Positions 1 through 64,000 of a stretch of DNA of 64,000 nt are shown here, one piece after another. How positions within the stretch are numbered: position 1 is the stretch's first letter; the number at the start of each line of letters is the position of its first letter. The stretch is taken from contig CASEOG010000002.1 in NCBI GenBank assembly GCA_949289575.1, forward strand, positions 160,254-224,253, given 5' to 3'. Both the position numbers and the translations under genes were made by a program. This stretch comes from an uncultured Spirochaetales bacterium. GTDB taxonomy: Bacteria; Spirochaetota; Spirochaetia; JAFGXN01. A model generated the notes under the pieces. The model did no database searches, was not told where the DNA came from, and saw nothing but the letters and a program-made list of their open reading frames with translations.

Positions 1-2
1 GT

Positions 3-299
3 GCCGTCCATTCGTTTGTCCGTTACGGCGTGTCGGGGACCGAAAACCGGTCGGGAATCCTGATTTTTATATCGCTTTTCGAACGGCAGGTTGTGATTTT
101 GGCAGATAAAGGGATTAACGAAAAAGTCGGTTCGGATACCTGGAAAACGGTTTCCGACCGGATTGCGGCGGGAATGAAAGCGGGACAGCCGGCCGAGGCC
201 ATTGCCGAGGCGGTTGCGTCGTGCCGCGATCTGCTGGCGACTCATTTTCCGCCGACAGCGGAAAATCCCAACGAATTACCCGACTTTATCATGGAGTGA
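3..299 (+). CDS. TPM domain-containing protein, 5' end cut off by the window edge
   Basis: Frame is open from position 3 (AVHSFVRYGVSGTENRSGILIFISLFERQVVILADKGI...NPNELPD). This is typical of the C-terminal TPM-type domain (T..R.G.LI..S..E..V.I.AD.GI). Confidence 0.75.
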   Translation, partial: AVHSFVRYGVSGTENRSGILIFISLFERQVVILADKGINEKVGSDTWKTVSDRIAAGMKAGQPAEAIAEAVASCRDLLATHFPPTAENPNELPDFIME

Positions 300-303
300 A
301 CAG

Positions 304-885
304 ATGAAACGCATTTTCAGTATCGTATTCTGTCTGATGTCGTTTTCGCTTTTTGCGGTTGCCGGCGACAGGAACGAAAAACCGATTGATTTCGAAAATC
401 CCGGACTGATTGATCAGACCGGAACCTTTTCTCCCGAATTCATTAATGAACAGAATCTCCGGATAAAAGAGTTCACGGAGAAAACCGGGATCATTCTGCG
501 TGTGATTTACACCTCGACAGCCGATATGACGGCCGCTACGGGGACTCTGTTAAAAGGAATCGATGATTCCCGCTACGCTCTGCTTTGGATTTGTGTCAGG
601 AATCAGGGGGCCTATTATGCGGTCGGGGATGCGCTTTTCGATGTCTATACAACAAAGGCGTGTACTTACATCAAGGCAAAAACGGAAAAAGCAATGCGCA
701 GGAAAACTCCGGAAGAGGCGGTATCCGGCTGCATTTCTTATTCTGTCAGCTACGGCGAGAAAACGGTTGTCGGCCGGTTTTTCTACGAATACGGTATAGC
801 GGTCTTTCTCGTTTTGATTCTCTGTTTCGGAGTTTCGATGGGAGTGGTATTCCGCAAAAGGCAGAATCCGTTTTCGAAGAAATGA
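304..885 (+). CDS. Secreted/membrane protein with TPM-like domain
   Basis: Start at MKRIFSIVFCLMSFSLFA (signal peptide). Contains a LIDQTGTFS...I.EF.EKTG...V pattern and a C-terminal TM helix, and lies next to another TPM gene. Confidence 0.55.
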   Translation: MKRIFSIVFCLMSFSLFAVAGDRNEKPIDFENPGLIDQTGTFSPEFINEQNLRIKEFTEKTGIILRVIYTSTADMTAATGTLLKGIDDSRYALLWICVRNQGAYYAVGDALFDVYTTKACTYIKAKTEKAMRRKTPEEAVSGCISYSVSYGEKTVVGRFFYEYGIAVFLVLILCFGVSMGVVFRKRQNPFSKK

Positions 886-1889
886 AAAAATATGCCGGAC
901 GTTTACCCGGCTGTCCGCTCATGCTGGGAACATGGCGGTTGAGCGGATGGATGTGGGGCGGAAACGATAAACAAACCGCTATCCGTACAATTTATGCGGC
1001 CGCAGATAACGGTATCGACGGTATCGATACGGCGCCTGTTTACGGATTCGGCCGAATCGAGGAGTGGATCGGAGAAGCCGTTCGCGGACGCCGGCACACG
1101 GTTTATATAGCCGATAAATGCGGAATGGTGTGGAACACACCGTCGGGGAAACGGGCTTTTGAATCCGATGAACAGGCCGTTATTGCCGGCGGTCCTTATC
1201 GGGTTCGTCTTTGGCTCCATCCCGATTCGATACGCAGAGAATTGGAGATGTCGCTTCGGCGGTTGAAAACCGATTTTATCGATCTGTATCAGGTCCACTG
1301 GTATGACGGAATCACGGCCTGGGACGATATTATGGAAACTCTGATAAGATTCAGGGAAGAAGGCAAAATCGGAGAAATCGGATTATGCAACGTTTCGACC
1401 GAAAAGATTCTCCGGTGTCTGAAAACCGCACCGGTGGCATCGGATCAGGAACGGCTCAGTCTGTTGGACAGAAAAGCGGAAAAAAACAATGCCGCTTTTT
1501 GCCGGAAGAGAGGAATCGGATTTCTGGCCTATTCGTCTCTGGCATCGGGTCTGCTGGCCTGTGAGTCTCTGGTCGGGAAAGAATATTCACCGTCGGACCA
1601 GAGGACGGTTTCCCCGCGGTTTGCCCCGGAAAAACGGGAGCGGGCCGCCTCTCTGCTTCGCGAATTGGGTCCGTTCCGCGAGAAATACGGTCTCGATTGT
1701 GCCGGATTTGCGACGGCATGGGTGCTGAATATTCCGGGAGTGACGCATGTGCTGGCAGGAGCCGGTAATCCGGATCAGATAGAAAACAGCCGAAAGGCAG
1801 TCGGTATAAAAATTTCGCCGGAAGATATGACAGCAATCGGGGGCATCGTGTCCCGTTACGATGGCGATTTTCCGACACCGAAACATTAA
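882..1889 (+). CDS. Aldo/keto reductase
   Basis: Motifs LGTW, IDTAPVYG, ADKCG, DLYQVHW and YSSLASGLL. ATGA overlap with the upstream stop at 882-885. Confidence 0.92.
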   Translation: MKKYAGRLPGCPLMLGTWRLSGWMWGGNDKQTAIRTIYAAADNGIDGIDTAPVYGFGRIEEWIGEAVRGRRHTVYIADKCGMVWNTPSGKRAFESDEQAVIAGGPYRVRLWLHPDSIRRELEMSLRRLKTDFIDLYQVHWYDGITAWDDIMETLIRFREEGKIGEIGLCNVSTEKILRCLKTAPVASDQERLSLLDRKAEKNNAAFCRKRGIGFLAYSSLASGLLACESLVGKEYSPSDQRTVSPRFAPEKRERAASLLRELGPFREKYGLDCAGFATAWVLNIPGVTHVLAGAGNPDQIENSRKAVGIKISPEDMTAIGGIVSRYDGDFPTPKH

Positions 1890-1898
1890 AAGGAGTGT

Positions 1899-2432
1899 GT
1901 GATGATTACCAATGATTCAGTTTTGAAAGCTCTGAAAAAAACACCTAACTTTCGTTCGTTTCCGGATGAAGGACTTCTGAAGCTGATTGAAATCGGTCAG
2001 ATTCTCGAATTCAACAAAAGAGATTATATTTACAAGGAAACCCGAAAAGAAGAGGGAGAGAGCGAACATTCGGAAAGTTTTTTTATCATTGTCAAAGGGT
2101 GTGTCGATGTTTCGATTGTCGAAGATAATCACGAAGTTTATCTGTGTACGCTGGGGGAAGGCGAAACACTCGGCGAAACCGGTATCTTTCCGGGAATGGG
2201 GCGTGTCGACAATGTCATGCCCGTCGAAGATACCAGGATTCTGGAAATCAAAAAAGAAAACTTCATGAAATTCATGAAAGAATATCAGAGTGCTTCCAAT
2301 CAGATACTGTTAATTATGATCAGCTGTCTTATAAAAAAACTGCAACGTTCCAACCGGGATCTGGCTTTCGAACGCCGCGGAGATTTCTCACAGAGTATGA
2401 TTGACGAACTGATTCATGAGATTTCCGAATAG
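1899..2432 (+). CDS. Stand-alone cyclic-nucleotide-binding (Crp-type) domain protein with no HTH
   Basis: FFIIVKGCVDV...LGEGETLGETGIF....RVDNV cNMP pattern; AGGAG SD upstream. Confidence 0.85.
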   Translation: MMITNDSVLKALKKTPNFRSFPDEGLLKLIEIGQILEFNKRDYIYKETRKEEGESEHSESFFIIVKGCVDVSIVEDNHEVYLCTLGEGETLGETGIFPGMGRVDNVMPVEDTRILEIKKENFMKFMKEYQSASNQILLIMISCLIKKLQRSNRDLAFERRGDFSQSMIDELIHEISE

Positions 2433-2918
2433 AAGCCTGTCGGCTTTTGCAATCGGCTGCGATTGTATCACGGTCCTCAGACACTCGGAAAGACTGTTGC
2501 CGTAAACGGTATCGGAATCGCTGATTTCCGATAAAGGAGCCAGAACAAAAGCCCGCTCGAATAATCGCGGATGAGGAATCAGCAGGGTATCGGTTTCTAC
2601 GGTTTCCCGGGAGGAGAGAAAAAGCAAATCGATATCGATAATTCGCGGACCGTTCGGGATTGTCTTAATCCGCCCGAAGTCGGCTTCGATCTGCTTTGTG
2701 TAGCGGTGGAACTGTTCGACAGGAAGGTCGGTCTCGACAAAGCAGCACAGATTGAGAAAATCGTTCTGATCGGCATAGCCGACCGGGGCTGTAATGTAAG
2801 CACTGCTGATCAAACCGGGGCGGACATGGGGCAGTTGAGACAGGGAAAGAAGCGCCCGGTGCATATTGGCGACAGTGTTGCCGATATTGGTTCCGAGACT
2901 GAGTGCGATTTTATTCAT
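2388..2918 (-). CDS. folK: 2-amino-4-hydroxy-6-hydroxymethyldihydropteridine diphosphokinase
   Basis: IALSLGTNIG, QNDFLN, GPRIIDIDLL and IPHPRLFERAFVLAPL motifs. Confidence 0.96.
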   Translation of the reverse strand: MNKIALSLGTNIGNTVANMHRALLSLSQLPHVRPGLISSAYITAPVGYADQNDFLNLCCFVETDLPVEQFHRYTKQIEADFGRIKTIPNGPRIIDIDLLFLSSRETVETDTLLIPHPRLFERAFVLAPLSEISDSDTVYGNSLSECLRTVIQSQPIAKADRLLFGNLMNQFVNHTL

Positions 2919-3747
2919 AAGGATACCGCCTGTTCGGATAGAGTGCGGCCGCCGTTAATGCGGCTTCTTTGTTAATACGGACATCATGGACCCGGAACAG
3001 GTCGACTCCGGCGGCGACCCCGGCAGCTGTCGTGACTGCCGTGGCGACAGCCCGCTCTTTCGGCGTTCCCTGAAAGAGGGTAGCGAACATCCGTTTTCGG
3101 GAGGTTCCCAACAGAAGAGGATATCCGAACGAATGCAGTTCTTTCAGACGGCGAAGAACCTCGAAGGATTGCGCCGGTTCCATGCCGAACCCGATACCCG
3201 GATCCAAAATAATATTTTCTTCCTTAACACCGGCTTTCAAGGCTGTTTCTATCGATACAGACAAAAACCGTTTGATATCGTCCATAATATCGTCACCGAC
3301 CGGGTAGCCGAAATGATTACTCATCAGGCAGACGGGGCAGCCGGCCGAGGCGGCAACGGAAGCCATTTCGGGATCTTTTTGGAATCCCCATACATCATTA
3401 ATCATATCGGCACCCCACTCGAGAGCGGCAGCCGCTGTCCGCGCCTTAAAGGTGTCTACGGAAACAGGTATCGTTGAGGTTTTTATCGATTCGGCAACTG
3501 TCGACAGCCGGCGAATTTCCTCTTCCGCGGAAACGGGAGAACTGCCGGGGCGGGTCGATTCCGCTCCGATATCGATAATGTCGGCGCCTTCGGCTTTCAT
3601 TTTCTGCCATTGGGCCGAAGCCTTTTCTTCGGACAGAAAATCACCGCCGTCGCTGAACGAGTCCGGAGTCACATTGAGAATTCCCATTATCAGAGGAGTT
3701 TGTCCCAAAGAAAGTGTATATCGGCCGAAAGAAAGTGTCTTTGTCAT
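2911..3747 (-). CDS. folP: Dihydropteroate synthase
   Basis: IMGILNVTPDSFSDGG, DIGAESTRPG, DPGIGFG, GTSRKR and FRVHDV motifs. Start reassigned to MTKTL (3747), which overlaps the folE stop. Confidence 0.96.
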   Translation of the reverse strand: MTKTLSFGRYTLSLGQTPLIMGILNVTPDSFSDGGDFLSEEKASAQWQKMKAEGADIIDIGAESTRPGSSPVSAEEEIRRLSTVAESIKTSTIPVSVDTFKARTAAAALEWGADMINDVWGFQKDPEMASVAASAGCPVCLMSNHFGYPVGDDIMDDIKRFLSVSIETALKAGVKEENIILDPGIGFGMEPAQSFEVLRRLKELHSFGYPLLLGTSRKRMFATLFQGTPKERAVATAVTTAAGVAAGVDLFRVHDVRINKEAALTAAALYPNRRYPYE

Positions 3748-4307
3748 TCTGATTTTGAGGTCAGCATCAGCGCTTCGGTGCGCAGAGCCGTGTCTGTGCG
3801 GTAGATGCCGCGCGCGGCAACCGTTACTGTTTTTGATCCCTGCTTGCGGATACCGCGCATGGACATGCATAAGTGTTCGGCACTCACTGTTACGAGGACG
3901 CCGAGCGGGTTCAGTTTCTCCGTCAGGGCATCGGCAATCTGGGCCGTCAGATTTTCCTGAATTTGCGGACGCCGGGCGGCCGATTCCACAACACGGGCGA
4001 TTTTACTGAGACCCGTAATTTTCCGGTTTCGCGGCAGATAAATGACCGAGACCGTGCCGAAAAACGGCAGGAGATGATGCTCGCACATCGAATGAAAAGG
4101 AATTCCGCAAACCGCAACCGGGTCGTCGGAGTCGGCTTCGAAAAAGATATTTAATGCGTCGGCCGGATTTTTTCCGATACCGGAGAAAATCTCTTCGTAC
4201 ATGGATGCTATCCGACGGGGCGTCTCTTTCAACCCTTCCCGTTCGCTGTTTTCGCCTGTCGCTTCGATAATCATCCTGACAGCCGCTTCGATTTTGTCTC
4301 TGTCCAT
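3744..4307 (-). CDS. folE: GTP cyclohydrolase I
   Basis: REGLKETPRR, SMCEHHLLPF, GLSKIAR, RPQIQE and HLCMSMRG motifs. Confidence 0.97.
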   Translation of the reverse strand: MDRDKIEAAVRMIIEATGENSEREGLKETPRRIASMYEEIFSGIGKNPADALNIFFEADSDDPVAVCGIPFHSMCEHHLLPFFGTVSVIYLPRNRKITGLSKIARVVESAARRPQIQENLTAQIADALTEKLNPLGVLVTVSAEHLCMSMRGIRKQGSKTVTVAARGIYRTDTALRTEALMLTSKSE

Positions 4308-4341
4308 GCCTTACCTTATCAGAAAAGAGGAAAAGTTGCAA
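4308..4341 (-). promoter_or_regulatory. Putative sigma70 promoter of the fol operon
   Basis: TTGCAA (4336-4341), 17 bp spacer, TGa-TAAGGT (4313-4318); only 5 nt to the ATG. Confidence 0.5.
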
Positions 4342-4351
4342 ACGAAACGCT

Positions 4352-4379
4352 TTGCATTTTTATAAATTAACGGTATAGT
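4352..4379 (+). promoter_or_regulatory. Putative sigma70 promoter of the U32 gene
   Basis: TTGCAT, 16 bp spacer, TATAGT; GAGG SD before 4393. Confidence 0.5.
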
Positions 4380-4392
4380 GAATATGAGGTAG

Positions 4393-6594
4393 ATGATGAC
4401 AGAACTGTTGGCGCCTGCCGGCAACTGGGAATGTGCCGTTACGGCATTTGAAGCCGGAGCGGATGCCGTTTATGCCGGGTTGGCCCGCTTTAATGCACGC
4501 GAACGCAACCGCAATTTTACTTATGAAGAAATGAGCCGTTTGAGCCGTTACGCAAAAGATCACGGAAAGAAATTTTACGTGACAATGAATACACTGATAA
4601 AAGATTCCGAAATCGGTGATTTTACCGATGAGCTCGAGGCTCTGTCCCGTCTGGACCCCGATGCGCTGATTCTTCAGGACTTGGGGGCGCTGAAGATTTG
4701 CCGTGATTTTTTTCCCGAATTTCGTATTCACGCATCGACTCAGATGGGGATTCACAACAGTGCCGGATTGCGGACAGCCGCAAAACTCGGTGTTTCCCGC
4801 GTTATTTTGGAGCGGCAGCTGCTGTTTGATGAAATCGCCGCTATGGCAAAAGACCGCCCGACGGAATTGGAAGTGTTTATTCACGGAGCCTTGTGCTGCA
4901 GTCTCTCGGGAATGTGCCATTTTTCTTCGATCCAGGGCGGTTTCAGCGGCAACAGAGGGAAATGCAAACAACCGTGCCGACGTCTTTATCGGAACGGGGA
5001 GGGACAGACAGCGCCTTTCTTTTCACCCGACGATCTTCGGGCGGTTTCGCTGATTCATTCCTTTAAAGAAATCGGAATCGAGTCGTATAAAATAGAAGGA
5101 AGACTCAAGCGCGCCGATTATGTGAGGCAGACAGTGACGGCTTACCGTCTGCTTCTTGACGGAGATGCGTCCGATCTCCGTTTGCAGCGCGAAGCGTCCC
5201 GTATTCTGCAGGGAGGGGCGGTTCGTTCGTCGGGGACCGGATTTTATTCGGATGACAGCCGGGCCGCTTTGCTCGGACGCCGCTCGGTGCAGGCCGGAGA
5301 AGCGGCGGCGGAAACGGTATCGGTCTCCGGAAGCCGATGGACGGCAAAGTCTCTGACCGAAATTCATCGCGGCGATAAACTTCGGCTGCCCGAAAATGCC
5401 GGGGCCGGAATTGTGACTTTGACTGATATTGAGAGCGACGGACGGAAGGTGGCGGCGGTTCGTGCGAACAGGCTCTTCTCGTTCACGGTCCGTTCCGGAT
5501 GTTCGGGAGACACCGGTCGGAAAAGAGTCTTTGCCGGAACAGTCTTGTATCGGGTCGGGAGTCAGAGCGGAAAATCGGCGGAAGCGCTTGAACGGATGAA
5601 GCGGTATGACGAAAGGCGGCCGCTGCCTTTGACGGTCCGTCTGGACGGAGAAGGGCTGACGGTTTCGGTGACCGGAAAACCGGAAACCGGCTGCCGGTTC
5701 CCCTACGAGGCCGAAGCGGCTCAAAACGCCCCGGTAACGGTCGATGATCTGGTTCGCCTTTTTTCGCACAGCGGCGGCCGCGACTGGAAAGCGGGGGCGG
5801 TAACCGGCGATGTGACGGCGGCATATTTTGTTCCTGTCTCGGTGCGCAAGCAGTGGCGGCGGCAGTTGGAGCAGATGTGGGAAGAGGCTCCCGTACGCAG
5901 TCGGCCGCGGCGGGAGGCGGTTCTTGCGGCCGCAGCCCGGTTTGCGGCGGCACGATTCGCGGATGAAACCGTTACCGCGTTCGGCAGCCGCAGGACTCCC
6001 GACGGGAGCCCTGCGCTTCGGTGCGACCCGATCGGCCGTATCGGAAAAGAAACGGATGAAGTGGTGCTGCCTTTTTTTCTTCCCGAACCGCAGACCGGCA
6101 GTTTTCAGACGGTGATCGATAAAGCCGCAGCCTGCGGTGTCCGGCGTTTTCGGCTGACGTCACTCTGGCAGCTGGCGTTCCGGTACCCGCACAATGCGGT
6201 ATTGACAGCGGCACACCCTCTGCCGGCAGCCAACGCGTTTGCCGCCCGTCTGCTGGCGGAATCCGGTTGCGGACGAATCCAAATCTGGCCCGAATTGGGA
6301 GAAGAAGAGGCTGCACTCGCTTACGAATCTTTCGGGTGCGTCTGCGAACGGTTTGTTTTCGGTTCATTTCCCGTACTGGCGACACGGGCGGCGCTTCCGG
6401 AAGGGGACTATATCGCTGCCGAAACGGAATCCTCTCTGCGTTACTGGCAGGCGACGGCAGATGCCGTTTCCGGTTGTGTCCTTCTGTATCCGAAAGCGGC
6501 CGTATCGGCAAAAAGAGTCGCCGGCTGCGGATCCTTCTATGCGGAAAATGAATTTTCCGAAAAATTTCTTGTTTCTTTCCCTTCCATGAGTTAA
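4393..6594 (+). CDS. Peptidase U32 family Fe-S protein, long RlhA-like form (probable RNA hydroxylase)
   Basis: ELLAPAGN, GADAVY, EVFIHGALCCSLSGMC...NRGKCKQPCR and KIEGRLK motifs; 733 aa. Confidence 0.85.
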   Translation: MMTELLAPAGNWECAVTAFEAGADAVYAGLARFNARERNRNFTYEEMSRLSRYAKDHGKKFYVTMNTLIKDSEIGDFTDELEALSRLDPDALILQDLGALKICRDFFPEFRIHASTQMGIHNSAGLRTAAKLGVSRVILERQLLFDEIAAMAKDRPTELEVFIHGALCCSLSGMCHFSSIQGGFSGNRGKCKQPCRRLYRNGEGQTAPFFSPDDLRAVSLIHSFKEIGIESYKIEGRLKRADYVRQTVTAYRLLLDGDASDLRLQREASRILQGGAVRSSGTGFYSDDSRAALLGRRSVQAGEAAAETVSVSGSRWTAKSLTEIHRGDKLRLPENAGAGIVTLTDIESDGRKVAAVRANRLFSFTVRSGCSGDTGRKRVFAGTVLYRVGSQSGKSAEALERMKRYDERRPLPLTVRLDGEGLTVSVTGKPETGCRFPYEAEAAQNAPVTVDDLVRLFSHSGGRDWKAGAVTGDVTAAYFVPVSVRKQWRRQLEQMWEEAPVRSRPRREAVLAAAARFAAARFADETVTAFGSRRTPDGSPALRCDPIGRIGKETDEVVLPFFLPEPQTGSFQTVIDKAAACGVRRFRLTSLWQLAFRYPHNAVLTAAHPLPAANAFAARLLAESGCGRIQIWPELGEEEAALAYESFGCVCERFVFGSFPVLATRAALPEGDYIAAETESSLRYWQATADAVSGCVLLYPKAAVSAKRVAGCGSFYAENEFSEKFLVSFPSMS

Positions 6595-6642
6595 AGTGAA
6601 GAAGATATTTTCCGGAGCTGCCGGGAGGGGGTATGTTCGAAT

Positions 6643-9297
6643 TTGGCCGGATATCCGCATTTGTTTAATCTGATTCCTCAGAAAAGTTACAAAAAGATAT
6701 TTTTTGCTTCGGCTTTCGTTTTTGCGATTGCCGTTGCGGGCATATTCTTTTTCCGATATTTTCTTCACAAGGAACTGGAACACTATTCCGATGTTCAGAT
6801 TTATGATTACGCCGGTAATCAGGAGCTCTATTTCCACGGACAGATGGAGGCTCTTCACGATTATATCCATTTTTTCTCTTCGCGGATCGAGTATATGCGG
6901 AAGAATCGGAAAACGGATCGCGAGATTTTTGCCGAAATTCTTCCGAGTGTTTTTTATGTCCGGTTTCTCTATTCCGGTATTCTTTTCGGAAACGGCGACT
7001 GCTGGTATTCGGACGGAGAGACTCTGCTTCGGGACCTCTATTCCGGCTCCCTTCAGCGCATTTTCACCGGGCATACCGACGAAATCTTTTCTTTGGTGAA
7101 TGAAATAAACGGAGAAAGATATCTTTCGATCTTTAAAGCAATCGAGTGGTCGCCCGATGAAACGGCCTATGCTTTTGCATCGGTTCCGTTTTCTCATTTA
7201 TCCGAGATGCTCTTTATTCCTCCCGGAGAGAGAAATTCGGTTCTTCTTGTAGATCCGGATACGATGTCGATTTTTTTTAATAGCGGAAAGGATGAAACAG
7301 ATCGGATATCCTCTTTTCGGGAATATATGGAAAGAATCGGAATGCACAGGTTTTCCGGCGAAATGATGACCTCCATCAGAAACGGAAGGTCCTGTCTGAT
7401 CAATCAACCGAATATCAGCCGCCGAATACTTTTCCAGAAACCTCTGAATTACGAAAATTGGAGTCTTGTTGTTTCCATGTCGGCCGACTTTGACAGCCGG
7501 TTGCGGGAAAATGTCATGCTCTGGTTTCTGTTTTTCTCTCTCGGCATTATTTTTCTGATTATAGGACTGCTTCTTTACATTATTCACAGTACCCGCATCA
7601 ATGCCACGATTCTGTCGAAAACCCGGAACAGAATTTTGTTTCAACAGCAGAATTTCGACGTGATAGCGGATAATTACAACGGCGGTATTGTGATGACGCA
7701 GATTGACGGAACCGGGAAAATTCTGTACTGCAATCAGGGGGCTCTCGATCTTTTCGGATATACAATGGACGAAATTCGGTTTGTTCTTCACGGGGAAACC
7801 GGGAAATTATTCGAGAATGACTCGTTTTCCGAATTTCGAAAATTCTATGATCCGGTCTCGGGCGGACGGGATAAAATTCAGGCCGACGTCCGAATGAAAA
7901 AGAAGGACGGGACTGTCTTCTGGTGTCGGATACAGGGGCGGATTGTCTCTGACGAAAACGGCGATCAATGCGGTATTTGGGCTGTTTACGACATCGATGA
8001 GAGGAAAAAACTGGAAGAAAGACTGTCCCGGTCTGAATCTCTTTTGCGTGTTTCGTCGGGACTGACATCGGATCTTGTTTTTTGTTATCATTTTGATACA
8101 CGGACAATCGATACACCGAATGAAGCTTTGCTGAATAAAGGGTTTCCCCGTCGTATGATCAATGCTCCCGAAAAACTGATTCGGAAAGGATATATTCACC
8201 CGGATTCGGTTGCCGATTTGAGGGAACTGCTTCGGCGGGCGGAAGCGGGCGAACCCGATGTCTCCGGCGTTCTTCGCCTTTGTCCCGACGGCAGTGTGTC
8301 GCAATGGTTTGACGTCAGATTTTCGGTACGCAACGGCTCGTCGTACGCCATTGTTGTCATGCGTGATATCACGAAAGAAAAGAGCAGTGAAATTCGTTAT
8401 GTTCACGAGTTGAATTACAGAAAAGCCTCGTTGGCCGGTGTTCTGGCTTCTTATGAGTTCAATATATCGGAAGACAAAATTATCGGAGCACCCGAATCCA
8501 CCGAATCGGCGGCCGGTAACGGCTCATTCTCGAAATTTACGCAGTGGTATATCGATCACATGGTTCACCCGGAAGACAGACAGGCGGTCGGTATCTTTTT
8601 TGAAAAAACCCGGCTTCGCAAAACTTTCTCCGGGGGAGGCGGTTCCGATCATATCGATTACAGGGAAACGAAAGAACCGGGAATGTGGAGATGGGTCAGA
8701 GCGTCCGTTACGCTGTTTCTGAATCCGCAGAACGAAGATTTATGCATGAGACTGCATTTGAGTGACATCAGTTCCGAAAAGGAACAGGAACTGGCACTGC
8801 GCCGGCGTGCGGAATTCGACTCTCTTCTGGAAATTCCCAACCGATATTTCTATGAAGATATTGTTTCCGCCTCGCTTAAGCAGTTCGGACCGGAAAACGG
8901 TTGTGCGGTGTTTGCCGTTTTTGATGTCGATGACTTTAAATCCATAAACGATACATACGGACATCAGGCGGGAGATCATGCTTTGCGGCAGATGGCGAAT
9001 GCAATGAAGTTCGTTTTCCCGGGGAACGCCTCTTTTGTCGGCCGTTTGGGTGGTGATGAATTCTCGGTTTATTTATACGGACGGCAGTCGATTGAGGAAG
9101 CGGTGTCCGAATTTTCGCAGTTTATCGAATATCTGAACCGTACATTTTTGCCGTTTGACGGGACACGCCGTCTGACCGTTTCCGTCGGCTGTACACGCGT
9201 TCTTGCGGGTGATACTTTCGAGACGGTTTACAGTCGTGCCGATGCGGCACTCTATAAGGCCAAGAGTCGGGGTAAGAATTGTGTCGTAGCCGATTGA
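6643..9297 (+). CDS. Membrane-anchored PAS/GGDEF diguanylate cyclase
   Basis: Two TM segments flank an extracytoplasmic (Cache-like) region, followed by PAS/PAC repeats (VHPED, W.....G), DVDDFKSINDTYGHQAGD and an intact GGDEF. Start codon uncertain (TTG). Confidence 0.92.
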   Translation: MAGYPHLFNLIPQKSYKKIFFASAFVFAIAVAGIFFFRYFLHKELEHYSDVQIYDYAGNQELYFHGQMEALHDYIHFFSSRIEYMRKNRKTDREIFAEILPSVFYVRFLYSGILFGNGDCWYSDGETLLRDLYSGSLQRIFTGHTDEIFSLVNEINGERYLSIFKAIEWSPDETAYAFASVPFSHLSEMLFIPPGERNSVLLVDPDTMSIFFNSGKDETDRISSFREYMERIGMHRFSGEMMTSIRNGRSCLINQPNISRRILFQKPLNYENWSLVVSMSADFDSRLRENVMLWFLFFSLGIIFLIIGLLLYIIHSTRINATILSKTRNRILFQQQNFDVIADNYNGGIVMTQIDGTGKILYCNQGALDLFGYTMDEIRFVLHGETGKLFENDSFSEFRKFYDPVSGGRDKIQADVRMKKKDGTVFWCRIQGRIVSDENGDQCGIWAVYDIDERKKLEERLSRSESLLRVSSGLTSDLVFCYHFDTRTIDTPNEALLNKGFPRRMINAPEKLIRKGYIHPDSVADLRELLRRAEAGEPDVSGVLRLCPDGSVSQWFDVRFSVRNGSSYAIVVMRDITKEKSSEIRYVHELNYRKASLAGVLASYEFNISEDKIIGAPESTESAAGNGSFSKFTQWYIDHMVHPEDRQAVGIFFEKTRLRKTFSGGGGSDHIDYRETKEPGMWRWVRASVTLFLNPQNEDLCMRLHLSDISSEKEQELALRRRAEFDSLLEIPNRYFYEDIVSASLKQFGPENGCAVFAVFDVDDFKSINDTYGHQAGDHALRQMANAMKFVFPGNASFVGRLGGDEFSVYLYGRQSIEEAVSEFSQFIEYLNRTFLPFDGTRRLTVSVGCTRVLAGDTFETVYSRADAALYKAKSRGKNCVVAD

Positions 9298-9312
9298 TTT
9301 TACCGTTTTTTC

Positions 9313-9346
9313 TTGCCGAATTCGGAAATTCGTTATAAAATAAAAG
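9313..9346 (+). promoter_or_regulatory. Putative sigma70 promoter directly abutting the lipoprotein start
   Basis: TTGCCG (9313-9318), 17 bp spacer, TAAAAT (9336-9341), then 5 nt to ATGATG; no SD. Confidence 0.6.
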
Positions 9347-12300
9347 ATGATGAGAAAATATCTGTATATTGCGATGATTTCTTTTCTGTGGATTTCCTGT
9401 ACCGACGCCGTTTCCTTTTTTTATAACGGAGAGAAAGCGGAAGCATCGGTTTATGAAATAACAATCGGGAAAGATACCGTTTTTAATATTTTTTCCTTTC
9501 TGAGTGCCCGCGGAGAGAACGAAGAAGATTTGACGGGAGAAATCGAACTGGTATCCGGATATCTGGATACCACTGTGGCGGGACGTTATTGTCTGGAATA
9601 CCGAATCGACTATCGGAGAACGGTGAAAGAAATCGGGATTATTGTTTATGTCAGAGACGACCCGGTTTATCCGACTTCCGGTTTGCCGGTAATCGAACTG
9701 GAAGGAGAGAACCCTCTGTCGGTTCCGCTTTCTGTCGATGTTTTTACCGATCCGGGGGCATCTGTCATTGATTCCAACGGACGCCGGATGCCGGATGAAT
9801 ATCTTTCGAAAAATGTCTGTTTTTTTGATTCGGCAATGAACCGGTTTACCGATACCGGAGGAATTCCGATGTCGGGGCCGGGGGTTTACCGCATCGATTA
9901 TAACGGGTTCGATTATTCGGGAAAAGCGGCAAAAACCGTAACGAGATTTGTTTTTTACGGAAATTCTTCCACCCGCCGTGTTGCGATTACGCTCAACCGG
10001 TATCCGACTGGGGAGCTTGTCGATCCGAATGTTTCCGTGACGGCCGGGACTTTGTGTATCGAGGCCGGTGCCGGCAAGGTTTATCGCGAATGCGGCGGTT
10101 CGGTATCGTTTATCGAAAACGGGAGCGTTGTCAGAACCGAAACCTGGAGTGACGATATCGGCGTCATTCCGGGACTTCGAAGAACGGAAATCCCTTCTTT
10201 TGCCGTTCCCGGTCGGCATTCCGTTTATTACTGGTTTTCGGAAGACGGAAGTGTCGGTTCCGTAGAAGCGTTTATCGAAAGACCTCTTCTGCTGGTTGAT
10301 CGGCAGGCTCCCGTTTTGACTTTGGGCAACCAGAATGCGAATGCTCCTGCCGTTACACCCGAATCGTGGGAAGAGGCACTGCGGCTTTCCGAAGAGGATT
10401 CTTTCTCCCTGAATGCCGGACAGAATTTTACGGAACCTGTTTCGGCGGCGGGACTTTTCCCGAAAATAGAGGATAACTGCGATAAAGATCTTTTGTGGAG
10501 CCGGGTGCAAACCTCTTTTTTTCGTTACAACGGCACGAAAAACAGCATCGAATCGATTTCCGCTTTTCCGGATCCCTCAGCCAGACGCGGTGATATTTAT
10601 TTTATCCGCTACTCGGCTGCCGACCGCAGCGGTAATTTGCGGGTTTGCTGGCGGAAGATTCTCATGAAATCCGGTTCTCCCGCCAATATCCGGTTCTGTT
10701 ACGGAGATAAAGAGACCAAAACAGTTGTTTACGGATATTATTCGAATTCGGGAGAAACTTCGTTCCTTCCGGATGTATACGGTACCGACGGTAGCGGCAA
10801 CCGTTTACCGGAGAGTGAGTACAGGATAGATATCGGGGGAGTCGGAAGCGGCGGCGCCGCTGTATCGGTGCCCTATTCCGGCGGAGAAAATTTGGAAAAA
10901 AGACTTTCCGAAGCCGGATTGATAGATCTGAAGACCCCGGGGCAGTATTCTCTTGATTATACGATTACGTATGACGGCCTGAAAACCGTTGTCAAACGGT
11001 ATGTAACCGTTTTTAATTATGACGGTATTTCGGTATTGTCGGAGACCAGCAACGACAATCTCTCCCAGGCAAAATATACGCTTCGGTGGCAAAACACTCA
11101 AAAAGAAAAAGGTTATTCCAATACCATGTTTCTTTACCGTTCGAATCACCGTTCGAACGGCGTTTGGGAACGTGTCGGTACGGTGAACGAAAACGAATAT
11201 ATTTCGGTTCCTTACGGAATCTCTTTTTACAGGCTGGTTCCGGCCAGAGTCGGAGATGAGGGGGAGGTCTCGGCCCGCCCCGAAGATGCTCCCGAGTCGG
11301 TGATGATACAGTTGTGCCGGCCTTTCCCCGCAGTCGGAGGCTTTCAGGCTTCGAATCGGACTTATACCGATCGGATAGAACTGCAATGGAGTGTGTGCGA
11401 CAATGCCGATTACTACAGGGTTTACTGCGGTAGGGATTCTTCGTCTTTCCCGCTGTCCGACGATAAACTCCTTGCGGAGATTCGGAACGGCAATACTTAC
11501 ACCGTTCGGGAGAGTGCCTCGTTTTCGGCCGCATATACATGGTATTTCCAGATTCAGGCTGTTGCCGAAAAGAGTCTTCACGGATGGAAAACCGTTTCGA
11601 CCGATACGAAAGGAAACCTGATTGTTTCGACGGATACGGCCAAAGCGAAGGGAATGAGAGAATTGACGGACTCCGAATGGCTGCGTGAGGTATTAATCGA
11701 AATCGGAGCTTTGCAGAGCCGGTTTAACCTCGGGGACGGTTCTCTCGATGCGGGAGGAAAATTTTATATCGACGGCGGCAGTTCGGGAGCTTTTTACTAC
11801 CGTATTCGCAACGAGAGCTGGCCGGAAAATGACTGGCTGACAAAAAACCGGTCGACATTGCTGGATTATTTCCATTTCAACAATGACGGCAGAAGACTGA
11901 AACTATCGGGCGGAATTGCCTATTTATATCTTTTTACAAAGAGCAAAAACGATTATTATGTGGGAATTACGGCGAAGGCCGATTCCGCATTGTATCCCGA
12001 CGGTTTAAAGCGGCAGGCTCCGCTGACCGTTTCGGGTGATTATCCGGGAACGGTCGATATTCACGGACTTCTTGATGACTGTTGGAATCGGGCCTGCAGT
12101 CACAGTGATACGACGGTCAAAAACTGCGTCGGCGAGAGTCTCTCTTACAGAGGAAACAGGTGGCTCGGCAACTGTGACGGGCGAAGCTCCGTCGGACACG
12201 GATGCCCCAGTTACCGGTTCTCCGAATCGGCATGGCGGAACGTTCTCGGATTTTACGAAAACGGGAGGGTGACGTTTACGCACCGCGGGCAGATGTTTCT

Positions 12301-12355
12301 TTATACCCGCGACGGCGGTCCGGAAAAAACGCACGCCGCTTTCAGGGTTCCGTAA
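9347..12355 (+). CDS. Large surface lipoprotein with Ig-like (DUF5011-like) and fibronectin type III-like domains
   Basis: Lipobox-like ...FLWISC. PVIELEGENPL...FTDPGAS.ID Ig-like unit, APVLTLG unit, and FN3-like ASNRTYTDRIELQW....ADYYRVY. Confidence 0.7.
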   Translation: MMRKYLYIAMISFLWISCTDAVSFFYNGEKAEASVYEITIGKDTVFNIFSFLSARGENEEDLTGEIELVSGYLDTTVAGRYCLEYRIDYRRTVKEIGIIVYVRDDPVYPTSGLPVIELEGENPLSVPLSVDVFTDPGASVIDSNGRRMPDEYLSKNVCFFDSAMNRFTDTGGIPMSGPGVYRIDYNGFDYSGKAAKTVTRFVFYGNSSTRRVAITLNRYPTGELVDPNVSVTAGTLCIEAGAGKVYRECGGSVSFIENGSVVRTETWSDDIGVIPGLRRTEIPSFAVPGRHSVYYWFSEDGSVGSVEAFIERPLLLVDRQAPVLTLGNQNANAPAVTPESWEEALRLSEEDSFSLNAGQNFTEPVSAAGLFPKIEDNCDKDLLWSRVQTSFFRYNGTKNSIESISAFPDPSARRGDIYFIRYSAADRSGNLRVCWRKILMKSGSPANIRFCYGDKETKTVVYGYYSNSGETSFLPDVYGTDGSGNRLPESEYRIDIGGVGSGGAAVSVPYSGGENLEKRLSEAGLIDLKTPGQYSLDYTITYDGLKTVVKRYVTVFNYDGISVLSETSNDNLSQAKYTLRWQNTQKEKGYSNTMFLYRSNHRSNGVWERVGTVNENEYISVPYGISFYRLVPARVGDEGEVSARPEDAPESVMIQLCRPFPAVGGFQASNRTYTDRIELQWSVCDNADYYRVYCGRDSSSFPLSDDKLLAEIRNGNTYTVRESASFSAAYTWYFQIQAVAEKSLHGWKTVSTDTKGNLIVSTDTAKAKGMRELTDSEWLREVLIEIGALQSRFNLGDGSLDAGGKFYIDGGSSGAFYYRIRNESWPENDWLTKNRSTLLDYFHFNNDGRRLKLSGGIAYLYLFTKSKNDYYVGITAKADSALYPDGLKRQAPLTVSGDYPGTVDIHGLLDDCWNRACSHSDTTVKNCVGESLSYRGNRWLGNCDGRSSVGHGCPSYRFSESAWRNVLGFYENGRVTFTHRGQMFLYTRDGGPEKTHAAFRVP

Positions 12356-12432
12356 AAAAATGATATTAATTTTTTGCTAATAACATTGACAAACAGCCCG
12401 ATCCATGTGATGATAAGGCTAAGGAGACAGTT

Positions 12433-13626
12433 ATGAAAAAATTATTGGTTTTAATTGCGGTTTTTTCAATGATCGGCTGTTCGGTCGATTATGTCAAAAG
12501 CGAAGGCACATTAAACAAAGATACTGTTGTTGTTAAAAGCAGCGAAGTATTGGCGTTTGATGCGACAGCCGGAGAACTGAAGCTGGCAAACGATTACACG
12601 GGCGCCAGGTATATCATTGTCGAGCACGGTGAAAACATGCCCGGCGGACGTCTGCTCGCGGTTGATTCCGTCAGCAACGGTGTATATCGTGTAAAGGATA
12701 CTCAGCTGGCCAACGCCGTTAAGGACCTGAAATTTAAATCGACATATCAGCTGAAAAAAGAGGATATCGTTTCTGCGAAACCTCTTGCCCGCGGTGTTAC
12801 AATCGATCCCGCCGATCCGTTTGTAATTGATTTGGGAACAAAGCGGATTGCCGACTTTGTCGAAGATTCCGAATCGGCTTATGATGCCGGTCTTGATTTG
12901 GAAGGGAAGCTGTATATCGATCCTTATATCAATTTCGATATCGATATTACCAATTTCGAACTTCAGAAATTCATCATCGAATTGGAAGCCTCTTTGAAGG
13001 CGGAAATGTCTCTTGCATTGAATGCGTCTGTGAGCTACGGTGCTTATGTACCTCTGTTCGAGTATAATTATAATGTAATCACAGTTATGGCCGGTCCCGT
13101 GCCTATCATTTTCCAACCGATTATCGAAATCGGTCTCGATGCTAATTTTAATGCCAGCGTTCGGGCGACTTTTACGATTTCCGAAACAATTTCTTTCGGT
13201 GCCGGTGCTGTTTACGAAAATGAAGCATGGACAACAAAGAAATACTTTGATGCCGGATTACCTCAGGTTGAACCGATTTTCGTGAATGCCAAAGCCAATG
13301 CGGGTGTCGGCATTAACGAAAAAATCGGTATCATGCTCTACGGAGTGTTAGGAGCTAATTTGCAGGCTCGTGAATTCCTGTCGGCCGACTATACGGGAAA
13401 TGCCGAAATCGATTTCGCGCAGGGAGCTGTGACATCGGATCAGAATCTGACTCTCAAATTCGGTATGGGGGTCGGTGTGAATATTCGTATCAGTGCATTC
13501 AGCATTATTGATAAAGAATTTCAGGTCTGGGGTCAGGACTTGACATTCGCTCAGATGGATTGGAATTGCCGTCTTGACTCGGAACCTGTCTGGTCCGGTT
13601 TGATTGTGGACGCAATTAATAAATAA
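12433..13626 (+). CDS. Beta-strand-rich lipoprotein of unknown function
   Basis: MKKLLVLIAVFSMIGC lipobox, AAGGAG SD, perfect TTGACA at 12386-12391 and its own terminator. Confidence 0.7.
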   Translation: MKKLLVLIAVFSMIGCSVDYVKSEGTLNKDTVVVKSSEVLAFDATAGELKLANDYTGARYIIVEHGENMPGGRLLAVDSVSNGVYRVKDTQLANAVKDLKFKSTYQLKKEDIVSAKPLARGVTIDPADPFVIDLGTKRIADFVEDSESAYDAGLDLEGKLYIDPYINFDIDITNFELQKFIIELEASLKAEMSLALNASVSYGAYVPLFEYNYNVITVMAGPVPIIFQPIIEIGLDANFNASVRATFTISETISFGAGAVYENEAWTTKKYFDAGLPQVEPIFVNAKANAGVGINEKIGIMLYGVLGANLQAREFLSADYTGNAEIDFAQGAVTSDQNLTLKFGMGVGVNIRISAFSIIDKEFQVWGQDLTFAQMDWNCRLDSEPVWSGLIVDAINK

Positions 13627-13641
13627 TCGAATCAACTTATC

Positions 13642-13676
13642 AAAAGACTCCTGCCGTCCGGGCGGGAGTCTTTTTT
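13642..13676 (+). terminator. Rho-independent terminator
   Basis: AAAAGACTCCTGCC-gtccg-GGCGGGAGTCTTTT followed by more T residues. Confidence 0.85.
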
Positions 13677-13683
13677 CTGTATA

Positions 13684-16425
<2,742 letters not shown>

Positions 16426-16464
16426 GGAAAAGGCGGTTTCTTGCGATAAAAATCATTCTTCTAC

Positions 16465-16493
16465 TTGAATGAAATATGGAATCTTTTTATAAT
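16465..16493 (+). promoter_or_regulatory. sigma70 promoter of glyQS
   Basis: TTGAAT, 17 bp spacer, TATAAT. Confidence 0.75.
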
Positions 16494-16522
16494 ATCTTTA
16501 CAGAATAATTTGAGGTTGGAAT

Positions 16523-17854
16523 ATGGGAAAAGAAGTCACAATGGACAAGATTGTCTCTTTGTGCAAGAGACGCGGTTTTGTTTTTCAGTCATCCGAGATT
16601 TACGGCGGACTTTCGTCCGCATGGGATTACGGTCCTCTCGGTGTCGAACTGAAACGAAATATACAGAATTTCTGGTGGAAGGCGATGACCCGCATGAACG
16701 ATAATATTGTCGGGTTGGATGCGGCAATCATGATGCACCCGAAAGTATGGGAAGCCTCGGGACATGTCGAGAACTTTTCCGATCCTCTGGTCGATTGTAA
16801 AGCGTGTAAAGCCCGTTTCCGGGCCGATCAGATCGACCTGAATGCGCCCTGTCCCAATTGCGGCGGAAAAGGAACCTTTACGGAGCCGCGCGACTTTAAC
16901 CTGATGTTTTCGACGAATCTCGGGCCGGTTAAAGATGATAACAGCCGTGTTTATTTGCGACCGGAAACAGCGCAGGGAATTTTTGTCAACTTTAAGAATG
17001 TCGTTCAGTCGAGCCGTGTGAAAGTTCCCTTCGGCATAGCACAGGTCGGGAAAGCGTTTCGAAACGAAATCGTGACAAAAAACTTTATTTTCCGGACCTG
17101 CGAATTCGAACAAATGGAAATGCAGTTTTTCTGCAAACCGGGTACCGATGAAGAGTGGTTTCAGTACTGGAAAAAAGAGAGAATGGATTATTATTCGCGC
17201 CTGGGAATTCACCCCGAGCATCTGCGTTTTCATCAGCACGGCCCCGACGAACTGGCGCATTATGCGAAAGATGCATTCGATATTCAGTTTCTGTTTCCGA
17301 TGGGATGGCAGGAGCTGGAAGGAATCCATTCGCGTACCGATTTCGATTTAAGCCGTCACAACAGTTATTCCGGTAAAAACGAGCTGACCTATTTGGATCC
17401 CGATACCAATGAGCGTTATGTTCCTTACGTTATCGAGACCTCGGCCGGGTTGACGCGCAGTGTTCTGATGGTATTGAGCGATGCATACGAAGAAGAGGAA
17501 ATCGAGGCAGGTGATGTTCGGACGGTGCTGCATTTTCATCCTGCCGTTGCTCCGATAACGGCGGCGGTTTTGCCGCTTGTCAAGAAAGACGGTATCGATG
17601 AGCTGGCCCGAAAAGTGGAAAACCGTCTTCGTGAAGATTATAATATCTTTTACGATCAGAGCGGTGCGATCGGCCGCCGTTACCGCCGCATGGATGAGGT
17701 CGGAACGCCCTATTGTATCACCGTGGATTACGAATCCAAGGATGATGACTGCGTAACGCTGCGTTTCCGTGATTCCATGGAGCAGAAACGTGTTCCGATT
17801 CATTCTTTGTCTCAGGTTATCGCCGAGGAAATGAAAAATTATAAACGTGTATGA
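16523..17854 (+). CDS. glyQS: Glycine--tRNA ligase, alpha2 (homodimeric) type
   Basis: KRRGFVFQSSEIYGG, YLRPETAQGIF, GKAFRNEI, EFEQMEMQFF and QSGAIGRRYRRMDEVGTP motifs. Confidence 0.96.
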   Translation: MGKEVTMDKIVSLCKRRGFVFQSSEIYGGLSSAWDYGPLGVELKRNIQNFWWKAMTRMNDNIVGLDAAIMMHPKVWEASGHVENFSDPLVDCKACKARFRADQIDLNAPCPNCGGKGTFTEPRDFNLMFSTNLGPVKDDNSRVYLRPETAQGIFVNFKNVVQSSRVKVPFGIAQVGKAFRNEIVTKNFIFRTCEFEQMEMQFFCKPGTDEEWFQYWKKERMDYYSRLGIHPEHLRFHQHGPDELAHYAKDAFDIQFLFPMGWQELEGIHSRTDFDLSRHNSYSGKNELTYLDPDTNERYVPYVIETSAGLTRSVLMVLSDAYEEEEIEAGDVRTVLHFHPAVAPITAAVLPLVKKDGIDELARKVENRLREDYNIFYDQSGAIGRRYRRMDEVGTPYCITVDYESKDDDCVTLRFRDSMEQKRVPIHSLSQVIAEEMKNYKRV

Positions 17855-17855
17855 T

Positions 17856-17886
17856 AAAAAATCCGCCCGAACGGGCGGATTTTTTT
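17856..17886. terminator. Bidirectional intrinsic terminator between glyQS and corA
   Basis: AAAAAATCCGCCCG-aa-CGGGCGGATTTTTTT. Confidence 0.9.
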
Positions 17887-17897
17887 GCAAGGGTCTG

Positions 17898-18827
17898 TCA
17901 GAATATCTTCATCTTCTTCATGAAAAATGTCAGAACGGCAGAAACAACGGCAATTCCTCCCGTCAGAATCCAAAAGGTGTGATGAAATCCTGTCCCCGGC
18001 AGATCGACATTCATTCCGTAAATACCGGAAACGATGGAAGGGACACACAGAATAATGGTGACTCCGGTCAGGAACTTCATGGTGCGGTTCAGCTGTGTGT
18101 CGGCTAAAGTCGCCAGGGTTTCGGCGACGCCCGTAATAATGGCCGTATAGGTGCGTGCCATTTCCATAGCCTGTTCTATTTCGATAACAACATCTTCCAT
18201 TAAATCTTCGGCATCCGGATTGTCTTTAATAAAGCTGAAGCGTTTCAGCTTCAGCATAACGGATTCGTTGGTTTTAATCGAGTTGGAAAAATAAACCAAA
18301 CTTTTTTGAAGCCGCAGCATTTTAATGATTTCTTTATTCGAATAGGAACGGATCATGTCCTTTTCTATAGCGTTACTCATCTGGTTGATTCGCTTCAGGT
18401 AGTGAAGAAAATAGGCTGCATTGCGGAACAGAAGCAGCAAAAGAAATCGTGTCTGATTCTGGGTCGTAAATGCTTTAAATTTTCCGGAGCAGAAAGTCTC
18501 AATCAGGGGCAGTTTTTTGGTACAGATTGTGACAATGTAATCTTTCATTAATACAATTCCCAAAGGAATTGTCGAAAAATAGGTGTTTTCGGTACGGTCT
18601 TCAATCGGTACATCGATAATAATCAGCGTATGATTTTCTTCCAATTCGATGTGAGCTCTTTCTTCTTCGTCCAGAGCAGCCTTAATACTGTCAATATCCA
18701 GTTCGATTTGAAGTGCCAGTGTTTTGACTTCGGCGTCGGTCGGCGCAACCACATTAATCCATGTACCGGCTTCCGGTTCTGCCGTTTTCTCGATTGTACG
18801 GCCGATTGTTTTTAAGATTTCAACCAT
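17898..18827 (-). CDS. corA: CorA family magnesium transporter
   Basis: WINVVAPT, DEEER, IPLGI, two C-terminal TM helices and the signature GMN (SGIYGMNVDLP). Confidence 0.93.
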   Translation of the reverse strand: MVEILKTIGRTIEKTAEPEAGTWINVVAPTDAEVKTLALQIELDIDSIKAALDEEERAHIELEENHTLIIIDVPIEDRTENTYFSTIPLGIVLMKDYIVTICTKKLPLIETFCSGKFKAFTTQNQTRFLLLLLFRNAAYFLHYLKRINQMSNAIEKDMIRSYSNKEIIKMLRLQKSLVYFSNSIKTNESVMLKLKRFSFIKDNPDAEDLMEDVVIEIEQAMEMARTYTAIITGVAETLATLADTQLNRTMKFLTGVTIILCVPSIVSGIYGMNVDLPGTGFHHTFWILTGGIAVVSAVLTFFMKKMKIF

Positions 18828-18971
18828 TTTTGCCTCCTGAAAGCACTCCGGAGGCAGGAACTCCCCCGGCTAAATATTTGTAGAAAAGAAACAGCGCTTA
18901 CTGCCGGGGGAATCATCCATAATTTTACTCCTGTTCGGATTTACTTTATCATAATTTACCGGTGTAGACAA
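18828..18971 (-). promoter_or_regulatory. corA promoter and structured 5' leader (candidate translational attenuator)
   Basis: TTGTCT (18966-18971), 17 bp spacer, TGa-TAAAGT (18943-18948). Perfect 9-bp stem 18903-18911/18862-18870. Perfect 7-bp stem 18850-18856/18831-18837 covering the corA SD. Confidence 0.7.
18870..18920 (-). CDS. Putative corA leader peptide MDDSPGSKRCFFSTNI (16 aa)
   Basis: ATG at 18920 has an AGGAG SD (18928-18932) 7 nt upstream; TAG at 18870-18872. The ORF lies inside alternative RNA stems. Confidence 0.7.
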   Translation of the reverse strand: MDDSPGSKRCFFSTNI

Positions 18972-18982
18972 TAAAAACCGGA

Positions 18983-19783
18983 TTATTTTTCGTTGCTTTC
19001 CGACTGTTCTTTTGCCGTAAAGGTCATAACAAGTGCTTTCTCGGCATTTCTGAAAGAAAGTGTATTTCCCGACAGCGAGTATTCGACCGCTTCCGCCAGA
19101 AGCGAATTGAATCGGTCTGCCAGAACCATGAACTCTTCGGGGCCGGCCATCATTGTTGTTCCCATTTGGGAAAAGGAAATCGTATTTTTTTCGCCGATGT
19201 TGTAGGAGCCGAAATAACGGTTGACTCCGTTCGAGCCCGCAACGCTGTTGTCCTTTCCGAAAGAAATATCTGCCGTAAAGCCTTCGGGGACGGAGACCAT
19301 TGCCGTCCCGTCATTCAGCGACAGAAGAGTCCATTCCGTGTTTTCCAGTTTATTTAAAGCAAAAACAAACAAAACTCTGTCGTTTTTATCTTTTATCGTC
19401 AGTTTGTCCTTTTTAATCCGGAAATGGTCCGATTGAATCAATGTCGTAAAGAAGTGCTGTTCCAGTTTCATCATGTCGGGAGAAGCGGCTTTCCGTGTCG
19501 CGCCGATATTGCTGAAAGTCAGTTTATTTTCATCGATTTTCACAAGAGAAAAGAAATTATTGACACCGGCTGTGCCTGTAGCCTGTGTTTCCGTAAAAGA
19601 GACGGTAATCGGAGAATACATATCGGTATCTTTCACCATTTCCTCGGGAGAAATCAGGTTCGATGAGTCTTCGGTAATGATTTCCGTCAGTTTCCAAGAT
19701 GCGTCCGTGATGTCGGCATCGTCCGACGAACAGCCGGAAAAGGCAAATAAACCCGCTACAGACAATAAAAGAAATCTTTTCAT
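18983..19783 (-). CDS. Lipoprotein with two META (HslJ-like) domains
   Basis: Lipobox FAFSGC. Two repeats of W.L..l...G.(A/N)GVN.(F/Y)F......F...G.T.(K/M)A. Confidence 0.9.
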   Translation of the reverse strand: MKRFLLLSVAGLFAFSGCSSDDADITDASWKLTEIITEDSSNLISPEEMVKDTDMYSPITVSFTETQATGTAGVNNFFSLVKIDENKLTFSNIGATRKAASPDMMKLEQHFFTTLIQSDHFRIKKDKLTIKDKNDRVLFVFALNKLENTEWTLLSLNDGTAMVSVPEGFTADISFGKDNSVAGSNGVNRYFGSYNIGEKNTISFSQMGTTMMAGPEEFMVLADRFNSLLAEAVEYSLSGNTLSFRNAEKALVMTFTAKEQSESNEK

Positions 19784-19879
19784 AAAGAACCTCCGTATCG
19801 GTTTTCATTTTAGCATAAACGGAGGGAAAATCAACAAAAATGAGTCGAATTAATCAAAACTTAAATAAAAAATAAATGA

Positions 19880-19908
19880 TTTACTTTCCGCCGACTGTAT
19901 GGTATATT
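19880..19908 (+). promoter_or_regulatory. sigma70 promoter of the fucosidase-eda-kdgK unit
   Basis: TTTACT, 17 bp spacer, TGg-TATATT. Confidence 0.6.
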
Positions 19909-19924
19909 TTGATAAGAGGTTTTT

Positions 19925-21397
19925 ATGAAAAAAACAGTTTTATTATCGGTATTGGCGTTTGCGGTGCTCGTGACGGCCTGCAATTTGAAGGTCTGGGAAG
20001 ACAGAAAGGGCGAAGTTGATATGGCCAAAGTGAAGGCTGCGGCAATGGTAACTCCCCATCCGCGCCAGCTGGCCTGGCAGCAGTTGGAGCTGACAGCTTT
20101 TTTTCATTTCGGAATCAATACTTTTACGGGAAACGAATGGGGCGACGGGAAAGAAGACCCGAAACTGTTTAATCCGACACAGTTGGATTGCCGGCAATGG
20201 GTAAAATCGGTGAAGGCGGCCGGATTCAAACTGGCGATTCTGACAGCCAAACACCACGACGGGTTTTGTCTGTGGCCTTCCGCCTATACGGACCATGATG
20301 TGGCCTCTTCTTCTTACAAAAACGGGAAAGGCGATATTGTCAAAGAATTTGTCGATGCCTGCCGGGCCGAAGGTATCAAAATCGGGATTTATCTTTCGCC
20401 GTGGGACCGCCACGAAAAAACATACGGACGCGAGGCCTACAACGATTATTTCGACAATCAAATCAGAGAAATTTTCGATAATTACGGACCCGATATTGCC
20501 GAATTCTGGTTTGACGGTGCTGTCGATTCGGAAATCAAACAAATGTATGACTGGAACCGGTTTTATAAGACCATCAGAGAGAAAAATCCCGACTGCGTGA
20601 TTGCTGTCAGCGGCCCCGATGTCAGATGGGTCGGCAACGAATCGGGACTGGCCCGCGAGTCGGAATGGAGTGTTGTTCCCGCTTCCGCTAAGAATCAGAA
20701 CCAGATTGCTTCCGATTTCGAAGAGGGCGGATTCCATTATACGAAACCGGATAAAGAAATTCAAATGTACCGGTATGATTCGGCGTCGGAAGATTTGGGT
20801 GACCGTGTATCTGTCTCGCAGGCGGAAAAGACAATCTGGTATCCCGCAGAATGCGACACATCCATCCGGCCGGGCTGGTTTTATCATGAAAATCAGGATA
20901 TTCAGGTGAAGTCGTTGGCCAAGCTTATGGATATATATTACAAGTCGGTCGGGCGCAATTCGGTTCTTTTGCTGAATATTCCTCCGGATAAGCGCGGGTT
21001 ACTTCACGAGAAAGATGTGGAGCGGTTAAAAGAATTCGGTGATACAATTCGGGAAATCTTTTCGGACAATAAGGCCGCCGGAGCTGTTCGGACAGAGACG
21101 AAGCCGACCGGCGACAATTACGAAATGACAATCGAGCTGGATCTCGGTTCGAAAAAATCCTTTAACAGACTGAGTATCGGGGAAAATATCCAAAACGGAC
21201 AGAGGGTCGAAAAATTCGCGCTCGAGGTCTGGAACGGCTATAAATGGAAAGAAGTCGAACGTTCGACTACAATCGGATATAAACGGCTTTTAAAATTTCC
21301 GAGACAGAAAGCTCAAAAGGTGCGGATTCGCATTGTTCAGGCCCGATACAATCCGGAAATTTCTTCGATAGGATTGTATAACAGTTCCTGGTATTAA
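19925..21397 (+). CDS. GH29 alpha-L-fucosidase lipoprotein with a C-terminal beta-sandwich module
   Basis: Lipobox VLVTAC; AFFHFGINTF, LTAKHHDGFCLWPS, YLSPWD, WFDGA and PAECDTSIRPGWFYH motifs. Confidence 0.93.
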   Translation: MKKTVLLSVLAFAVLVTACNLKVWEDRKGEVDMAKVKAAAMVTPHPRQLAWQQLELTAFFHFGINTFTGNEWGDGKEDPKLFNPTQLDCRQWVKSVKAAGFKLAILTAKHHDGFCLWPSAYTDHDVASSSYKNGKGDIVKEFVDACRAEGIKIGIYLSPWDRHEKTYGREAYNDYFDNQIREIFDNYGPDIAEFWFDGAVDSEIKQMYDWNRFYKTIREKNPDCVIAVSGPDVRWVGNESGLARESEWSVVPASAKNQNQIASDFEEGGFHYTKPDKEIQMYRYDSASEDLGDRVSVSQAEKTIWYPAECDTSIRPGWFYHENQDIQVKSLAKLMDIYYKSVGRNSVLLLNIPPDKRGLLHEKDVERLKEFGDTIREIFSDNKAAGAVRTETKPTGDNYEMTIELDLGSKKSFNRLSIGENIQNGQRVEKFALEVWNGYKWKEVERSTTIGYKRLLKFPRQKAQKVRIRIVQARYNPEISSIGLYNSSWY

Positions 21398-21400
21398 GAG

Positions 21401-21976
21401 ATGGATTTTTTCGAGCATCTGGAAAGGGATCAGTTTCTGCCGCTGATTCCGTGCGAGCCGGAGACGGCCCGGCAGGCGGCGGAATTCTTTTCCCGACAGG
21501 GCATCCGCTCTGTCGAGATACCGATGCGCAGCGAAAAAGCCGTTGCGACCATTAAACTCCTGAAGAAAGAGTTTTCCGTCCTGACGGTTGTTGCCGGAAC
21601 GGTTTTGCGCGCGGAACAGGCGGCGGCGGCGGCCGACGCCGGGGCCTCGGCGCTGGTTTCGCCGGGATGGGATGAGACTGTTGCCGAATCGGCTGCGGCT
21701 TGCGGTCTGCCCTATATTCCGGGTGTTTTTACGGCAACGGAAGTTCAGAATGCTTTTCGGAACGGTTGCCGGTATTTGAAATTTTTCCCTGCTGCAGCGG
21801 CAGGGATTGAGTATTTATGTGCGCTGTCGGCACCTTTCTATTCGGCCGGAGTCCGTTTTATGCCGACAGGCGGAATCAATCATAGAAATTATCGCCGGTT
21901 TTTGGAGATACCGTCGGTTTTTTGTGTAGCGGGTTCCGATTTCGAGCCTGTATTTACCAGGGATGACAGCGAATGA
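21401..21976 (+). CDS. eda: KDPG/KHG aldolase
   Basis: VEIPMR, AGTVL, VSPG, PGVFTATE, LKFFPA and FMPTGGI motifs. Confidence 0.9.
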   Translation: MDFFEHLERDQFLPLIPCEPETARQAAEFFSRQGIRSVEIPMRSEKAVATIKLLKKEFSVLTVVAGTVLRAEQAAAAADAGASALVSPGWDETVAESAAACGLPYIPGVFTATEVQNAFRNGCRYLKFFPAAAAGIEYLCALSAPFYSAGVRFMPTGGINHRNYRRFLEIPSVFCVAGSDFEPVFTRDDSE

Positions 21977-23010
21977 GTCCGGAGAACAAATATGATCTGA
22001 TTGCACTGGGAGAAGTCATGCTCCGTCTGGATCCGGGGGACTTCAGAATCGCTCATGCACGTTCGTTTTCGGTTTGGGAAGGCGGGGGCGAATACAATAC
22101 GGCACGGGCATTTGCTTCCTGTTTTCGGCGTCGGAGTGCGGTTGTTACGGCTTTAGCCGATAATCCTGTCGGGCTTCTGATACGCAATTTGATAGCGGCC
22201 GGCGGAACGGATGTGAGATGGGTCGAAATGAGACCCTTTGACGGTACCGGAACCACTATCCGCAACGGTTTGAATTTTACGGAACGGGGATTCGGTGTCC
22301 GTGCGCCTTTGGGATGCAGCGACAGAGGCAACAGTGCGGCTTCGCAAATATCTCCCGGAGATTTTGACTGGAACGAAATTCTTTCCTCGGCAAAAATGTT
22401 TCATACCGGCGGAATTTTTGCATCGCTTTCCGAGTCGACAGCGGATACGGTGAAGGCTGCGGTGGCGGCAGCCCGGAAATATCATGTTCCGGTATCGTTT
22501 GATATCAATTACCGGCCTTCGTTATGGAAGAACCGGGGCGGCAGGGAGGCGGCTGCCCGGTTCTACGAAGAAATTGTTTCGGAAGCCGATTACCTGTTCG
22601 GAAGCGAAGAAGATTATGCGCTTCTGACAGGCGAAAAGGAGACGGCGGTCTTTCCCGATTCTCTGAAAGATGTTCTGCTGAAATTCCCGCATCTCAAAGG
22701 GGCCGGAGCCTCGAGCCGAACCGTCCTGTCTGCCAGCCGCAACCGTTGGCAGTGTCTGTTTGCCGACCGCAGCGCACTTTTCGAATCCCGTGTCTATGAT
22801 TTGGAGATTTATGATCGGGTCGGCGGAGGGGACGCTTTTGTTTCCGGATTTCTGGCAGCTGTTTCCGACGGTCTCGGCTATCGGGAGGCGGTGGAATGGG
22901 GCGCTGCCCACGGTGCCCTGGTTATGACGACGCCGGGAGACACCTCTTTTGCCGCACTTGACGAGGTGAAAGCTCTGGTCAAAGGCTGCGAAAGCCGGAT
23001 TCAGAGATAA
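21973..23010 (+). CDS. kdgK: PfkB sugar kinase, 2-keto-3-deoxygluconate kinase type
   Basis: LGEVMLRL, GGGEYN, SFDINYRPSLW and DRVGGGDAF motifs; overlaps eda. Confidence 0.88.
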   Translation: MSPENKYDLIALGEVMLRLDPGDFRIAHARSFSVWEGGGEYNTARAFASCFRRRSAVVTALADNPVGLLIRNLIAAGGTDVRWVEMRPFDGTGTTIRNGLNFTERGFGVRAPLGCSDRGNSAASQISPGDFDWNEILSSAKMFHTGGIFASLSESTADTVKAAVAAARKYHVPVSFDINYRPSLWKNRGGREAAARFYEEIVSEADYLFGSEEDYALLTGEKETAVFPDSLKDVLLKFPHLKGAGASSRTVLSASRNRWQCLFADRSALFESRVYDLEIYDRVGGGDAFVSGFLAAVSDGLGYREAVEWGAAHGALVMTTPGDTSFAALDEVKALVKGCESRIQR

Positions 23011-23013
23011 AAC

Positions 23014-23041
23014 TTGACAATTCGGTTTTTTGGGGTAGAAT
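23014..23041 (+). promoter_or_regulatory. sigma70 promoter
   Basis: TTGACA, 16 bp spacer, TAGAAT; AAAGGAG SD before 23061. Confidence 0.75.
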
Positions 23042-23060
23042 TACAGAAAGGAGCGTATAT

Positions 23061-23834
23061 ATGAATCGTTTTTTTGGGTTCGGAGAAGATTATTTTCGGG
23101 AGTTCGGGAAATTTCATGCTTTCACCCCCGAACATTTTTTAATGCTTGCCGGTTGTCTGGCGCTCTGGATTCTGATTCCGTTGGCAATGCGTAACCGAAG
23201 CGATCGGGCGCAGGCTCTGTTTCGAATCTGTCTGGCGCTTTTCATGATGAGCGCCGAATCTTCGTGGTATATCTGGTACGGAATACAACACGGATTGGAT
23301 GTCAAAATCAGTCTTCCGTTGCAGTTGTGCAGTTTTGCGCTTTATTCTTCCCTGATTCTGTTATTTACCGGTAAACAGATTTTTTTCGAAGTTTCCTATT
23401 TTCTCGGTTTGGGAGGAGCTCTTCAGGCCCTGATTACACCGAATCTCGAATATCACTTCCCGCATGTCCGATGGTATCACTTTACCGTCATTCATTTTAC
23501 ATTAATTCTGGTCCCTCTTTATTTTATCATTGTCCATAAATACAGAATTACATACAAGTCACTGTTTCGTGTAATGGGAATTTCTTCGGGACTGATGGCT
23601 TTCGTGATGATTATGAATCAGATTCTCGGAGCCAATTATATGTTTATTAATGGTCAGCCCGAGTTTCCTTCCATGATTGATCTTTTCGTGAAAGTATTCG
23701 GCCCCTGGCCGTTTTATATTGTCGGGATGCTTCTGTTGGCTTTTTTTGTTTTTCTGTTGCTCTACCTTCCGTTCGGAGAACAGCAGCTGGCAGCTTTTAT
23801 CCGATCGAAACGACGCGAATCCGGAGATCTCTGA
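23061..23834 (+). CDS. YwaF-like integral membrane protein
   Basis: F...HF, LPLQLC, G.GGALQALITP, H..L and GANYMF motifs; multiple TM helices. Confidence 0.8.
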   Translation: MNRFFGFGEDYFREFGKFHAFTPEHFLMLAGCLALWILIPLAMRNRSDRAQALFRICLALFMMSAESSWYIWYGIQHGLDVKISLPLQLCSFALYSSLILLFTGKQIFFEVSYFLGLGGALQALITPNLEYHFPHVRWYHFTVIHFTLILVPLYFIIVHKYRITYKSLFRVMGISSGLMAFVMIMNQILGANYMFINGQPEFPSMIDLFVKVFGPWPFYIVGMLLLAFFVFLLLYLPFGEQQLAAFIRSKRRESGDL

Positions 23835-23841
23835 TTAAAAC

Positions 23842-25095
23842 GTGCTTCTGATTTCATTTGTTGTCCTTTTATTTTTATCCGCCTTTTTTTCGGCAACGGA
23901 AACGGCTTTCACCTCTTTGTCGTTCGTTACAGTGAAAATGATGGGGGAGAGCCGTTCTCTTCCGTGCCGGCTTGTAGCCCGGCTGATGAAACGTCAGGAT
24001 TTGCTCCTCGGCACAATTCTGCTCGGAAACAATCTGGTGAATATTGCGGCGACTTCGATTGCGACAGCCTATACAATTGCCCGTTTCAGCGATGCCGCCG
24101 TAACGGTAGCGACACTGGTTGTAACCGTTATCGTTCTGATTTTCGGGGAGGTTACGCCGAAACAGGTGGCGTTGGCTCATAATGAATTTTTTGCAAAGGC
24201 CGCTGCCTTTCCGATGACGGTACTGATTCCTCTGTTCAGTCCTTTTGTCTATTCTGTTATGATTTTCAGTAAGGTAATAACCCGGCTGATTTCTCTGAAT
24301 AAGACAAAAAAACCGGTCTCTTTGGAGGCAATACTTCATATGGTCTCTCTAGCCGAGGACGTCGGTGTTGTCGAAGAGTACGAAAATAATATGGTAAAAA
24401 TGGTTTTCCGTCTGAACGATATTCCTGTTTCTTCGATTATGACACATCGGACGGATGTCTTCAGTATGGATGCGGAGACTACAGTCGACGAAGCGAGAGC
24501 AATCCTGAAAGATTCTCCTTCTTTTTCGAGAATCCCGATTTACGAAAAAGACAGCGAGAATATTCGGGGAATTGTATTGGCAAGAGATGTTCTGACATGC
24601 GAGGACGGAAACCGAAAGCTCAAATCTGTCGAATATAAACCGATTTTTGTTTCGGGAACAAAAAAAGTCAGTGAACTTTTGGCTATTTTCAAGATAAAAA
24701 AATTAAAAATGGCAGTGGTTCTCGATGAATACGGCGGTTTGGCCGGAATCGTGACTCAGGAAGATGTTGTCGAAGAAATTACCGGGGAGCTGTATGATGA
24801 AGATGAAGATCGGGCTCAAAGCCGGCTGATTCGTTTGGATGAAGACACTTTTCTGCTCAACGGCGACCTGCCGATCGACATTTTTTCGGGGGAGGTCGAT
24901 GTCGATTTGTGTCCGACACGTTACAGTCAGACCATGGCCGGATACATTTTTGAGTCACTCGGAAGGATTCCGGTCGAAGGGGAATCGGTTTTTATAACGA
25001 ACGGAAAGCTGACGGTCAGAAAAATGGACGGGAATCAGATTGTTCAAATACTTTTTAAAAAAGTCGAAAAAAGAGTTGACAATATAAAGGGATAA
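23842..25095 (+). CDS. CNNM/HlyC-CorC family protein (DUF21, CBS pair, CorC domain)
   Basis: FFSATETAF, ILLGNNLVNI, FGEVTPK, IMTHR, FSRIPIY and VLDEYGGLAGIVTQEDVVEEITGE motifs. Confidence 0.93.
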   Translation: MLLISFVVLLFLSAFFSATETAFTSLSFVTVKMMGESRSLPCRLVARLMKRQDLLLGTILLGNNLVNIAATSIATAYTIARFSDAAVTVATLVVTVIVLIFGEVTPKQVALAHNEFFAKAAAFPMTVLIPLFSPFVYSVMIFSKVITRLISLNKTKKPVSLEAILHMVSLAEDVGVVEEYENNMVKMVFRLNDIPVSSIMTHRTDVFSMDAETTVDEARAILKDSPSFSRIPIYEKDSENIRGIVLARDVLTCEDGNRKLKSVEYKPIFVSGTKKVSELLAIFKIKKLKMAVVLDEYGGLAGIVTQEDVVEEITGELYDEDEDRAQSRLIRLDEDTFLLNGDLPIDIFSGEVDVDLCPTRYSQTMAGYIFESLGRIPVEGESVFITNGKLTVRKMDGNQIVQILFKKVEKRVDNIKG

Positions 25096-25112
25096 CTTTA
25101 TAATGAATATAA
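25076..25112 (+). promoter_or_regulatory. Consensus sigma70 promoter of rubrerythrin with overlapping PerR-like box
   Basis: TTGACA, 17 bp spacer, TATAAT (25099-25104). TTATAATGAATATAA at 25098-25112 differs at one position from TTATAATnATTATAA. Confidence 0.75.
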
Positions 25113-25134
25113 ATTTTAATACGGAGGACAACAA

Positions 25135-25674
25135 ATGGAATTGAAAGGTTCAAAAACAGAACAAAATTTGATGATGGCTTTCGCCGGGGAATCTCAGGCC
25201 CGCAACAAGTACACTTATTACGCCGGAAAAGCGAAAAAAGAAGGATATGAGCAGATTGCTGCCATTTTCCAGGAAACGGCGGACAATGAAAAAGAACATG
25301 CCAAGATTTGGTTTAAACTCCTTCACGGCGGTTCCGTTGCTTCGACAGCCGAGAATCTGAAAGATGCCGCAGCGGGCGAAAATTACGAATGGACCGACAT
25401 GTATGCCACTTTTGCAAAAGAAGCAAAAGCCGAAGGTTTCGATCAGATTGCTTTCCTGTTCGAATCGGTTGCCAAAATCGAAAAAGAGCACGAAGAGCGG
25501 TATAAAGCATTGCTGAACAATATCGAAACCGGATCGGTTTTCAAGAAGACCGAAAAAACGGTTTGGATTTGTCGGAACTGCGGACATATTTATGACGGAG
25601 CCGAAGCTCCCCAGAAATGTCCCGTATGCGATCATCCGCAGGCTTATTTCCAGCTGAGAGTGATTTCTTACTAA
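25135..25674 (+). CDS. rbr: Rubrerythrin
   Basis: [27 protein letters not shown] and the C-terminal CRNCG...CPVC. Confidence 0.96.
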
Positions 25675-25703
25675 AAAAAAGCTGCCGCAAGGCAGCTTTT
25701 TTT
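25673..25703. terminator. Bidirectional intrinsic terminator
   Basis: A-tract, GCTGCC-gcaa-GGCAGC, T-tract. Confidence 0.88.
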
Positions 25704-26163
25704 ACAAGTCAAGAAACATGGCGGTTTCGTCGCAATGCTCGAGTTTGGGACACTCCAGACATTCCCGCCACATTTTCCGCGGAAACTGGTCTTTGTCCGT
25801 AACGGAAAATCCTATTTTTTTAAAAAATTCGACCTGATAGGTCAGTGCAATGACTTTCGGGAATCCCAAATCGGAGGCCCTTTTTATCAGAGAGCGGCAC
25901 AGCATCGTTCCGATTCCGAGTCCCTGATATTCGTCGGCAACGGCCAGGGCCATAATTTCCGCCATATCGGTCCAAAGAGGAGTCAGTGCCGCACAGGCAA
26001 CAACCGTTTTTTCCGCATTTTCGACAACCGAAAAATTATTAAGCATTGTAATAATTTTATACTTGCTTCTGGGAAGCATCAGTCCGACCTGTGCGTGGTC
26101 GTTTGTCAAATGAAAAATAGCATTTACATCGTGGACTGTTGCTGCGCGTACCTGATAACTCAT
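25702..26163 (-). CDS. argA: GNAT N-acetyltransferase, probable short N-acetylglutamate synthase
   Basis: MLPRS, AEIMALAV, YQGLGIG, ALTYQVEFF and ECLECPK motifs; directly downstream of argG. Confidence 0.75.
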   Translation of the reverse strand: MSYQVRAATVHDVNAIFHLTNDHAQVGLMLPRSKYKIITMLNNFSVVENAEKTVVACAALTPLWTDMAEIMALAVADEYQGLGIGTMLCRSLIKRASDLGFPKVIALTYQVEFFKKIGFSVTDKDQFPRKMWRECLECPKLEHCDETAMFLDL

Positions 26164-26175
26164 TTTATATTCCTT

Positions 26176-27399
26176 TCAGTTTTCCTTTTTGGCGTTTTTG
26201 CGGACATGAGCGACGACTTTTGTCGGAAGACCGAACAGGTTGATGAATCCGCCCGCATCCTTGTGATTGTAGGACGACTCGCCGAAGGAGGCCAGCTCTT
26301 CGCTGTAAATCGAATAGGGCGAAGTTCTGCCGGCAATGATGATGTTTCCTTTATACAAAGCAACTGTAACGGAACCGGTTGTATATTCGCAGGCGCTGGC
26401 CATAAACGCTTCCAGCGCTTCACGGGCGGGAGAGTACCATTTCCCCGTGTAAAGAAGTTCCGCATAGTTTATCGCAAGATGCTGTTTCAGGCTGAGCGTA
26501 TCGGCATCGAGTGTCAGCATTTCCAATTCTTTTAATGCCGTGTAAAGAATCGTTCCTGCGGGTGTTTCGTAGACGCCGCGGCTTTTCATACCGACTGTCC
26601 GGCTTTCAACCAGATCGGCTCTGCCGATGCCGTTTTCGCCGCCGAGTTTATTCAGCGTCATAATAATCTCTGTTCCCGACATTTTTTCGCCGTTGATTCC
26701 GACAGGAATTCCTTTCTCGAAATCGATTGTGATGACGGTTTCGGTATCGGGAGCAGCCTTCGGCGATACAGTCAGTTGAAAAAGCGATTCCTGAGGCCTG
26801 TTGGCAGGATCTTCGAGATCGGCTCCTTCATGACTCATGTGCCACATATTCCAGTCGCGGGAGTAAATGTTTTTCTTTGTGATGTTTCCGAGAGGAACAT
26901 TGTGAGCCTGCGCATAATCGATGGCCTGTTCGCGGCTGTGAATATCCCAAATTCTCCACGGAGCAATAATGGTCAGTTCCGGCGCAATTGCTTTGAATGT
27001 CAGCTCGAAGCGGACCTGATCGTTTCCTTTTCCCGTACAGCCGTGACAAATCGCATCGGCATTCTCTTTCAAAGCGATTTCGGCAATATGTTTGGCCTGA
27101 AGCGGGCGGGCAATCGAGGTTCCCAACATGTATTTGCCTTCATAGATGGCTCCCGCACGGGTCATCGGGAAAATCAGATCCTGAGCCAGCTCCTCTTTGA
27201 TGTCGAGGATGTAGAGTTTGGAAGCGCCGGAAGCTTCGGCTTTTGCCTTCATGGCCTCCCAGTCCTCTTTCTGTCCGACATCGGTACAGACGCCGATGAT
27301 TTCGGCATTATTGTAGTTTTCTTTCAGCCACGGAATAATGATGGATGTATCCAAACCTCCCGAATAAGCCAAAACGATTTTTTTGATTTCCTTTGCCAT
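26176..27399 (-). CDS. argG: Argininosuccinate synthase
   Basis: LAYSGGLDTS, HGCTGKGNDQVRFE and SRGVYETPAG motifs. Confidence 0.98.
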   Translation of the reverse strand: MAKEIKKIVLAYSGGLDTSIIIPWLKENYNNAEIIGVCTDVGQKEDWEAMKAKAEASGASKLYILDIKEELAQDLIFPMTRAGAIYEGKYMLGTSIARPLQAKHIAEIALKENADAICHGCTGKGNDQVRFELTFKAIAPELTIIAPWRIWDIHSREQAIDYAQAHNVPLGNITKKNIYSRDWNMWHMSHEGADLEDPANRPQESLFQLTVSPKAAPDTETVITIDFEKGIPVGINGEKMSGTEIIMTLNKLGGENGIGRADLVESRTVGMKSRGVYETPAGTILYTALKELEMLTLDADTLSLKQHLAINYAELLYTGKWYSPAREALEAFMASACEYTTGSVTVALYKGNIIIAGRTSPYSIYSEELASFGESSYNHKDAGGFINLFGLPTKVVAHVRKNAKKEN

Positions 27400-27415
27400 A
27401 ACAATCTCCTTTGAA

Positions 27416-27474
27416 GATGTATAATTATTTTTATTGTTTAATAAATATACATTTTTTCTCCGATTTCATCAAGT
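27416..27474 (-). promoter_or_regulatory. argG promoter with tandem ARG boxes
   Basis: On the minus strand: TTGATG, 17 bp spacer, TATATT. ARG-box-like 18-mers AATGTATATTTATTAAAC (27436-27453) and TAAAAATAATTATACATC (27416-27433) lie 2 nt apart. Confidence 0.7.
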
Positions 27475-27530
27475 CCTTTCGGGCCTGCGGTTGCAAAAAG
27501 ATTCACCCGGTGACATTTGCCCCAATAAAA

Positions 27531-28724
27531 TCAGCAACCCGAGAGTACCTTTTCGATAACAGCGATTCCTTCGTCAATCTCTTCGTGCGAAATAATAAGC
27601 GGAGGAACAAGACGGAGAACATCGGTACCGGCTCTGAGCAGGATCAGACCGTTTGCTTCGCATTCGCGGATAACATCGGAAGGATTCATGTCTTTAAGAA
27701 CCAGACCGCAGATTAAACCGATTCCTCTGACCTCCGAGATAAGCTGAGGATACCGGTTTTTCAGTTCGGTCAGTCGCTTGCGCAGATAGATTCCCTTTTC
27801 TTTGATCTCGTTCAGAAAATCAGGATTCAGAAGTGTGTCGGTCATGTGATTGGCCACGGCGCAACAGACCGGATTCCCGCCGAATGTCGAACCGTGGTCT
27901 CCGGGGTGGATGACATCGTTGATTTTCTTTCGGACAAGAGTTGCCCCGAGCGGAAGACCTCCCGCAATCGGTTTTCCCAATGTGATAATATCGGGATTCA
28001 AACCGCAGGCTGCCGATGCAAACGGATATCCTGTCCGTCCGAGGCCGGCCTGAATTTCGTCGGCTATCAGGACAATGTCGTAACCTTTGCACAGTTCGTT
28101 CAGTTTCGCGGCAAATTCGGGTGTCATCACATGGATGCCGCCTTCTCCCTGAACCGGTTCGACGATAACAGCCGCAAACGAATCGTTTAAAGCGGCTTCG
28201 AGAGAGGCGATGTCGTTAAAGACGGCCGTGTAGCATTCGGGCAGCAGCGGCCGGTACGATTTCTGGTATTTTTCGTTCGGGGTGACGGAGAGCGTTCCCG
28301 CCGTCCGGCCGTGAAAAGCGGATTCGAAGCTGAGATAAGCGACCGCTTTTTCCCCTTTACGGGCTTTTGCGTAAATACGGGCAAATTTCAGAGCAGCTTC
28401 ATTGGCTTCCGTTCCGCTGTTGCCGAAAAAAACAGCTTCGTAGCCGGAAGCGGCTGTCAGCTTTTGTGCCAATGTTAACGTCGGAATTGTGGAAAAAAGA
28501 TTGGAGCAGTGTATGATTTTTTCCGCCTGACGGCTCATGATTTCGGCGATGTCTTTTCTGCCGTAACCGAGAGCATTAACGGCAATACCGGCTGCCATAT
28601 CGAGATAGCGGTTGCCTTTTATATCATAGAGATGACACCCCTCACCGCGGTCGAAAACCAAAAAACGGTCCGCATAGTTGCGGCAAAGCGGGGGATTGAT
28701 ACTGTACGCATCCTGGTTGTTCAT
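27531..28724 (-). CDS. argD: Acetylornithine aminotransferase
   Basis: GIAVNALG, NSGTEANEAALK, FHGRT, EPVQGEGG, DEIQAGLGRTG and LRLVPPL motifs; sits in the arg operon. Confidence 0.93.
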   Translation of the reverse strand: MNNQDAYSINPPLCRNYADRFLVFDRGEGCHLYDIKGNRYLDMAAGIAVNALGYGRKDIAEIMSRQAEKIIHCSNLFSTIPTLTLAQKLTAASGYEAVFFGNSGTEANEAALKFARIYAKARKGEKAVAYLSFESAFHGRTAGTLSVTPNEKYQKSYRPLLPECYTAVFNDIASLEAALNDSFAAVIVEPVQGEGGIHVMTPEFAAKLNELCKGYDIVLIADEIQAGLGRTGYPFASAACGLNPDIITLGKPIAGGLPLGATLVRKKINDVIHPGDHGSTFGGNPVCCAVANHMTDTLLNPDFLNEIKEKGIYLRKRLTELKNRYPQLISEVRGIGLICGLVLKDMNPSDVIRECEANGLILLRAGTDVLRLVPPLIISHEEIDEGIAVIEKVLSGC

Positions 28725-28736
28725 ATTTCGTCTCCT

Positions 28737-29501
28737 TCAGTCCGAAAAGGTAATCGAAGTCCCTTTTGTACCCGATTCCAGCCGGTGCAAGTCACCCTCT
28801 TCCTCGTATCCGCCGATGATAACGGAACCGACTCCGTTGGCAACGGCTTCGACAGATGAGTTCACTTTGGGAATCATACCTCCCGAAATCACTCCCGATT
28901 CGATTTCCGCGGCGACAGTCTTCCTGTCGAGACGGGGAATAACGGTTCCTTCTTTCAGTACGCCCGGTATATCGGAAATATAAATCAGTCGGGTCGCCTT
29001 TAAAGCGGAAGCCAGAGCCAGAGCCGCTTCGTCGGCATTGATGTTTAAAGGAAGCCCCGTATCGGTCATGGATGTGGTTGCGATAATCGGAAAACAGCCG
29101 TTTTCAAGCAGCAGTTTGAGGAGGCCGGTGTCGGTTGCGGTCACGGTTCCGGTGCAGGATCCGTCGGAAACGGCCCTTCCCGTAAAGAGTTTTGCATCCG
29201 AACCGCTCAGCCCGACTCCGTTCAATCCGGCACGGGCGGCCATTCTGACCAGCTCCTTATTGATTTTTCCGGCCAGAACGGCATCGACGACAGCCATCTC
29301 TTCGGGAGAGGTAAAACGGATTCCGTTTACAAATCGGGATTCGATTCCGAAGCGTGCCGCAGCAGACGTAACTTCGGCTCCTCCGCCGTGAACCAGAATA
29401 TATGAAACGGAAGAGGCGGTCGCCATATCGCGAAGAAGAGCTTCCGTTTTTGTTTTTTCCGAGGCGACGCGGCCTCCGATTTTGACAACAGCAATCTCCA
29501 T
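28737..29501 (-). CDS. argB: Acetylglutamate kinase
   Basis: VVKIGG, VHGGG, NINADEAA, SDIPGV and SGGMIPK motifs. Confidence 0.95.
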   Translation of the reverse strand: MEIAVVKIGGRVASEKTKTEALLRDMATASSVSYILVHGGGAEVTSAAARFGIESRFVNGIRFTSPEEMAVVDAVLAGKINKELVRMAARAGLNGVGLSGSDAKLFTGRAVSDGSCTGTVTATDTGLLKLLLENGCFPIIATTSMTDTGLPLNINADEAALALASALKATRLIYISDIPGVLKEGTVIPRLDRKTVAAEIESGVISGGMIPKVNSSVEAVANGVGSVIIGGYEEEGDLHRLESGTKGTSITFSD

Positions 29502-30538
29502 TACAGTTCTCCGAAAATATTAAGTCCGGCCGTTTCTTTGAATCCGAATCTGACGTTCATGTTTTGGACGGCCTGACCGGAGGCTCCTTTCATCAGATTG
29601 TCGATAACAGACATAAAAATGACCTGTTTGCCGAAAATTCTCCACCCGATATCGCACCGGTTGGAACCCAAAACATCGGCTGTTTCGGGGATACGTCCGT
29701 TACCGACGATGTTGATAAAAGGAGAATTTTTGTAGAAGCGGTTCAGTGTCGATTCAATCATTTCGTCGGTCAGTTCTTTTTTAAAAGAAACAAACGAAGT
29801 GACGGCCATGCCGCGTTTCAGCGGGACCAGGTGAGGCGTAAAGAAAATGTCGGTTCCGCATCGCGCCTTGTTCAGTTCCTGCTCGATTTCCTGTGTATGC
29901 CGGTGCAGCTTGCCCGGATTATAGGCACCGCAGTTTTCATCTCTCTGACAATACATCAGATTTTCTTTCAGATTTTTCCCCGCTCCCGAAATTCCCGAAA
30001 GAGCATTGACCACAATGGGGCCCGTATGTTTAAACTTTTTCAGAATCGGATATAGAGGCAGAGTCGTACAGGTCGGGTAACATCCCGGATTGGCAATCAG
30101 GGACGCTTTTTTGATCTCCTTCTTATAAACTTCGACCAGACCGAAAACAGCCCGGTCGAGCAGATCGGGACGGGGCGGTTCCTGACCGTAAGCCTCTTTG
30201 AAGACATTCCGATCTTTGATTCGGAAATCGGCCGAGAGGTCGATTACAACCGCATTATCGAAGAAAGGAGCACAAACTTCCGCACTTTTCAAGTGAGGAA
30301 GAGCCGCAAAAACAACGTCCGGTTTCATTTCCGTTGCTGTTTGAACCGATACGTATCGATAATCGGTTTCGGCTGTTTTTTTCATCGGTTTTCCGATGGC
30401 GGCGTCCGTATCCGTTACGGGCGTTCCCGCCTTTGTCGAAGAAACGGGAATAACGGTTTTGATTTTCGGATGATTCTCCAATAAACGTAATAAAATTTGT
30501 CCGGTATATCCGGAAGCTCCGATAATTGCTGCTTTCAT
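29501..30538 (-). CDS. argC: N-acetyl-gamma-glutamyl-phosphate reductase
   Basis: IIGASGYTG, ALPH, IDLSADFR, IANPGCYPT, SGISGAG and DNLMKGASGQAVQNMN motifs. Confidence 0.97.
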   Translation of the reverse strand: MKAAIIGASGYTGQILLRLLENHPKIKTVIPVSSTKAGTPVTDTDAAIGKPMKKTAETDYRYVSVQTATEMKPDVVFAALPHLKSAEVCAPFFDNAVVIDLSADFRIKDRNVFKEAYGQEPPRPDLLDRAVFGLVEVYKKEIKKASLIANPGCYPTCTTLPLYPILKKFKHTGPIVVNALSGISGAGKNLKENLMYCQRDENCGAYNPGKLHRHTQEIEQELNKARCGTDIFFTPHLVPLKRGMAVTSFVSFKKELTDEMIESTLNRFYKNSPFINIVGNGRIPETADVLGSNRCDIGWRIFGKQVIFMSVIDNLMKGASGQAVQNMNVRFGFKETAGLNIFGEL

Positions 30539-31005
30539 TCCGACTCCTTATCCGGTGCATTTCCGGACAAACATGCTAAAATATCCGATTTACGGGCTTC
30601 GTCGCTTATGACAAAAAAAATGGTATCGTCTCCGGCGATGGTCCCCAAAATATCGGGAATGTTCAGTCTGTCGATGGCCAGCGCGACGCTGTCGGCATGA
30701 CCCGTTTGGGTTTTGATAACACCGATATTTCCCGAGAAGGCAACGGAAATCAGTCCTCTGGCAATATCGCGTAAATACTCTTTTTTGTGGGCGGTCGATT
30801 CGTGGTGATCGTTGATTATATAACGGTATCCGCGCGTATCGGCGATTTTGGCCACTTTGAGCTGTTTCAGATCCCGGGAGAGAGTCGCCTGAGTCAACGT
30901 AATTCCTTCTTTTTGCAGTTTGGTCAGCAGGTCTTCCTGAGACTCAATCCGCTCTCCCGAAATAAAGTCTCTAATCAGCTGCAGACGATAATTTTTATTT
31001 AACAT
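30535..31005 (-). CDS. argR: Arginine repressor
   Basis: SQEDL, TQATLSRDL and ILGTIAGDDTI motifs. True start is MLNKNYRL at 31005. Confidence 0.96.
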   Translation of the reverse strand: MLNKNYRLQLIRDFISGERIESQEDLLTKLQKEGITLTQATLSRDLKQLKVAKIADTRGYRYIINDHHESTAHKKEYLRDIARGLISVAFSGNIGVIKTQTGHADSVALAIDRLNIPDILGTIAGDDTIFFVISDEARKSDILACLSGNAPDKESE

Positions 31006-31042
31006 CACGTATAAATATACACTATTTCGACCGAATTGGCAA
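31006..31042 (-). promoter_or_regulatory. argR operon promoter with overlapping ARG box
   Basis: TTGCCA (31037-31042), 17 bp spacer, TATATT (31014-31019), 8 nt to the ATG. ARG-like AGTGTATATTTATACGTG at 31006-31023. Shares ATAAATATACA (+ strand) with the argG promoter. Confidence 0.75.
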
Positions 31043-31121
31043 TCTCTTTTTCGGCGAAGATGACAAAAGGTCTTTTTTTTCGCGCCAATATATGATAAAA
31101 TAGCCGGAACGGAGGCTGTTT

Positions 31122-31979
31122 GTGAGAAAGATATTTTTTGCCTGTTTTCTGATTTTAACCGCATCGGCAGGATTTGCGGGAACCCGATTCGAATATGAAT
31201 GGGTCGGTTTTTCGGCTCCCCAATCGGTTTGCGCTTTCGGACGGTATCTGTTTATTTCCAATTTGGGAAACGGTGATAAAAACAATCCGGACGGATATAT
31301 TTCCAAACTGACCGATCAGGGAGAAATTGTCGACAAGTACTGGATTTCCGGTCTGACGGCACCCCGGGGAATGGGAGTCATGAACAACCGTCTTTATGTG
31401 GCCGATGCCGGGTTTGTTCGCGGGTTTAATTTGCTGACACGCAAGGAAGAATTTACGCTGGAAATGCCGGAAACGGAGAAGCTGATCGATATCGAGTCGC
31501 TTCATGACGGTGTTTCGTTTGCCGTAACGGATTCAAAAAACGGACTGATTTATCGTGTTTATTTTAACGGTGATTTCTATCCGCTGATTTTGGAACCGAT
31601 AGAAGGTGTTTCGGGATTGTATTTTAAATCCAGAAAGCTGTATTTTTGTACGGAAGGCTCGGATAAAGACCGGCCTGTCAGCAGAGTCGGGTATCTAAAA
31701 ATCCGTGTCTCCAGGAATGAAGTCATCCCGTATTTCATCGGAACGGCTGAAGGCCGTTTCCGGGGAATCGCTGTCGAAGATAATTCGATTTTTGTGACCG
31801 ATCGCGGTTCTTCCGAGCGACCGGGACGTATTTTCTGTTTTGATGCCGACGAAAATATGATGTATCCGATTTGGGATCGCGATTTGAATCTGCCGGGCGA
31901 CTTTCTGATGGACGGCGATGACGTTCTGGTTCCGACGGAAGGGGACGGAAAGATTAAGTATATTTCGGATATTCATTAA
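31122..31979 (+). CDS. Secreted beta-propeller protein (SMP-30/gluconolactonase-like fold)
   Basis: Signal peptide, repeated blades (LFISN, GL.AP.GM, LYVAD, FAVTDS, IFVTD) and GGAGG SD. Confidence 0.6.
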   Translation: MRKIFFACFLILTASAGFAGTRFEYEWVGFSAPQSVCAFGRYLFISNLGNGDKNNPDGYISKLTDQGEIVDKYWISGLTAPRGMGVMNNRLYVADAGFVRGFNLLTRKEEFTLEMPETEKLIDIESLHDGVSFAVTDSKNGLIYRVYFNGDFYPLILEPIEGVSGLYFKSRKLYFCTEGSDKDRPVSRVGYLKIRVSRNEVIPYFIGTAEGRFRGIAVEDNSIFVTDRGSSERPGRIFCFDADENMMYPIWDRDLNLPGDFLMDGDDVLVPTEGDGKIKYISDIH

Positions 31980-31980
31980 G

Positions 31981-32012
31981 AAAAAGGAACCGGAAATCCG
32001 GTTCCTTTTTTT
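31981..32012. terminator. Bidirectional intrinsic terminator
   Basis: AAAAAGGAACCGG-aaat-CCGGTTCCTTTTT followed by more T residues. Confidence 0.9.
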
Positions 32013-32020
32013 GGAAGTCC

Positions 32021-32332
32021 TCAGTTGTCAATCATTTCCCGAATCCGGTCGGCCGGCATCAGTCCTACAGCCTCGTTTGCGACCGTTCCGTTCCTGAAAA
32101 ACTTTAAAGAAGGAATGGAGGAGACATTGTATTTGAGTGCCAGTTCCCGTTCGTTGTCGACATTGACTTTACCGATTTTAACTTTACCGTTATATTCGGC
32201 AGCCAGCTGTTCGATAATCGGTCCGAGCATCTTGCAGGGACCGCACCAGGGAGCCCAGAAATCAACCAATACGGGAATCTTCGAATTTAAAACTTCCGCA
32301 TCAAAATTTTCACTTGTCAATTCAATAGCCAT
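32021..32332 (-). CDS. trxA: Thioredoxin
   Basis: VLVDFWAPWCGPCK active site. Confidence 0.97.
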   Translation of the reverse strand: MAIELTSENFDAEVLNSKIPVLVDFWAPWCGPCKMLGPIIEQLAAEYNGKVKIGKVNVDNERELALKYNVSSIPSLKFFRNGTVANEAVGLMPADRIREMIDN

Positions 32333-32345
32333 TATTTATCTCCGT

Positions 32346-32390
32346 AATTTTGATAATATTAGTATAATCAAAATTTGATAAAAAAGCAAA
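32346..32390 (-). promoter_or_regulatory. trxA promoter with a palindromic operator-like element
   Basis: TTGCTT, 17 bp spacer, TATACT. Inverted repeat AATTTTGAT (32346-32354) / ATCAAAATT (32367-32375) flanks the -10. Confidence 0.55.
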
Positions 32391-32394
32391 TCAT

Positions 32395-32793
32395 TTATTC
32401 TTTTTCCGCACTGTTTTCGTCCGGAAAATCGGGCTGCGGTTCACCGACGCTTTCAGCTGCTTTCGAGACGACCGGCTTAAACTCGACGTGTTCCGCAACG
32501 ATTTTGATACGGCTTTTGGGGTTTCCGTTTTCATCGTTCCAACGGTCCTGTTTTAATCTGCCGACGATTCGAACACCGCGCCCCTTTGTTAACAAATTCC
32601 CGCACGACTGTGCCGTCGAGGCCCACGATTCGATATCGAAATAGGAAACCTCTTTTTGCAGCTCATCGTTTTGTTTAAAAAAACGGTTCGTTGCGACCGA
32701 GAAAAGACAGACCGGTGTTCCGTTGGGTGTCGATCTGAGAACGGGATCTTTAATCAGATTGCCTTCGATTAAAATGGAATTTAAGTTGTTCAT
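32395..32793 (-). CDS. ssb: Single-stranded DNA-binding protein
   Basis: MNNLNSILIEGNLIKDP, FSVATNR, KGRGVRIVGRL and IVAEHVEF motifs; GGAGG SD. Confidence 0.92.
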   Translation of the reverse strand: MNNLNSILIEGNLIKDPVLRSTPNGTPVCLFSVATNRFFKQNDELQKEVSYFDIESWASTAQSCGNLLTKGRGVRIVGRLKQDRWNDENGNPKSRIKIVAEHVEFKPVVSKAAESVGEPQPDFPDENSAEKE

Positions 32794-32869
32794 AAAACCT
32801 CCTGCGGATGAAACATCCGTAATTAATAATGGTCGAAAAGAATTAATTCGATTCTTTTCGAAACAATTT

Positions 32870-33880
32870 TTAAAAATATTCTTTATCGGTGTTCGGTTCA
32901 CCGAACGAGGCTGTACTTGTGGCGCCGATAAACCACGAAAAGCGGGATCCGGAAGGGGAATCGGGGCGCCGGTTGATGGTTCGTGTCGATGTTGATTTGG
33001 TCGGGTTGAAGCATTCTTCCGGGCGCGGGATTTCGGAGGACCATTCCCAGCCGCCGGCCTCCGTGATCTCCGTCACATTGGTTAAAAACGAGGCACTGCC
33101 GAAGCCGTTATACGCGGTATCCGATGCCGAAGTGCGGTTCGAGTACAAAAACGCTTCGATTAATGTGCCGTTCGGCGTGTCGTAGAGGGTAAGAGCGCCG
33201 TTGGTCCCCGAAAGGCCGCTGCCGCCTTCAACCCAAAAATCGCGTGCATTCGGATGCGCCATTTTTCCTCCCGATTCGTCCAACGCGCCGGTTTCCTGAA
33301 CCTCCGTTGCCAACCCTTCCGGCTTGAAATGAACCAGTATCATTTCGCCGGCTTTGACTTCTGCATTCGGAAAAATAAACAGCGATTTGTAATCGGACGG
33401 AGAACCGTGGTACAGGCAGACTCCCGCCAGATTTCCTTCGGAAAGAGAGAGAATTTCCGCCATGTCGGGACGGGTTGTACTGCCGTTGACGCAGATTTCG
33501 TTCAGTTGCAGCCTGGGAATTCGGGAATTGAATCCGTAAAAGGCCCACATCAGCGTTGTCGTGTTGCCGGAAGCATCGGCTACAGTCAAATCGATGACAT
33601 ATTCCTTCCCCGGTACCTGCGTTTCGTTTGTTTCAATCAGGATGATGCCCTCTTCGGGATACGACACCTTTTGAACCGTTAAGCCGCTGCTGATAACCGG
33701 TTTGTTGTCGGGAACGGTGCACGCTTTATCGAAACGGAGGCGGATGCTCCGTTCTCCCGTCACGGCTGCGTCGGTAAAACGGGGCGGCGAAAAGTCAATC
33801 GGACTGCTTTTTTTCCCAATCGATAAAGGAATGCAGGAAAGAAGAAAAAGCGATAAACAAAAAAGAGCGGTATGTTTCAT
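32870..33880 (-). CDS. Lipoprotein of unknown function (Ig-like plus lamin-tail-like region)
   Basis: Lipobox LFLLSC, LQLNEI...DMAEI pattern and GGAGGT SD. Confidence 0.55.
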   Translation of the reverse strand: MKHTALFCLSLFLLSCIPLSIGKKSSPIDFSPPRFTDAAVTGERSIRLRFDKACTVPDNKPVISSGLTVQKVSYPEEGIILIETNETQVPGKEYVIDLTVADASGNTTTLMWAFYGFNSRIPRLQLNEICVNGSTTRPDMAEILSLSEGNLAGVCLYHGSPSDYKSLFIFPNAEVKAGEMILVHFKPEGLATEVQETGALDESGGKMAHPNARDFWVEGGSGLSGTNGALTLYDTPNGTLIEAFLYSNRTSASDTAYNGFGSASFLTNVTEITEAGGWEWSSEIPRPEECFNPTKSTSTRTINRRPDSPSGSRFSWFIGATSTASFGEPNTDKEYF

Positions 33881-33960
33881 AAGAGACCTCCGTATTCATT
33901 AATGTCCGGACTGACTCTTTTTGAAAAAATCCGCTCTTTTTTTTCGCAAAAAATGTGATT

Positions 33961-35526
33961 TTACAGCAGTTTCAGCAGTTTTTCTTTGCCGATTGTGTAC
34001 ATAAAGTTGATTAAGCGCGGTCCCTTTTCTTTTCCGATCAGAGTGCGGTACATCAGGGTGAAAAAATCGGCGGAAGAGACGTTGTTTTCCTGCATCGAAG
34101 CGTAAATGAGCTCGCCGAACGTTTTTTCGTCGCTCGATTCCATTTTCTCGGCAACCAGTCGGCGCACATCGGCCATCACCCGCGCGCACGCCTCGTCGGC
34201 TTGCGGTTTTTCCTCATCCGCGGTGCGCAGCGAAAAACGGAACTCTTCCGGCGCAAACCGGGTAATCCAGTTCCAAGCGCAGCGGCATTTCTGTTCCAGC
34301 CGCGGTTTCTGGGACGGTTTCAGATCCGGCAGGGTGGCCAGCACCGCATCGATGTTGCCGTCATGAATCTGCAGGAGGTTGCATAAATGGCGCATCGGAA
34401 TCTGATACGGGCATTCTGTCGGCACATCGCCGACCTGGGAAAGGCGGTAAATGCGGTCGCTTTTGGCCTTTTTCGCCGCCTCTTTCGGCGTCGGATTTTC
34501 GGCAAAGAAGAGCCGCTCGCACGATTCGTAATCTTCGTAAATCTTCAACACGTCCAAATCGAACGAAATGGCAAACTCGGTGTTCGGCCGGGTCCCCGCA
34601 AACAGGTAGCGGGTGATTTCCGGGGTGTAGACTTCCAGAACATCATCCAGCCCGATGACATCGCCGCCCGATGACGAAATTTTGCCGCCGCGGCCTTTAA
34701 TCGAAATAAAATCGTACTGAAACGTGACCGGCGGCTGCCAGTCGAAAACGGCGACCGTTTTCTTGGCGGTATCGAAGCTGCCGCCTTCGGAGTGGTGATC
34801 CTTTCCGGCCGGTTCGAAGTCGACCTTTTCGTAAGCCCACCGCATCGGCCAGTCGATACGCCACGGCAGCTTGGCCGCTTTCGTTTTTCTCAAATCGATG
34901 GTTTCGTCGGCGCCGCAGGAAGAGCAGGTGTAATGAATTGACCATTCACCGTCGTAGCCGGTCACCTGAGTCGTATCGCGGTTGCATTTTTCGCAAAAGA
35001 CAGAGACGGGAAGCCAGTCTTCGGGAAGCGGCGTTGTCCGGTGTTCGTCCAGAATCGCTTTCAGTTCGTCTTTCCGGTCGAGAGCTGTTTTGATGCCTTC
35101 GGCATAATCCCCGTTGCGGTATTTGGCGGCCTGATAAATGAATTCCGGCTCGACACCGACAATCGGCAACAGTTTTTCGAGTGTTTTTTCATTATATTGG
35201 GCGTAACTTTCGTACTCGCCGTACACATCGGGCACCAACGTAATCGGCTGCCTCAAATACGATTCGAGAAGTTCCTGCTGCGGCATATTTTTGGGAACTT
35301 TCCGGAAAACGTCGTAATCGTCCCACGAATATAAAAAGCGGACTTTTTTTCCTTTTTCGCGCAGCGCCTGCACGGTGAGGGCTACGGAAATGATTTCGCG
35401 GAAATTACCGATGTGAACGGTTCCCGACGGCGTAATGCCGGATGCGCAAACGTAAAGCTCTTTGTCGCCTTTTTCTCGAATGATTTTGTCGGCCGTAATA
35501 TCGGCCCAGTGAAATGAATCTGCCAT
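33961..35526 (-). CDS. lysS: Class I lysine--tRNA ligase
   Basis: HWAD, SGITPSGTVHIGNFRE, KLPWRIDWPMRW, FEPAGKDH and KISSSGG motifs. Confidence 0.97.
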   Translation of the reverse strand: MADSFHWADITADKIIREKGDKELYVCASGITPSGTVHIGNFREIISVALTVQALREKGKKVRFLYSWDDYDVFRKVPKNMPQQELLESYLRQPITLVPDVYGEYESYAQYNEKTLEKLLPIVGVEPEFIYQAAKYRNGDYAEGIKTALDRKDELKAILDEHRTTPLPEDWLPVSVFCEKCNRDTTQVTGYDGEWSIHYTCSSCGADETIDLRKTKAAKLPWRIDWPMRWAYEKVDFEPAGKDHHSEGGSFDTAKKTVAVFDWQPPVTFQYDFISIKGRGGKISSSGGDVIGLDDVLEVYTPEITRYLFAGTRPNTEFAISFDLDVLKIYEDYESCERLFFAENPTPKEAAKKAKSDRIYRLSQVGDVPTECPYQIPMRHLCNLLQIHDGNIDAVLATLPDLKPSQKPRLEQKCRCAWNWITRFAPEEFRFSLRTADEEKPQADEACARVMADVRRLVAEKMESSDEKTFGELIYASMQENNVSSADFFTLMYRTLIGKEKGPRLINFMYTIGKEKLLKLL

Positions 35527-35561
35527 GATGCGATTATAACTTTGTCGGAAACGAAAGTCAA
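35527..35561 (-). promoter_or_regulatory. Near-consensus promoter placing the TSS on the lysS ATG (leaderless)
   Basis: TTGACT (35556-35561), 17 bp spacer, TATAAT (35533-35538), CGCATC, ATG; no SD. Confidence 0.75.
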
Positions 35562-35625
35562 GAGACGGGAAGGGCGGCGGGCGCCCTTCTTGTTTGAAGA
35601 AGGTGCCGTTTTCGGCAGCGCGTGA

Positions 35626-38082
35626 TTATCGTTCCGAAAAAAGAATTTCCGGATTGCCGTTGAGCCGGACCGATTCGCCCCGCTGCAGTTCGATATCGAT
35701 TGTTTTGCCGGCGTAGCGAACCGTTAACGGTTTTCCGGCATCGGAACGGATAACGGCTTCCGTCAGTTGCCCCTGTTCCCACGATGCGGATACGGTAAAC
35801 CCGCCGGCCGCTTTAAAACCGGAAAAGCGGCCGTTTGCGATAGCCGAAGGCAGCGCCGGCAGCAGATGAATCTCTCCGTTACCGCTTTGCAGCAGCCATT
35901 CGATAAAGGCGGAGACAAGTCCGAAGTTACCGTCAATCTGAAACGGAGGGTGGGCATCCCACAAATTTTTATAAAAGCCGCCGCCGGAAAGGGCAATTTC
36001 CGACCGCGAAGTCGGCTTGACAAAATTCCTCAGCAGCCGGTACGAGTGGTCGCCGTTCCCCAGACGGGCATGGAAATTCATTTTCCAGGCCATCGACCAC
36101 CCGGTGCCCTTATCGCCTCGGGCTTTTAGCGTAACGGCAGCCGCTTTTGCCAACTCGGGTGTCGTAATCGGAGAAATTTGAGTTCCCGGATGTAGGGCGT
36201 ACAAATGAGAAATATGGCGGTGTTTGTTTGTCTTCGAATCGATGTCTTTGGCCCACTCCTGGAGCTGTCCCCACCGTCCGATTTTCGGTTGCGGAATCCG
36301 TTCCAAACAGGATCGCCAATCCTCCCGCTCCCGCTCGTCGGTTTCGAGAATTTCGGAAGCGGAAACGACGGTTTTCAGGATTTCGTGTGCGATTTGGAAA
36401 TCCATTGACGCGCCGGCCGACACGGTGCCGTGCTCGGGAGAATAAGAAGGAGAGGAGATCAGATGACCGGTTTCGTCTTCAATCAGCCAATCGACCCAAA
36501 ATTGCGCGGCGCCTTTGATCGTCGGATAGATCTCTTTCAGAAAAGCGGTATCCTGCGTATACAGGTAGTGATCCCATAAATGGCGGCAGAGCCAGGCTGC
36601 CGCTCCGGGAAAATGGCCCCAGACAATTCCCCAGCCGGGCTGCGTTTCCCCAAAAGGGTTGTTGCTTGTATGGCAGACCCATCCGTCGGTGCCGTAATAG
36701 TGACGGGCGGTGATTTCTCCCGGTTGAACCAGTGTCGGAATGTAGTCGAGCAGCGGTTTGTGGACCTCTCCCAGATCGAGAGGCTCGGCGGGCCAGTAGG
36801 CCATTTGAAGGTTGATATTGGTATGGTAGTCGCTGCTCCACGGCGGATCGGTGTAGGCATTCCACAATCCCTGTAAGTTGAGCGGCAGAGAGCCTTCACG
36901 GGAAGAGGAAATCAGCAGATATTTTCCGTAATTAAAAAGCAGTTCCAAAAACAGCGGGTCTCTGCTGACGGCAAAACGGCGCAAGCGTTTATCGGTCGGA
37001 ATATCCGTTTTCGAATCGGATCGGGTCGAAAAACGGAGAGTTGTTCTGTCAAAGAGATTCGTATAGTCGCGCAGGTGATTCTCGAGTATTCGGTCGATCC
37101 CTTTTCGGCAGGCTTCACGGGCCAATTTGTCGGCCGTTTTGAGAGGTGACCGACGGCTTTTGTACAAAGGGTATTCGTTGATGTAGTCTGTTGCCGCGGA
37201 GAAAAAGAGAACGGCACTGTCGGCGCCCCGAACAGTCACCGATTCGCCGTCGGCAGCGATCGTACCGTTGACGGCTTTTATGTAAATGACGGCGGCGTAT
37301 TTCATGCCGTTGTTGTTCAGGATTCCTTCGACTGTCATTCGTGCCGTCCGGCTGTCGATACAGACTGTCGATACCGTTTCCCTGCGTCCTCTCCCGACGT
37401 TCGGATTTAAGCAGGGGAATTCGTTGCGATATCGGTCGTAATAGTTGTTCGTATCCGTTACCGGTTCCCACTGCAATCCGAATGTGATTTTCCGTTCGGT
37501 GTCTGCCGTCAGTGCGAAGAGCATTGCTTTATCGGGGTAAGAGGCAAATGCCGTTCGGGTATAATGTGTCCCGTCCGAGCTGAAAGTAACGGAATGAAGA
37601 GCGACGGATGTATCCAATTTTCGTATATAATTTCGGGGGTTTTCTCCGAGTTCGGGGAAATGAAGATCGAGGGTTCCGAGAGGCTGATATGCTCCTTTTC
37701 CTGTTCCGTTACCCGTCAGATACTTTTGCGAAAGACGATGAGCTTCTTCGTAGCGGCCTTCGGCGACGGCTTTTCTGATTTCCGGTAAGGCAAAGGCGCC
37801 TTTACCGGGATCGGGTTTGCCGTACCCGGTCCATTCTCCCGGCCCTCCTTCCCAGAGTGTCTTTTCGTTCAGAAGAATCCGTTCATGGGAAACTCCTCCG
37901 AAAAGAGAAGCGCCCATCCATCCGTTTCCGATCGGAAGAGCTTCCTGTTCCCAATTTTGTGCCGGTTTTTTGTAGAAAAGGACTTTATCGGCCGATTCGG
38001 CTGCAGAGGCATGGGGAGAAAAGAAAAGCGTTCCTGTGAGAATCGTCCCTATGAGAATGACCGGAGAGAGCGAAGAGTTCAT
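35626..38082 (-). CDS. GH95 alpha-1,2-L-fucosidase
   Basis: Signal peptide; WEQEALPIGNG, YGKYLLISSSR, NLQGLWN, SDYHTNINLQMAYW, SPEHG, HRHISHLY, GWSMAWK and HPPFQIDGNFG motifs. Confidence 0.93.
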   Translation of the reverse strand: MNSSLSPVILIGTILTGTLFFSPHASAAESADKVLFYKKPAQNWEQEALPIGNGWMGASLFGGVSHERILLNEKTLWEGGPGEWTGYGKPDPGKGAFALPEIRKAVAEGRYEEAHRLSQKYLTGNGTGKGAYQPLGTLDLHFPELGENPRNYIRKLDTSVALHSVTFSSDGTHYTRTAFASYPDKAMLFALTADTERKITFGLQWEPVTDTNNYYDRYRNEFPCLNPNVGRGRRETVSTVCIDSRTARMTVEGILNNNGMKYAAVIYIKAVNGTIAADGESVTVRGADSAVLFFSAATDYINEYPLYKSRRSPLKTADKLAREACRKGIDRILENHLRDYTNLFDRTTLRFSTRSDSKTDIPTDKRLRRFAVSRDPLFLELLFNYGKYLLISSSREGSLPLNLQGLWNAYTDPPWSSDYHTNINLQMAYWPAEPLDLGEVHKPLLDYIPTLVQPGEITARHYYGTDGWVCHTSNNPFGETQPGWGIVWGHFPGAAAWLCRHLWDHYLYTQDTAFLKEIYPTIKGAAQFWVDWLIEDETGHLISSPSYSPEHGTVSAGASMDFQIAHEILKTVVSASEILETDEREREDWRSCLERIPQPKIGRWGQLQEWAKDIDSKTNKHRHISHLYALHPGTQISPITTPELAKAAAVTLKARGDKGTGWSMAWKMNFHARLGNGDHSYRLLRNFVKPTSRSEIALSGGGFYKNLWDAHPPFQIDGNFGLVSAFIEWLLQSGNGEIHLLPALPSAIANGRFSGFKAAGGFTVSASWEQGQLTEAVIRSDAGKPLTVRYAGKTIDIELQRGESVRLNGNPEILFSER

Positions 38083-39941
38083 CGGGTTTCGATTTCTTCA
38101 ATCCAAAATGCCGTCATCCAGGTCTGTTTCGGTGAATTTTTGACCGCTTTGATTTCGATAACGTTGACTCCTTTTTTCAGCTGTATACGGACCGGTTGCC
38201 GGCGCCAGTAGAGTTCTTCGGCTGTCCACGGGACCTCCTGTACCGGGTGATCCCATGTTTGGACAATGTCGTGGCGGTAGGCGCCCGGCTGCTGCCACTG
38301 CGGCGGTGCGACGGGTTCTCCGTTTAACGTAATCGTACTGCCGTAGCGGTCCCATTTGCCCTTCGGAGGAACTCCGCCGTAAAAACGGTGCGCACGCAGC
38401 GGGACGTCGAAACCGGCATGCAGCAGAACGTCCCGGTCCGTATCGCTGACGATTTCCGTCCGGCAGAAAGCGGCCTGCCGTTTTTTTGCGTTCGGGAAGT
38501 AGCTGTCCAGGAGCAGCGAGACACCCCGTCCCTCCACCGTTTCACCGGACGGTCCCGTCAGTTGCCAAACCGTGTCGCACTGTTTTTCGTAAATGAATTC
38601 GGCGCCGACATCCCCGAAATAAAGATCTTTATGCGCAATCAGTCTGTTTTCGTATTCGGAAAAGGCTCGGAAGGCGGCCGTGCCTTTCGGGGGAATCATT
38701 TGTCTGTATTTTCGGCTTCCCGTCGGATTGCCGTTCCAAAAGATTTCGGCCGCCGTGATTCCCGCTGCGTATACCGGATTATTCAGTAAAACCTCGCGCT
38801 GGTCGGCAACAGCCACATCGTTCCAGTTACAGAGAATCGCACCCATGTCCGATTCCGATCCTTCGGGAACACCGCACGGCTGTTTGAAGTAGACAGCCTG
38901 AACGGCATTAAAATAATCAAAAGTATTTGTATAGAGACCGCTCGAATCGATATTCCGGTAACCGGGCTGTTTGGCGTTCTCAAACCATGTGTGCTCGATC
39001 ATATCGTTCGATGAGGGGATTCCGGGGTTCCAAACCATTCCGGTTCGGCCGTTTTCCTTCAGTTTTGCCTCGACCAGAGGCATGAATTCTTTGATAACGG
39101 GAGCCCGAACTTCGTCGGCACCGATATGAATAATCGGAGCCGTTTCGACCGGGATTTCATCGCAGAATTCCTGAATCAGATCGAGACAGATTTGGGTTCC
39201 TTTTTGCGAACCCATCGAAAAACCGAATGCTTTCGGAAAGAATTTGCTGTGTCCCGGCATATCCAGTTCCACAATCACCCGGACGCCCAGATCGTTGCTG
39301 AAAGAAATCAGATCACGGATTTCGTCGTAAGTATAAAATTCGGTACTGCGGTACATCGTTTTCGGATCGTTGAGAACCGGATATTTTTTACATTCGACCC
39401 GCCAGCCCGGATTGTCGGTGATGTGCCAGTGGAATGTGTTGAGTTTGTAAGCGGCCAGACGGCGGATTTGTTCTTTCAGATAGGGAATCGTCTGAAAATT
39501 TCTTCCGGTATCATGGTGAAAGCCGCGGACAGAAAAGGCGGGAAAATCTTCTATTATGCAGGCCGGCACCGGTTTTCGTCCGTTTTCGCTCAGTTGATTC
39601 AGTGTCAAACCCGCATAGCGGAGGCCCCGTTCGTCATTGGCCCTGATTTCGACGATACCGTTTTCGATTTTCAGAGAATAAGCTTCCGGTGAGCGGCTGA
39701 AAGCAAGCGGTTCCCTCTTTTTGATGATTTGACACTGTTCGAGTGGCCATTCGCCTTCTTTCCAGACAACATGACGCGGAAACGGAATCAGTGCACGGGG
39801 TGCCGCTTCGGCGGCCGGTAAATCAATCGGCGGAACATATTCTTTTGTTTCCGTATCCGATACCGTCGGCGGAATATCGACAGAAAGGCACCCGATAAAA
39901 AATAATCCCGTAAACAGTAATTTGCAAATTGTTTGACTCAT
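38079..39941 (-). CDS. GH20 beta-N-acetylhexosaminidase lipoprotein
   Basis: Lipobox LFFIGC; RGFHHDTGRNF, FHWHITDNPGWR, ELDMPGH and the catalytic HIGADEV. ATGA overlap with the GH95 start. Confidence 0.92.
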   Translation of the reverse strand: MSQTICKLLFTGLFFIGCLSVDIPPTVSDTETKEYVPPIDLPAAEAAPRALIPFPRHVVWKEGEWPLEQCQIIKKREPLAFSRSPEAYSLKIENGIVEIRANDERGLRYAGLTLNQLSENGRKPVPACIIEDFPAFSVRGFHHDTGRNFQTIPYLKEQIRRLAAYKLNTFHWHITDNPGWRVECKKYPVLNDPKTMYRSTEFYTYDEIRDLISFSNDLGVRVIVELDMPGHSKFFPKAFGFSMGSQKGTQICLDLIQEFCDEIPVETAPIIHIGADEVRAPVIKEFMPLVEAKLKENGRTGMVWNPGIPSSNDMIEHTWFENAKQPGYRNIDSSGLYTNTFDYFNAVQAVYFKQPCGVPEGSESDMGAILCNWNDVAVADQREVLLNNPVYAAGITAAEIFWNGNPTGSRKYRQMIPPKGTAAFRAFSEYENRLIAHKDLYFGDVGAEFIYEKQCDTVWQLTGPSGETVEGRGVSLLLDSYFPNAKKRQAAFCRTEIVSDTDRDVLLHAGFDVPLRAHRFYGGVPPKGKWDRYGSTITLNGEPVAPPQWQQPGAYRHDIVQTWDHPVQEVPWTAEELYWRRQPVRIQLKKGVNVIEIKAVKNSPKQTWMTAFWIEEIETR

Positions 39942-39976
39942 ACATCCCATTATACGGAAATTTTTCGTAAATACAA
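39942..39976 (-). promoter_or_regulatory. Promoter of GH20-GH95, probably leaderless
   Basis: TTGTAT (39971-39976), 16 bp spacer, TATAAT (39949-39954), 7 nt, ATG at 39941. Confidence 0.65.
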
Positions 39977-40003
39977 GAGAAAAAAGAGAGAGGCTGATTT
40001 TTT

Positions 40004-40903
40004 TCAGTTCCGGAATCCCGTGCGCCGGTGTGGCCCTTTATCGGTCTTTCCGTTTTTGTTTTTCCCGGCGGCATTTTTGAGAACAACGGCATCGGCTGTA
40101 ATTTTAATTTTCCCCGTTTTGTAGAGACTTCCGATTGTCCGTTTAAACAGCGCTTTACTCATGCCGAGAGCGGCTTCGATTTCACCGGGGGAACTGTTAT
40201 CCGAGAGAGGGAGTTTCCCGCCTGCCGCTTCCAATGCTTCGATAAGGGTTTTTTCCGCCGCTTCGACGGATTTTCTGTAGCCCTGCGGAAAGAGGCTTAA
40301 GTCGATTTTGCCGTCGTCCCGTATTTTTTTGATGTAGGCGCGCCGTCTGTCGCCGATCCGAAACGCTTTTTCGGCGAAGGTTTTGTATAAAAGTCCGGCA
40401 TGACGGTTGTTGATAATCGCGGAGGCGCCCAGTCCGGTCATCTGGTAAATCAGAATTTCCACTTCCTGATTCGGGGTGTAGAGGCCGTCGGCTTTTTCGA
40501 GATAATCTTCGACATAGCAGTCGCCGATTGTGGTGTCATCGTCGTAGTTGGGAATCAGTCTGACGATAATTTTTTCTCCCGGCTGATATTCGTCATGGTC
40601 CAGATTTCGTTTCGGAATAAAAAGATCTTTGGGAATCCCCCAATCGGCAAAAACACCGAAAGTTTCGACACTTTTGACGGTCAGGGCCGCAAAATCACCC
40701 CGTAACCCGTAAGGCCGGCGTTCGGTTGCCCTCAACGAGTCCCGGTTGTTATAAACAAAGAGAGAGATTTCTTTCCCTTTCTCGAAAGGAGGGCGCGAAT
40801 CGGAAGCGGGCAGAAGAATATCCTGTTCGCCGTCCGTCAGCAGAATCCCTTTGGAAATCTGTTTTTTCATGATCAGCGTATTGTATGCATCGGGTTGTAT
40901 CAA
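40004..40903 (-). CDS. cvfB: CvfB/YitL family S1-domain RNA-binding protein
   Basis: YNTL, FADWGIPKDLFIP, DDGKIDLS and LGMSKALFKRTIGSLYK motifs; TTG start with GGAGGT SD. Confidence 0.9.
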   Translation of the reverse strand: MIQPDAYNTLIMKKQISKGILLTDGEQDILLPASDSRPPFEKGKEISLFVYNNRDSLRATERRPYGLRGDFAALTVKSVETFGVFADWGIPKDLFIPKRNLDHDEYQPGEKIIVRLIPNYDDDTTIGDCYVEDYLEKADGLYTPNQEVEILIYQMTGLGASAIINNRHAGLLYKTFAEKAFRIGDRRRAYIKKIRDDGKIDLSLFPQGYRKSVEAAEKTLIEALEAAGGKLPLSDNSSPGEIEAALGMSKALFKRTIGSLYKTGKIKITADAVVLKNAAGKNKNGKTDKGPHRRTGFRN

Positions 40904-40976
40904 TCAAAACCTCCGTCCGTCAGTATACACCAATTTACGGAAATAGGGAATTCCTTTGCCGTTTGTGCGGAGCGAT

Positions 40977-41001
40977 AAAAAAGGAGCGCCGAGGGCGCTC
41001 C
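40977..41001 (-). terminator. Intrinsic terminator ending the SCP2/aminotransferase/transketolase/VOC operon
   Basis: GGAGCGCC-ctc-GGCGCTCC followed by T6 on the minus strand. Confidence 0.85.
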
Positions 41002-41007
41002 CGAGTT

Positions 41008-41523
41008 TTACTTGTAATAGTCTTTGAATTTTCCTTTCCGCATGAAGAAGCCGATCAATCTGCTCATGTATTTAATCGGAAAATAGTTGGCGTGCAAATC
41101 CATCAGTTCGATCAGGTTCCCGTCCGGATCGCGAAAGAAAAACCAGTCGGCTCCGTCGTCTCTTTGAGGTTCGTTTAAAATTTCGACATCGGATCGCTCG
41201 CTCAATTTCTTATACCATTTCCCGATATTTTTGACATCGAGCGTAAAATGATGTGTTCCCGGACGGTTCCAGCAGTGTTCGAACGGAGCGGTTTCCGAAA
41301 ATTCGAAAATTTCGATTAACCCGCCTCTCGGCCCGAGCAAAAATCCGAATCGGACGGACATTCCGTCGGGGAGGTTGTACAGTTTTTTCATGCGGCTCAT
41401 TCGTTCCGCATCCAGACCGCCTTTCGAAATCAGAGAAAATCCGAAAACATCGCGATACCATCGGACGGCTTTGTTGAAATCTTTGACGGTTATGCCGACA
41501 TGGTTGAATCCTCTGGCTTTCAT
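41008..41523 (-). CDS. VOC (glyoxalase/methylmalonyl-CoA epimerase) family metalloenzyme
   Basis: FNHVGITV, LIEIFE, GTHHFTL and FRDPDGNLIEL motifs; probable metal ligands H8, E71, H92 and E139. Confidence 0.92.
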   Translation of the reverse strand: MKARGFNHVGITVKDFNKAVRWYRDVFGFSLISKGGLDAERMSRMKKLYNLPDGMSVRFGFLLGPRGGLIEIFEFSETAPFEHCWNRPGTHHFTLDVKNIGKWYKKLSERSDVEILNEPQRDDGADWFFFRDPDGNLIELMDLHANYFPIKYMSRLIGFFMRKGKFKDYYK

Positions 41524-41532
41524 TGAGTCCTC

Positions 41533-42339
41533 CTATTTTACCAGGCTTCCCACAAGCAGCATGTAGTCGCCCAGCTGGGCACCGAATTCGGGTCCGCCGA
41601 CCATAACCAGTCTTTGCTGAATGGTCGCCTCGATCATGTCGTCCGTTTCCTGCAGAATTCCCAATGCGCTTTTCGGCGAGTCGAATTTCATTGTAAAGAA
41701 GGGCATGCTTTTTGTGTATTGACCTCTTCGGGCTTTTGTCCGGCCTTTTTTGACACGGAGATAAGCCGACAGCTCCGGTTCTCCTTCGACAGCCCATGCG
41801 TAAATCCGGTCGGGACTGAGAGCCGCCCACGCTGCCACATCGGGATGTCCCAGTTTGTTCAGAATACTGATTCCGCGTGACAGAAGATAAAACATACACT
41901 TGACCAGCAGCTTTTGGTCATCCTCTTTTTTGGGAGCTGTTTTGGCGCCGAGAAGTCCCGACATTGTCAAGAGCAGCTTCATAAAATTCAGAAAAACGGA
42001 GAAATGTTTCAAAGCGCCTTTCATCTTCGGAAGCGGAAATAATTTTCCTTTGAAGAAGCCGCACAGATGCTCGGGTGATTTAAATTCCAGTTCGACATCG
42101 GGAGTCTCTTCGGAAACCCCTTTTTTCGGTGTACAGGTGCCGTTTTCGAAAATATAGTGAATCGCCATCTTTCCGTCGGGAGTTTTGCAGCTGATTTGGG
42201 CGACCGCTTTTTTCGCCTGCCAGCCCTTCTGCAATGCCGGACGGTCTTCCAGAATGGTTTTCAGAAGAGGGCAAACGGCATAGAGGAAGAGATGGGTCGA
42301 AAAAAGCGTTTCCTGTTCTTTTGTAATCGCAGTTGCCAT
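41533..42339 (-). CDS. Hypothetical protein with tandem SCP2-like (lipid-binding) domains
   Basis: F..G...........PDVELEFKSPEH...F.GK..P.P pattern and a second similar half; visible paralogy with 45525-46280. Confidence 0.55.
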   Translation of the reverse strand: MATAITKEQETLFSTHLFLYAVCPLLKTILEDRPALQKGWQAKKAVAQISCKTPDGKMAIHYIFENGTCTPKKGVSEETPDVELEFKSPEHLCGFFKGKLFPLPKMKGALKHFSVFLNFMKLLLTMSGLLGAKTAPKKEDDQKLLVKCMFYLLSRGISILNKLGHPDVAAWAALSPDRIYAWAVEGEPELSAYLRVKKGRTKARRGQYTKSMPFFTMKFDSPKSALGILQETDDMIEATIQQRLVMVGGPEFGAQLGDYMLLVGSLVK

Positions 42340-42348
42340 TCCGTCCTC

Positions 42349-43356
42349 CTAGAAATCGTCGTCGTCCCAGTCGTTGTCTTCTTCGATCTGAACGCCCATG
42401 ATTTCGTGAGCTGTTTTGACAATACCGTTCGAGTCGTATCCGTATTCGGACATCAAATCCTCGTGGAGTCCGATAATGGAGTAGGTGTCGGGAACTCCCA
42501 ATTTTCTCATGACACAGGCTTTACCCAGTTCGGTGACGGTTTCGGCTACGGCGCTTCCCAATCCGCCGATAATGTTATGGTCTTCGACGGTAATGATGCG
42601 TTTTGTATCGATGACCGCTTTTTCAATGGCTTCCTTATCGATCGGTTTAATTGTATGCATGTTCAAAACACGGGCACGGATACCGTCGGCTTCCAGTTCT
42701 TTGGCGGCCGCAACGGCGCGGGCAACACAGGCGCCGCAGGCAATGATGGTCAGGTCGGTTCCCTCTGCCATCTGTACCGCTTTCCCCAATTGAAATCCGT
42801 AATCGGTACTTTTGTAGATCGGCATATCGTAACCGCGGTTGATACGGATGTAAAAAGGACCGTCGTTTTCGTAGGCGGCAATAACCGCATTGGCCGTTTC
42901 CATTCCGTCGGCCGGAACAATCACGCGGCAGTTGGCCATCGTTCTCATGATGCCGATATCTTCCGTACAGTGGTGCGTGCTGCCTGCCTGACCGAACGAG
43001 AGACCGGCGTGGGTCGCAATGACCTTTACATTCATATTCTGATAGCAGATGTCGGTGTGAAACTGATCCAGGGCTCTCATCGAGGCGAAAATCGCAAAAG
43101 TGGAAGCAAACGGAATCAGACCCGCTTCGGCCATTCCCGCTGCAACTCCCATCATATTCTGTTCGGCAATACCGAGGTTGAAAATCCGGTCGGGGAAGTC
43201 TTTTGCCAAAGCTCCGATTTTGGTCGATTTGGCAAGGTCGGCAGACAGACCGACAACTCTTTTATCCTGTGCCGCCAAATCGCAAAGCACTTTTCCGTAA
43301 TATTCCGCGGTCGACATTTTCTCCGCGTCAAGCATTGTATAGTTTAAGTTAGCCAT
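42349..43356 (-). CDS. Transketolase family C-terminal subunit (pyrimidine-binding plus C domain)
   Basis: SADLAKST, GIAEQNM, THAG...G..GSTH..ED, PFYIRINR, HTIKPID and VEDHNIIGGLGSAVAE motifs. Confidence 0.95.
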   Translation of the reverse strand: MANLNYTMLDAEKMSTAEYYGKVLCDLAAQDKRVVGLSADLAKSTKIGALAKDFPDRIFNLGIAEQNMMGVAAGMAEAGLIPFASTFAIFASMRALDQFHTDICYQNMNVKVIATHAGLSFGQAGSTHHCTEDIGIMRTMANCRVIVPADGMETANAVIAAYENDGPFYIRINRGYDMPIYKSTDYGFQLGKAVQMAEGTDLTIIACGACVARAVAAAKELEADGIRARVLNMHTIKPIDKEAIEKAVIDTKRIITVEDHNIIGGLGSAVAETVTELGKACVMRKLGVPDTYSIIGLHEDLMSEYGYDSNGIVKTAHEIMGVQIEEDNDWDDDDF

Positions 43357-43366
43357 CCGTTTCCTC

Positions 43367-44218
43367 CTAGTTTTTCAATCGGCTGTCGTGATATTCGTCA
43401 ATCTGCTTTTTGTACCGTTCGCCGGTTTCGGCATTGACGCTGGCGTAGTGATACTGGTAGTTGTCCTGAATATCGGCAACTCCGCAGCCTTTAAATGTAT
43501 CGGCGATAATGGCTACCGGTTTGTCTTTTGCGGCAAGAGCGTATTCGATCGCATCGGCAAGCGCATACATATCGTGTCCGTCGACGACTTTGACATCAAA
43601 TCCGAAGGCGGTCCATTTATCCGCAAACGGTTCCAGGTTCATGACATCTTCGGTGCGTCCGTCAATCATACATTTGTTGCGGTCGATGATTGTAATGACG
43701 TTTGTGGCTTTGTAATGGGCAATTGCCATGGCAGCTTCCCATACCGATCCTTCGTCGCATTCTCCGTCTCCGAGCAGACAGTAGGTTTTAAAGTTTTTCT
43801 CCTGCAGACGTCCGCCGAGAGCCATGCCGAGGGCAATCGAAAGCCCGTGTCCGAGCGAACCTGTGGAGGCATCCAATCCGACCACTTTGTTTCTGTCCAG
43901 ATGCATACCCAATTTGCTGAAAGTGTGGTTGTAGGTTTTCAGCATTTCTTTATCGAAGAATCCTTTGTCGGCCAGAACCGGGGCAAAGCCGACGCCGATA
44001 TGTCCCTTGCTGAGGATGAACCGGTCTCTCTCTTCCCATCGGGGATTGGCGACATCGATATTCATGTATTTGTAATACAGAATTGTCAGAATATCGGTTG
44101 CGCTCAGGGCGCCGCCGATATGGCCTCCGTTTGCCCACATAACCGTGTCGATTGTCAGTTTTCGTAATTCCCTTGCTTTGTTTTCGAGAGCAAGGTATTC
44201 TTCTTTAGTCAGTCCCAT
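43367..44218 (-). CDS. Transketolase family N-terminal (ThDP-binding) subunit
   Basis: GGHIGG, RDRFILSKGH, TGSLGHGLS and the ThDP motif GDGE-x-EGSVWEA...DRN. Confidence 0.95.
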   Translation of the reverse strand: MGLTKEEYLALENKARELRKLTIDTVMWANGGHIGGALSATDILTILYYKYMNIDVANPRWEERDRFILSKGHIGVGFAPVLADKGFFDKEMLKTYNHTFSKLGMHLDRNKVVGLDASTGSLGHGLSIALGMALGGRLQEKNFKTYCLLGDGECDEGSVWEAAMAIAHYKATNVITIIDRNKCMIDGRTEDVMNLEPFADKWTAFGFDVKVVDGHDMYALADAIEYALAAKDKPVAIIADTFKGCGVADIQDNYQYHYASVNAETGERYKKQIDEYHDSRLKN

Positions 44219-44251
44219 TTTTTTCTCCTTGAAAAAGAATATATAAATTTA

Positions 44252-45514
44252 TCAGTTAACTTTGTCGGGATGCAGTTTGGCGACAGCCGCAAACGCTTCG
44301 TCCGCCACTTCGATCGTTTTTTTGATGTCGGCATCCGTCAGAGAGGCGTTCATGAAGTGGTTGTGGTGGCTGACCAGAAAAACTCCGCGTTTGACACACT
44401 CTGCACAGAAATCCTGCATCATTTCCGTTGTCGGGTCGTTGGTAATCCGCATGAAAGGCATCGATTCCACACCCGAGAACTTCATATCGATTCCGTGAGC
44501 ATGGCCGGCGTCGATCATGCCGGAAGCGAATTTTTTTCCTTTCTCGATCAGCAGGTTGGCAACATCGATTCTTTTCATTTCGTTGATACAGGCAATGGCG
44601 GCGGCCATCGGAACGGCACTCGACCAGTAACTGCCTGTAAAAAAGACGGAGCCGGCAGCCGATTTCAGGCTGTCGATACCGACGACGGCCGAAATATTGT
44701 AGCCGTTTGCCAATGCTTTGCAGTAGCAGGCCAGATCGGGTTTGAATCCGAAATATTTGGCGCTTCCTTCGATGTGCAGCCGGAATCCGCAACGGACATC
44801 GTCCACAATTAATACGATTCCGTTTCGGGTACAAATTTCGCGGATTTTCTGCCAGTATCCCGGAACGGGGAGTGCGTTATCCGCAAAAATCCGGTGATCG
44901 TACGGTGTGGCAATAAAACAGGCAATCGAATCTTTGTTTTCGGCAACCGTTTTTTCGAAAGCTTCGGCGTCGTTCCAGGGAATTACGATTACATCCTGTA
45001 AATCGGCTTTTGTAATACCGTTGGCACCTTCGGCCTGTGTCCAGGGGACCACTCCGTGGTAACCGCCCTGAACCCGGACAATTTTGCTCCGGCCGGTTGC
45101 GGCTTTGGCTGTCAGAACAGCAAACGAGGTGGCATCGCCTCCGTTTTTCAGAAAGAAAGCCCAATCGGCTATTTCGATTGTGTCGCACAGCAACTCGGCC
45201 AAATCGACCTGAACCCGTGCCGGCAGGGCCATACAGTTTCCTTTTTTCAGCTGCTCATTGGCCGCTTTATCGACAATTTCATTGTTGTATCCCAAAATAT
45301 TCGGTCCGTAAGCGCACATGTAGTCGATATATTTGTTTCCGTCGATGCTCCAGAAGTAGGAGTCTTTCACACGATCGACATAAAAAGGGAAGTCGCTTGC
45401 GGGAATAAACTGTGACTGAACAGGCCCCAGATGGCCGGGAATTCCTGTCGGGATATATTTGACTGCTTTTTTAAACAGTTCCAGTGATTTTGTGTTGGAA
45501 TAAAACTCTTTCAT
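44252..45514 (-). CDS. Class III PLP aminotransferase, FumI/GSA-aminomutase-like
   Basis: YIDYMCAYGPNILGY, ADWAFFLKNGGDATS, YHG..PW, ATPYDH, VDDVRCGFR, CKALANGY (PLP lysine) and FTGSYWSSAVPMAAA motifs. Confidence 0.9.
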   Translation of the reverse strand: MKEFYSNTKSLELFKKAVKYIPTGIPGHLGPVQSQFIPASDFPFYVDRVKDSYFWSIDGNKYIDYMCAYGPNILGYNNEIVDKAANEQLKKGNCMALPARVQVDLAELLCDTIEIADWAFFLKNGGDATSFAVLTAKAATGRSKIVRVQGGYHGVVPWTQAEGANGITKADLQDVIVIPWNDAEAFEKTVAENKDSIACFIATPYDHRIFADNALPVPGYWQKIREICTRNGIVLIVDDVRCGFRLHIEGSAKYFGFKPDLACYCKALANGYNISAVVGIDSLKSAAGSVFFTGSYWSSAVPMAAAIACINEMKRIDVANLLIEKGKKFASGMIDAGHAHGIDMKFSGVESMPFMRITNDPTTEMMQDFCAECVKRGVFLVSHHNHFMNASLTDADIKKTIEVADEAFAAVAKLHPDKVN

Positions 45515-45524
45515 GCCGTTCTCC

Positions 45525-46280
45525 TTATGCTAAATATCCGCCGACCAGTTCCAGAATCGGATTCATATACTCGACCATCGGAATGAATCCCTTCATCAGC
45601 AGATCTCCCGTTGCCAGAGCAACGTAAGTATCTGTTTTTCTGGAAAGAATGCCCTGTGCCGCTCCGAGGTCCTTAAAAACAAGTCGTGCATTCGATTTTT
45701 CGGCAAAACCTTTGTATGCCGTCAGATGTCCGTTTTTGACATCGATATACAGACCGATTTCCGTGCCGATTGAAGCCTGTATGATGCCGTTCGGAATGTG
45801 TTTCGCGTTTTGAATTCCTTTCGGGTCGTGGTTTCCGATTTGAGCCAGTGACGAAAAGGCGGTGTAGAATGTCATTTCGGTATTCATGGCAAAATAACCG
45901 GGGTCCGACAAAAGACTCTCTGTCGGTTTCAGGTAATACGACAACCGGTCCGCCAGTTTTGTAAACGGTCCCGTCAGAAAACCGATACGGGTCAGTCCTT
46001 TGAGCGGAATGGGATTGGCTTTCCCGTCAATCATTTTATTGAAATGTTCGGGAGAAGTAAAAAATAAGAGAATGTGTGACGGATGCGAACCCTCTTTCAT
46101 TTCCGCCTGTCCGTTTTTAAAAGACAGGTTTCCGTTCGGTCCGTTTTTGACCTTGAACTGGATGGAGAGATTCTTCCCCGCAACGATTTTTCTGCACTCT
46201 TCGTCGCGATTAACCAGGAACTCGATGTTACGCAAGACGCCGAAAAGATTGCAGTATGCCAGTACTTTCTGGTTTTTCAT
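45525..46280 (-). CDS. Hypothetical protein with tandem SCP2-like (lipid-binding) domains
   Basis: QFKVKNG...LSFKNG......G......LFFTSPEHFNKMIDGKANPIPLKG, and a second half ending VALATGDLLMKG; GAGGAG SD. Confidence 0.6.
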   Translation of the reverse strand: MKNQKVLAYCNLFGVLRNIEFLVNRDEECRKIVAGKNLSIQFKVKNGPNGNLSFKNGQAEMKEGSHPSHILLFFTSPEHFNKMIDGKANPIPLKGLTRIGFLTGPFTKLADRLSYYLKPTESLLSDPGYFAMNTEMTFYTAFSSLAQIGNHDPKGIQNAKHIPNGIIQASIGTEIGLYIDVKNGHLTAYKGFAEKSNARLVFKDLGAAQGILSRKTDTYVALATGDLLMKGFIPMVEYMNPILELVGGYLA

Positions 46281-46334
46281 AGCCGACTCCTCTGTTATCT
46301 GATAAGAAATAAATTAAGGTTGCCCTTTTCCGAC

Positions 46335-46364
46335 ATTATACAACGAAAATGCCGAAAAGTACAA
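46335..46364 (-). promoter_or_regulatory. sigma70 promoter of the six-gene operon
   Basis: TTGTAC (46359-46364), 18 bp spacer, TATAAT (46335-46340). Confidence 0.7.
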
Positions 46365-46374
46365 TTTTTTTCTT

Positions 46375-47079
46375 TTAATTTGAGACAGTCGGATAATTAA
46401 TGAAATAGAGAAACAGCAGCTGGAAAAAATTAAAGAGCGCATGGCTGACTGCCAGCAGATGAATGTTCTTTAACGCGTAATACCAGAGTCCCAGAACCAA
46501 TCCGATGACAAAAATCGATACGGTTGCCGTCACTCCCTGATAAAGATGACCCGAGGCGAACAAAAACGCGGAAACGAGCAGTGCGGGCGCCATCGGAACA
46601 CGGCAGCGGCTCAGGTAGGTCAGCAGATAAGAGCGGAAATAAAGTTCTTCGGTGTATCCGGTCAGAAGAAACATCAGGAAGGCCGGAATCAGCATCGCTC
46701 CGTTGGTCACGGAAAACGGAATCGTTTCCTGAGGAGAGGGAGCTCCCCAGCCGAACATTCGGGGCAGCAGAACGGAGGCTGTCTGAACGGCAAACAGAGA
46801 GGCGAGAATAACAAAGGGCATCAGCCGGTCAATCGGTGTTTCCGGTTTGCGGAAACCGAAATCGGCAAAGGTCGTCCCTTCCTGGCGGTGAATCAGCCAA
46901 AGAAGAAAAAGAAATTGAGGAAAAGCGACGGCAAAGTAGGTCAGATATAAGAACGGATTATCGAAGTCGATTCTGCCGGTTCCGACCTGCTGTTGCAGGA
47001 TGGTCGGAAAGTAGAGAACAAGATAAATCAGCAGCGGTTCCGCAATACGGAAAAAAATTTCTTTTTTTTCGGACATCAT
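46375..47079 (-). CDS. CPBP (Abi/CAAX-like) intramembrane metalloprotease
   Basis: TEELYFR, FASGHLYQG and SHALFN motifs. Start probably MMSEKK, 5-8 nt after TTGAAT-16 bp-TACACT. Confidence 0.9.
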   Translation of the reverse strand: MMSEKKEIFFRIAEPLLIYLVLYFPTILQQQVGTGRIDFDNPFLYLTYFAVAFPQFLFLLWLIHRQEGTTFADFGFRKPETPIDRLMPFVILASLFAVQTASVLLPRMFGWGAPSPQETIPFSVTNGAMLIPAFLMFLLTGYTEELYFRSYLLTYLSRCRVPMAPALLVSAFLFASGHLYQGVTATVSIFVIGLVLGLWYYALKNIHLLAVSHALFNFFQLLFLYFINYPTVSN

Positions 47080-47115
47080 AAGACAGTGTAACAGATTTTT
47101 CCCATTATTCAAAGT

Positions 47116-48591
47116 ATGAAAAGAAAAAAAATCGAGAGGATTGTTTATAATCGGCTTCCGCCTCTCCTGGCGGTTTTCCCGCTGCTGGCATCGGCTGTGC
47201 GGCCCGTTCCCGAGCTGCTGATACCGTTGTGGGCCGGAATTTTTGCACTCTCCGTTTTAAGCCGCATTGTTTTCGGAGCTGTTTTCCGGTGCTCCCTTCC
47301 GCCTGCAGCCGGCCGGGCTTTTCTTTATTTAAATGCGGGATTTTTAATTGCGGGGCTGTTTCTGTTTCGGCTGGCCCGTACCGGAGACCGTTTCGGCGCC
47401 GATCCCGAAAAACTGACTGTATGGCACGGCGTTTTAAGTGCCGACAGCCGGCGGCTCGATTACGGGCGGACAGGGTACAATATCCGGTGTGACCGGGCCT
47501 CCGGTAACGGATTTACGGTTTCCGTCGACTGCGCTCTGTTTGTGACGGTGAAAGAAGGGGAAAAATTGAGAAAGGGACAGCCGGTGACGGTCACGGGGCG
47601 TCGTTCGGGGCACTCTTTCCGCGCTTCGTCCGTGGTCCGTTCCGGGAATTTGGCTCCGCTCCCGGCAGCCCGGGCTGTTGTTTCGGAGAAACTGACGCGG
47701 ACATTTTTTATAGAAGAGACTTCGTCCGGAGCCTTTTTTGAAGCGCTTTTGTTGGGAGACAGGGATGATCTGAATTCGGTGATGACGGATATCTTCCGAA
47801 AGTCGGGATGTCTTCATCTGATTGCTCTTTCCGGAATGCATCTGGGAATTCTGATAGGGATTCTCCGTCTCTGTTTCGGGAAAGTGATTCCCGAAAAATA
47901 TCTGAATGTCTTTCTGATTCCGTTGCTCGGTATTTACGTGATTCTGACAGGAAGTTCTCCGTCCCTGAAACGGGCTTACACTATGTTTACCGTTTCTTCG
48001 GCTGCCGGATTTTGCGGAATCAAGCTGCCGCCGGCCGATGTGTTGTGTGCGTCGCTGATTGTCAATGCACTGATTTATCCGCAGGAGCTCTATCATCCCG
48101 GAATGCAGCTTTCGTTTGCCGCCGTTTTCGGGATCGTCTTTTTTTCCCGCCGATTGCAAACGTCGTTGTGCCGGTGGGTGCCGAAGGCGGCGGCAGCGCC
48201 CTTTGCCGTTTCGTATGCCGCGCAAATCGGGGTGGCTCCGTTCCTGTTTGCAATGGAGGGCATCAATCCCGGGGGAATCATTGCTTCGGTTACGGTGTCT
48301 CCGTTGCTGGTTTTGTTTATGTATGTTCGGTTTCTCTCCGTTGCGGCTGCGCTTTCCGGAATGAACGGTATCGCTTTTCCGGCGGCCGGTATATCGGATG
48401 CGGTTTGCGATGTCATTGTGACGATACTGAAAGGATTTTCAGCAATTCCGACATTGCCGCTGTTCCCTTTCGGCGTCCTCTTTTTTCTTCCGTTTTTTCT
48501 GATTGCTGCCGGAGAGAGGGGCGTGTTTAAGCGGGTTATGTTGTTTTTTCTCCGAAAAAAAGGTAGAATCGGAGAAAGGAGTATCGGGTGA
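47116..48591 (+). CDS. comEC: ComEC/Rec2 family competence membrane protein with no metallo-beta-lactamase domain
   Basis: ALLLGDR, FRKSGCLHLIALSGMHL, SPSLKRA and QLSFAAVFG motifs. Confidence 0.92.
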   Translation: MKRKKIERIVYNRLPPLLAVFPLLASAVRPVPELLIPLWAGIFALSVLSRIVFGAVFRCSLPPAAGRAFLYLNAGFLIAGLFLFRLARTGDRFGADPEKLTVWHGVLSADSRRLDYGRTGYNIRCDRASGNGFTVSVDCALFVTVKEGEKLRKGQPVTVTGRRSGHSFRASSVVRSGNLAPLPAARAVVSEKLTRTFFIEETSSGAFFEALLLGDRDDLNSVMTDIFRKSGCLHLIALSGMHLGILIGILRLCFGKVIPEKYLNVFLIPLLGIYVILTGSSPSLKRAYTMFTVSSAAGFCGIKLPPADVLCASLIVNALIYPQELYHPGMQLSFAAVFGIVFFSRRLQTSLCRWVPKAAAAPFAVSYAAQIGVAPFLFAMEGINPGGIIASVTVSPLLVLFMYVRFLSVAAALSGMNGIAFPAAGISDAVCDVIVTILKGFSAIPTLPLFPFGVLFFLPFFLIAAGERGVFKRVMLFFLRKKGRIGERSIG

Positions 48592-49472
48592 TTGATTATT
48601 CGTCGGTTTCGCAGATAAAAGAGGTTCTCGGGCTGTTTCATCTTTCCATGCAGAAAAAATTCGGTCAGAATTTTCTGGTGAACGACTATTACCGGAAAAG
48701 GATTTTCTCGGAACTGAATGCCGGAACGGTCAAATCGGCATGGGAAATCGGTCCAGGGCTCGGTTCTCTGACAGCCCTGTTTCCGGAAGAGAAAGAATTA
48801 ACGCTGTTTGAAATTGACTACGGATTTATCCGTTTTCTGGAAACCGAATTCCCGAATCGCAGAATCGTACCGGGGGATTTTGTCAAAACCTTTTACGCTT
48901 ATTACGAAACGAGCGGAGAACCCGATCTGATTTACGGAAATCTTCCTTATTGTTCCGCTGCTGCCATGATCGGCGGACTGATAGAGAAAGAGGTGCTCCC
49001 GCCGCGGATGGTTTTTATGGTGCAGAAAGAGGCGGCCCGCCGGATGAAGGCGCTTCCCGGTACCAAAGATTATTCTTCTTTTTCGCTGCTTTGTGCGCTT
49101 GACTACGATGTGAAAACGGTTTTTGATGTTCCCGCCGACTGTTTTTATCCGCAGCCCGAAGTGGTCTCTACGGTTGTCGTGATGACCCGTCATTCCCGCA
49201 ACGCTCTTCTGAACCGGAATTTATATATTCGGCTGGCCGGTGAAATATTCAAATCCCGGCGAAAAACATTGAAGAATAATCTCTCTTCGCTGAAAGGCCG
49301 TTTTTCGGCCGGGTGTCTCGAGGAGGCTTTCGGAACGTGCGGTATCCGTATGAGCGATCGCGGCGAAGAAATTTCTCCCGCCGTTCTGAGCCGGATTGTA
49401 GCCGCTCTGCCGGGAGGATTGAAGGGGGATTTCCGAAAAAAAGAAAATGAAAACTCTTTACTTTCTGAGTGA
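48588..49472 (+). CDS. rsmA: 16S rRNA adenine dimethyltransferase
   Basis: KKFGQNFL, EIGPGLGSLT, GNLPY, MVQKE and FYPQPEVVS motifs. Confidence 0.96.
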   Translation: MIDYSSVSQIKEVLGLFHLSMQKKFGQNFLVNDYYRKRIFSELNAGTVKSAWEIGPGLGSLTALFPEEKELTLFEIDYGFIRFLETEFPNRRIVPGDFVKTFYAYYETSGEPDLIYGNLPYCSAAAMIGGLIEKEVLPPRMVFMVQKEAARRMKALPGTKDYSSFSLLCALDYDVKTVFDVPADCFYPQPEVVSTVVVMTRHSRNALLNRNLYIRLAGEIFKSRRKTLKNNLSSLKGRFSAGCLEEAFGTCGIRMSDRGEEISPAVLSRIVAALPGGLKGDFRKKENENSLLSE

Positions 49473-49507
49473 GTTTTTGTAAATTAAAACCAACAAACCG
49501 AACTTAA

Positions 49508-51157
<1,650 letters not shown>

Positions 51158-51176
51158 CAGTTTCCCGACGAAGGGG

Positions 51177-51240
51177 AAAGGGCACCGCGATGAGGTCTTC
51201 TTCCGAAACGGAAGCCGCCAAAGCGCGGTGCCTTTTTTTT
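51177..51240 (+). terminator. Terminator-like structure with a large internal loop and an inner hairpin after groL
   Basis: GGCACCGCG (51181-51189) pairs with CGCGGTGCC (51224-51232), followed by T8; inner hairpin CTTCCG-aaa-CGGAAG. Confidence 0.55.
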
Positions 51241-51273
51241 GTCGGCAGCAAAAAAATCGAAAAGGCGGTAAAC

Positions 51274-52305
51274 ATGTTTCGTAAAAAAAAGATTCCGGTT
51301 TTGGCGGTGACGGCCGGAGATCCGGCGGGGATCGGACCCGAAATCGCGATTCGGGCCGCAACGGACCGGCGGTTACGGCGGCAGGCACGGATGGTTTTGG
51401 TCGGCGGGCGCTCCGTTTGGGAAAAGACGGCTGCCGTTTTGGGGCGGCGGCTGCGTTTGAGGCCGTTTGACAGCGGGCGGCCGCGGCCGCACCGGGCCGG
51501 TGTTGTCGAATTTGCCGACTGTCCCGAGACGGGAGAGTGGCAGTGGGGCCGTGTGTCGGCCGGCGGCGGTGCGGCGGCCTATGCGGCGGTCGAAACGGCT
51601 GTCCGGTTGATTGAACGGGGGCAGTGCGATGCGGTTGTAACCGCTCCGTTGAACAAAGAATCGCTGCGGGCGGCCGGTGTTCCTTATATCGGGCATACCG
51701 AAATTTTCGAAGGACTGACCGGGTCCGAGAATCCGATGACCGTCTTCCTGACCGGCAAACTGTGCGTCTTTTTTTATACGCGGCATCTGCCTTTGTCGCA
51801 GGTTCCCGCCGCACTCGAAGCCGGAGCTTTATGCCGCTTTATTCTGCGTTGCCGGAATGTTTTGCGGGAGTGGGGAATCGAAACACCCCGTATCGCCGTA
51901 GCCGGATTTAATCCGCATTGCGGAGAACACGGACTGTTGGGAGACGAAGAGATGATATCGGTCGCTCCGGCTGTCGCATCGGCTGTCGCCGGCGGCGTCG
52001 ATGCTGTCGGACCGATCGGTGCCGATTCCGTTTTTGCACAGGCGGCAGAGGGAAGATACGATGCCGTCGTTTCCCTCTATCATGACCAGGGGCATATTGC
52101 CTGCAAGACGCTCGATTTTCACCGTACCGTTTCCGTAACGGCCGGTCTGCCGTTTCTTCGTGTTTCGGTCGACCACGGGACGGCTTTCGATATTGCCGGG
52201 AAAGGAATCGCCGATGCCACGGGAATGAAAGAAGCGGTTGCGACGGCGGCCCGCATGGTCGCCCGTTCCGTGCGAATCGAAAAAAAGAATTGTCATTTGA
52301 ACTGA
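51274..52305 (+). CDS. pdxA: PdxA family dehydrogenase (4-hydroxythreonine-4-phosphate or D-threonate-4-phosphate)
   Basis: TAGDPAGIGPEI, TAPLNKE, GHTE, NPHCGE, YHDQGHI and RVSVDHGTAFDIAGKG motifs. Confidence 0.9.
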   Translation: MFRKKKIPVLAVTAGDPAGIGPEIAIRAATDRRLRRQARMVLVGGRSVWEKTAAVLGRRLRLRPFDSGRPRPHRAGVVEFADCPETGEWQWGRVSAGGGAAAYAAVETAVRLIERGQCDAVVTAPLNKESLRAAGVPYIGHTEIFEGLTGSENPMTVFLTGKLCVFFYTRHLPLSQVPAALEAGALCRFILRCRNVLREWGIETPRIAVAGFNPHCGEHGLLGDEEMISVAPAVASAVAGGVDAVGPIGADSVFAQAAEGRYDAVVSLYHDQGHIACKTLDFHRTVSVTAGLPFLRVSVDHGTAFDIAGKGIADATGMKEAVATAARMVARSVRIEKKNCHLN

Positions 52306-52327
52306 ATTGTGTTATCTTATAGAAGAT

Positions 52328-52636
52328 ATGAAAAAAGAAGATTTTATGTTTACCGTCGGCTCGTACGATAATGTCGTTATTGTCGATAAATCGCTGAAAA
52401 AGAAATACAGGTCTAAGACGTCCCGTCAGCTGGCCGATATGGGGTTGTATAAACCGGCTTTCTGTGCCGCATTGTTCGACCGTGAGTCGGGATTGCCCTC
52501 GGGACGGGATGATTTGGAATATCTTCTCGGGATAATCAATAAAAACGAATCGTGCAGATATGCATCCGTCGATGTTCTGAACCGGCTGTTCGGCGTTTTT
52601 TCGATTCCTCAAAATGTGAAGGTAAAATTGATATAA
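52328..52636 (+). CDS. Hypothetical protein
   Basis: Clean 102-aa ORF filling the intergenic space; no motif recognised. Confidence 0.55.
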   Translation: MKKEDFMFTVGSYDNVVIVDKSLKKKYRSKTSRQLADMGLYKPAFCAALFDRESGLPSGRDDLEYLLGIINKNESCRYASVDVLNRLFGVFSIPQNVKVKLI

Positions 52637-52645
52637 GAGTTTCTC

Positions 52646-52674
52646 TTGACATCCTCATTATTCTGTGTTATTTT
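52646..52674 (+). promoter_or_regulatory. sigma70 promoter of yajC-secD-secF
   Basis: TTGACA, 17 bp spacer, TGt-TATTTT. Confidence 0.65.
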
Positions 52675-52714
52675 TTATAATCGGTTGAAATTTAGTTTTT
52701 TCAGAGGTTAAATT

Positions 52715-53218
52715 ATGGAACAGTTAACGTGGTCGCCGCTTTTGTTGGAAACAGGAATCGTTACGGAATCCAATCAGAATCGGACCCAGGAGATTCCGGC
52801 TGACAACAGCGGGGCACAGACAACGGCAGCATCGCCGTTTGCGAATCAGAGTTTTCTTTTGATGATGGTTCTTTTTCTGCTGGTACTCTATTTTTTTATG
52901 ATTCGCCCGCAGAGCAAAAAACAGAAAGAAACGCAACGGATGCTCGCTTCTTTGGAAAAGGGCGACCGCGTCATGACATCGTCCGGGATTTTCGGTGTGG
53001 TCGATACGGTAAAAGAGACTTCTTTTATTCTGAAGCTCAACGATAATGTCAAAGTCGAATTTGCGAAATATGCGGTCACACAGGTTTTGGAAAAGAAAAA
53101 CCCGGCACCGCAGCCGGAACCCCGCAAGTCGATTTTCTCGGGATTTCGGAAGAAAAAAGCGGAAACGGAAGTTCAGACCGAAAAGTCCGGGACCGTCAGT
53201 CGGGATATTGAAAAATAA
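52715..53218 (+). CDS. yajC: Preprotein translocase subunit YajC
   Basis: YFFMIRPQSKKQKE...LEKGDRVMTSSGIFG motif; upstream of secD. Confidence 0.95.
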   Translation: MEQLTWSPLLLETGIVTESNQNRTQEIPADNSGAQTTAASPFANQSFLLMMVLFLLVLYFFMIRPQSKKQKETQRMLASLEKGDRVMTSSGIFGVVDTVKETSFILKLNDNVKVEFAKYAVTQVLEKKNPAPQPEPRKSIFSGFRKKKAETEVQTEKSGTVSRDIEK

Positions 53219-53225
53219 ATAAAAG

Positions 53226-55040
53226 GTGGAGAAGAAAATGAGTAAAACATCAAGATTTTTGATTTTCTTGCTGGTTTGCGTAATTGCCGTTCTTTTCCTG
53301 ATGCCTACTGTTCGCTGGTATGCGGGATGGGGCGTGACACAGGAAGAAAAGGATTTGGCCGTCCTGCCCGGACAGGATGTCCGAAATTACGCGACAACGG
53401 AAGCGGAAAAGAAATGGAACGAATTTCGTGAATTATCGCGCACAACTCCGGATGCGGTGATTGCGGAAGAATATGAATTTCTGATTCCCGTCGCCCGGCA
53501 GAATCTCCGGCAGATGAAAGAGAAAAAACCGTCCGAATGGACCTATCTGAATATCGTCCGCTTTGCCTTTCCGGGGATGACCGAGAATGAGTCCAAAGCC
53601 TTGTTTATTCAGACCGATGCGGTTGCTTTCGTAAAGCGCATTCAGGACGTCAGAAATTTGCGCGAGAGTGCACTGAAGCTCGGATTGGACCTGAACGGCG
53701 GTATCAGCTTCATGCTGAAAGCCGATGTCGATTGGGACAAGGTCACTCAGGGCGATGATCCGGTGATGGATGCAGTGGATGTCATCTACGATCGCGTCGA
53801 TGCCTTCAAGGTTTCGGAACCGTCAGTCCGGAAAGTCGGAACAGACCGCATTCTGGTTGAGTTGCCGGGTGCCCGTGACTCCGAACGTATTAAAACCTTT
53901 TTAATGGGAAAGGGAAGTCTGAATTTTCATATCGTTGATGCGGCTCAGACCTCCGCATTCCGTTCGTACCTGATACAGACTTACGGAACCACAAAAAGCG
54001 GTTTCGACACCAATGACGAAGCGGCTCAGGCCGGTCTGATTGAGAAGGGAATTGTCAATCCCGGATACAAAGTTATGGGACTTTACGACAAAGACGTTTA
54101 CGGCGAGGATGAACTGCAGGATTATCTGGTGGTTACGGCTGTTCCCGATTTCAGCGGTATCTATTTGAGCGATGTTGCGCGGGCACAGGATCAGTACGGA
54201 AAACCGGCTGTTTCGTTCCGGATCGGAACGGAGGGGGAAGATGCGGACGGCAAACCGATTAATCCTCAAACGCTCTTTGCCGATCTGACGGATGCCAATA
54301 AAGGAAAGACCATGGTTATTGCTTTGGATGGCAAAATCAAGGCAGCGGCTACCATTTCCGGCAAAATTGCCGGCGGTAACGTTCAGATTTCCGGAAGCTT
54401 CACCGGCGAAGAGGCGGAAAATCTCCGGAAACTGCTGAAAACAGGTGTGCTTCCTGTCGAACTTCAGGTTGAAGAGATTCAGGAAGTGAATGCCTCCCTC
54501 GGACAGGATGCCATTCAGTCCGGAATCTGGGCGCTGACAATCGGATTTGTTTCCGTTTTTGTTTTCATGCTGCTGTATTACCGCGGCGGCGGTTTTATTG
54601 CCGATGTGGCGCTCTTCCTTGATTTGGTTTTTATTTTTGCGATTTTGGCCAAATTGGGCTTTACGATGACGCTGACCAGTCTGGCCGGTATTATTCTTTC
54701 GATCGGTATGTCGGTCGATGCCAACGTTATTATTTTCGAACGTATGCGAGAAGAGCAGCGAGCCGGCAAGTCGGCAGTGGCCGGATTGAAGGTCGGGTAT
54801 GACAAGGCGTTGTGGGCTCTCGTCGATGCCAACGTAACGACCCTGATTGCGGCTTTGGTTCTGTCCGTATTGGGAACCGGATCGATTCAGGGATTTGCTT
54901 ATACGCTTGCGATCGGTGTTGTCTGCTCCATGTTTACGGCGATATTTGTGACACGTCTGATTTTCGACTTCTGCTACGAAACATTGAAAGTCAAACGGAT
55001 AAAGATTATGTGGGGAGGCCGAAAATATGAAAACAATTAA
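53226..55040 (+). CDS. secD: Protein translocase subunit SecD
   Basis: LKLGLDLNGG, DRILVELPG, SIGMSVDANVIIFERMRE and IQGFAYTL motifs; start could be 53238. Confidence 0.96.
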   Translation: MEKKMSKTSRFLIFLLVCVIAVLFLMPTVRWYAGWGVTQEEKDLAVLPGQDVRNYATTEAEKKWNEFRELSRTTPDAVIAEEYEFLIPVARQNLRQMKEKKPSEWTYLNIVRFAFPGMTENESKALFIQTDAVAFVKRIQDVRNLRESALKLGLDLNGGISFMLKADVDWDKVTQGDDPVMDAVDVIYDRVDAFKVSEPSVRKVGTDRILVELPGARDSERIKTFLMGKGSLNFHIVDAAQTSAFRSYLIQTYGTTKSGFDTNDEAAQAGLIEKGIVNPGYKVMGLYDKDVYGEDELQDYLVVTAVPDFSGIYLSDVARAQDQYGKPAVSFRIGTEGEDADGKPINPQTLFADLTDANKGKTMVIALDGKIKAAATISGKIAGGNVQISGSFTGEEAENLRKLLKTGVLPVELQVEEIQEVNASLGQDAIQSGIWALTIGFVSVFVFMLLYYRGGGFIADVALFLDLVFIFAILAKLGFTMTLTSLAGIILSIGMSVDANVIIFERMREEQRAGKSAVAGLKVGYDKALWALVDANVTTLIAALVLSVLGTGSIQGFAYTLAIGVVCSMFTAIFVTRLIFDFCYETLKVKRIKIMWGGRKYENN

Positions 55041-56223
55041 ATTTACCCGTTACCGTTTCCTGACGGTCGGACTGTCGCTTGCTTTTATGATCTTCGGCCT
55101 GCTGTTTACGATTTTCTATCATCACGGTTTAAATATGGGAGTCGATTTCAACCCCGGTGTCAGTATTCAGTTTTCCGTTAAATTAAAGGAAGCGATTACG
55201 GCAGAAAATGCGGCGGCCGGAGAAATCGAAACGATTTCCGTTATCCGTAAACTTTTGACGCCTTACGAAGCTCAGATTCAGGAAATTCCCAATCAGGATC
55301 CGCTGACCCGTGAGTACCGTGTCCGGTTGTCTCAGGTTAATCTGCGTAAACCGGTGAAGGCAGCGGAGGGCGTCGATCCGTCGGAGGTGATGACAGCCGA
55401 AGAAGCGGCTGCGCTCAGCCCGTTACAGACATTGGCTTATCGTGCGGCCGTCGGAGACGGTGATTTTGCCGAAATTGCTGCCGGCGAGCTGGAAAAGGTT
55501 GTGGAAGCGGAATTCGGAGCCGATACTGTCGAGATTAAGCAGAAAGCGAGCGTGACACCGTCCCGTGCGGCAACACTGACAATGACGGCCGTTTGGGTTG
55601 TTGTTGCGGCGATGGCACTTGTTCTGATTTATATCTGGTTCCGGTTCAAGCTGGCTTTTGCGGTCGGAGCGATTGTTGCCGTTTTTCACGATATTATTAT
55701 GATGATGGTTTTTATCGGTGTTTTTCAGGTCGAATTTACTTCCGTCACAATCGCCGCTATTCTGACAATTATCGGTTATTCACTGAATGACACAATCGTT
55801 GTTTTCGATCGTATTCGTGAAAGTATGGAGCTCAATCCGAATCTTCCGCTGAGATCGCGTATCGATATCTCTGTTACTCAGACGCTGTCCCGAACGATTA
55901 TTACCTCACTGACCACGTTGTTTACCGTTGTGGCGCTGTATGTGTTTGCATCCGAAACAAGTGATATAAAGAACTTTGCGTTGAATGTGATTGTCGGTAT
56001 TTTATGCGGAACCTATTCGACGATTTTCATTGCTGCCCCGTTCTATTATTGGACCGAGCTGGCGATAGCTGCGGTGAAACGGAGAAAAGCCGAAAAGAAA
56101 TACGGCAAAAAAGCCGTTGCTGCCGCCGTCACCGCCGAAGCTGCGGCTGCCTCGGTTGACAGTGATGAGACAGCGATTCCGATGCTGGAACGCAAGATGC
56201 GCGGGAAGAAACGCAGGCATTAA
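55027..56223 (+). CDS. secF: Protein translocase subunit SecF
   Basis: MGVDF..G, AVFHD, IIGYSLNDTIVVFDRIRE and TLSRTIITS motifs. Confidence 0.96.
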   Translation: MKTIKFTRYRFLTVGLSLAFMIFGLLFTIFYHHGLNMGVDFNPGVSIQFSVKLKEAITAENAAAGEIETISVIRKLLTPYEAQIQEIPNQDPLTREYRVRLSQVNLRKPVKAAEGVDPSEVMTAEEAAALSPLQTLAYRAAVGDGDFAEIAAGELEKVVEAEFGADTVEIKQKASVTPSRAATLTMTAVWVVVAAMALVLIYIWFRFKLAFAVGAIVAVFHDIIMMMVFIGVFQVEFTSVTIAAILTIIGYSLNDTIVVFDRIRESMELNPNLPLRSRIDISVTQTLSRTIITSLTTLFTVVALYVFASETSDIKNFALNVIVGILCGTYSTIFIAAPFYYWTELAIAAVKRRKAEKKYGKKAVAAAVTAEAAAASVDSDETAIPMLERKMRGKKRRH

Positions 56224-56235
56224 TTTATCAGACGG

Positions 56236-56272
56236 AAAGACCGATAAGAAATTATCGGTCTTTTATTTTTTT
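56236..56272 (+). terminator. Intrinsic terminator after secF
   Basis: AAAGACCGATAA-gaaa-TTATCGGTCTTT followed by a T-tract. Confidence 0.88.
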
Positions 56273-56287
56273 CGGGGCGGAATCTAA

Positions 56288-57907
56288 ATGAAAATTCGTT
56301 TAATATCGGATGTCTACCAAAACAAATCAACAAGTGTCATTAAAAAAGCCAAAATTCTGCAAGTTTGTTTTATTTCCACGATATTTGCCTTTATTCCTGC
56401 AGCATTACAGATGTTTTCGGAAGGAAATATTCCTCTCTTTGTTCTCGATCTGGTGCTGGTCGTAACAGCCGCTGTCGGATCATTTCTTTTGTGGAAAGGA
56501 TATTATAAAATCAGCTGGCTGCTGTGTAATCTGATTATTGCTTCACTGGCTTTGTCCCGAATTCTGACCTGGCCCGATTCTTACTATACTGTTTTATACG
56601 GGCTCTTTATGGCCTGTGTCATGGTTCAGTTCGGTGTGCAGCATTTGACTTCCCGCTGGAATATTATTCTTTTCCATATTTTTCTGTACGGTGTGGTATT
56701 GGGAACCCTTGCAGCTGTTTCGGTTCCCTATGCGGTCGAAAACAAAAGTCTTCCTTTAATGTTTGATATGTTTTTCGGCAGTTTCTGTATATTTGTTTTT
56801 TCCGATGTTCTTTTTTTTGTCGGATGGAAGGCCGATAACGATCTGAATCGGGAGCTCTCCGAAAAAGAGTCGGAATTGCGGAAAAATATCGGACATATTT
56901 CGAATATTGTCGGTAAAGTCTCGTCGGGGGCCGATATCGGAAATCAGCTGACGGAAACATCGCATGCCATTTCCGACAGTCTGCTGGCAATGGAGGAATG
57001 CAAAAACGAAACACGCCGGGGACAGAAGTCTTTGGAAAGCCAGATTGAAGGTATTTACGGGCTTCAGAATCAGATAGCGGAAGCGAACGAAAGTGTGAAA
57101 ATCAGAATCAATAATCAGGCAGCCGCGTTCGAACAGACAACGGCGGCCATTACGGAAATGTCGTCGTCAATCGAAACAATGTCGGGCAATGCAACCGAAA
57201 AAATGGCACAGCTGATGGAAATATCTTCCGCTGTTAAAACCGGCATCGAGCAGTTGGAAAGCTCGGCACGCATTTTCGAAGAAATCATTTCATCGATCAA
57301 CCGGATGAGTGAAATTGTCGGTGTTATCGAAGATATTTCGGAGCGGACCAACCTTTTGGCAATGAATGCCTCCATTGAATCGGTTCATGCGGGAGACGCC
57401 GGAAAGGGATTTTCCATTGTCGCCCAGTCGATTCGGGATTTGTCCGAGGAAACTTCTCGTAACTCGAAAATTATTTCTCAAATGATTAAGACCAATATTT
57501 CCGCCGTAAAAAACGCCGTAACGGTAAACTCGGAGTCGTCCCTGAAAATCAGAGGGATCGGAAACGATCTTTTGGTGATTTCCTCCTCATTAAACGAAAT
57601 CAGCAACGGGTTGTCCGAGCTGGCCAAGGGAACGGTTGAAATCAACAATGCGGTTTACCATGTCGTTGATTTAAAGAAAGAGGTTGACCTGTCGACAGAG
57701 CGCATGAATCGGATTATTGCCGATGAAAATTCGGCAATGAATGTTATGAAAGATGTCGTCTGCGAGATAGATTCCAGTATGAAGAATCTCGAAAACGAAT
57801 TCGGACGCATCAGAGAAAAGTCCGATTTGCTGCTCAATATCGGGGCCACAAACGAAGAGCTGATGAAAGAAATGAAAGACAGTGTCTCCGGATTTCAAAG
57901 TCGCTAA
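56288..57907 (+). CDS. Methyl-accepting chemotaxis protein with a multi-TM N-terminus
   Basis: About 6 hydrophobic segments, then the signalling domain [18 protein letters not shown]...GKGFSIVA. Confidence 0.92.
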
Positions 57908-57975
57908 CTTTTTCGGTTTGTTCCTTATTTTTACTCTTTGATAAACCGATATAAAAGAAGATGCGGGATAATGCG

Positions 57976-58002
57976 GCAAACCGATTTCTGCATTTCCGAT
58001 AT
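57976..58002 (+). promoter_or_regulatory. Possible sigma28 (FliA) promoter of the second MCP
   Basis: GCAA-N16-CCGATAT; AGGAG SD at 58021-58025. Confidence 0.45.
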
Positions 58003-58031
58003 GTATTCGATCATTCGAAAAGGAGCTGTTG

Positions 58032-59645
58032 ATGAGATTGAGGCTGATATCGAGGTATTACGACAAAGAGACAATCGATGTACGGGCAAAAACGAATGTT
58101 CTTCAGATTATTTTTATTCTGATGAGCTTCGCTCTTGCCGGAGGAGTTGTTAAAAATTTATTTGTCTTAAATTATATTCCGATGGCGATTTTCGAGATTG
58201 TCCTGATTCTGTTTACGACTCTGATCATTGTTCTGCAGTATCGGGGGTGGTATCGGCTCGGATGGTCGTACGCCCTGTCCATGGGGTTTCTGATTGCCTT
58301 TCCTCTGGTTCTTTCCCGGGAGCCGAGTATTATAGATGCCTCTTACATGATGTTCTGCTTCAGTATTATAGTACTGTTAATCGGTAATTTTTCCGTCAGC
58401 AAGTGGGCGTTCTTTATTACCGCACCGCTGATATATGCGGGAATTCTTTTTATGATGATAACGCGTGCGGTTCCGGTCGGAGTCGCAACAGGCACATTGC
58501 AGGAACTGATGGATGTCTTTTATTCGATGATTATTCTGCTTGTTCTGGCGCATGTGCTGTCTTTAACGGCATGGTTTTCCAACCGGACTCTTGTTCGGGA
58601 GCTTTCCGAGCGCGAACAGGATGTCAAAAATAAAATGAAAACACTGACCGGCTGGCTCCATTCTTTGTCCGACAATATGGATATCGGCAGCCAGTTAAAC
58701 GCCAGTGCGGAAACAATATCCCGAAATTTACAGGAAATGGGAAAACTGACATCCGCCTCCAGAGAAAACCAGAACGTCGTCAAAGAAAGTATCGACCGTA
58801 TTTCCGCGTTTCAAACGCAGATTATCGAAGCCAACGAAGGGGTAAAATCACGAATCAACAATCAGGCGGTCGCTTTCGAACAGACGACGGCGGCCATTGC
58901 GCAAATGTCTTCCTCTATCGAAAATATGTCGGCATCGGCTAACGAAAAGATTGAAAAACTGACGGCGGTTTCGGCGACGGTTCAGGAGGGAATCGACCGG
59001 CTGGCTTCTTCGGTTCAGATTTTCGACGGGATTATCGAGTCCATCAATCAGATGAGTGAAATCGTCGGTGTTATCGAAGATATTTCGGAACGAACCAATT
59101 TGCTGGCGATGAACGCATCTATCGAATCGGTCCATGCCGGAGAAGCCGGAAAAGGCTTTTCCATTGTTGCCCAGTCGATTCGGGATTTGTCGGAAGAAAC
59201 ATCGAAAAACTCGAAAATCATCAGCGCAATGATTAAAAAGAATATTCAGGACGTTAAAAATGCGGTCGTTGCCAATACAGGATCTTCCGACAACATCAAA
59301 GTCATCGGACAGGAAATTGTCAATATTTCCTCGTCCTTAACGGAAATCAATCAGGGACTGATGGAGCTTTCGCAGGGAACGGGAGAAATTAATAGAGCGG
59401 TTTATCACGTCGTTGACCTGAAAAAAGAGGTTGATATTTCGACGGAAAGAATGAGTGCGATTATCGACGAAGAAAACAAGGCGATGGATGAGGTGCGCAA
59501 TGCAATCGGTATTATCGGGGACGGAATCAATGCGATCGATTCCGGATTGAATGCCGTTCGAAGCGAGTCGGAACAGCTGGTGGAAATCGGAAAAAGCAAC
59601 GAGAATGCGCTGGCCGCTCTTCAGGAAAAGGCGGTCGATTATTAA
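58032..59645 (+). CDS. Methyl-accepting chemotaxis protein, tandem paralog of 56288-57907
   Basis: Same architecture, with a near-identical signalling-tip sequence at both protein and DNA level. Confidence 0.92.
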
Positions 59646-59653
59646 TACGAACG

Positions 59654-59681
59654 GACCGGCAGAGGATGCCGGTCTTTTTTT
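59654..59681 (+). terminator. Intrinsic terminator after the MCPs
   Basis: GACCGGCA-gagga-TGCCGGTC followed by T7. Confidence 0.88.
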
Positions 59682-59690
59682 GAGGAAAAG

Positions 59691-60560
59691 ATGAAGGTCG
59701 AACAGGCAGATGTAATGGGATTTTGTATGGGAGTCAGAAGAGCTGTCGAGACGACGGAAGAGACGGTTTCGACAGTCCGCCACCGACGCGTTTATACGTA
59801 CGGACCGCTGATTCACAATCCGTCCGTAACGGAACGTCTCGAAGCGCAGGGCGTTGCCGTTTTGGATCCGGAAAAGCCGCTTCCGCCGGAAGCCGGTGTT
59901 GTCGTTCTCCGCGCACACGGAGTGGCCCCTTCGGTGCGGCAAAATTTAACGGCATGCGGTTGGCAGATTGTCGATGCCACATGTCCCCGCGTATTGGGAT
60001 CTCAGAAGATTGCGGAAGCGGCATCGCAACGCGGTGAAATGGTCATTGTCGTCGGAGACCGGAATCACGGAGAAGTCAGAGCCATTGCCGGCTGTGCGGC
60101 ATCCGTGGCGGTTGTTCAGGATCAGTCCGATTTGGAGAGATTAACGCCGGCGCCCGTCTGTACCGTCATCGCTCAGACAACAATCAAAAAAGAAGAATAC
60201 GAGCAGATCGTGGCCCAACTGGAACGGCGCTTTCCGAATTGCGAGTTTAAGACCCATAAAACAATCTGCCCCGCGACACGGGAGCGGCAGGAAGCGCTTC
60301 TGGCACTCCTGGCAAAATGCGACGCGGTCGTTGTTATCGGCGGAAAAAACAGTGCCAACACGGTGCGTCTGGCCGATACGGCGCGTCGTGCCGGGAAGCC
60401 GGTCCGGCAAATCGAATCGGCAGGGGATTTGTCTCCCGAAATCGGAAATTACGAAACCGTCGGTGTGACGGCCGGTGCTTCGACGCCGCAAAACATTATC
60501 GACGATGTGATCCGGGCGTTGGAGAAAATGAAGAACCGAAAATCCCCGGAAAATGCTTGA
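59691..60560 (+). CDS. ispH: 4-hydroxy-3-methylbut-2-enyl diphosphate reductase
   Basis: GFCMGVRRA, GPLIHNP, RAHG, VDATCP, TICPAT and GGKNSANT motifs. Confidence 0.97.
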   Translation: MKVEQADVMGFCMGVRRAVETTEETVSTVRHRRVYTYGPLIHNPSVTERLEAQGVAVLDPEKPLPPEAGVVVLRAHGVAPSVRQNLTACGWQIVDATCPRVLGSQKIAEAASQRGEMVIVVGDRNHGEVRAIAGCAASVAVVQDQSDLERLTPAPVCTVIAQTTIKKEEYEQIVAQLERRFPNCEFKTHKTICPATRERQEALLALLAKCDAVVVIGGKNSANTVRLADTARRAGKPVRQIESAGDLSPEIGNYETVGVTAGASTPQNIIDDVIRALEKMKNRKSPENA

Positions 60561-60585
60561 CAGCGTCCGCAAATAAGACTAAATT
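60557..60585 (+). promoter_or_regulatory. sigma70 promoter of thrS
   Basis: TTGACA, 17 bp spacer, TAAATT. Confidence 0.65.
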
Positions 60586-60604
60586 GACAGAAAGGATAGT
60601 GATT

Positions 60605-62332
60605 ATGAACGAAGAACGATTGGCGACGATACGTCACTCATTTGCGCATGTGATGGCGGAAGCCGTTCTGCAGCTGTTTCCCGAAGCCAAAACAGCCATC
60701 GGACCGGCCATTCAAAACGGATTTTATTATGATTTTGATTTACCGCGGACACTGCTTCCGGAAGATTTGGATGAAATTGCATCCCGCATGGAAAATATTA
60801 TCAAAAAGGGAGGCGAATTTCGAAAAACGGTCGTTTCCCGAGAGGAAGCGCTGTCCCGTTTTGCGGATCAGCCGTTTAAAACCGAACTGATTCGCGATTT
60901 ACCCGAGGATGCCGAGATTTCTCTTTACACGCAGGGTGAATTTACCGATTTGTGCCGCGGTCCCCACGTCGAAAATTTGAAGGAATTGAATTTTAAGGCA
61001 TTCAAGCTGACCGGAACGGCCGGGGCTTACTGGCGCGGCGATGAAAAACGACCGATGCTGCAGCGCATTTACGGACTTGCCTTTGCCGACCCGAAAGATT
61101 TGCGCGCCTATCTCAATCAGCTGGCCGAAGCCGAAAAACGGGATCACCGGAAACTGGGAAGAGAGCTGGATCTGTTTTCGCTGCACGAAGAGGCCGGTCC
61201 CGGACTGGTTTACTGGCATCCGAAAGGAGCCCGCATTCGTCTGACAATCGAAAATTTCTGGCGGGATCGCCACTATCAAAACGGATACGAAATGCTCTAT
61301 ACGCCTCATGTCGGAAAGTCGTGGCTGTGGCAGACGTCGGGGCATCTTGATTTTTATAAAGAGGGAATGTATCCCAAAATGGAAATGGACAATCTCGATT
61401 ATTATGTCAAGCCGATGAACTGTCCGTTTCATATCATGATTTACAACAACAGCAAGCACAGCTACCGCGAACTGCCTTGCCGCTGGGCGGAGCTGGGAAC
61501 CGTTTACCGCTATGAAAAAGCGGGCGCTCTGCACGGACTGCTGCGTGTCCGCGGTTTTACGCAGGACGATGCCCACATTATCTGCCGCCCCGATCAGGTC
61601 GAGTCGGAAATTCGCGAAGTTCTGCGCTTTTCGTTGGAAATGCTGCGGGCATTCGGTTTCAGCGAGTTCAAAGCCTATATTTCGACCAAGCCGGAAAAAT
61701 CGGTCGGTGACGAAAAAGACTGGGATCTGGCTACCCGTTCTCTCGAAAAAGCGGTGGAAGCCGAAAAACTGGAATACGACGTCGATGCCGGCGGCGGTGC
61801 GTTCTACGGGCCGAAAATCGACCTGAAAATCAAAGATGCGCTCGGCCGCGAATGGCAGCTGTCGACCATTCAGTTCGACTTCAATTTGCCGACCCGGTTC
61901 GATATGACATATACCGAAAAAGACGGTACCGAACAGAGACCGTTTATGATTCACCGCGCTCTGTTGGGATCGATCGAGCGGTTCTTCGGAATTTTAATCG
62001 AACACTATGCCGGGGCGTTCCCGTTCTGGCTGTCGCCGGTTCAGATTAAAGTGATTCCCGTTGCCGAGGCGTTTGATGATTACGCGACGGAAATGGCCGG
62101 CCGGCTGAAAGCTGCCGGATTCCGTGTCGAAACCGATTTAAGCGACGACCGGATGAATGCCAAAATCCGCAATGCCCAGAAGAGCAAAATTCCGTGCATG
62201 CTGATTCTCGGAGACAAAGAAAAAGAGAGCGGAACGGTCAGTATCCGCTACCGTGACGGACGGCAGGTCAACGGAATCGCCGTGAGTGACCTGATTGACG
62301 AACTGAATACCGCGGTTGCGGAAAAACGGTAG
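60605..62332 (+). CDS. thrS: Threonine--tRNA ligase, short form lacking the N-terminal TGS domain
   Basis: IRHSFAHVMAEAV, DLCRGPHV, GAYWRGDE, KPMNCPFH, LRVRGFTQDDAH and GAFYGPKID motifs. Confidence 0.97.
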   Translation: MNEERLATIRHSFAHVMAEAVLQLFPEAKTAIGPAIQNGFYYDFDLPRTLLPEDLDEIASRMENIIKKGGEFRKTVVSREEALSRFADQPFKTELIRDLPEDAEISLYTQGEFTDLCRGPHVENLKELNFKAFKLTGTAGAYWRGDEKRPMLQRIYGLAFADPKDLRAYLNQLAEAEKRDHRKLGRELDLFSLHEEAGPGLVYWHPKGARIRLTIENFWRDRHYQNGYEMLYTPHVGKSWLWQTSGHLDFYKEGMYPKMEMDNLDYYVKPMNCPFHIMIYNNSKHSYRELPCRWAELGTVYRYEKAGALHGLLRVRGFTQDDAHIICRPDQVESEIREVLRFSLEMLRAFGFSEFKAYISTKPEKSVGDEKDWDLATRSLEKAVEAEKLEYDVDAGGGAFYGPKIDLKIKDALGREWQLSTIQFDFNLPTRFDMTYTEKDGTEQRPFMIHRALLGSIERFFGILIEHYAGAFPFWLSPVQIKVIPVAEAFDDYATEMAGRLKAAGFRVETDLSDDRMNAKIRNAQKSKIPCMLILGDKEKESGTVSIRYRDGRQVNGIAVSDLIDELNTAVAEKR

Positions 62333-62340
62333 GAGGACTT

Positions 62341-62967
62341 ATGAATCTGCCGACGAAGATCACCGTTGTCCGGATTGTTCTGACGCCGCTGTTTTTTGTC
62401 TTTTTCCTGTTGCCGGAGTGGGCGCTGTACTGGTTCTACGATTATCTGACCGAAGATTCGCTGTTTGTTGTGAATGTCGTTTCCGTAGCGGCGGTCTGGC
62501 TTTTTCTGATTCTGGCCGAGATTTCCGATGCGGCCGACGGGTTTATCGCGCGCCGGTATCACATGGTGACCGATTTGGGAAAACTGATGGATCCTTTTTC
62601 GGATGTGCTGATCCGCATTACTTACTTTGTCTGTTTTGCGGTTTCCGGACTGATGCCGGTCTGGATTCTGATGGTGATTCTTTACCGGGAGCTGGCGCAG
62701 ATGTTCGTTCGGATGCTGGCCGTCAAAGACGGGACGGTGATTCCGGCCAATCTCTGGGGAAAACTGAAAGCGATTCTTTATGCCGTTGTTTCGATTGCCG
62801 GGTTGGCGGCCGAGAGCGTTTTCCGGTTTGTGCCCGATTTGGATGCGGCGGTTTCCGAATATATCGGAATCGGGTTGACGGTTCTGTTTTCGGCGGCGGC
62901 CGTTGCCAGCGTGGTCTCCTTTCTGACTTATCTGATTCCGTTCTTAAAGACGCAATCTGCAGACTGA
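62341..62967 (+). CDS. pgsA: CDP-diacylglycerol--glycerol-3-phosphate 3-phosphatidyltransferase
   Basis: MNLPTKITVVR and the D..DG.IARR....TDLGKLMDP..D motif. Confidence 0.92.
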   Translation: MNLPTKITVVRIVLTPLFFVFFLLPEWALYWFYDYLTEDSLFVVNVVSVAAVWLFLILAEISDAADGFIARRYHMVTDLGKLMDPFSDVLIRITYFVCFAVSGLMPVWILMVILYRELAQMFVRMLAVKDGTVIPANLWGKLKAILYAVVSIAGLAAESVFRFVPDLDAAVSEYIGIGLTVLFSAAAVASVVSFLTYLIPFLKTQSAD

Positions 62968-62981
62968 ATTTTCAATGATAT

Positions 62982-63023
62982 AAAAAACCCTTCCGGGTAT
63001 CGGCTCGGAAGGGTTTTTCTTTT
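62982..63023 (+). terminator. Intrinsic terminator after pgsA
   Basis: AAAAACCCTTCCGGG...CTCGGAAGGGTTTTT. Confidence 0.85.
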
Positions 63024-63031
63024 CTGTCCGA

Positions 63032-63060
63032 TTGACAAAAAAAAAATATTCCGTTAAAAT
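63032..63060 (+). promoter_or_regulatory. sigma70 promoter
   Basis: TTGACA, 17 bp spacer, TAAAAT; GGAGG SD before 63081. Confidence 0.75.
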
Positions 63061-63080
63061 CGATTCGGAGGCAAAGAGAT

Positions 63081-63866
63081 ATGAAGGTCACTGCTTTTAT
63101 CATTGCGGCAGTTATGTCGTGTCTGACATGGGCATGCGTTTACGAAATCGATAAACCGCTTCCCGAATGCGAATTGTCGGTTGCCGCCGTCAATCTGACG
63201 GAGAAAAACGATTCGTACGATGAGGCTGTTGCGGAAATAACGGCGGTCGGTGCCGATGTCGTAATGCTGAGCGGATTCGGAGAGGGGTGGGAGACGATCG
63301 GAGCCCGTTTTGAGGAAAAGGGATATGCGGTTTCATTTCATACGGAAGTGTTTGAAAGAGAAGTGTTTCGGCTCGCCTTTCTTGTCAAAAAAGAAATTGA
63401 AGTCGGGGAGACGGTCGCCTGCGGAGAGGCGTATATCAACGGATATCCCGGGCAGAATGCCAAGTTGGGGATTCTTCGTCTGAATGTCAACGGTCATTCC
63501 GTTACCCTGCTGACGATGAATCCGGTTCGTTATGACAAGTTTGTTTCCGGTCTGTTGGATAAGATTTCCGACGGACGATTCGTTTACGAAAATGCGGAGC
63601 CGGCTGTCAAAATCGACGGTGAACCGGTCATCTGGGGCGGAGATTTCGGATTTCTGCCGACATCCCGCCTGTATAAAGAATTCGGTCAGTCGGGGCTGAC
63701 GGATGCGCATACGGCCGATGACCACCGTTACAATATGACGGAAAATAACAGTGTCCGTACCGACTATCTGTTCTGTTCGAAAACAATTCAACCTTCCTTT
63801 TCGGGAACGTTTCGGGTTTCGGGTTCGAATCACCGGGGTGTTGTTGCCGGGTTTTCTTTTCAATAA
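63081..63866 (+). CDS. Endonuclease/exonuclease/phosphatase (EEP) fold protein with a degenerate active site, probably exported
   Basis: VAAVNL, ADVVMLSG, IWGGDFG, RTDYLF and SGSNHRGV positions match the EEP layout; hydrophobic N-terminus. Confidence 0.7.
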   Translation: MKVTAFIIAAVMSCLTWACVYEIDKPLPECELSVAAVNLTEKNDSYDEAVAEITAVGADVVMLSGFGEGWETIGARFEEKGYAVSFHTEVFEREVFRLAFLVKKEIEVGETVACGEAYINGYPGQNAKLGILRLNVNGHSVTLLTMNPVRYDKFVSGLLDKISDGRFVYENAEPAVKIDGEPVIWGGDFGFLPTSRLYKEFGQSGLTDAHTADDHRYNMTENNSVRTDYLFCSKTIQPSFSGTFRVSGSNHRGVVAGFSFQ

Positions 63867-63896
63867 AAAAAACGCCCTTTTGGGGCGTTTTTTTTT
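63865..63896. terminator. Bidirectional intrinsic terminator
   Basis: A-tract, CGCCC-tttt-GGGGCG, T-tract. Confidence 0.8.
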
Positions 63897-63924
63897 GTCG
63901 TTGCCGACGGGTTGTCGAACGGTG

Positions 63925-63999
63925 CTATTCTTCGTTTTCTTCCGTTTCGGCGGGGATCAGAGTCACTTCGGCGAGTCCGATGCGTCTGTCCCGAATTTC
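63925..63999 (-). CDS. C-terminal fragment of a gene running in from beyond the window (possibly CorC/HlyC-like)
   Basis: EIRDRRIGLAEVTLIPAETEENEE* ends just before the bidirectional terminator. Confidence 0.35.
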   Translation of the reverse strand, partial: EIRDRRIGLAEVTLIPAETEENEE

Positions 64000-64000
64000 C

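Follow-up and report, generated by a model that had tools for sequence, protein, structure and literature searches.

The 5' leader of corA in an uncultured Spirochaetales bacterium (about 18940-18828 on the minus strand of the window, the whole stretch of 64,000 nucleotides that we analysed) is, we think, probably a translated leader-peptide switch that sets the amount of CorA, with Mg2+ as its likely input. The leader carries a short upstream open reading frame (uORF) and four RNA segments whose exclusive pairings either bury the corA Shine-Dalgarno sequence (SD) or may release it, and uORFs of the same family lie ahead of Mg2+ transporter genes in many Spirochaetia and in Clostridia. We class it as control of the MgtL/corL type with a translational read-out of the ermC type. 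Four elements of this reading are inferred: translation of the uORF, a pause at its motif, Mg2+ as its signal and which way the response goes. Judged from the sequences, the decisive evidence against a chance arrangement is comparative.

Anatomy of the corA leader and its retention in close relatives

The gene itself (17898..18827, minus strand; ATG at 18827) encodes a 309-aa CorA-family Mg2+ channel with a YGMN motif (Pfam PF01544, E = 1.2e-50). Upstream on the same strand, an SD (AGGAG, 18932-18928) is spaced 7 nt from the ATG (18920-18918) of a leader ORF, MDDSPGSKRCFFSTNI (18920-18870), of 16 codons plus UAG (ATG GAT GAT TCC CCC GGC AGT AAG CGC TGT TTC TTT TCT ACA AAT ATT TAG). Its conserved part, M-D-D-S-P-G-S (18920-18900), lies 93 nt ahead of corA and ends in a Ser codon AGU (18902-18900). 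Segment 1, the 5' arm of helix 1:2 (AUUCCCCCGGC, 18903..18913, with the core UCCCCCGGC at 18911-18903), occupies leader codons 3-6. Segment 2, the 3' arm (GCCGGGGGAGU, 18860..18870, with the core GCCGGGGGA at 18870-18862), begins on the final base of the uORF stop codon, and the two cores form a perfect 9 bp pairing. Segment 3, the anti-SD UGCCUCCGG (18848..18856), pairs through UGCCUCC (18856-18850) with segment 4, GGAGGCA (18837-18831), which contains the corA SD GGAGG (18837-18833) 5 nt before the corA ATG. Alternatively, CCGGGGG of segment 2 (18869-18863) can pair with CCUCCGG of segment 3 (18854-18848) in 7 bp, including one G-U. An earlier note, made from the letters of this DNA, had described the same SD, uORF, 1:2 and 3:4 helices and alternative 2:3 pairing, and each of these features is where the note placed it, exact to the base.

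The weakest part of the observation is the promoter. The note had placed one ahead of the uORF, and a possible sigma-70-type promoter can be read there (18943..18971, minus strand), with TTGTCT (18971-18966), a 17-nt spacer and TAAAGT (18948-18943). Two relatives have hexamers at the equivalent place (TTGTAC-17-TAATAT in G002 and TTGAAT-17-TACAAT in P5), but the match covers only 8/12 consensus positions, it was not reported by a promoter scan with a threshold of 9/12, and comparable hexamers are absent in the relatives G003 and G001.

The uORF and stems, which the earlier reading had predicted for orthologous leaders, are present there: five of six species-level relatives retain the reading frame and all four segments. 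We refer to the leader of the present genome as G000 and to G000, G002, G003, G001 and P5 together as the genus leaders. The SD-ATG pair, an N-terminus of the form MD[DE][ST]PG and the four segments persist in G002, G003, G001 and P5 while loop and flanks diverge. The core of helix 1:2 keeps 7 intact pairs in 5/5 relatives, helices 3:4 and 2:3 are 100% and 97% paired across five relatives, and helix cells in the genus leaders are 91-100% paired versus 42-55% for slid partners. Segment 2 is conserved as non-coding sequence in all six relatives, including P2, which has lost the uORF altogether and retains segments 2-4. A metagenome scan for closer relatives found none. We also considered helix 1:2 as a terminator and rejected it, as a U-run follows segment 2 in G002 only and the other relatives have none.

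A leader-peptide family upstream of Mg2+ transporter genes

Among 102 upstream regions of Spirochaetia corA genes, 51 contain a uORF matching ^M.{0,6}[DEP]G{1,2}S, and 47 of these 51 are preceded by an SD. The reverse strand gave 2 matches (0 with an SD) and shuffled sequences 1-7 (0-1 with an SD). The motif [DE][DEP]G(G)S is thus found in an SD-preceded uORF at 47 of the 102 corA loci, with the SD 5-10 nt ahead of the ATG, a result that bears out the conservation of the peptide that the earlier note had suggested looking for; about 16 further Spirochaetia corA leaders carry close variants of the motif. Within the present genome, 13 of 1810 SD-preceded small ORFs match, and only the corA leader precedes a gene for an Mg2+ transporter. 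Three other small ORFs resemble the motif (METDPS, MELDPLFG... and MDFGPA) but are located within or ahead of unrelated ORFs, and were discarded.

We define members of the family by an SD, an ATG and, within nine codons, [DE][DEP]G(G)S or M[DE]x[SD]P, upstream of an Mg2+ transporter gene at a distance of 90-290 nt, mostly 90-210; the MDDSPGS leader satisfies this definition. Conservation is limited to the first 5-9 residues. Beyond them the length of the peptide (12-45 aa) and its C-terminus vary even within the genus, although many relatives carry P-L-P after the acidic motif (MDDGSYPLPE...). The Asp and Gly codons of the motif vary synonymously, indicating that selection acts on the peptide. 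The motif Ser behaves differently: it is AGU in 45 of the 47 Spirochaetia leaders, with 2 more that read TCG-AGT, and in 25 of 25 clostridial MDxSP leaders, and the present leader conforms. AGU is a minor, wobble-read Ser codon, and the rare codons AUA, AGA and UUA are frequent just after it. We cannot explain why this codon is constant.

The family extends beyond spirochaetes and beyond corA. The nearest homologues of this CorA are from Peptostreptococcaceae (about 45% identity) and have MD.[SIY]P... uORFs, and 66 of 80 clostridial loci are members of the family. In Ruminiclostridium and related Bacillota, an MDCDPDS... uORF lies between an M-box (148-156 bits) and corA. Some spirochaete mgtE genes likewise have upstream uORFs (MSDSDGS..., MDTDPLSS... 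and similar) with a hairpin-sequestered SD; no MgtE (PF01769) is found in the present genome. Membership in a family that stands before Mg2+ transporter genes makes it probable, on evidence of association alone, that the leader is a ribosome-based Mg2+ sensor like MgtL. The earlier note had excluded an M-box, and a cmscan search of 18500-19300 at E <= 10 indeed gave no Mg-related Rfam family for the leader, while the same search detects the clostridial M-boxes; the related spirochaete leaders matched no family at the Rfam gathering threshold. One weak match, to the ALIL pseudoknot (18.4 bits, where the cut-off is 50), falls within the META-domain gene upstream and was put down to chance.

Evidence for covariation of the stems, a further check that the note had named, was found between clades and not within the genus. 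Within the genus we count one double change and two wobble changes and no statistical signal, because the stems are almost invariant. Between clades, a swap test indicated that a leader's own region 2 suits its own anti-SD better than other leaders' do (mean z = -0.89, p = 1e-4). Of the leaders of the Ornithospirochaeta clade, in which every anti-SD is different, 13 of 13 had a negative z in this test, and the potential for 1:2 pairing in that clade had a mean z of -1.5 (p = 0.0017). The swap result rests on a constrained definition of the SD hairpin; with automatic segment finding the anti-SD arm was misplaced and p was 0.28. The swap z of G000 itself is not meaningful because the constrained method picked the inner part of its hairpin.

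Predicted folding, a proposed mechanism and its alternatives

The minimum free energy fold of 18945-18815 is exactly 1:2 plus 3:4, as is the centroid fold, with helix 1:2 lengthened to 11 bp and continued by another 3 bp into the start of the uORF. At -41.8 kcal/mol (z = -2.27; 5/200 shuffles fold as well), the folding energy taken alone is only moderately unusual. When the five genus leaders are folded without a ribosome, the corA SD has an unpaired probability of 0.00, and masking segment 1 raises it to just 0.03-0.37. Helix 3:4 is stabler than 2:3 at equilibrium, so that the switch requires kinetics or the binding energy of the 30S subunit; in this model it would be a lowered barrier and not an equilibrium flip. 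Across 42 leaders, the equilibrium probability with ribosome masks showed no general effect. A more informative measure was the opening cost, the computed energy to open the SD-to-AUG region of corA with folding constrained by the footprint of a ribosome. In the five genus leaders, a ribosome whose P site is on one of codons 1-9 leaves a cost of 4-9 kcal/mol at most positions (G002 reaches 10). The cost is 11-13 kcal/mol once the P site has moved to codons 10-14, and 7-13 kcal/mol for an RNA free of ribosomes; occupancy of codons 1-9 cuts it by up to about 7 kcal/mol. Early occupancy is cheaper than late in 35 of the 42 leaders (mean -1.6 kcal/mol, Wilcoxon p = 7e-6), versus an early-late difference of +0.2 in shuffled leaders (Mann-Whitney p = 1.4e-7). 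The logic put forward in the earlier note, that a ribosome early in the leader blocks segment 1, lets 2:3 form and frees the SD, is consistent with these footprint-constrained folds, a support that is computed only.

Based on these predictions, we propose that in the resting RNA segment 1 (codons 3-6) would be paired with segment 2 and segment 3 with segment 4, burying the corA SD. A ribosome lingering on the first nine or so leader codons would cover segment 1, and the freed segment 2 would compete for segment 3, making the SD far cheaper for a 30S subunit to open. With a ribosome that has reached the stop codon, or with no ribosome, the SD would be shut. The EPDP motif of MgtL makes ribosomes drop off in a Mg2+-dependent manner, and di-acidic motifs early in a reading frame make them pause; low Mg2+ impairs elongation through EPDP, turning the transporter on (PMC11282234). 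With two acidic residues, Pro/Gly and a Ser encoded as AGU, the N-terminus of the corA leader resembles such early di-acidic/proline motifs, at which E. coli ribosomes pause or drop off when Mg2+ is low, making Mg2+ the likely input. From this likeness we infer that, at low Mg2+, ribosomes would be held or recycled at the early codons and more CorA would be made as a result. Two points count against the inference: drop-off instead of stalling at low Mg2+ would release segment 1 again, and one proline with two acidic residues is a weaker motif than that of MgtL.

The relative P5 is arranged differently. There the stop at segment 2 is lost, the uORF runs on to a TAA 4 nt before the corA SD, and the computed opening cost drops to 0-1 kcal/mol with a ribosome at the last uORF codons, an arrangement that, on the model, would imply the opposite logic of full uORF translation opening the SD. 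It favours a positive coupling, in which the hairpin keeps corA off, complete translation of the uORF opens the SD by ribosome helicase activity or re-initiation, and the early motif is merely a brake. The same reading could account for one Treponema-like clade, in which the uORF overlaps the corA start, for Peptostreptococcaceae, one example of the other clades with different RNA platforms, whose uORF pairs by its end with the region of the corA start, and for G000, where the cost is likewise slightly lower with the ribosome on the final two codons (8 vs 11 kcal/mol). However, the uORF stops 39-43 nt upstream of the corA ATG in G000, G002, G003 and G001, leaving a terminating ribosome short of segment 3; the gap is 27-83 nt in most leaders; and in 35 of the 42 leaders the cost falls further with an early ribosome than with a late one. 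We consider positive coupling unlikely.

Even if the switch works as we propose, it might answer a signal other than Mg2+, such as the supply of charged tRNA for Asp, Pro, Gly or Ser, general stress on translation, compounds that target the ribosome, or the proline/osmotic state that has been proposed for the Pro codons of mgtL. The invariant minor AGU and the rare codons that often follow it resemble a decoding-speed sensor, and in Ruminiclostridium the uORF could bring in a further signal, Mg2+ being already sensed by the M-box upstream of it. Against this, the peptide family is tied to two unrelated families of Mg2+ transporters (corA and mgtE) and is not seen before other genes in the present genome, and the leaders have no single-codon runs of the kind found in classical amino-acid attenuators and no link to amino-acid genes. 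Another signal seems to us as improbable as positive coupling.

We give still less weight to a direct RNA sensor, in which the G+C-rich helices would themselves respond to Mg2+ or temperature, with the uORF passive or accessory. P2 does keep segments 2-4 without a uORF, and the mgtA leader was itself first described as a Mg2+-responsive RNA, a history discussed in PMC11552253. But the corA leader has no Rfam match, and what is constant across clades is an in-frame peptide motif, behind a strong SD and with synonymous codons, in RNAs that differ in sequence; moreover, higher Mg2+ stabilises 1:2 and 3:4 alike, with no obvious selectivity. That the uORF encodes a functional small protein, for example a CorA regulator like MgtR or MgtS, and that the hairpins are ordinary mRNA structure, is very improbable: its C-terminus is hydrophobic (CFFSTNI) and a conserved uORF past a mycobacterial M-box has been discussed as a possible functional peptide (PMC12810186), but the part that is conserved is too short for folding or membrane spanning and the remainder is free to vary.

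Relation to known leaders and implications

Our preferred reading, a leader-peptide switch with Mg2+ as its likely input, has one of its closest parallels in mgtL-mgtA of Salmonella enterica and E. coli (MgtL, MEPDPTPLPRRR...). Both have a short leader ORF with N-terminal acidic residues and proline before the gene of a Mg2+ importer, a criterion that M-D-D-S-P-G-S, directly before corA, meets, and both have alternative RNA pairings, set by the position of the ribosome in mgtL-mgtA and, as we propose, here. They differ in that mgtL-mgtA reads out by Rho-dependent termination, whereas the anatomy of the present leader points to sequestration of the SD and hence to translation; that the present leader matches no Rfam family in sequence or structure; and that its motif is D-D/E-x-P-G-S (D-D-G-G-S in relatives) with the invariant AGU, in the phyla Spirochaetota and Bacillota. 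In the corA leader of E. coli and Salmonella, translation of the uORF corL controls corA: the more efficiently this uORF is translated, the lower the expression of corA, and the uORF responds to Mg2+ inside the cell (PMC11552253). Unlike the present leader, corL has a UUG start and few acidic or Pro residues and works through Rho and two long-range structures, and both its peptide and its RNA are unrelated to those described here.

The proposed read-out is of the ermC type. In the ermC model, the leader ORF overlaps segment 1, the SD lies in helix 3:4 and a stalled ribosome frees segment 2 for segment 3. The corA leader has the same geometry, with all four segments and both pairings, and meets the criteria of an SD-preceded ORF over segment 1, a ground state of 1:2 plus 3:4 that buries the SD and an exclusive 2:3 pairing. 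The inducer of ermC, however, is a macrolide bound in the exit tunnel, and the ermC stall requires a longer nascent chain; in the corA leader, which serves the gene of a Mg2+ channel, the candidate stall lies inside the first 5-9 residues. The M-box (ykoK, RF00380), which also occupies 5' leaders of Mg2+ transporter genes and stands upstream of the homologous Ruminiclostridium corA, is a 170-nt metal-binding aptamer for which translation is not required; neither the window nor any of the spirochaete leaders tested contains a match to it. In mycobacteria, an M-box is followed by the conserved small uORF rv1805A, whose N-terminus is conserved and which has an invariant proline, and then by Mg2+-stress genes (PMC12810186). 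This is the tandem layout of the Ruminiclostridium M-box, MDCDPDS uORF and corA, but the peptide is different, the downstream genes are pe20/ppe31/mgtC and no peptide-driven SD switch has been proposed. A literature search found no description of the leader for spirochaetes or clostridia, in line with the earlier note, which knew of none in spirochaetes.

More speculatively, and as a possibility that we hold only tentatively, the di-acidic plus Gly-Ser motif with its invariant AGU may mark an unknown Mg2+-sensitive step of the ribosome that is common to the importer regulons (corA, mgtE, perhaps mgtA) of several phyla, of which our comparison covers Spirochaetota and Bacillota. This step could be decoding or peptide-bond formation on an acidic nascent chain of 4-7 residues, and if so, such a sensor is in some lineages layered on M-box riboswitches.

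For annotation, the finding is relevant in that leader ORFs of 12-45 codons are missed by the gene calls on the public contigs examined and the leaders are missing from Rfam. The dozens of natural variants offer a way to learn what makes a very short nascent chain render the ribosome Mg2+-sensitive, and the constant, unexplained AGU codon is one feature to explore through them. To our knowledge, the only established case in which ribosomes sense Mg2+ through a leader peptide is enterobacterial mgtL, to which mgtP and corL are related. If our reading is true, ribosome-based Mg2+ sensing would be far more widespread than Enterobacteria, in a family that spans many Spirochaetia and gut Clostridia (including Clostridioides, Romboutsia and Ruminiclostridium) and both corA and mgtE, and it would have a purely translational, ermC-like read-out in an organism whose only recognisable primary Mg2+ importer is CorA.

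Anatomy of the corA leader

The corA gene of the window (minus strand, 18827-17898; Pfam CorA, E = 1.2e-50) follows a META-domain lipoprotein gene (minus strand, 19783-18983), and the 155-nt spacer between them holds all of the leader features, read on the minus strand. An earlier note had proposed that a short leader ORF (uORF) and four pairing segments control corA translation here, and its coordinates for the uORF, the uORF's Shine-Dalgarno sequence (SD), the segments and their alternative pairing were all correct. The uORF SD, AGGAG (18932-18928), is separated by 7 nt from the ATG of a 16-codon reading frame, MDDSPGSKRCFFSTNI plus a stop codon (18920-18870). Segment 1, UCCCCCGGC (18911-18903), is the perfect complement of segment 2, GCCGGGGGA (18870-18862), whose first base is the last base of the uORF stop codon. 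Segment 3, UGCCUCC (18856-18850), is complementary to segment 4, GGAGGCA (18837-18831), which contains the corA SD, 5 nt upstream of the ATG at 18827. In the alternative 2:3 pairing, CCGGGGG of segment 2 pairs with CCUCCGG (18854-18848). Both the minimum free energy and the centroid fold of 18945-18815 (-41.8 kcal/mol, z = -2.27) consist of exactly 1:2 plus 3:4, with helix 1:2 comprising 11 bp plus 3 bp more that extend as far as the G in the start codon of the uORF.

The promoter claim held only in part: the hexamers TTGTCT-17-TAAAGT are present (18971-18943, minus strand), but only 8 of 12 positions match and the promoter scan did not call them. An Rfam search of the leader region returned no family even at E <= 10, confirming the note's statement that this is not an M-box. 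An ALIL pseudoknot candidate antisense in the META-domain gene (19059-19164, plus strand) was rejected as chance (18.4 bits against a cut-off of 50, E = 0.022). Beyond the other end of corA, the gap between it and the convergent gene for glycyl-tRNA synthetase contains a G+C-rich hairpin with flanking A-runs and T-runs (AAAAAAATCCGCCCGTTCGGGCGGATTTTTTAT, around 17850-17890), which resembles an intrinsic terminator acting in both directions.

Conservation of the leader peptide

We searched 401 genomes of the class Spirochaetia, found an orthologue of the window CorA in 103 and fetched about 500 nt of upstream sequence for 98. Loci were tested for a uORF of 6-70 aa fitting ^M.{0,6}[DEP]G{1,2}S, with the SD scored separately. 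The forward strand of 102 loci yielded 51 such uORFs (47 with an SD), compared with 2 on the reverse strand of the same loci (0 with an SD) and 1-7 in 20 shuffles (0-1 with an SD). Examples include MNDSDGSKRP, MSDPDGGSRR, MSTVDDGGSITPLP, MDDGSYPLPEN, MDSDPGSKRI and MDTEPGSRSY, and near variants (MPDSDGHS, MDPDPDSKR, MSTTDDSAS and others) occur at about 16 further loci. The entire genome holding the window (G000) has 1810 small ORFs with an SD in front; just 13 match the motif, and of these the corA uORF alone stands ahead of a Mg2+ transporter gene. A 26-nt pattern for one uORF subtype had 14 matches in 185,579 species genomes, all in Spirochaetales gut MAGs (e.g., Candidatus Ornithospirochaeta) and all 86-107 nt upstream of a ~340-aa ORF with a GMN motif. 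The motif codons vary synonymously at Asp (GAC/GAT), Glu, Gly (all four codons) and Pro, which shows that the motif is under selection as a peptide. A small ORF without a clear SD, MDDTPYQKKLNY, also lies 95 nt upstream of corA in a Chlorobiota MAG (L034; CorA 35% identical), and on this single case the family may extend to Chlorobiota.

The earlier note had also suggested looking for peptide conservation and stem covariation in relatives. We compared six leaders: that of G000, an uncultured gut spirochaete genome of 1.95 Mb, those of three same-genus species (CorA 87-94% identical) and those of two further species of the genus, taken from Logan contigs. The peptide is conserved, with the SD-ATG and an open frame kept in four relatives (MDDSPGSKCDNFFRYF, MDETPGSRRRLNFFHFI, MDETPGSCRCLKFFSFH and MDDSPGNQCIYNISQHESGASFVSA, each ending in a stop). 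Conservation stops after six or seven residues; beyond them the peptide diverges freely, as does the 32-nt loop separating segments 1 and 2. One Logan species (P5, leaders L138-L139) has lost the uORF stop at segment 2, and its uORF, 25 codons long, ends in a TAA that lies 4 nt upstream of the corA SD. The other (P2, L134-L137) has lost the MDDSPGS uORF, which is replaced by a different sequence with a hairpin and an ORF that begins MLPVPPN and lacks an SD, and segments 2-4 are still present.

One codon of the motif does not vary. Its final serine, AGU in the window (18900-18902, minus strand), is AGT in 45 of 47 Spirochaetia leaders, the remaining two having TCG AGT, and the serine of clostridial MDxSP leaders is AGT in 25/25 (related leaders L036-L133, L144-L223 and L265). 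At the other serine positions of the Spirochaetia uORFs, AGT is found 22 times out of 144, and in G000 it makes up a minor share (9.5%) of all Ser codons. With only one tRNA-Ser(GCU) in G000, AGU has to be decoded by G-U wobble, and the codons immediately after it are often rare and A/U-rich (AUA, AGA, UUA). This invariance, beside freely varying Asp, Gly and Pro codons, is unexplained. The AGU could be a slow, Mg2+-sensitive decoding step, or it could act at the RNA level, as UAGUU pairs with AACUA in some leaders and, in G000, segment 3 offers CUGCC as a possible partner for GGCAG; we could not decide between the two.

Energetics of the proposed four-segment switch

Segments 1-4 are almost without variation among the genus leaders. 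Paired helix cells amount to 91% for 1:2 plus 3:4 and 97% for 2:3; with the partners shifted by 1-3 columns the figure is 42-71%. The stems differ by one C-G to U-A double change and two wobble changes, and no statistical covariation was found within the genus because they are nearly invariant.

At equilibrium, 3:4 is stronger than 2:3 in folding. A 27-nt ribosome mask on segment 1 raised the unpaired probability of the SD only to 0.03-0.37, and a crude test of this probability across 42 leaders gave no effect. We took as more relevant the opening cost, the energy needed for a 30S subunit to open the SD-to-AUG region. In five genus leaders, this cost is 6.7-13.4 kcal/mol without a ribosome, 4-9 kcal/mol (up to 10 in the same-genus species G002) with the P site at codons 1-9, and 11-13 kcal/mol at codons 10-14, with a sharp step from codon 9 to 10 in all genus members. 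A ribosome over the motif made opening cheaper than one further along in 35 of 42 Spirochaetia leaders (mean -1.6 kcal/mol, Wilcoxon p = 7e-6), and in 24/29 after near-duplicates were removed (p = 6e-5); controls shuffled upstream of the SD gave +0.2 kcal/mol (Mann-Whitney p = 1.4e-7).

SD hairpins in the Ornithospirochaeta clade vary in sequence (UCACGUCC/GGGGCGUGA, UUCAUGCCU/AGGCAUGAA, GGUCUCUG/CAGGGGCC, CGCCUUCC/GGAAGGACG and others), and the stretch close to the uORF end varies along with them (GGAUGUGA, GUGUAUGA, CCAGAG, GGAAGGC and others). Covariation between clades was seen when regions 2 were swapped between leaders: each leader's own region 2 fitted its anti-SD better than a foreign one (mean z -0.89, p = 1e-4; z below -1 in 23/45 leaders, and 13/13 negative in the Ornithospirochaeta clade). 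In that clade, the bases that code for the motif also have a complement directly preceding region 2 (mean z = -1.5, p = 0.0017). The opening costs and the swap test support the 1:2 / 2:3 / 3:4 logic in the genus of G000 and in one or more independent clades.

Two acidic residues early in a peptide, either side by side or with one residue between them, cause pausing or dissociation of E. coli ribosomes, and a proline helps; the EPDP motif of MgtL has this effect at low Mg2+, which turns on mgtA (PMC11282234). For corL, translation is inversely coupled with the expression of corA, and it responds to the Mg2+ level inside the cell (PMC11552253). Neither sequence nor structure places the leader studied here in the mgtL, corL or M-box family, and it is best likened to a hybrid, with MgtL as sensor and ermC as read-out. 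No account of it turned up in the literature open to search, in line with the earlier note's impression for spirochaetes. The note's reading, in which a ribosome stalled early in the uORF at low Mg2+ would let 2:3 form and free the SD, is supported, at the level of sequence evidence, in its architecture and by a strong comparative association with Mg2+ transport; translation of the uORF, the pause site, Mg2+ as the signal and the transcription start position are inferences.

Related leaders and the magnesium link

The nearest homologues of the window CorA are clostridial (~45% identity), not spirochaetal (~38%), and 66 of 80 clostridial corA loci have, some 150 nt upstream, a uORF with an SD that matches ^M[DE]..P at its start. 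In Peptostreptococcaceae (L144-L199; Romboutsia, Clostridioides, Paraclostridium, Terrisporobacter, Intestinibacter, Peptacetobacter), the uORFs read MDHSPLR, MDFSPWR, MDTSPLRR, MDSIPLR and MDASPL, and these leaders have no M-box. The RNA platform differs from that of the spirochaetes: the uORF SD has its pairing partner, AUCACUU, within the uORF, and the region around the corA start (AUGAUAAGAUA) pairs with the final uORF codons and stop (UAUCUUAA). Ruminiclostridium and related Bacillota (L143, L201, L204, L205, L208, L213, L214) have, in order, an M-box (RF00380, 148-156 bits), an SD-preceded MDCDPDS[RSN] uORF and corA, making two different candidate Mg2+ sensors in series. The sole published parallel we found is mycobacterial, the M-box/rv1805A uORF, in which a conserved uORF of unknown function with an invariant proline lies downstream of the M-box (PMC12810186).

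Several of 30 spirochaete mgtE loci (L265, L247, L252, L242, L246, L248, L261) carry a uORF of the same type 150-210 nt upstream, followed by an SD-sequestering hairpin and without any Rfam match in the leader. Their peptides include MSDSDGSQRS (again with GGC AGT), MDTDPLSS, MSDTDSSS and, in one clade, MSEPSRP..[ED]DP[LF]LC. The mgtE gene encodes a Mg2+ channel and is unrelated to corA. CorA and MgtE are roughly complementary across genomes G000-G150, many MgtE genomes having no close match to the window CorA. Since mgtE is absent from G000, its genus and most other genomes with a window-type CorA, this CorA is probably the main Mg2+ importer of G000 and of most genomes that carry it.

Follow-up and report, generated by a model that had tools for sequence, protein, structure and literature searches.

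A conserved operon pairing a FumI-like aminotransferase and a split transketolase with two predicted double-SCP2 proteins: a candidate module for sphingoid-type amino alcohols

A minus-strand locus of an uncultured Spirochaetales bacterium places a class III aminotransferase (AT) and a split transketolase (TK) between two small hypothetical proteins and a VOC protein, raising the question of which substrate such a set of enzymes would share. The initial annotation of the window, the whole stretch of 64,000 nucleotides analysed here, proposed that the locus may encode a catabolic pathway for sphingoid bases, in which transamination at C2 would generate a ketol for cleavage by TK.

Layout and conservation of the operon

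All six open reading frames were present on the minus strand where the initial annotation had placed them (Table 1), and Pfam matches together with predicted folds bore out the claimed gene order, scpA, AT, tkN, tkC, scpB and VOC, with tandem-SCP2 proteins in first and fifth position. Gaps between consecutive genes, from scpA to VOC, are 10, 33, 10, 9 and 9 nt. The upstream CPBP gene ends immediately ahead of the promoter-like site, which is separated by about 55 nt from the ATG of scpA and is followed by a GGAG that precedes this ATG; a consensus promoter scan left the site unlisted, because its -35 hexamer, TTGTAC, matches TTGACA at only 3/6 positions. The predicted terminator downstream of the VOC gene was graded strong. 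With gaps of 9–33 nt and both sites read, the description of the locus as a single unit bounded by a promoter and a terminator holds, and as judged from its sequence the six-gene unit is a real operon. No kinase, isomerase or transporter was found within it, so that its domain content also agrees with the claimed absence of a sugar kinase, an isomerase and a transporter.

Table 1 Features of the operon and its flanking control sites (positions in the window)
Feature	Coordinates	Strand	Basis
Promoter-like site, TTGTAC-18 nt-TATAAT	46335..46364	-	Read directly
scpA, 251 aa, two SCP2-like halves	45525..46280	-	Pfam SCP2 26.3 bits; AF2; Foldseek
FumI-like class III (PLP) aminotransferase (AT), 420 aa	44252..45514	-	PF00202; 6hbs match
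tkN, split transketolase N-terminal (ThDP/PP) subunit, 283 aa	43367..44218	-	PF00456 1e-42
tkC, split transketolase Pyr + C-terminal subunit, 335 aa	42349..43356	-	PF02779 + PF02780
scpB, 268 aa, scpA paralogue, two SCP2-like halves	41533..42339	-	hhalign, AF2, Foldseek
VOC (glyoxalase/dioxygenase-fold) protein, 171 aa	41008..41523	-	PF00903 5e-22
Terminator-like hairpin, intrinsic	40982..41002	-	9-bp stem, 7 G-C pairs, then TTTTTAT

Synteny was counted in the best 80 related loci, of which only those with enough contig were scored. scpA lay upstream of the AT gene in 74/74 loci with room, and tkN, tkC and scpB lay downstream of it in 58/59; this scpA-AT-tkN-tkC-scpB arrangement is far beyond chance. 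The five-gene core is hosted by Spirochaetes, gut Clostridia and the cultured Vallitalea, and occurs in permuted order in locus L097. When the order changes, two sub-modules remain paired: scpA, the genetic partner of the AT, is its neighbour even in the permuted L097 and in L052, and scpB, the genetic partner of the transketolase, still follows tkC in L097, L101 and L102. The VOC gene follows scpB in the Spirochaete loci L001–L007 and L100 and in Vallitalea, but is missing from Clostridial loci, and is therefore a lineage-specific sixth gene outside the conserved core. The expected co-conservation across phyla was found for the five core genes. In the VOC protein, PF00903 (Glyoxalase/VOC) spans residues 5–140, residues H8, E71, H92 and E139 are present, in keeping with the metal ligands and paired beta-alpha-beta-beta-beta modules of the VOC (glyoxalase I/epimerase/dioxygenase) superfamily, and the C-terminal tail is basic-aromatic; no NCBIfam equivalog cut-off was reached and PDB matches were weak.

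The module was present in 36 of the 401 genomes of the phylum, a patchy spread as expected for an accessory catabolic module. Carriers inhabit the rumen, hindgut and human gut (Clostridia), herbivore guts and marine sediment, and include the cultured Vallitalea guaymasensis and Lutispora saccharofermentans.

A FumI-type aminotransferase and two double-SCP2 proteins

The AT matched Aminotran_3 (E 2.4e-36, residues 42–388), and its best PDB match was the aminopentol aminotransferase FumI (6hbs; E 4e-90, 306 bits), to which it is 38% identical over 407 aa (full length); the best PDB score was 162 bits for HemL and at most 100 bits for sugar C-6' aminotransferases. The FumI motifs quoted in the initial annotation aligned residue for residue; the catalytic Lys and YIDYMCAYGPN, ADWA.F.KNG.DATS, VDDVR.GFR, K..ANGY.ISA and TGS.W.SAVPMAAAI all line up. 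Bit scores, identity and alignment favoured FumI over HemL, and by these comparisons the AT belongs to the FumI-type class III enzymes, not to HemL or to the GABA/ornithine or sugar aminotransferases. It scored 233 and 228 bits against NCBIfam HemL cut-offs of 398 and 527 and also stayed under the GntE cut-off. The name HemL (glutamate-1-semialdehyde aminomutase) is unsupported for the AT, because its scores lie under the equivalog cut-offs and FumI is far closer. Some sources label relatives of the AT as HemL.

FumI of Sphingopyxis sp. MTA144 (PDB 6hbs/6hbv), a member of the same class III subfamily that has these motifs and the catalytic Lys in common with the AT, deaminates a sphinganine analogue, hydrolysed fumonisin B1, at C2 and prefers pyruvate as acceptor (PMC3136697). 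The descriptions of the fum cluster consulted report an esterase and tricarballylate-utilisation genes; no SCP2 or transketolase genes and no account of the fate of 2-keto-HFB1 were found in them. Unlike the fum cluster, the operon adds a putative C–C cleaving enzyme and two putative lipid carriers, and its hosts are anaerobes.

The two hypothetical proteins had been annotated as SCP2-like. The match of scpA to Pfam SCP2 was weak (26.3 bits; cut-off 21.3) and covered the first half only, and scpB had no Pfam or NCBIfam match; hhalign of scpB against scpA gave 98.5% (E 3e-15). AF2 models reached a pLDDT of 93.0 and a pTM of 0.88 for scpA and a pLDDT of 93.4 for scpB. All significant Foldseek PDB matches of scpA were SCP2, UbiJ-SCP2 or the alkylsulfatase SCP2 domain, those of scpB were likewise SCP2 folds, and the top matches for both had a probability of 1.00 and a TM on target of up to 0.68. 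The secondary-structure pattern occurs twice in each protein. Structure prediction and Foldseek thereby upheld the SCP2-like assignment, and we are confident that both are double SCP2 folds as modelled. The scpB family is small, with 230 representatives among 1.84 billion proteins. The fold is common with UbiJ-SCP2 of the ubiquinone biosynthesis metabolon and the SCP2 domain of the alkylsulfatase SdsA1 (TM 0.6–0.68 on target), carriers thought to present hydrophobic substrates to soluble enzymes; unlike these, scpA and scpB consist of tandem halves, form a small dedicated family and are each paired genetically with one enzyme.

A split transketolase with altered substrate residues

The best PDB matches of tkN (6yak, 251 bits) and tkC (6yaj, 281 bits; Pfam Transket_pyr and Transketolase_C) were to the split TK of Carboxydothermus hydrogenoformans, which is likewise built from two subunits and shares the ThDP motif and the catalytic histidines. 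Alignments to 6yak, 6yaj and human TK revealed that the equivalents of E. coli H26, H66, H100, H261 and H473 are all kept, the first four in tkN together with its GDGE...N ThDP motif, and the retained residues include those binding the donor C1-OH. In E. coli TK, His26 and His261 hydrogen-bond sugar hydroxyls, the contact being the donor C1-OH.

The sugar-phosphate recognition set, however, is incomplete: the equivalents of Arg358 (phosphate) and Asp469 (2-OH of the acceptor) are Ala in tkC (A17 and A124, the latter in GQAG for GEDG), and H129 stands in place of Gln. These tkC substitutions are conserved in 62–64 of 64 orthologues, whereas 6 paralogous split TKs of cluster-bearing genomes lack them; tkN has the cluster-specific residues N97, G104, L107, H124 and Y258. 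Relative to ordinary split TKs, the changes TR to TA, GEDG to GQAG, SHQ to THH and WHG to YHY are conserved across the cluster family only. Asp469 contributes to substrate binding and stereoisomer selection and is an engineering point for specificity (PMC11387542), and E. coli TK D469 variants feature in the shift to non-polar aliphatic and aromatic aldehydes (PMC5073344). With these changes, the substrate channel of tkC is remodelled. Because the equivalents of the phosphate ligands Ser385, His461 and Arg520 are kept, a sugar phosphate is still a possible partner for the C2 unit.

These kept ligands would also suit an ordinary pentose-phosphate transketolase, with the AT, the SCP2 proteins and VOC unrelated or engaged in another process, as would the combined score of tkN and tkC against NF004559 (511 bits; cut-off 488) and the gene content of the source genome. 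In this 97.8% complete genome, the operon TK is the only TK, the sole other Transket_pyr protein being DXS, and neither transaldolase nor phosphoketolase was found, yet Rpe is present; for this reason the operon TK of the source genome may also serve sugar-phosphate metabolism. We nevertheless regard an ordinary transketolase as extremely improbable, since 7 of 11 further cluster-bearing genomes examined have at least one higher-scoring canonical TK beside the operon-type TK, the Arg358 and Asp469 equivalents are lost specifically in the cluster form, and gene order is conserved across phyla, with the pairing surviving permutation. In addition, FumI-clade ATs of Alphaproteobacteria independently adjoin split TKs that also lack Asp469 (GFYG), accompanied by ABC importers and TetR. 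A split TK was found in 5 of the best 80 FumI-clade loci in Alphaproteobacteria, with ABC importers in place of SCP2; the pairing is an independent recurrence with a catabolic layout.

A candidate route for sphingoid-type amino alcohols

The firm elements are the gene set, its conservation, the FumI relationship, the predicted SCP2 folds and the altered TK residues. From them we infer the substrate, stereochemistry, step order, direction, acceptor and VOC role. With middling confidence, we propose that the operon encodes a soluble module that degrades or detoxifies long-chain sphingoid-type amino alcohols (2-amino-1,3-diols, perhaps 2-amino-3-ols). The base would enter the membrane unaided, so that no transporter would be needed, and would be collected by the double-SCP2 carrier scpA. 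The AT would then pass the amino group at C2 on to a 2-oxo acid and leave a 1,3-dihydroxy-2-ketone, which TK, supplied by its own carrier scpB, would cut between C2 and C3 into a fatty aldehyde and a two-carbon unit on ThDP. The probable acceptor of this unit is glyceraldehyde-3-P, which would thereby become xylulose-5-P, and the aldehyde would be handled by general reductases or oxidoreductases.

The neighbouring genes bear on direction. The cluster lies beside TetR regulators in L005, L006 and L096, and a weaker TetR-like ORF, with the C-terminal domain alone and a score slightly under the Pfam cut-off, occurs in L102. An RND pump lies directly upstream in L007; L005 and L006 have a BaiCD/FadH-type ene-reductase, L005 also an Fe-ADH, and L101 an aldehyde:ferredoxin oxidoreductase with an AMP-binding (acyl/acetyl-CoA synthetase-type) enzyme. 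Together with the Alphaproteobacterial ABC importers, these accessory genes speak for a hydrophobic amino alcohol being degraded or detoxified to an aldehyde. A regulator is missing from most gut Clostridial loci, whose flanking housekeeping genes vary, which suits a constitutive function equally well, and an SDR gene follows scpB in 14 Clostridial loci.

Both features would fit a module running in reverse, in which the AT aminates C2 to produce a sphingoid-type base without serine palmitoyltransferase (SPT). TK and transaminases work reversibly, small genomes (1.5–2.9 Mb) have kept the module, Rpe of the source genome could provide xylulose-5-P, and a natural trio of TK, aminotransferase and SDR runs in this direction in anisomycin biosynthesis (PMC11387542). 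In that system, AniP/AniQ/AniN, a TK-type enzyme and an aminotransferase act on a common ketol/amino-alcohol skeleton, with an SDR as in some operon loci; AniP, however, is fused, lacks the histidine-rich motif that the operon TK keeps and acts biosynthetically by condensing an arylpyruvate with an aldehyde (PMC11387542), and, unlike the operon, the system has no SCP2 partners. Engineered TK-transaminase cascades for amino-diols use similar chemistry but are man-made. Biosynthesis is distinctly unlikely, as the 80 loci show no conserved acyl-ACP/CoA reductase, N-acyltransferase or head-group enzyme beside the core, the module is patchy within the phylum, and the linked TetR, efflux, ene-reductase, aldehyde oxidoreductase and ABC importer genes suit catabolism. 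Its fuller form is very doubtful: an SPT-free natural route in which a fatty aldehyde would receive its 1,3-dihydroxy-2-keto head from a lipid-adapted TK (C2 from xylulose-5-P or hydroxypyruvate), a FumI-type transaminase would add the amine and the SCP2 proteins would hold the lipid. If true, many gut Clostridia and Spirochaetes would produce unrecognised amino-diol lipids.

Stereochemistry counts against the proposed breakdown of sphingoid bases, since the natural D-erythro bases would yield a (3R)-ketol, whereas canonical TK donors and products are (3S), and split TKs tested so far gave (S) products (PMC13663882). This mismatch would call for an altered stereopreference or an epimerase, for which VOC, the candidate, is missing from the Clostridial versions. 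FumI, by comparison, acts on a 1-deoxy (2S,3S) aminopentol (PMC3136697), and the resulting 2-ketone is of the canonical (3S) configuration, which the ketol from D-erythro bases is not. The same catabolic steps could thus serve another hydrophobic amine, such as 1-deoxysphingoid or fumonisin-type 2-amino-3-ols, aryl-serinols, or polyketide or marine amino alcohols, consistent with the nearly equal scores of tkC on DXS (201 bits) and TK (262 bits) models, with hosts in herbivore guts, where feed toxins occur, and in marine sediment, and with the Alphaproteobacterial AT–TK pairs, whose binding-protein importers suggest that more than one amine is served. We consider this unlikely, because the conserved His26 and His261 equivalents favour a 1-hydroxy ketol, the wide spread of the cluster among anaerobes of gut and sediment points to a common substrate, and among natural long-chain 2-amino-1,3-diols sphingoid bases far exceed all others in abundance.

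The sphingoid-base route proposed here would differ from those known. S1P lyase likewise cuts C2–C3 and frees a fatty aldehyde, but the eukaryotic route relies on ATP-dependent phosphorylation and a PLP lyase; sphBCD of Pseudomonas aeruginosa comprises a periplasmic FMN oxidoreductase, a cytochrome c and a predicted PLP aldolase (PMC11398299). Both systems presumably share with the operon the substrate class and the purpose of removing an antimicrobial long-chain base. The operon has no kinase, lyase or oxidase, and neither a kinase with a PLP lyase nor a periplasmic oxidoreductase with a cytochrome c was present in the six genes or flanks, which sustains the earlier claim of distinctness from the kinase/S1P lyase route. 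Cleavage would be ThDP-dependent, would follow transamination and would be O2-independent. No published description of amino alcohol transamination with ThDP cleavage as a route for sphingoid bases was found, in line with the claimed lack of precedent.

The gut is rich in sphingoid bases, antimicrobial and signalling lipids supplied by the host, the diet and Bacteroidota. If the proposal is true, cytoplasmic, oxygen-independent transamination followed by ThDP-dependent C2–C3 cleavage would be a new catabolic logic for them, with a new natural role for transketolase, on lipids, and a function for a small dedicated double-SCP2 family. The enzymes would be ready-made biocatalysts for long-chain amino-diols, and the cultured V. 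guaymasensis and L. saccharofermentans allow direct testing. Since Clostridia of the rumen, hindgut and human gut commonly carry the cassette, it could affect host sphingolipid availability and the fate of sphinganine-like feed toxins.

Layout of the six-gene operon

Domain assignment with Pfam and NCBIfam confirmed the operon observed in the initial annotation: six minus-strand ORFs were present at unchanged coordinates, separated by gaps of 10, 33, 10, 9 and 9 nt, and the unit contained no kinase, isomerase or transporter. The promoter-like site, right behind the stop of a CPBP protease gene and 5' of GGAG and the scpA ATG, was readable as annotated, though it was absent from the list of a promoter scanner because its -35 hexamer is poor; the annotated terminator was likewise found past the VOC gene as a hairpin with a T-run.

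Features of the operon, with the basis of each assignment
Feature	Position	Strand	Basis
Promoter-like TTGTAC-18-TATAAT	46364-46335	minus	direct reading
scpA	45525-46280	minus	weak Pfam SCP2 match, 26 bits
Class III aminotransferase (AT)	44252-45514	minus	Pfam/NCBIfam
Transketolase_N (tkN)	43367-44218	minus	Pfam/NCBIfam
Transket_pyr + Transketolase_C (tkC)	42349-43356	minus	Pfam/NCBIfam
scpB	41533-42339	minus	no family in Pfam or NCBIfam
Glyoxalase/VOC	41008-41523	minus	Pfam/NCBIfam
Terminator-like hairpin + T-run	41002-40982	minus	9-bp stem, 7 G-C pairs, after VOC stop

The flanks encode a CvfB-like S1 protein, apparently secreted GH20 and GH95 enzymes, the CPBP protease, ComEC and RsmA. The CPBP/Rce1-like intramembrane protease gene (46375-47112, minus strand) ends about 10 nt ahead of the operon promoter, a position kept in the three closest related loci (L001-L003; 74-81% identity) and not further out. 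The CvfB-like gene is closely followed downstream by those for GH95 (818 aa) and the GH20 hexosaminidase (623 aa), both within 35626-39950 on the minus strand; enzymes of these types trim host glycans, and the pair could act on glycosphingolipid head groups.

Aminotransferase and SCP2-like carriers

Comparison with all PDB chains bore out the proposed kinship of the aminotransferase with FumI: the best match was 6hbs/6hbv, "aminopentol aminotransferase" (E 4e-90, 306 bits, residues 7-413), versus 162 bits for the best HemL match. The enzyme and FumI share 38% identity over 407 residues, and the motifs cited in the initial annotation line up in their alignment, as does the catalytic lysine. The name "glutamate-1-semialdehyde aminomutase", given to relatives of the enzyme by some sources, is unsupported, since NCBIfam matches to HemL and GntE score far under the cut-offs; FumI is a much better match. 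FumI acts on a sphinganine analogue, hydrolysed fumonisin B1, which it deaminates at C2, with pyruvate as the preferred acceptor (PMC3136697).

By hhalign, the scpA and scpB products were paralogous over their full length (98.5%, E 3e-15). Their AlphaFold2 models, for which 26-27 orthologues were used, reached pLDDT values of 93.0 (scpA) and 93.4 (scpB), and all significant Foldseek matches in the PDB were SCP2 proteins or domains, including human and yeast SCP2, UbiJ-SCP2, palmitate-bound mosquito SCP2 and the C-terminal domain of the alkylsulfatase SdsA1; the SCP2 fold suggested earlier for these hypothetical proteins was thus present in both. Each Foldseek target spans roughly one half of a model, and the pattern of secondary structure recurs, which makes each protein a tandem of two SCP2-like halves.

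Transketolase channel and proposed substrate

Both transketolase subunits best matched the split transketolase of Carboxydothermus hydrogenoformans (6yak, 251 bits; 6yaj, 281 bits). The GDGE...N ThDP motif was present, as were equivalents of E. coli His26, His66, His100, His261 and His473, among them the histidines that we take to hold the donor C1-OH. When 64 cluster orthologues were aligned with six paralogous split transketolases of the same genomes, the cluster form proved to have fixed changes in its substrate channel. In tkC, Ala17 takes the place of the equivalent of the phosphate ligand Arg358 (human Arg318), GEDG is changed to GQAG, which puts Ala124 in place of the Asp469 equivalent, and His129 replaces the Gln after this motif; in tkN, WHG is changed to YHY. 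Equivalents of Ser385, His461 and Arg520 were retained. Asp469 helps to bind the substrate and to select between stereoisomers, and it is a usual target when substrate scope and stereochemistry are engineered (PMC11387542); the evolved variant S385Y/D469T/R520Q arose as the E. coli enzyme was shifted from phosphorylated to non-polar aliphatic, and then aromatic, aldehydes (PMC5073344). Judging from these residues, a channel blind to the 4-hydroxyl and distal phosphate but with the C1-OH histidines would fit HOCH2-CO-CHOH-alkyl, the ketol formed when a sphinganine-type base is transaminated. We see a roughly even chance that the operon breaks down or detoxifies long-chain bases of the sphingoid type, which would first be transaminated and then cleaved in a ThDP-dependent step; the initial interpretation is partly supported.

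The C3 priority order of the sphinganine-derived ketone is the same as that of xylulose, and D-erythro (2S,3R) bases therefore yield a (3R)-ketol. Transketolase donors are (3S), and the fumonisin backbone is (2S,3S). All ten split transketolases assayed so far gave (S) products (PMC13663882). The (3R)/(3S) mismatch could mean that the opposite epimer is tolerated by the remodelled site, that an epimerase acts, or that the true substrate is a base of the threo or 1-deoxy type, as in the fumonisin backbone. That the same steps act on some other hydrophobic amino alcohol appears rather unlikely to us. The VOC protein, in which H8, E71, H92 and E139 are present, could be a C3 epimerase, but it is missing from the Clostridial clusters; its PDB matches were weak only (FosB and dioxygenase-related proteins). 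Past its Pfam Glyoxalase domain it carries a tail of about 28 basic and aromatic residues (HANYFPIKYMSRLIGFFMRKGKFKDYYK; window positions 41008-41094), which might be an amphipathic segment contacting membrane or lipid.

In the genome of the window (1.95 Mb, 97.8% complete), DXS was the only Transket_pyr protein besides the operon transketolase; no canonical transketolase, transaldolase or phosphoketolase was found there, and ribulose-phosphate 3-epimerase was present. Because this genome is without another transketolase yet has the epimerase, the operon enzyme may exchange C2 units with xylulose-5-P, or do double duty as the cell's only transketolase. Among 11 further genomes examined that carry the cluster, 7 also encode at least one canonical transketolase with a higher score; it is very improbable that the operon is a housekeeping transketolase among unrelated genes.

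Conservation, accessory genes and direction

Close relatives of the aminotransferase are encoded in 384 species-level genomes. Among the best 80 of their loci, scpA lay upstream of AT in all 74 with room, and tkN, tkC and scpB lay downstream in unchanged order in 58 of 59 with room, so the co-conservation on which the initial proposal depended was found. The hosts of these 80 loci are Spirochaetes, with VOC present, and rumen, hindgut and human-gut Clostridia (e.g. Acutalibacteraceae and Oscillospiraceae), with VOC missing from the cluster. Among cultured organisms, Vallitalea guaymasensis (CP058561.1) carries scpA-AT-tkN-tkC-scpB-VOC-TetR, its TetR best matching, weakly, a Bacillus-type FadR, and Lutispora saccharofermentans encodes AT. 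VOC (Spirochaetes, Vallitalea) and an SDR gene after scpB (14 Clostridial loci) recurred in the flanks; no other conserved flank gene was found in the 80 loci, the remainder being variable housekeeping genes. The order was permuted to tkN-tkC-scpB-scpA-AT in a MAG labelled Myxococcota; a single exception (L052) has scpA-AT and then a CitMHS transporter, without transketolase, and two loci (L101, L102) have tkN-tkC-scpB without scpA-AT. The cluster therefore divides into two sub-modules, and in each of them an enzyme is paired with a carrier gene of its own. In a search with an scpB profile, 36 of the 401 genomes of the window's phylum, from 19 of its 152 genera, had the module, a patchy, accessory distribution. 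The scpA/scpB family is small: 1.84 billion clustered proteins yielded 230 representatives. Exo_endo_phos genes near the cluster in the permuted locus (L097) and a Spirochaete locus (L006) gave a sphingomyelinase-like lead, which we rejected: the two proteins are mutually unrelated and had no PDB sequence match and no informative NCBIfam match.

No regulator or transporter occurred within the core cluster. Two Spirochaete loci (L005, L006) have a divergent TetR gene and, past VOC, a BaiCD/FadH-type flavin ene-reductase, with an Fe-ADH and a D-2-hydroxyacid dehydrogenase also close by in L005. In a Spirochaete MAG (L007), scpA is immediately preceded by same-strand genes for an outer-membrane factor and an AcrB-type RND pump (1360-5832), which suggests that the same amphiphile is pumped out; an aldo-keto reductase lies downstream of the cluster. 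In L101 (G037:C62, 3010-9562), tkN-tkC-scpB is divergent from an aldehyde:ferredoxin oxidoreductase and another class III aminotransferase (best PDB match 5ykr, 406 bits), with an AMP-binding (acyl/acetyl-CoA synthetase-type) enzyme upstream; L102 has an FMN reductase and a TetR-like ORF (C-terminal domain alone, just under the Pfam cut-off). The ene-reductase would suit the 2-enal expected from sphingosine, and the aldehyde oxidoreductases and reductases would suit a fatty aldehyde. The operon might also run in reverse, towards synthesis of an amino-diol lipid: AniP, AniQ and AniN (transketolase, aminotransferase and SDR) run biosynthetically in anisomycin synthesis (PMC11387542), and this precedent, with the Clostridial SDR, keeps that direction in consideration, at a low probability.

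A search with FumI as query returned 515 relatives, mainly from aerobic Proteobacteria; among the best 80, a split transketolase adjoins the FumI-clade aminotransferase in five (L116, L130, L171, L177, L182), from the aerobic Alphaproteobacteria Shinella, Pseudooceanicola and Albibacillus. These five loci have TetR and binding-protein-dependent ABC importers (SBP_bac_5 or SBP_bac_8) and contain no SCP2 genes; in their split transketolases Asp469 is likewise gone (GEDG to GFYG), and SHH was read as well. They seem to form a second catabolic cluster with an aminotransferase and a transketolase, so far uncharacterised, the substrate of which is probably a transported amine. The pairing of a FumI-type aminotransferase with an Asp469-less transketolase recurs in two settings, importer-linked and SCP2-linked, and the importer-linked layout is clearly catabolic. 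This recurrence, the strongest argument we found, suggests that one enzyme works after the other, and in the degradative direction.

Full-text literature searches found no paper on the gene combination or on a transaminase/transketolase route for sphingoid bases, in agreement with the earlier view that the route lacks a prior description, and searches on FumI with sphinganine likewise found no description. In the eukaryotic route, the base is phosphorylated and then cleaved by a PLP-lyase. Pseudomonas sphBCD encode a periplasmic FMN oxidoreductase, a cytochrome c and a predicted PLP aldolase, the product being unknown (PMC11398299). Both differ from the route proposed for the operon. Its parts are known kinds of enzyme; what is new is the way they are combined, together with the lipid-adapted transketolase and the pairing with double-SCP2 carriers, to which the window contributes the Spirochaete six-gene form, VOC included.

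Follow-up and report, generated by a model that had tools for sequence, protein, structure and literature searches.

The window analysed here, a stretch of 64,000 nucleotides from an uncultured Spirochaetales bacterium, contains a minus-strand operon in which a small gene of the VOC superfamily follows a class III aminotransferase and a split transketolase (TK). The locus raises the question of what a VOC protein does behind a transketolase. A preliminary description proposed that it does for a lipid what ribulose-5-phosphate 3-epimerase (RPE) does in the pentose phosphate pathway, inverting C3 of a ketone so that transketolase can cleave it.

The operon and its partner genes

The genes lie on the minus strand in the order SCP2a, class III aminotransferase, TK-N, TK-C, SCP2b and VOC, with the following features.

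45525-46280, minus strand: SCP2a, an SCP2-domain protein (PF02036, E 9.5e-6); it precedes the aminotransferase in most loci
44252-45514, minus strand: class III aminotransferase; the closest solved structure is FumI aminopentol aminotransferase (6hbs)
43367-44218, minus strand: split transketolase N subunit (TK-N), with the equivalents of H26, H66, H100 and H261 intact
42349-43356, minus strand: split transketolase C subunit (TK-C); the D469 equivalent is A124 in 26/26 aligned loci
41533-42339, minus strand: SCP2b, an SCP2-fold protein, probably tandem; it follows TK-C in the cassettes examined
41529-41534, minus strand: AGGAGG ribosome-binding site of the VOC gene, overlapping the stop codon of SCP2b
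41008-41523, minus strand: VOC-fold metalloprotein of 171 aa, candidate accessory alpha-ketol (C3) epimerase/isomerase
40982-41002, minus strand: intrinsic-terminator-like hairpin with a T-tail (9 pairs, 7 of them G-C), just past the VOC stop

The overlap between ribosome-binding site and stop codon makes translational coupling of VOC likely. Because the terminator-like hairpin directly follows the VOC stop, VOC is the last gene of the operon here, as the preliminary description had it. This does not extend to a general rule, since an FMN/FeS ene-reductase gene follows VOC in six loci, often together with TetR.

The aminotransferase matches FumI with an E value of 4e-90, the next best match being HemL at 2e-46. 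In TK-C the equivalent of R358 is gone in most aligned loci, while those of H461 and H473 are kept. The split enzyme is the sole transketolase of the source genome, which is 97.8% complete; despite this altered enzyme, the genome has an RPE gene (C4:63680). SCP2b has no Pfam match, and its model resembles SCP2 and alkylsulfatase structures. A complex prediction of VOC with SCP2b scored 0.00, which carries no weight either way.

Genes for a GH20 hexosaminidase and a GH95 fucosidase lie near the operon (window 35626-39950, minus strand) and in close relatives, and in two loci (L259/L260) a sulfatase joins them. Their products could strip glycans from glycosphingolipids or mucin, and they are not conserved with the cassette elsewhere. 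Elsewhere in the genome (L265:2552-7448, on G000:C2 upstream of the window), another class III aminotransferase gene is accompanied by TetR and by an FMN/FeS reductase, which may supply the ene-reductase absent from the present operon.

Fold, predicted metal site and relatives of the VOC protein

The open reading frame matches PF00903 in a Pfam search (E 5e-22) and is the only gene of the source genome to do so. Its AlphaFold model (pLDDT 96) has the VOC fold, and the paired beta-alpha-beta-beta-beta units, the Pfam match and the structure matches agree in placing it in the superfamily. Against 1ss4 the model gives a Foldseek E value of 6e-11 and a Z score of 15.4. Its closest structural neighbours are VOC proteins of uncharacterised function, a small dioxygenase and, at about 20% identity, GloA; searching the PDB and ESM Atlas by sequence and by fold returned generic or uncharacterised VOC proteins only. 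The predicted metal site and the C-terminal extension are as follows.

41500-41502, minus strand: H8, predicted metal ligand, in register with E. coli GloA H5
41311-41313, minus strand: E71, predicted metal ligand and candidate acid-base, in motif register with GloA E56
41248-41250, minus strand: H92, predicted metal ligand, aligned with GloA H74
41107-41109, minus strand: E139, predicted metal ligand and candidate acid-base, aligned with GloA E122
41014-41094, minus strand: C-terminal amphipathic basic helices, residues 144-170 (DSSP and alignment; hydrophobic moment up to 0.7)

The four ligands had been described as intact; their positions are correct, and each is invariant in 59 homologs, as are T12, F75 and W85. 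They occupy the four canonical strand positions of a metal-dependent VOC protein in the same register as in GloA. Four-ligand H/E/H/E sites with two carboxylates occur in VOC isomerases and epimerases, and the ligand set in itself gives no prediction of reaction. Small VOC dioxygenases of the L-DOPA and homogentisate type are among the fold neighbours (9u42, 6on1); in contrast to their 2-His-1-carboxylate triad with an open oxygen site, the present protein has an invariant fourth ligand, E71, and its hosts appear to be mainly anaerobic.

The glyoxalase I profile TIGR00068 gives 38.5 bits against a cut-off of 120, and NF050074 gives 23.5 against 165. Like E. coli GloA (1f9z), the protein has H/E/H/E ligands in register and a similar fold (Z 13.8), and GloA chemistry likewise passes through an enediolate. 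GloA Arg9 and Asn60, which bind glutathione, lie four residues past the first His and first Glu ligands; these positions are T12 and F75 in VOC. MAFFT displaced the block around N60, whose register we therefore took from the motif. The protein further differs from GloA in an extra helix (39-49) and in its C-terminal helices. No gamma-glutamylcysteine ligase (PF04262, PF04107) was matched in the 97.8% complete genome, where the search controls were positive, nor was a methylglyoxal synthase found; apparent matches to the latter are, by length and sequence, two CarB-sized proteins and a PurH-type domain. Methylmalonyl-CoA epimerase (MMCE) shares the VOC fold and a four-ligand metal site and inverts an alpha carbon by two-base chemistry. 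However, the MMCE profile TIGR03081 scores 36.5 bits against a cut-off of 114.95, the MMCE-specific motifs are missing, and no mutase lies in the neighbourhood. A tree places the protein far from both GloA and MMCE on a long separate branch, and with its W85-N86 motif and C-terminal helical extension it is a new, uncharacterised VOC subfamily.

A metagenome search divides this family into an operon-linked clade and a sister clade about 40% identical to it. Of the sister-clade loci, 27 have 3 kb or more of sequence upstream; a GMC oxidoreductase is found in 23 of these and a Gfo/Idh/MocA reductase in 19, and some sister-clade loci carry a ROK kinase. On metagenome contigs (L253:5439-9424, L255:5475-9427, L005:7432-10597), the conserved operon order Gfo/Idh/MocA, GMC oxidoreductase, VOC, sometimes with a ROK kinase, looks like an uncharacterised oxidise-epimerise-reduce sugar pathway. 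In both contexts VOC comes after a ketone-forming enzyme whose substrate is a polyol or an aminopolyol, and next to a ketol-consuming one. This fits an alpha-ketol epimerase or isomerase, and it suits an osone isomerase too. The C-terminal helices, missing in GloA and MMCE, are common to the GMC-linked sister clade; they are therefore no evidence for a lipid substrate, and we dropped the idea that the amphipathic helix is a lipid adaptation.

Distribution, stereochemistry and substrate

The VOC clade is present in 18 of 58 genomes with a TK-SCP2b cassette, one of which breaks off where its contig ends, and had no genome-wide match in the other 40 (69%). It is lacking, among others, from the isolate Eubacterium coprostanoligenes and from a closed spirochaete genome of 4.9 Mb (G310), and among spirochaete genomes at least 90% complete it occurs in 13 of 30. 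Where it is present, it comes right after SCP2b (18/18 positive genomes), 18 of the 19 rows of the clade are operon-linked, and in one locus (L243) it stays with TK-SCP2b though the aminotransferase is absent from that locus. A quick IQ-TREE analysis of TK-C plus SCP2b, midpoint rooted, requires three changes, for which one gain followed by two losses is the best reading; the losses fall in a gut Clostridia clade and in G165.

The catalytic residues of the transketolase are identical in cassettes with and without VOC. Scanning the transketolase and the aminotransferase, we found only three positions that covary with VOC (TK-N 26, TK-N 103 and TK-C 294); they are hydrophobic or peripheral, none is catalytic, and a locus without VOC (L238) has the VOC-type residue at 103 and 294. 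Beside the full cassettes that lack VOC no substitute epimerase recurs, an extended-SDR gene appearing in three loci only. An obligatory RPE-like role is thus not supported, given the 40 VOC-less genomes with the same transketolase catalytic residues. Since the gene is missing from two thirds of the operons, it looks like an accessory to the core, a helper rather than a required step.

Other arrangements of these gene families also occur. SCP2a and the aminotransferase form a two-gene unit without transketolase in many gut Clostridia and some Actinomycetota (L011, L012, L013, L019, L021, L023, L025, L027, L030, L031, L034, L036, L037, L040-L042). A short, different VOC protein directly follows a FumI-like aminotransferase at two loci with no transketolase nearby (L048:10248-10613, L053:10238-10609), which suggests that this aminotransferase family has acquired VOC partners independently. 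Four TK-SCP2b loci without an aminotransferase carry a Zn alcohol dehydrogenase (L228, L236, L239, L240), perhaps an alternative entry by oxidation of a long-chain polyol.

The stereochemical argument for an epimerase was that D-erythro-sphinganine and D-ribo-phytosphingosine would yield a 3R, ribulose-like ketone on transamination, whereas transketolase donors of the xylulose type are 3S, and CIP analysis bears this out. Ten wild-type split transketolases retained (S)-selectivity (PMC13663882), and together with the CIP assignment this makes a stereochemical mismatch a real possibility. Against a strict need for 3S, E. coli transketolase gives only 58% ee (S) with propanal, D469Y or H26Y inverts this selectivity, and D469A favours non-hydroxylated aldehydes (PMC3657141). 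The stereoselectivity of transketolase on such aldehydes is modest, and one substitution can invert it; D469 is already replaced in the cassette enzyme, and therefore the 3S requirement may not hold. Enolisation of alpha-ketols and of PLP ketimines can, moreover, proceed with no enzyme dedicated to it.

As for the substrate, the operon probably breaks down sphingosine-like lipids. We lean towards a sphingoid-like compound because of the FumI-like aminotransferase, the two SCP2-like proteins, the D469A/R358A-type transketolase and two ceramidases. FumI, a catabolic enzyme, uses pyruvate to remove the C2 amino group of HFB1, a sphinganine analogue, giving a 2-keto-3-hydroxy lipid (PMC3136697), and the steroid-17,20-desmolase DesAB, a split transketolase linked to steroid side-chain cleavage, is proposed to cut a lipid ketol side chain (PMC3735941). 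The source genome encodes two neutral ceramidases, both full-length at about 900 aa and with N-termini that resemble signal peptides (G000:C5:184395-186029 and C3:134418-136064; L263, L264). Neutral ceramidases are rare in the class of this 1.95-Mb spirochaete, and none was found in 51 genomes of the neighbouring family f2.

A strong neutral ceramidase match occurs in 13/18 VOC-positive against 7/40 VOC-negative genomes, a comparison between related, non-independent genomes in which 11 of the 18 positives belong to one family. The ene-reductase, which could handle 2-hexadecenal from sphingosine, occurs only after VOC-positive cassettes among the loci examined. Given this relatedness, both associations count as leads, not as tests. 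One way to reconcile the observations is that VOC may open the core to D-erythro bases freed from ceramide.

Two further genes touch on lipid metabolism. In one spirochaete family a plasmalogen-synthase-like gene of 1400 aa, with two BcrAD/BadFG domains and DUF2229, lies beside VOC (L242:3535-7746, also L099 and L106), a possible link between fatty aldehydes and ether lipids. The sole clear BioF/SPT-like gene of the source genome (L266:3065-4006, on G000:C7) has an apparent in-frame internal deletion that joins its GSRL and TLSK motifs, and judged by its sequence is probably non-functional.

Candidate roles and known systems

Most likely the enzyme inverts or rearranges a hydroxy-ketone. From what is directly established for the protein, namely sequence, fold, conservation, synteny and distribution, we infer substrate, metal, reaction and direction, and arrive, as the best reading, at an accessory alpha-ketol epimerase acting on a transaminated lipid, to which we give a probability of roughly 0.35. 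Secreted ceramidases would liberate sphingoid bases, and the FumI-like aminotransferase would convert the 2-amino-1,3-diol to a 1,3-dihydroxy-2-one of 3R configuration. A divalent metal on VOC would bind the C2 carbonyl and C3 hydroxyl oxygens of this ketol, one glutamate taking the C3 proton and the other reprotonating the opposite face, so that 3R and 3S would equilibrate. The transketolase would then cut its preferred epimer into a fatty aldehyde and a C2 unit. As an accessory, VOC would increase the flux or add D-erythro bases to the substrates used; cassettes lacking it might cope through a relaxed transketolase, through slow spontaneous or PLP-assisted enolisation, or by using other substrates. 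What survives of the RPE-like proposal is thus a candidate C3 epimerase that is not an ordinary glyoxalase I, whose clade is tied to TK-SCP2 and whose ketol context and precedent in ValD fit.

A metabolite-repair role is unlikely. A glutathione-independent, glyoxalase-like isomerase would here turn alpha-dicarbonyl by-products of the pathway into 2-hydroxy acids. Its targets would be a long-chain 2-oxo-alkanal, arising from the ketodiol by enediol elimination, or glyoxal derived from glycolaldehyde that has been released. The accessory, losable distribution fits, the ligand set is that of GloA, and the GMC oxidases beside the sister clade could produce osones. The genome's sole transketolase lacks acceptor-binding residues, and free glycolaldehyde may therefore be released. 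However, neither glyoxalase II nor a thiol-synthesis gene recurs nearby, and the replaced glutathione-binding residues and the ligase result also count against repair. Spontaneous formation of glyoxal requires oxygen, and the cassette hosts appear to be mostly anaerobes.

The same metal-enediol chemistry and the same context would serve a ketol isomerase that shifts the carbonyl, converting a 3-keto-1,2-diol or an aldose form to the 2-keto-1,3-diol donor of transketolase, to rescue rearranged intermediates or to admit 3-keto lipids, perhaps chiefly for unsaturated sphingosine. The restriction of the ene-reductase to VOC-positive cassettes among the loci examined suits this reading, and the Zn alcohol dehydrogenase loci point to other ketol entries; yet those dehydrogenase-type loci are without VOC, and transamination at C2 already yields the correct regioisomer. 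We consider it quite improbable.

We hold in similarly low regard the possibility that cassette and VOC act on another hydrophobic ketol or amino-alcohol, such as a steroid side chain or a different amino-lipid. In its favour, the split transketolase DesAB has a link to the cleavage of steroid side chains (PMC3735941), ceramidase matches are missing from half of the cassette genomes, and one species with the cassette is cholesterol-reducing. The FumI-like aminotransferase speaks against it, the substrate of FumI being a sphinganine analogue, and C17 of corticoids offers no C-H to epimerise.

It is very unlikely that the pathway runs in the biosynthetic direction, with transketolase joining a C2 unit to a fatty aldehyde (3S), VOC inverting the product to 3R and the aminotransferase forming a D-erythro amino-diol without serine palmitoyltransferase. 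This would retain the epimerase chemistry, every step is reversible, and the deletion in the one clear BioF/SPT-like gene and the plasmalogen-synthase-like gene adjoining VOC in one lineage are in keeping with it. The neighbours nevertheless point to catabolism, with TetR at 18 loci, aldehyde:ferredoxin oxidoreductase at 4, alanine dehydrogenase at L001, and the ene-reductase; two ceramidases are exported in the source genome, and FumI is catabolic (PMC3136697).

We find it extremely improbable that VOC is an ordinary glutathione-dependent glyoxalase I and a bystander gene, one of the outcomes that the preliminary description named as refuting it. In favour, its best NCBIfam match, though weak, is TIGR00068, and it is the sole PF00903 gene of the genome. 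Against it, the TIGR00068 score is far below the cut-off, T12 and F75 replace Arg9 and Asn60, neither a GshA-type ligase nor a methylglyoxal synthase was found, the tree sets the protein apart, and its synteny with the cassette is strict.

If the accessory epimerase reading is true, the VOC superfamily gains a lipid reaction, and it becomes clear how enzymes of a 3S-selective class cope with host lipids that are 3R; VOC also becomes a marker of cassettes that use host sphingolipids and a biocatalysis tool for inverting transketolase-made ketodiols. More doubtful is the full claim that it is the first lipid ketol C3-epimerase, making ceramide-derived D-erythro bases cleavable by transketolase and completing an anaerobe route of sphingoid-base breakdown that needs neither a kinase nor oxygen; which stereoisomer a cassette can use would then depend on whether it has VOC. 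Cassettes with VOC and their natural counterparts lacking it lend themselves to a direct test, and an assay would also bear on the sister clade, itself uncharacterised, that neighbours GMC and Gfo/Idh/MocA oxidoreductases. What is new lies mainly in the five-gene core, to which VOC is an accessory; in the open-access literature we found no description of an aminotransferase plus transketolase route for sphingoid bases.

The known systems each resemble a part of this operon. FumI parallels the step proposed for the aminotransferase, deamination of a sphinganine analogue at C2 (PMC3136697), and DesAB parallels the cassette transketolase as a split enzyme proposed for lipid ketol side-chain cleavage (PMC3735941); neither SCP2 partners nor a VOC protein are described for these systems in the two papers. 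For its part, RPE, like other ketose 3-epimerases, performs the C3 inversion of a ketose that feeds transketolase, through a metal-stabilised enediolate. These enzymes are non-homologous TIM-barrels, and the genome has its own RPE elsewhere; RPE is the standard partner of transketolase, whereas VOC is missing from 69% of the cassettes. The substrate of FumI has no C1 hydroxyl and is 3S, and would therefore need no epimerase. CetB is a VOC-family 2-epi-5-epi-valiolone epimerase. ValD likewise is a VOC epimerase of a cyclitol ketone, 2-epi-5-epi-valiolone, as cited in PMC7081202 and PMC12041759, and the two offer the best functional precedent, an inversion within the VOC superfamily of a carbinol carbon alpha to a ketone. 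ValD differs in being a large protein with a soluble substrate in aminocyclitol biosynthesis, and we liken it to VOC by chemistry and not by sequence. Taken together, ketol epimerase chemistry has precedent in ValD and the ketose 3-epimerases, and a lipid substrate would be new.

Follow-up and report, generated by a model that had tools for sequence, protein, structure and literature searches.

[quoted passage not shown] In E. coli TktA numbering, D469 binds a sugar hydroxyl, while R358, S385, H461 and R520 bind the phosphate (PMC11387542). Mutating positions of the D469/R358/S385/R520 type opens the E. coli enzyme to non-polar aldehydes, and engineered variants (D469T and S385Y/D469T/R520Q) shift its specificity from phosphorylated or hydroxylated to aliphatic or aromatic aldehydes (PMC7661550, PMC5073344). 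A natural split TK with the equivalent of D469L has also been reported (PMC13663882). The steroid-17,20-desmolase DesAB of Clostridium scindens, a split TK-like enzyme of gut anaerobes that exists beside housekeeping TKs, is proposed to cleave a lipophilic, non-phosphorylated hydroxymethyl ketol (PMC3735941). The AniP/AniQ system of anisomycin biosynthesis features a TK-family enzyme whose substrate residues are altered; genetically it goes together with an aminotransferase, and its substrates carry no phosphate (PMC11387542). On the aminotransferase side, FumI from the fumonisin-degradation cluster of Sphingopyxis sp. MTA144 turns hydrolysed fumonisin B1, a 2-amino-3-ol resembling sphinganine, into the corresponding 2-ketone, using pyruvate as the acceptor and no O2; the papers cited for it name no TK or SCP2 partner (PMC3136697, PMC2933618).

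We analysed a window of 64,000 nucleotides from an uncultured Spirochaetales bacterium, which carries a split TK encoded together with an aminotransferase and two SCP2-fold proteins. These operon partners suggest that the TK cuts or builds sphingosine-like lipid amines by an apparently undescribed route. Literature searches on a split TK with SCP2 and aminotransferase genes, and on TKs with sphingoid bases or fatty aldehydes, found no publication on the cassette or the pathway. The features of the locus, in the direction of transcription except that residues are listed under their subunit, are as follows.

45525..46280, minus strand: tandem SCP2-fold protein, 251 aa (Pfam SCP2, 9.5e-06; AF2 mean pLDDT 95.4; Foldseek matches to SCP2, UbiJ and the alkylsulfatase SCP2-like domain)
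44252..45514, minus strand: class-III aminotransferase, FumI-like, 420 aa (Pfam Aminotran_3; PDB 6hbs, E 4e-90, 38% identity)
43367..44218, minus strand: TK-like N-terminal (PP domain) subunit, TK-N, 283 aa (Pfam Transketolase_N, 1e-42; PDB 6yak, E 1e-73)
42349..43356, minus strand: TK-like C-terminal (Pyr plus C domain) subunit, TK-C, 335 aa (Pfam Transket_pyr, 6e-41, and Transketolase_C, 8e-31; PDB 6yaj, E 9e-83)
43306..43308, minus strand: codon gcg of Ala17, aligned with E. coli TktA R358 and human R318; phosphate ligand lost
42985..42990, minus strand: codons of Gln123-Ala124 (Ala124 is gca, 42985-42987), corresponding to E468-D469; ligand lost for the acceptor 2-hydroxyl, equivalent to the donor C4 hydroxyl
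42970..42975, minus strand: codons of His128-His129; H473 kept, Q474 replaced by a family-invariant His
42835..42837, minus strand: codon of Arg174, the R520 counterpart, kept as R by all 83 family members; the surrounding loop R-I-N-R-G-F/Y-D is remodelled
42349..42393, minus strand: acidic C-terminal tail QIEEDNDWDDDDF with a near-invariant Trp, family-specific and absent from canonical split TKs
41533..42339, minus strand: second tandem SCP2-fold protein, 268 aa, without a Pfam match (AF2 mean pLDDT 95.7; Foldseek matches to SCP2 folds)
41008..41523, minus strand: accessory VOC/glyoxalase-fold metalloenzyme, 171 aa (Pfam Glyoxalase, 5e-22; present in about 17 of 80 loci)
40982..41002, minus strand: intrinsic-terminator-like hairpin closing the operon (9-bp stem with 7 GC pairs, then a T run)

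A sequence-only reading of this DNA had placed alanine codons at 42985-42987 and 43306-43308, within the motifs GQAGSTHH and STAEYYG, and that is exactly where they lie in the translation of the TK-C frame (43356..42349, minus strand), which contains EKMSTAEYYGKVL and THAGLSFGQAGSTHHCTED. Where canonical split TKs keep IATRE and GEDGxSHQ (more generally GEDGxxHQ), TK-C has STAE and GQAGSTHH. Alignments with split, human and E. coli TKs of solved structure concur with that reading in making Ala17 and Ala124 the equivalents of R358 and D469. The phmmer alignment of TK-C with the C. hydrogenoformans C chain (6yaj; E 9e-83, 46% identity over 304 columns) is ungapped near both motifs, setting IATREAYG opposite MSTAEYYG and HAGLTVGEDGASHQ opposite HAGLSFGQAGSTHH; in the human TK alignment R318 stands opposite A17 and D424 opposite A124. 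MAFFT alignment with E. coli TktA, whose sequence was verified against PDB 2r5n, pairs R358 with A17, E468 with Q123, D469 with A124, H473 with H128 and Q474 with H129.

The same reading held that the ThDP motif, the catalytic Glu (GIAEQ) and the histidines were retained, and the alignments bear it out, the cofactor and catalytic residues being invariant in the family. Between them the two subunits keep H26, H66, H100, D155, N185, H261, E411, H461 and H473. In TK-N these include the PP-domain GDG...N motif (D151 and N181, invariant in 78 members) and the catalytic or donor-binding histidines H33, H73, H106 and H257; TK-C contributes the cofactor-activating E65 (in GIAEQ, invariant in 83 members) and the invariant H128. 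Because these residues are invariant, the cassette TK should, as far as its sequence predicts, be active. The architecture also distinguishes it from DXS, a single chain of ~620 aa that usually has Phe or Tyr at the H100 position, whereas the cassette enzyme consists of two chains, of 283 and 335 aa, and keeps H106. H100 is a TK-type donor-pocket residue replaced by Phe or Tyr in DXS (PMC13663882), and its retention fits a hydroxymethyl ketone such as 2-oxo-sphinganine, rather than a methyl ketone.

We compared TK-C with a family set of 83 relatives (57-96% identity), and TK-N with a set of 78. The D469 position is Ala in all 83 TK-C members and Asp in 33 of 33 canonical comparators. At the R358 position, Ala occurs in 71, Ser in 7, Thr in 2 and Arg in 3, leaving 80 of 83 without Arg. 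The sequence-only reading had left it to operon-linked homologs to show whether GQAG is conserved, and the Ala changes proved fixed across at least 80 species. Given that uniformity, and that paralogues in four carrier genomes keep both residues, the replacement of R358 and D469 is, on the evidence of the alignments, beyond chance. The family forms one supported clade (SH-aLRT 96) among split-TK-like proteins without the xD..HQ motif. The phosphate-binding set R358/S385/H461/R520 is incomplete in the cassette TK, R358 being replaced by Ala17, while the other three of the four ligands are invariant in the family (S44, H116 and R174 here). In the alignment the family also has hydrophobic substitutions near the active site: L466 to F, Y440 to M or L, N522 to F or Y, P101 to L (L107 in TK-N) and G262 to Y (Y258 in TK-N). 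Compared with canonical split TKs, which share its two-gene N plus C design and its ThDP and catalytic residues, the cassette enzyme alone has the L466, P101 and G262 changes, the remodelled R520 loop and the acidic Trp tail. Unlike the engineered TktA variants, which are changed at the same positions, its substitutions are natural and clade-fixed, R520 and S385 are kept, and the enzyme is encoded in a dedicated operon. AniP differs further, being single-chain with a DXS-like topology, having lost the histidine-rich motif and R520, and acting on aromatic keto acids in Streptomyces biosynthesis.

The cassette TK could in principle be the housekeeping transketolase of the pentose phosphate pathway with a drifted motif. 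The source genome (97.8% complete) encodes no other transketolase, its sole other Transket_pyr match being a 632-aa DXS, and two close relatives repeat this pattern. Transaldolase and phosphoketolase are missing from the source genome too, and the entire non-oxidative branch therefore seems to be lacking. Elsewhere, 8 of 12 cassette genomes have further Transket_pyr matches besides the cassette subunit and a DXS-length frame; four paralogues sequenced from carrier genomes proved to be split TKs of the canonical kind, reading GEDGASHQ and either IATREAYG or a close variant of it, and genome G006 encodes a 669-aa full-length TK. Where a carrier genome has further TKs, the cassette enzyme is thus an additional TK with a specialised role. 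D469 and R358 are moreover important for sugar-phosphate turnover (PMC11387542), and both substitutions are fixed from phylum to phylum and go together with the aminotransferase and SCP2 genes. On the strength of the coexisting TKs and the absent pathway we rejected a housekeeping role, which we regard as highly improbable even for the source genome with its single TK.

What, then, does the cassette contain? Its conserved order is tandem-SCP2 protein, aminotransferase, TK-N, TK-C and tandem-SCP2 protein, with or without the VOC enzyme, and the core from SCP2 to SCP2 recurs in nearly all of 80 species loci. Our scan matched at least 598 relatives. Among the carriers are Spirochaetota and numerous Clostridia, along with MAGs that bear the labels Actinomycetota, Hydrogenedentota and others. 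Anaerobes that live free in marine and sediment habitats, namely Vallitalea and Oceanirhabdus, have the cassette as well. The linkage to aminotransferase and SCP2 genes sets the cassette TK apart from canonical split TKs, with their sugar-metabolism linkage. Aminotransferase and TK are linked in more than 70 of the 80 loci, and sister cassettes without the aminotransferase were found at loci L009 and L084.

By sequence the aminotransferase has a class-III PLP fold and is nearer to FumI than to GSA aminomutases. FumI (aminopentol aminotransferase, 6hbs) is its nearest solved relative, scoring 306 bits with 38% identity over 407 residues, compared with 162 bits for the best GSA aminomutase; the FumI substrate differs in having no C1 hydroxyl. 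The two SCP2-fold proteins are distant paralogues of each other (BLASTP 25% identity, E 8e-07). Foldseek searches with the AF2 models gave probability 1.00 to SCP2, SCP2L, UbiJ-SCP2 and the SdsA1 SCP2-like domain, with target-normalised TM-scores of 0.5-0.68 per domain and two domains in each protein. Both flanking proteins are thus confidently predicted to be tandem alpha/beta SCP2 lipid-carrier folds. As context independent of the residue changes, the FumI-like aminotransferase and the SCP2 folds point to a hydrophobic ketol derived from an amino alcohol as the substrate.

SCP2 folds bind sterols, which raises the alternative of a DesAB-like desmolase acting on a steroid or another pre-formed ketol side chain, with the aminotransferase serving some other purpose. 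DesAB itself acts on the 17-hydroxy-20-oxo-21-hydroxy side chain of cortisol (PMC3735941); enoate-reductase-like genes in some loci and the two aminotransferase-free sister cassettes would suit such a role. We consider it very unlikely, given the aminotransferase linkage in most loci and the occurrence of the cassette in marine and sediment anaerobes with no glucocorticoid source. The operons differ as well: the partners of DesAB are DesC, a 20-hydroxysteroid dehydrogenase, and the transporter DesD. The cassette TK is accompanied by the aminotransferase, the two SCP2 proteins and the VOC protein, and neither a hydroxysteroid dehydrogenase of the desC type nor a desD-type transporter lies with it. 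In the DesAB reaction a ketone leaves, while the leaving group proposed for the cassette TK is an aldehyde.

The remaining neighbours are more variable. Residues H8, E71, H92 and E139 of the VOC protein are invariant among 18 sequences; its PDB and NCBIfam matches (FosB, glyoxalase I, methylmalonyl-CoA epimerase) are weak and assign no function. A TetR regulator lies beside the cassette at 18 of 83 loci, and 7 have an enoate-reductase-like flavoenzyme there. An EEP-fold protein adjoining the cassette in one Anaeromyxobacteraceae MAG was considered as a sphingomyelinase and set aside, having no PDB or NCBIfam support. The basal variant locus L074 encodes APC permeases, putrescine-type aminotransferases and an alanine dehydrogenase. 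Its permeases and alanine dehydrogenase are typical of amine catabolism, and its content suggests that some members, at least, may handle soluble amines.

Taking these observations together, we propose the following mechanism. The hydrophobic amine held by the tandem-SCP2 proteins would be a 2-amino-1,3-diol with a long chain, as in sphingoid bases. The FumI-like aminotransferase would convert the C2 amine to a ketone, yielding a 1,3-dihydroxy-2-ketone with a ketose-like head group. ThDP bound by the TK would attack at C2, the C2-C3 bond would be cut, and an aldehyde without a 2-hydroxyl would be released; the D469 equivalent would be dispensable because that aldehyde carries no such hydroxyl. 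The alkyl chain may exit through a channel opened by the R358 to Ala change and lined with the new hydrophobic residues, a geometry read from the alignment only. The dihydroxyethyl-ThDP unit would then pass to an acceptor aldehyde or be freed as glycolaldehyde. In the known route, sphingosine kinase and sphingosine-1-phosphate lyase likewise cut C2-C3 and release a long-chain aldehyde from C3 onward. That route uses ATP phosphorylation and a PLP retro-aldol reaction and yields phosphoethanolamine, whereas the proposed one would use transamination and ThDP and yield a two-carbon ketol. We infer which substrate is used, which way the pathway runs, where the C2 unit goes and whether the VOC protein takes part, and sphinganine and hexadecanal stand as presumed compounds. 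It is in our judgement an even call that TK-C is a subunit of a competent split ThDP enzyme, belonging to a tight and widespread clade that handles a non-sugar-phosphate ketol by this lipid-amine mechanism.

The loss of R358 agrees with the sequence-only prediction of a non-phosphorylated donor. Invariant S385, H461 and R520 leave room for a phosphorylated acceptor or a polar group, which weakens the claim of a strictly non-phosphorylated substrate; it also weakens that of a purely aliphatic one, for which such invariance would be unexpected. We propose that the three ligands are kept because the acceptor may be phosphorylated. Their retention could also suit some other amine-derived ketol, small or non-lipid, such as one from threoninol- or serinol-type amino-polyols or an aromatic amino-diol, with a leaving aldehyde lacking a 2-hydroxyl as the sole constraint. 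The D469 to Ala change tells only that the 2-hydroxyl contact is unneeded, and the permeases and putrescine-type aminotransferases of L074 would fit soluble substrates. We nonetheless find a small or non-lipid ketol unlikely: two tandem SCP2 lipid-carrier proteins are kept in nearly every locus, the aminotransferase is FumI-like, the active site has gained hydrophobic residues, and most loci are without a dedicated transporter.

The same chemistry could run in the biosynthetic direction, the TK joining a fatty aldehyde to a C2 donor to form the 1,3-dihydroxy-2-ketone and the aminotransferase aminating it to a sphingoid-like 2-amino-1,3-diol, a route free of serine palmitoyltransferase. Both reactions are reversible, and engineered TK-plus-transaminase cascades are a known biocatalytic route to 2-amino-1,3-diols. 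The SCP2 carriers could as readily deliver a fatty aldehyde, and in small genomes such as the source genome no local regulator is found at the cassette. Against synthesis, the cassette includes neither an aldehyde-generating enzyme (acyl-CoA or acyl-ACP reductase) nor a downstream N-acyltransferase, and we know of no report of sphingolipids in these Clostridia or spirochaetes. The TetR regulators and the alanine dehydrogenase and permeases of the variant locus look catabolic, and the closest characterised aminotransferase runs in the deaminating direction (PMC3136697). A biosynthetic cassette accordingly seems to us improbable.

We return to cleavage as the preferred direction. Tentatively, and as a possibility whose full form we regard as doubtful, the cassette would carry out O2- and phosphorylation-free cleavage of sphinganine or sphingosine, in which the FumI-like transaminase first makes the ketose-like 1,3-dihydroxy-2-ketone and the remodelled TK then produces a fatty aldehyde and a C2 ketol, the C2 unit possibly passing to triose or pentose phosphate through the S385/H461/R520 site and the SCP2 proteins acting as a lipid shuttle. 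Such a pathway would be widespread in gut and rumen Clostridia and spirochaetes and would drain sphingolipids of host, dietary and Bacteroidota origin. Several observations weaken the lipid-amine mechanism. The cassette encodes no aldehyde dehydrogenase or reductase, no ceramidase and no lipid transporter, and the soluble amines hinted at by L074 weaken the lipid reading. Natural D-erythro sphingoid bases would give a 3R ketol, while TKs normally handle 3S substrates. The similarity of the aminotransferase to FumI is 38%, and the FumI substrate is 1-deoxy. The free-living marine and sediment carriers likewise weaken it.

Whatever the substrate, the cassette genes should lose their annotation as a central-metabolism 'transketolase'. 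For biocatalysis, the clade is a natural template that combines the engineers' D469/R358 changes with a matched transaminase for 2-amino-1,3-diols. If the lipid-amine mechanism is true, the reach of transketolase chemistry would go beyond sugar phosphates to the head groups of membrane lipids, and an unannotated operon common among gut and rumen anaerobes, with hundreds of carrier species that include Acutalibacteraceae and Oscillospiraceae of the human gut, would turn over bioactive, antimicrobial sphingoid bases. It would then bear on host ceramide pools and possibly on the detoxification of sphinganine-analogue mycotoxins.

The 335-aa C-terminal subunit of the split transketolase-like enzyme (TK-C) carries Transket_pyr and Transketolase_C domains. 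Re-reading and translating the window DNA reproduced the two altered motifs and both Ala codons described in the sequence-only reading: aaa atg tcg acc gcg gaa tat tac gga encodes K-M-S-T-A-E-Y-Y-G near the N-terminus, and ggt cag gca ggc agc acg cac cac encodes G-Q-A-G-S-T-H-H. Among solved structures, the top relative was 6yaj, the split transketolase of Carboxydothermus hydrogenoformans (C chain; E 9e-83; 304 aligned columns at 46% identity), in which IATREAYG lies opposite MSTAEYYG of TK-C and HAGLTVGEDGASHQ opposite HAGLSFGQAGSTHH of TK-C, both gap-free nearby. Human transketolase placed R318 opposite A17 and D424 opposite A124, and E. coli TktA, whose sequence was checked against PDB 2r5n and then aligned with the family of 83 TK-C relatives, placed R358 and D469 there. 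All three alignments therefore bear out the proposed equivalence of the two Ala residues to R358 and D469.

43356..42349, minus strand: TK-C ORF
43308-43306, minus strand: Ala17 codon gcg, R358 equivalent
42987-42985, minus strand: Ala124 codon gca, D469 equivalent
42349-42393, minus strand: acidic C-terminal tail of TK-C, DFExDDxW(D/E)DE(V/F/A)

Residues of TktA and their TK-C equivalents in the family alignment
R358: A17
S385: S44
E411: E65
H461: H116
L466: F121
E468: Q123
D469: A124
H473: H128
Q474: H129
R520: R174

In the 283-aa partner subunit (TK-N, 44218..43367), H26, H66, H100 and H261 map to H33, H73, H106 and H257, and the GDG...N motif is intact. Residue mapping in both subunits thus agrees with the earlier claim that the ThDP motif, catalytic Glu and histidines are retained, and with these features in place the enzyme appears competent for catalysis.

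A word-based search across 5.8 billion proteins gave 120 relatives at ≥68% identity, nearly all with GQAG(S/T)THH and STAE. When a single genome was scanned for each species, at least 598 relatives matched, and the best 80 of these (57-96% identity) all carried G[QAST]AG[ST]THH. Ala occupied the D469 position in 83 of 83 family sequences, so the change in GQAG is conserved in homologues, with the cassette conserved alongside; the R358 position was more variable (Ala 71, Ser 7, Thr 2, Arg 3). All 83 also had His in place of Q474 and Phe in place of L466. Many other uncharacterised split-transketolase-like clades also have a replaced GEDG..HQ, e.g. GFYGTSHH, GHLGPTHH and GVGGATHH. In a maximum-likelihood tree the family formed a single supported clade (SH-aLRT 96) within the split-transketolase-like half that lacks the xD..HQ motif, the canonical enzymes forming the other half. 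Judged from sequence, loss of D469 marks a broad, largely unexplored split-transketolase-like radiation.

Compared with 33 canonical split transketolases, F121, Q123, A124, H129 and I295 are both family-invariant and distinct, as is the loop around the retained Arg (I172-N173-R174-G175-F/Y176-D177). The acidic tail, with its near-invariant Trp, is likewise family-specific and absent from the canonical enzymes; it could serve to dock the SCP2 proteins or the aminotransferase. In TK-N, P101 is replaced by Leu and G262 by Tyr, adjoining catalytic H100 and H261. The apparent trend around the substrate channel is a shift toward hydrophobic and aromatic side chains. Of the four substrate-phosphate ligands of E. 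coli transketolase (PMC11387542), three, S385, H461 and R520, have invariant equivalents in the family. The proposal of a non-phosphorylated substrate gains from loss of the R358 equivalent, but these three invariant residues are its main caveat, and they could bind the phosphate of an acceptor that takes up the two-carbon unit. H100, a transketolase donor-pocket residue that is Phe or Tyr in DXS (PMC13663882), is also retained, which argues for a hydroxymethyl ketone rather than a methyl ketone as donor.

TK-C is the fourth of six minus-strand genes with intergenic gaps of 9-33 nt.

46280..45525, minus strand: gene 1, SCP2-like protein
45514..44252, minus strand: gene 2, class-III aminotransferase
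44218..43367, minus strand: gene 3, TK-N
42339..41533, minus strand: gene 5, 268-aa protein with no Pfam match
41523..41008, minus strand: gene 6, VOC metalloenzyme
41002..40982, minus strand: strong terminator hairpin after gene 6

Long frames antisense to the transketolase genes (42157-43347 and 43388-44167, plus strand, and others) are shadow ORFs without family support. Downstream of the cassette, beyond a CvfB-like gene, lie GH95 alpha-L-fucosidase-type and GH20 beta-hexosaminidase-type genes (35626-39950, minus strand); such enzymes trim glycans, of the kind acting on host glycans and glycolipids.

By a wide margin, the top solved relative of the aminotransferase was 6hbs (306 bits, E 4e-90, 38% identity); the highest-scoring GSA aminomutase reached 162 bits. 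6hbs is the Sphingopyxis aminopentol aminotransferase FumI, which takes the 2-amino group off hydrolysed fumonisin B1 (an analogue of sphinganine) and leaves a 2-ketone, with pyruvate as acceptor and independently of oxygen (PMC3136697, PMC2933618). The pair of proteins flanking the core are distantly paralogous, with 25% identity between them. Their AlphaFold2 models, computed from family alignments, are confident (mean pLDDT 95.7 and 95.4) and contain two SCP2-type domains each, and Foldseek matched them to, among others, SCP2, SCP2L, UbiJ-SCP2 and the alkyl-chain-binding SCP2-like domain of alkylsulfatase SdsA1. The four metal ligands of the VOC protein were invariant in 18 of 18 sequences; database comparison gave no match assigning it a reaction.

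The five-gene core (genes 1 to 5) is kept in nearly all of 80 species loci. Carriers include Spirochaetota, many Clostridia (Acutalibacteraceae, Oscillospiraceae, Ruminococcaceae, Vallitalea, Lutispora, Oceanirhabdus, Brassicibacter) and MAGs labelled Actinomycetota, Hydrogenedentota, Anaeromyxobacteraceae and Flavobacteriaceae; many carrier MAGs were sampled from the rumen or from the gut of horses, chickens and humans. Flanking-gene analysis placed the VOC gene at about 17 of 83 loci, a TetR regulator at 18 and an enoate-reductase-like gene (Oxidored_FMN + Pyr_redox_2) at 7. Sister cassettes at loci L009, L084 and L086 hold TK-N, TK-C and an SCP2-like gene with no adjacent aminotransferase. 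STAE is retained at L009; L084, L086 and the aminotransferase-bearing L062 keep the R358-equivalent Arg (xxAREIYG) together with Ala at the D469 position. The basal locus L074 also encodes two APC permeases and two putrescine-type class-III aminotransferases, a type unlike that of the cassette.

L004, 10335-12602, and L003, 10340-12609: Oxidored_FMN + Pyr_redox_2 flavoenzyme (2-enoate or 2,4-dienoyl-CoA reductase type), after the cassette in some Clostridia
L074 (Zymogenaceae MAG), 679-11403: basal family transketolase, SCP2 protein, TetR, alanine dehydrogenase

The source genome (1.95 Mb, 97.8% complete) has no canonical transketolase, its sole other Transket_pyr protein being a 632-aa DXS, and two close relatives show the same pattern, as if the cassette enzyme were the housekeeping transketolase of the pentose-phosphate pathway. 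However, a search of this 97.8% complete genome found neither transaldolase nor phosphoketolase, and the entire non-oxidative branch appears to be missing. Most other carriers, moreover, hold the cassette enzyme alongside canonical transketolases. Not counting the cassette subunit and one frame of DXS length, extra Transket_pyr matches occurred in 8 of 12 other cassette-bearing genomes; among five examined, four had canonical split transketolases with (I/C/T)ATR(E/D)AYG and GEDGASHQ, and one, a Treponemataceae genome, had a full-length 669-aa enzyme. The simplest reading is therefore that the cassette enzyme is not a pentose-phosphate stand-in.

Residue, operon and partner evidence, with general mechanism, suggests a scheme that we consider evenly balanced between right and wrong. 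The SCP2 proteins would solubilise a hydrophobic 2-amino-1,3-diol, and the aminotransferase would produce the 1,3-dihydroxy-2-ketone. ThDP would then attack C2 and the C2-C3 bond would be cleaved, releasing an aldehyde without a 2-hydroxyl, for which the Asp would be dispensable, its alkyl chain extending out where R358 once closed the channel. The dihydroxyethyl-ThDP unit would pass to an acceptor or be freed as glycolaldehyde. The sequence-only reading is thus supported in part: the leaving aldehyde without a 2-hydroxyl fits Ala124, whereas the case for a strictly non-phosphorylated substrate is weakened. Sphingoid bases as the specific substrate are a tentative, rather doubtful assignment. 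Natural bases would give 3R ketols, a stereochemical mismatch with transketolases, which normally use 3S. The L074 gene set has a typical amine-catabolic layout, consistent with a catabolic direction, and the enoate reductase of some loci could reduce a sphingosine-derived 2-enal.

These same positions have been altered in E. coli transketolase for acceptance of non-polar aldehydes (PMC5073344, PMC7661550), and a natural split transketolase with a D469L equivalent is on record (PMC13663882); neither shares the cassette operon. Precedents exist for a split transketolase-like enzyme acting on a lipophilic ketol (DesAB of Clostridium scindens; PMC3735941) and for a transketolase-family enzyme with an aminotransferase partner (AniP and AniQ; PMC11387542), but their operons are unlike the cassette, of which a full-text search found no description in the literature. 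The cassette enzyme is a new natural transketolase variant within an undescribed, widespread cassette, putatively for lipid amines.
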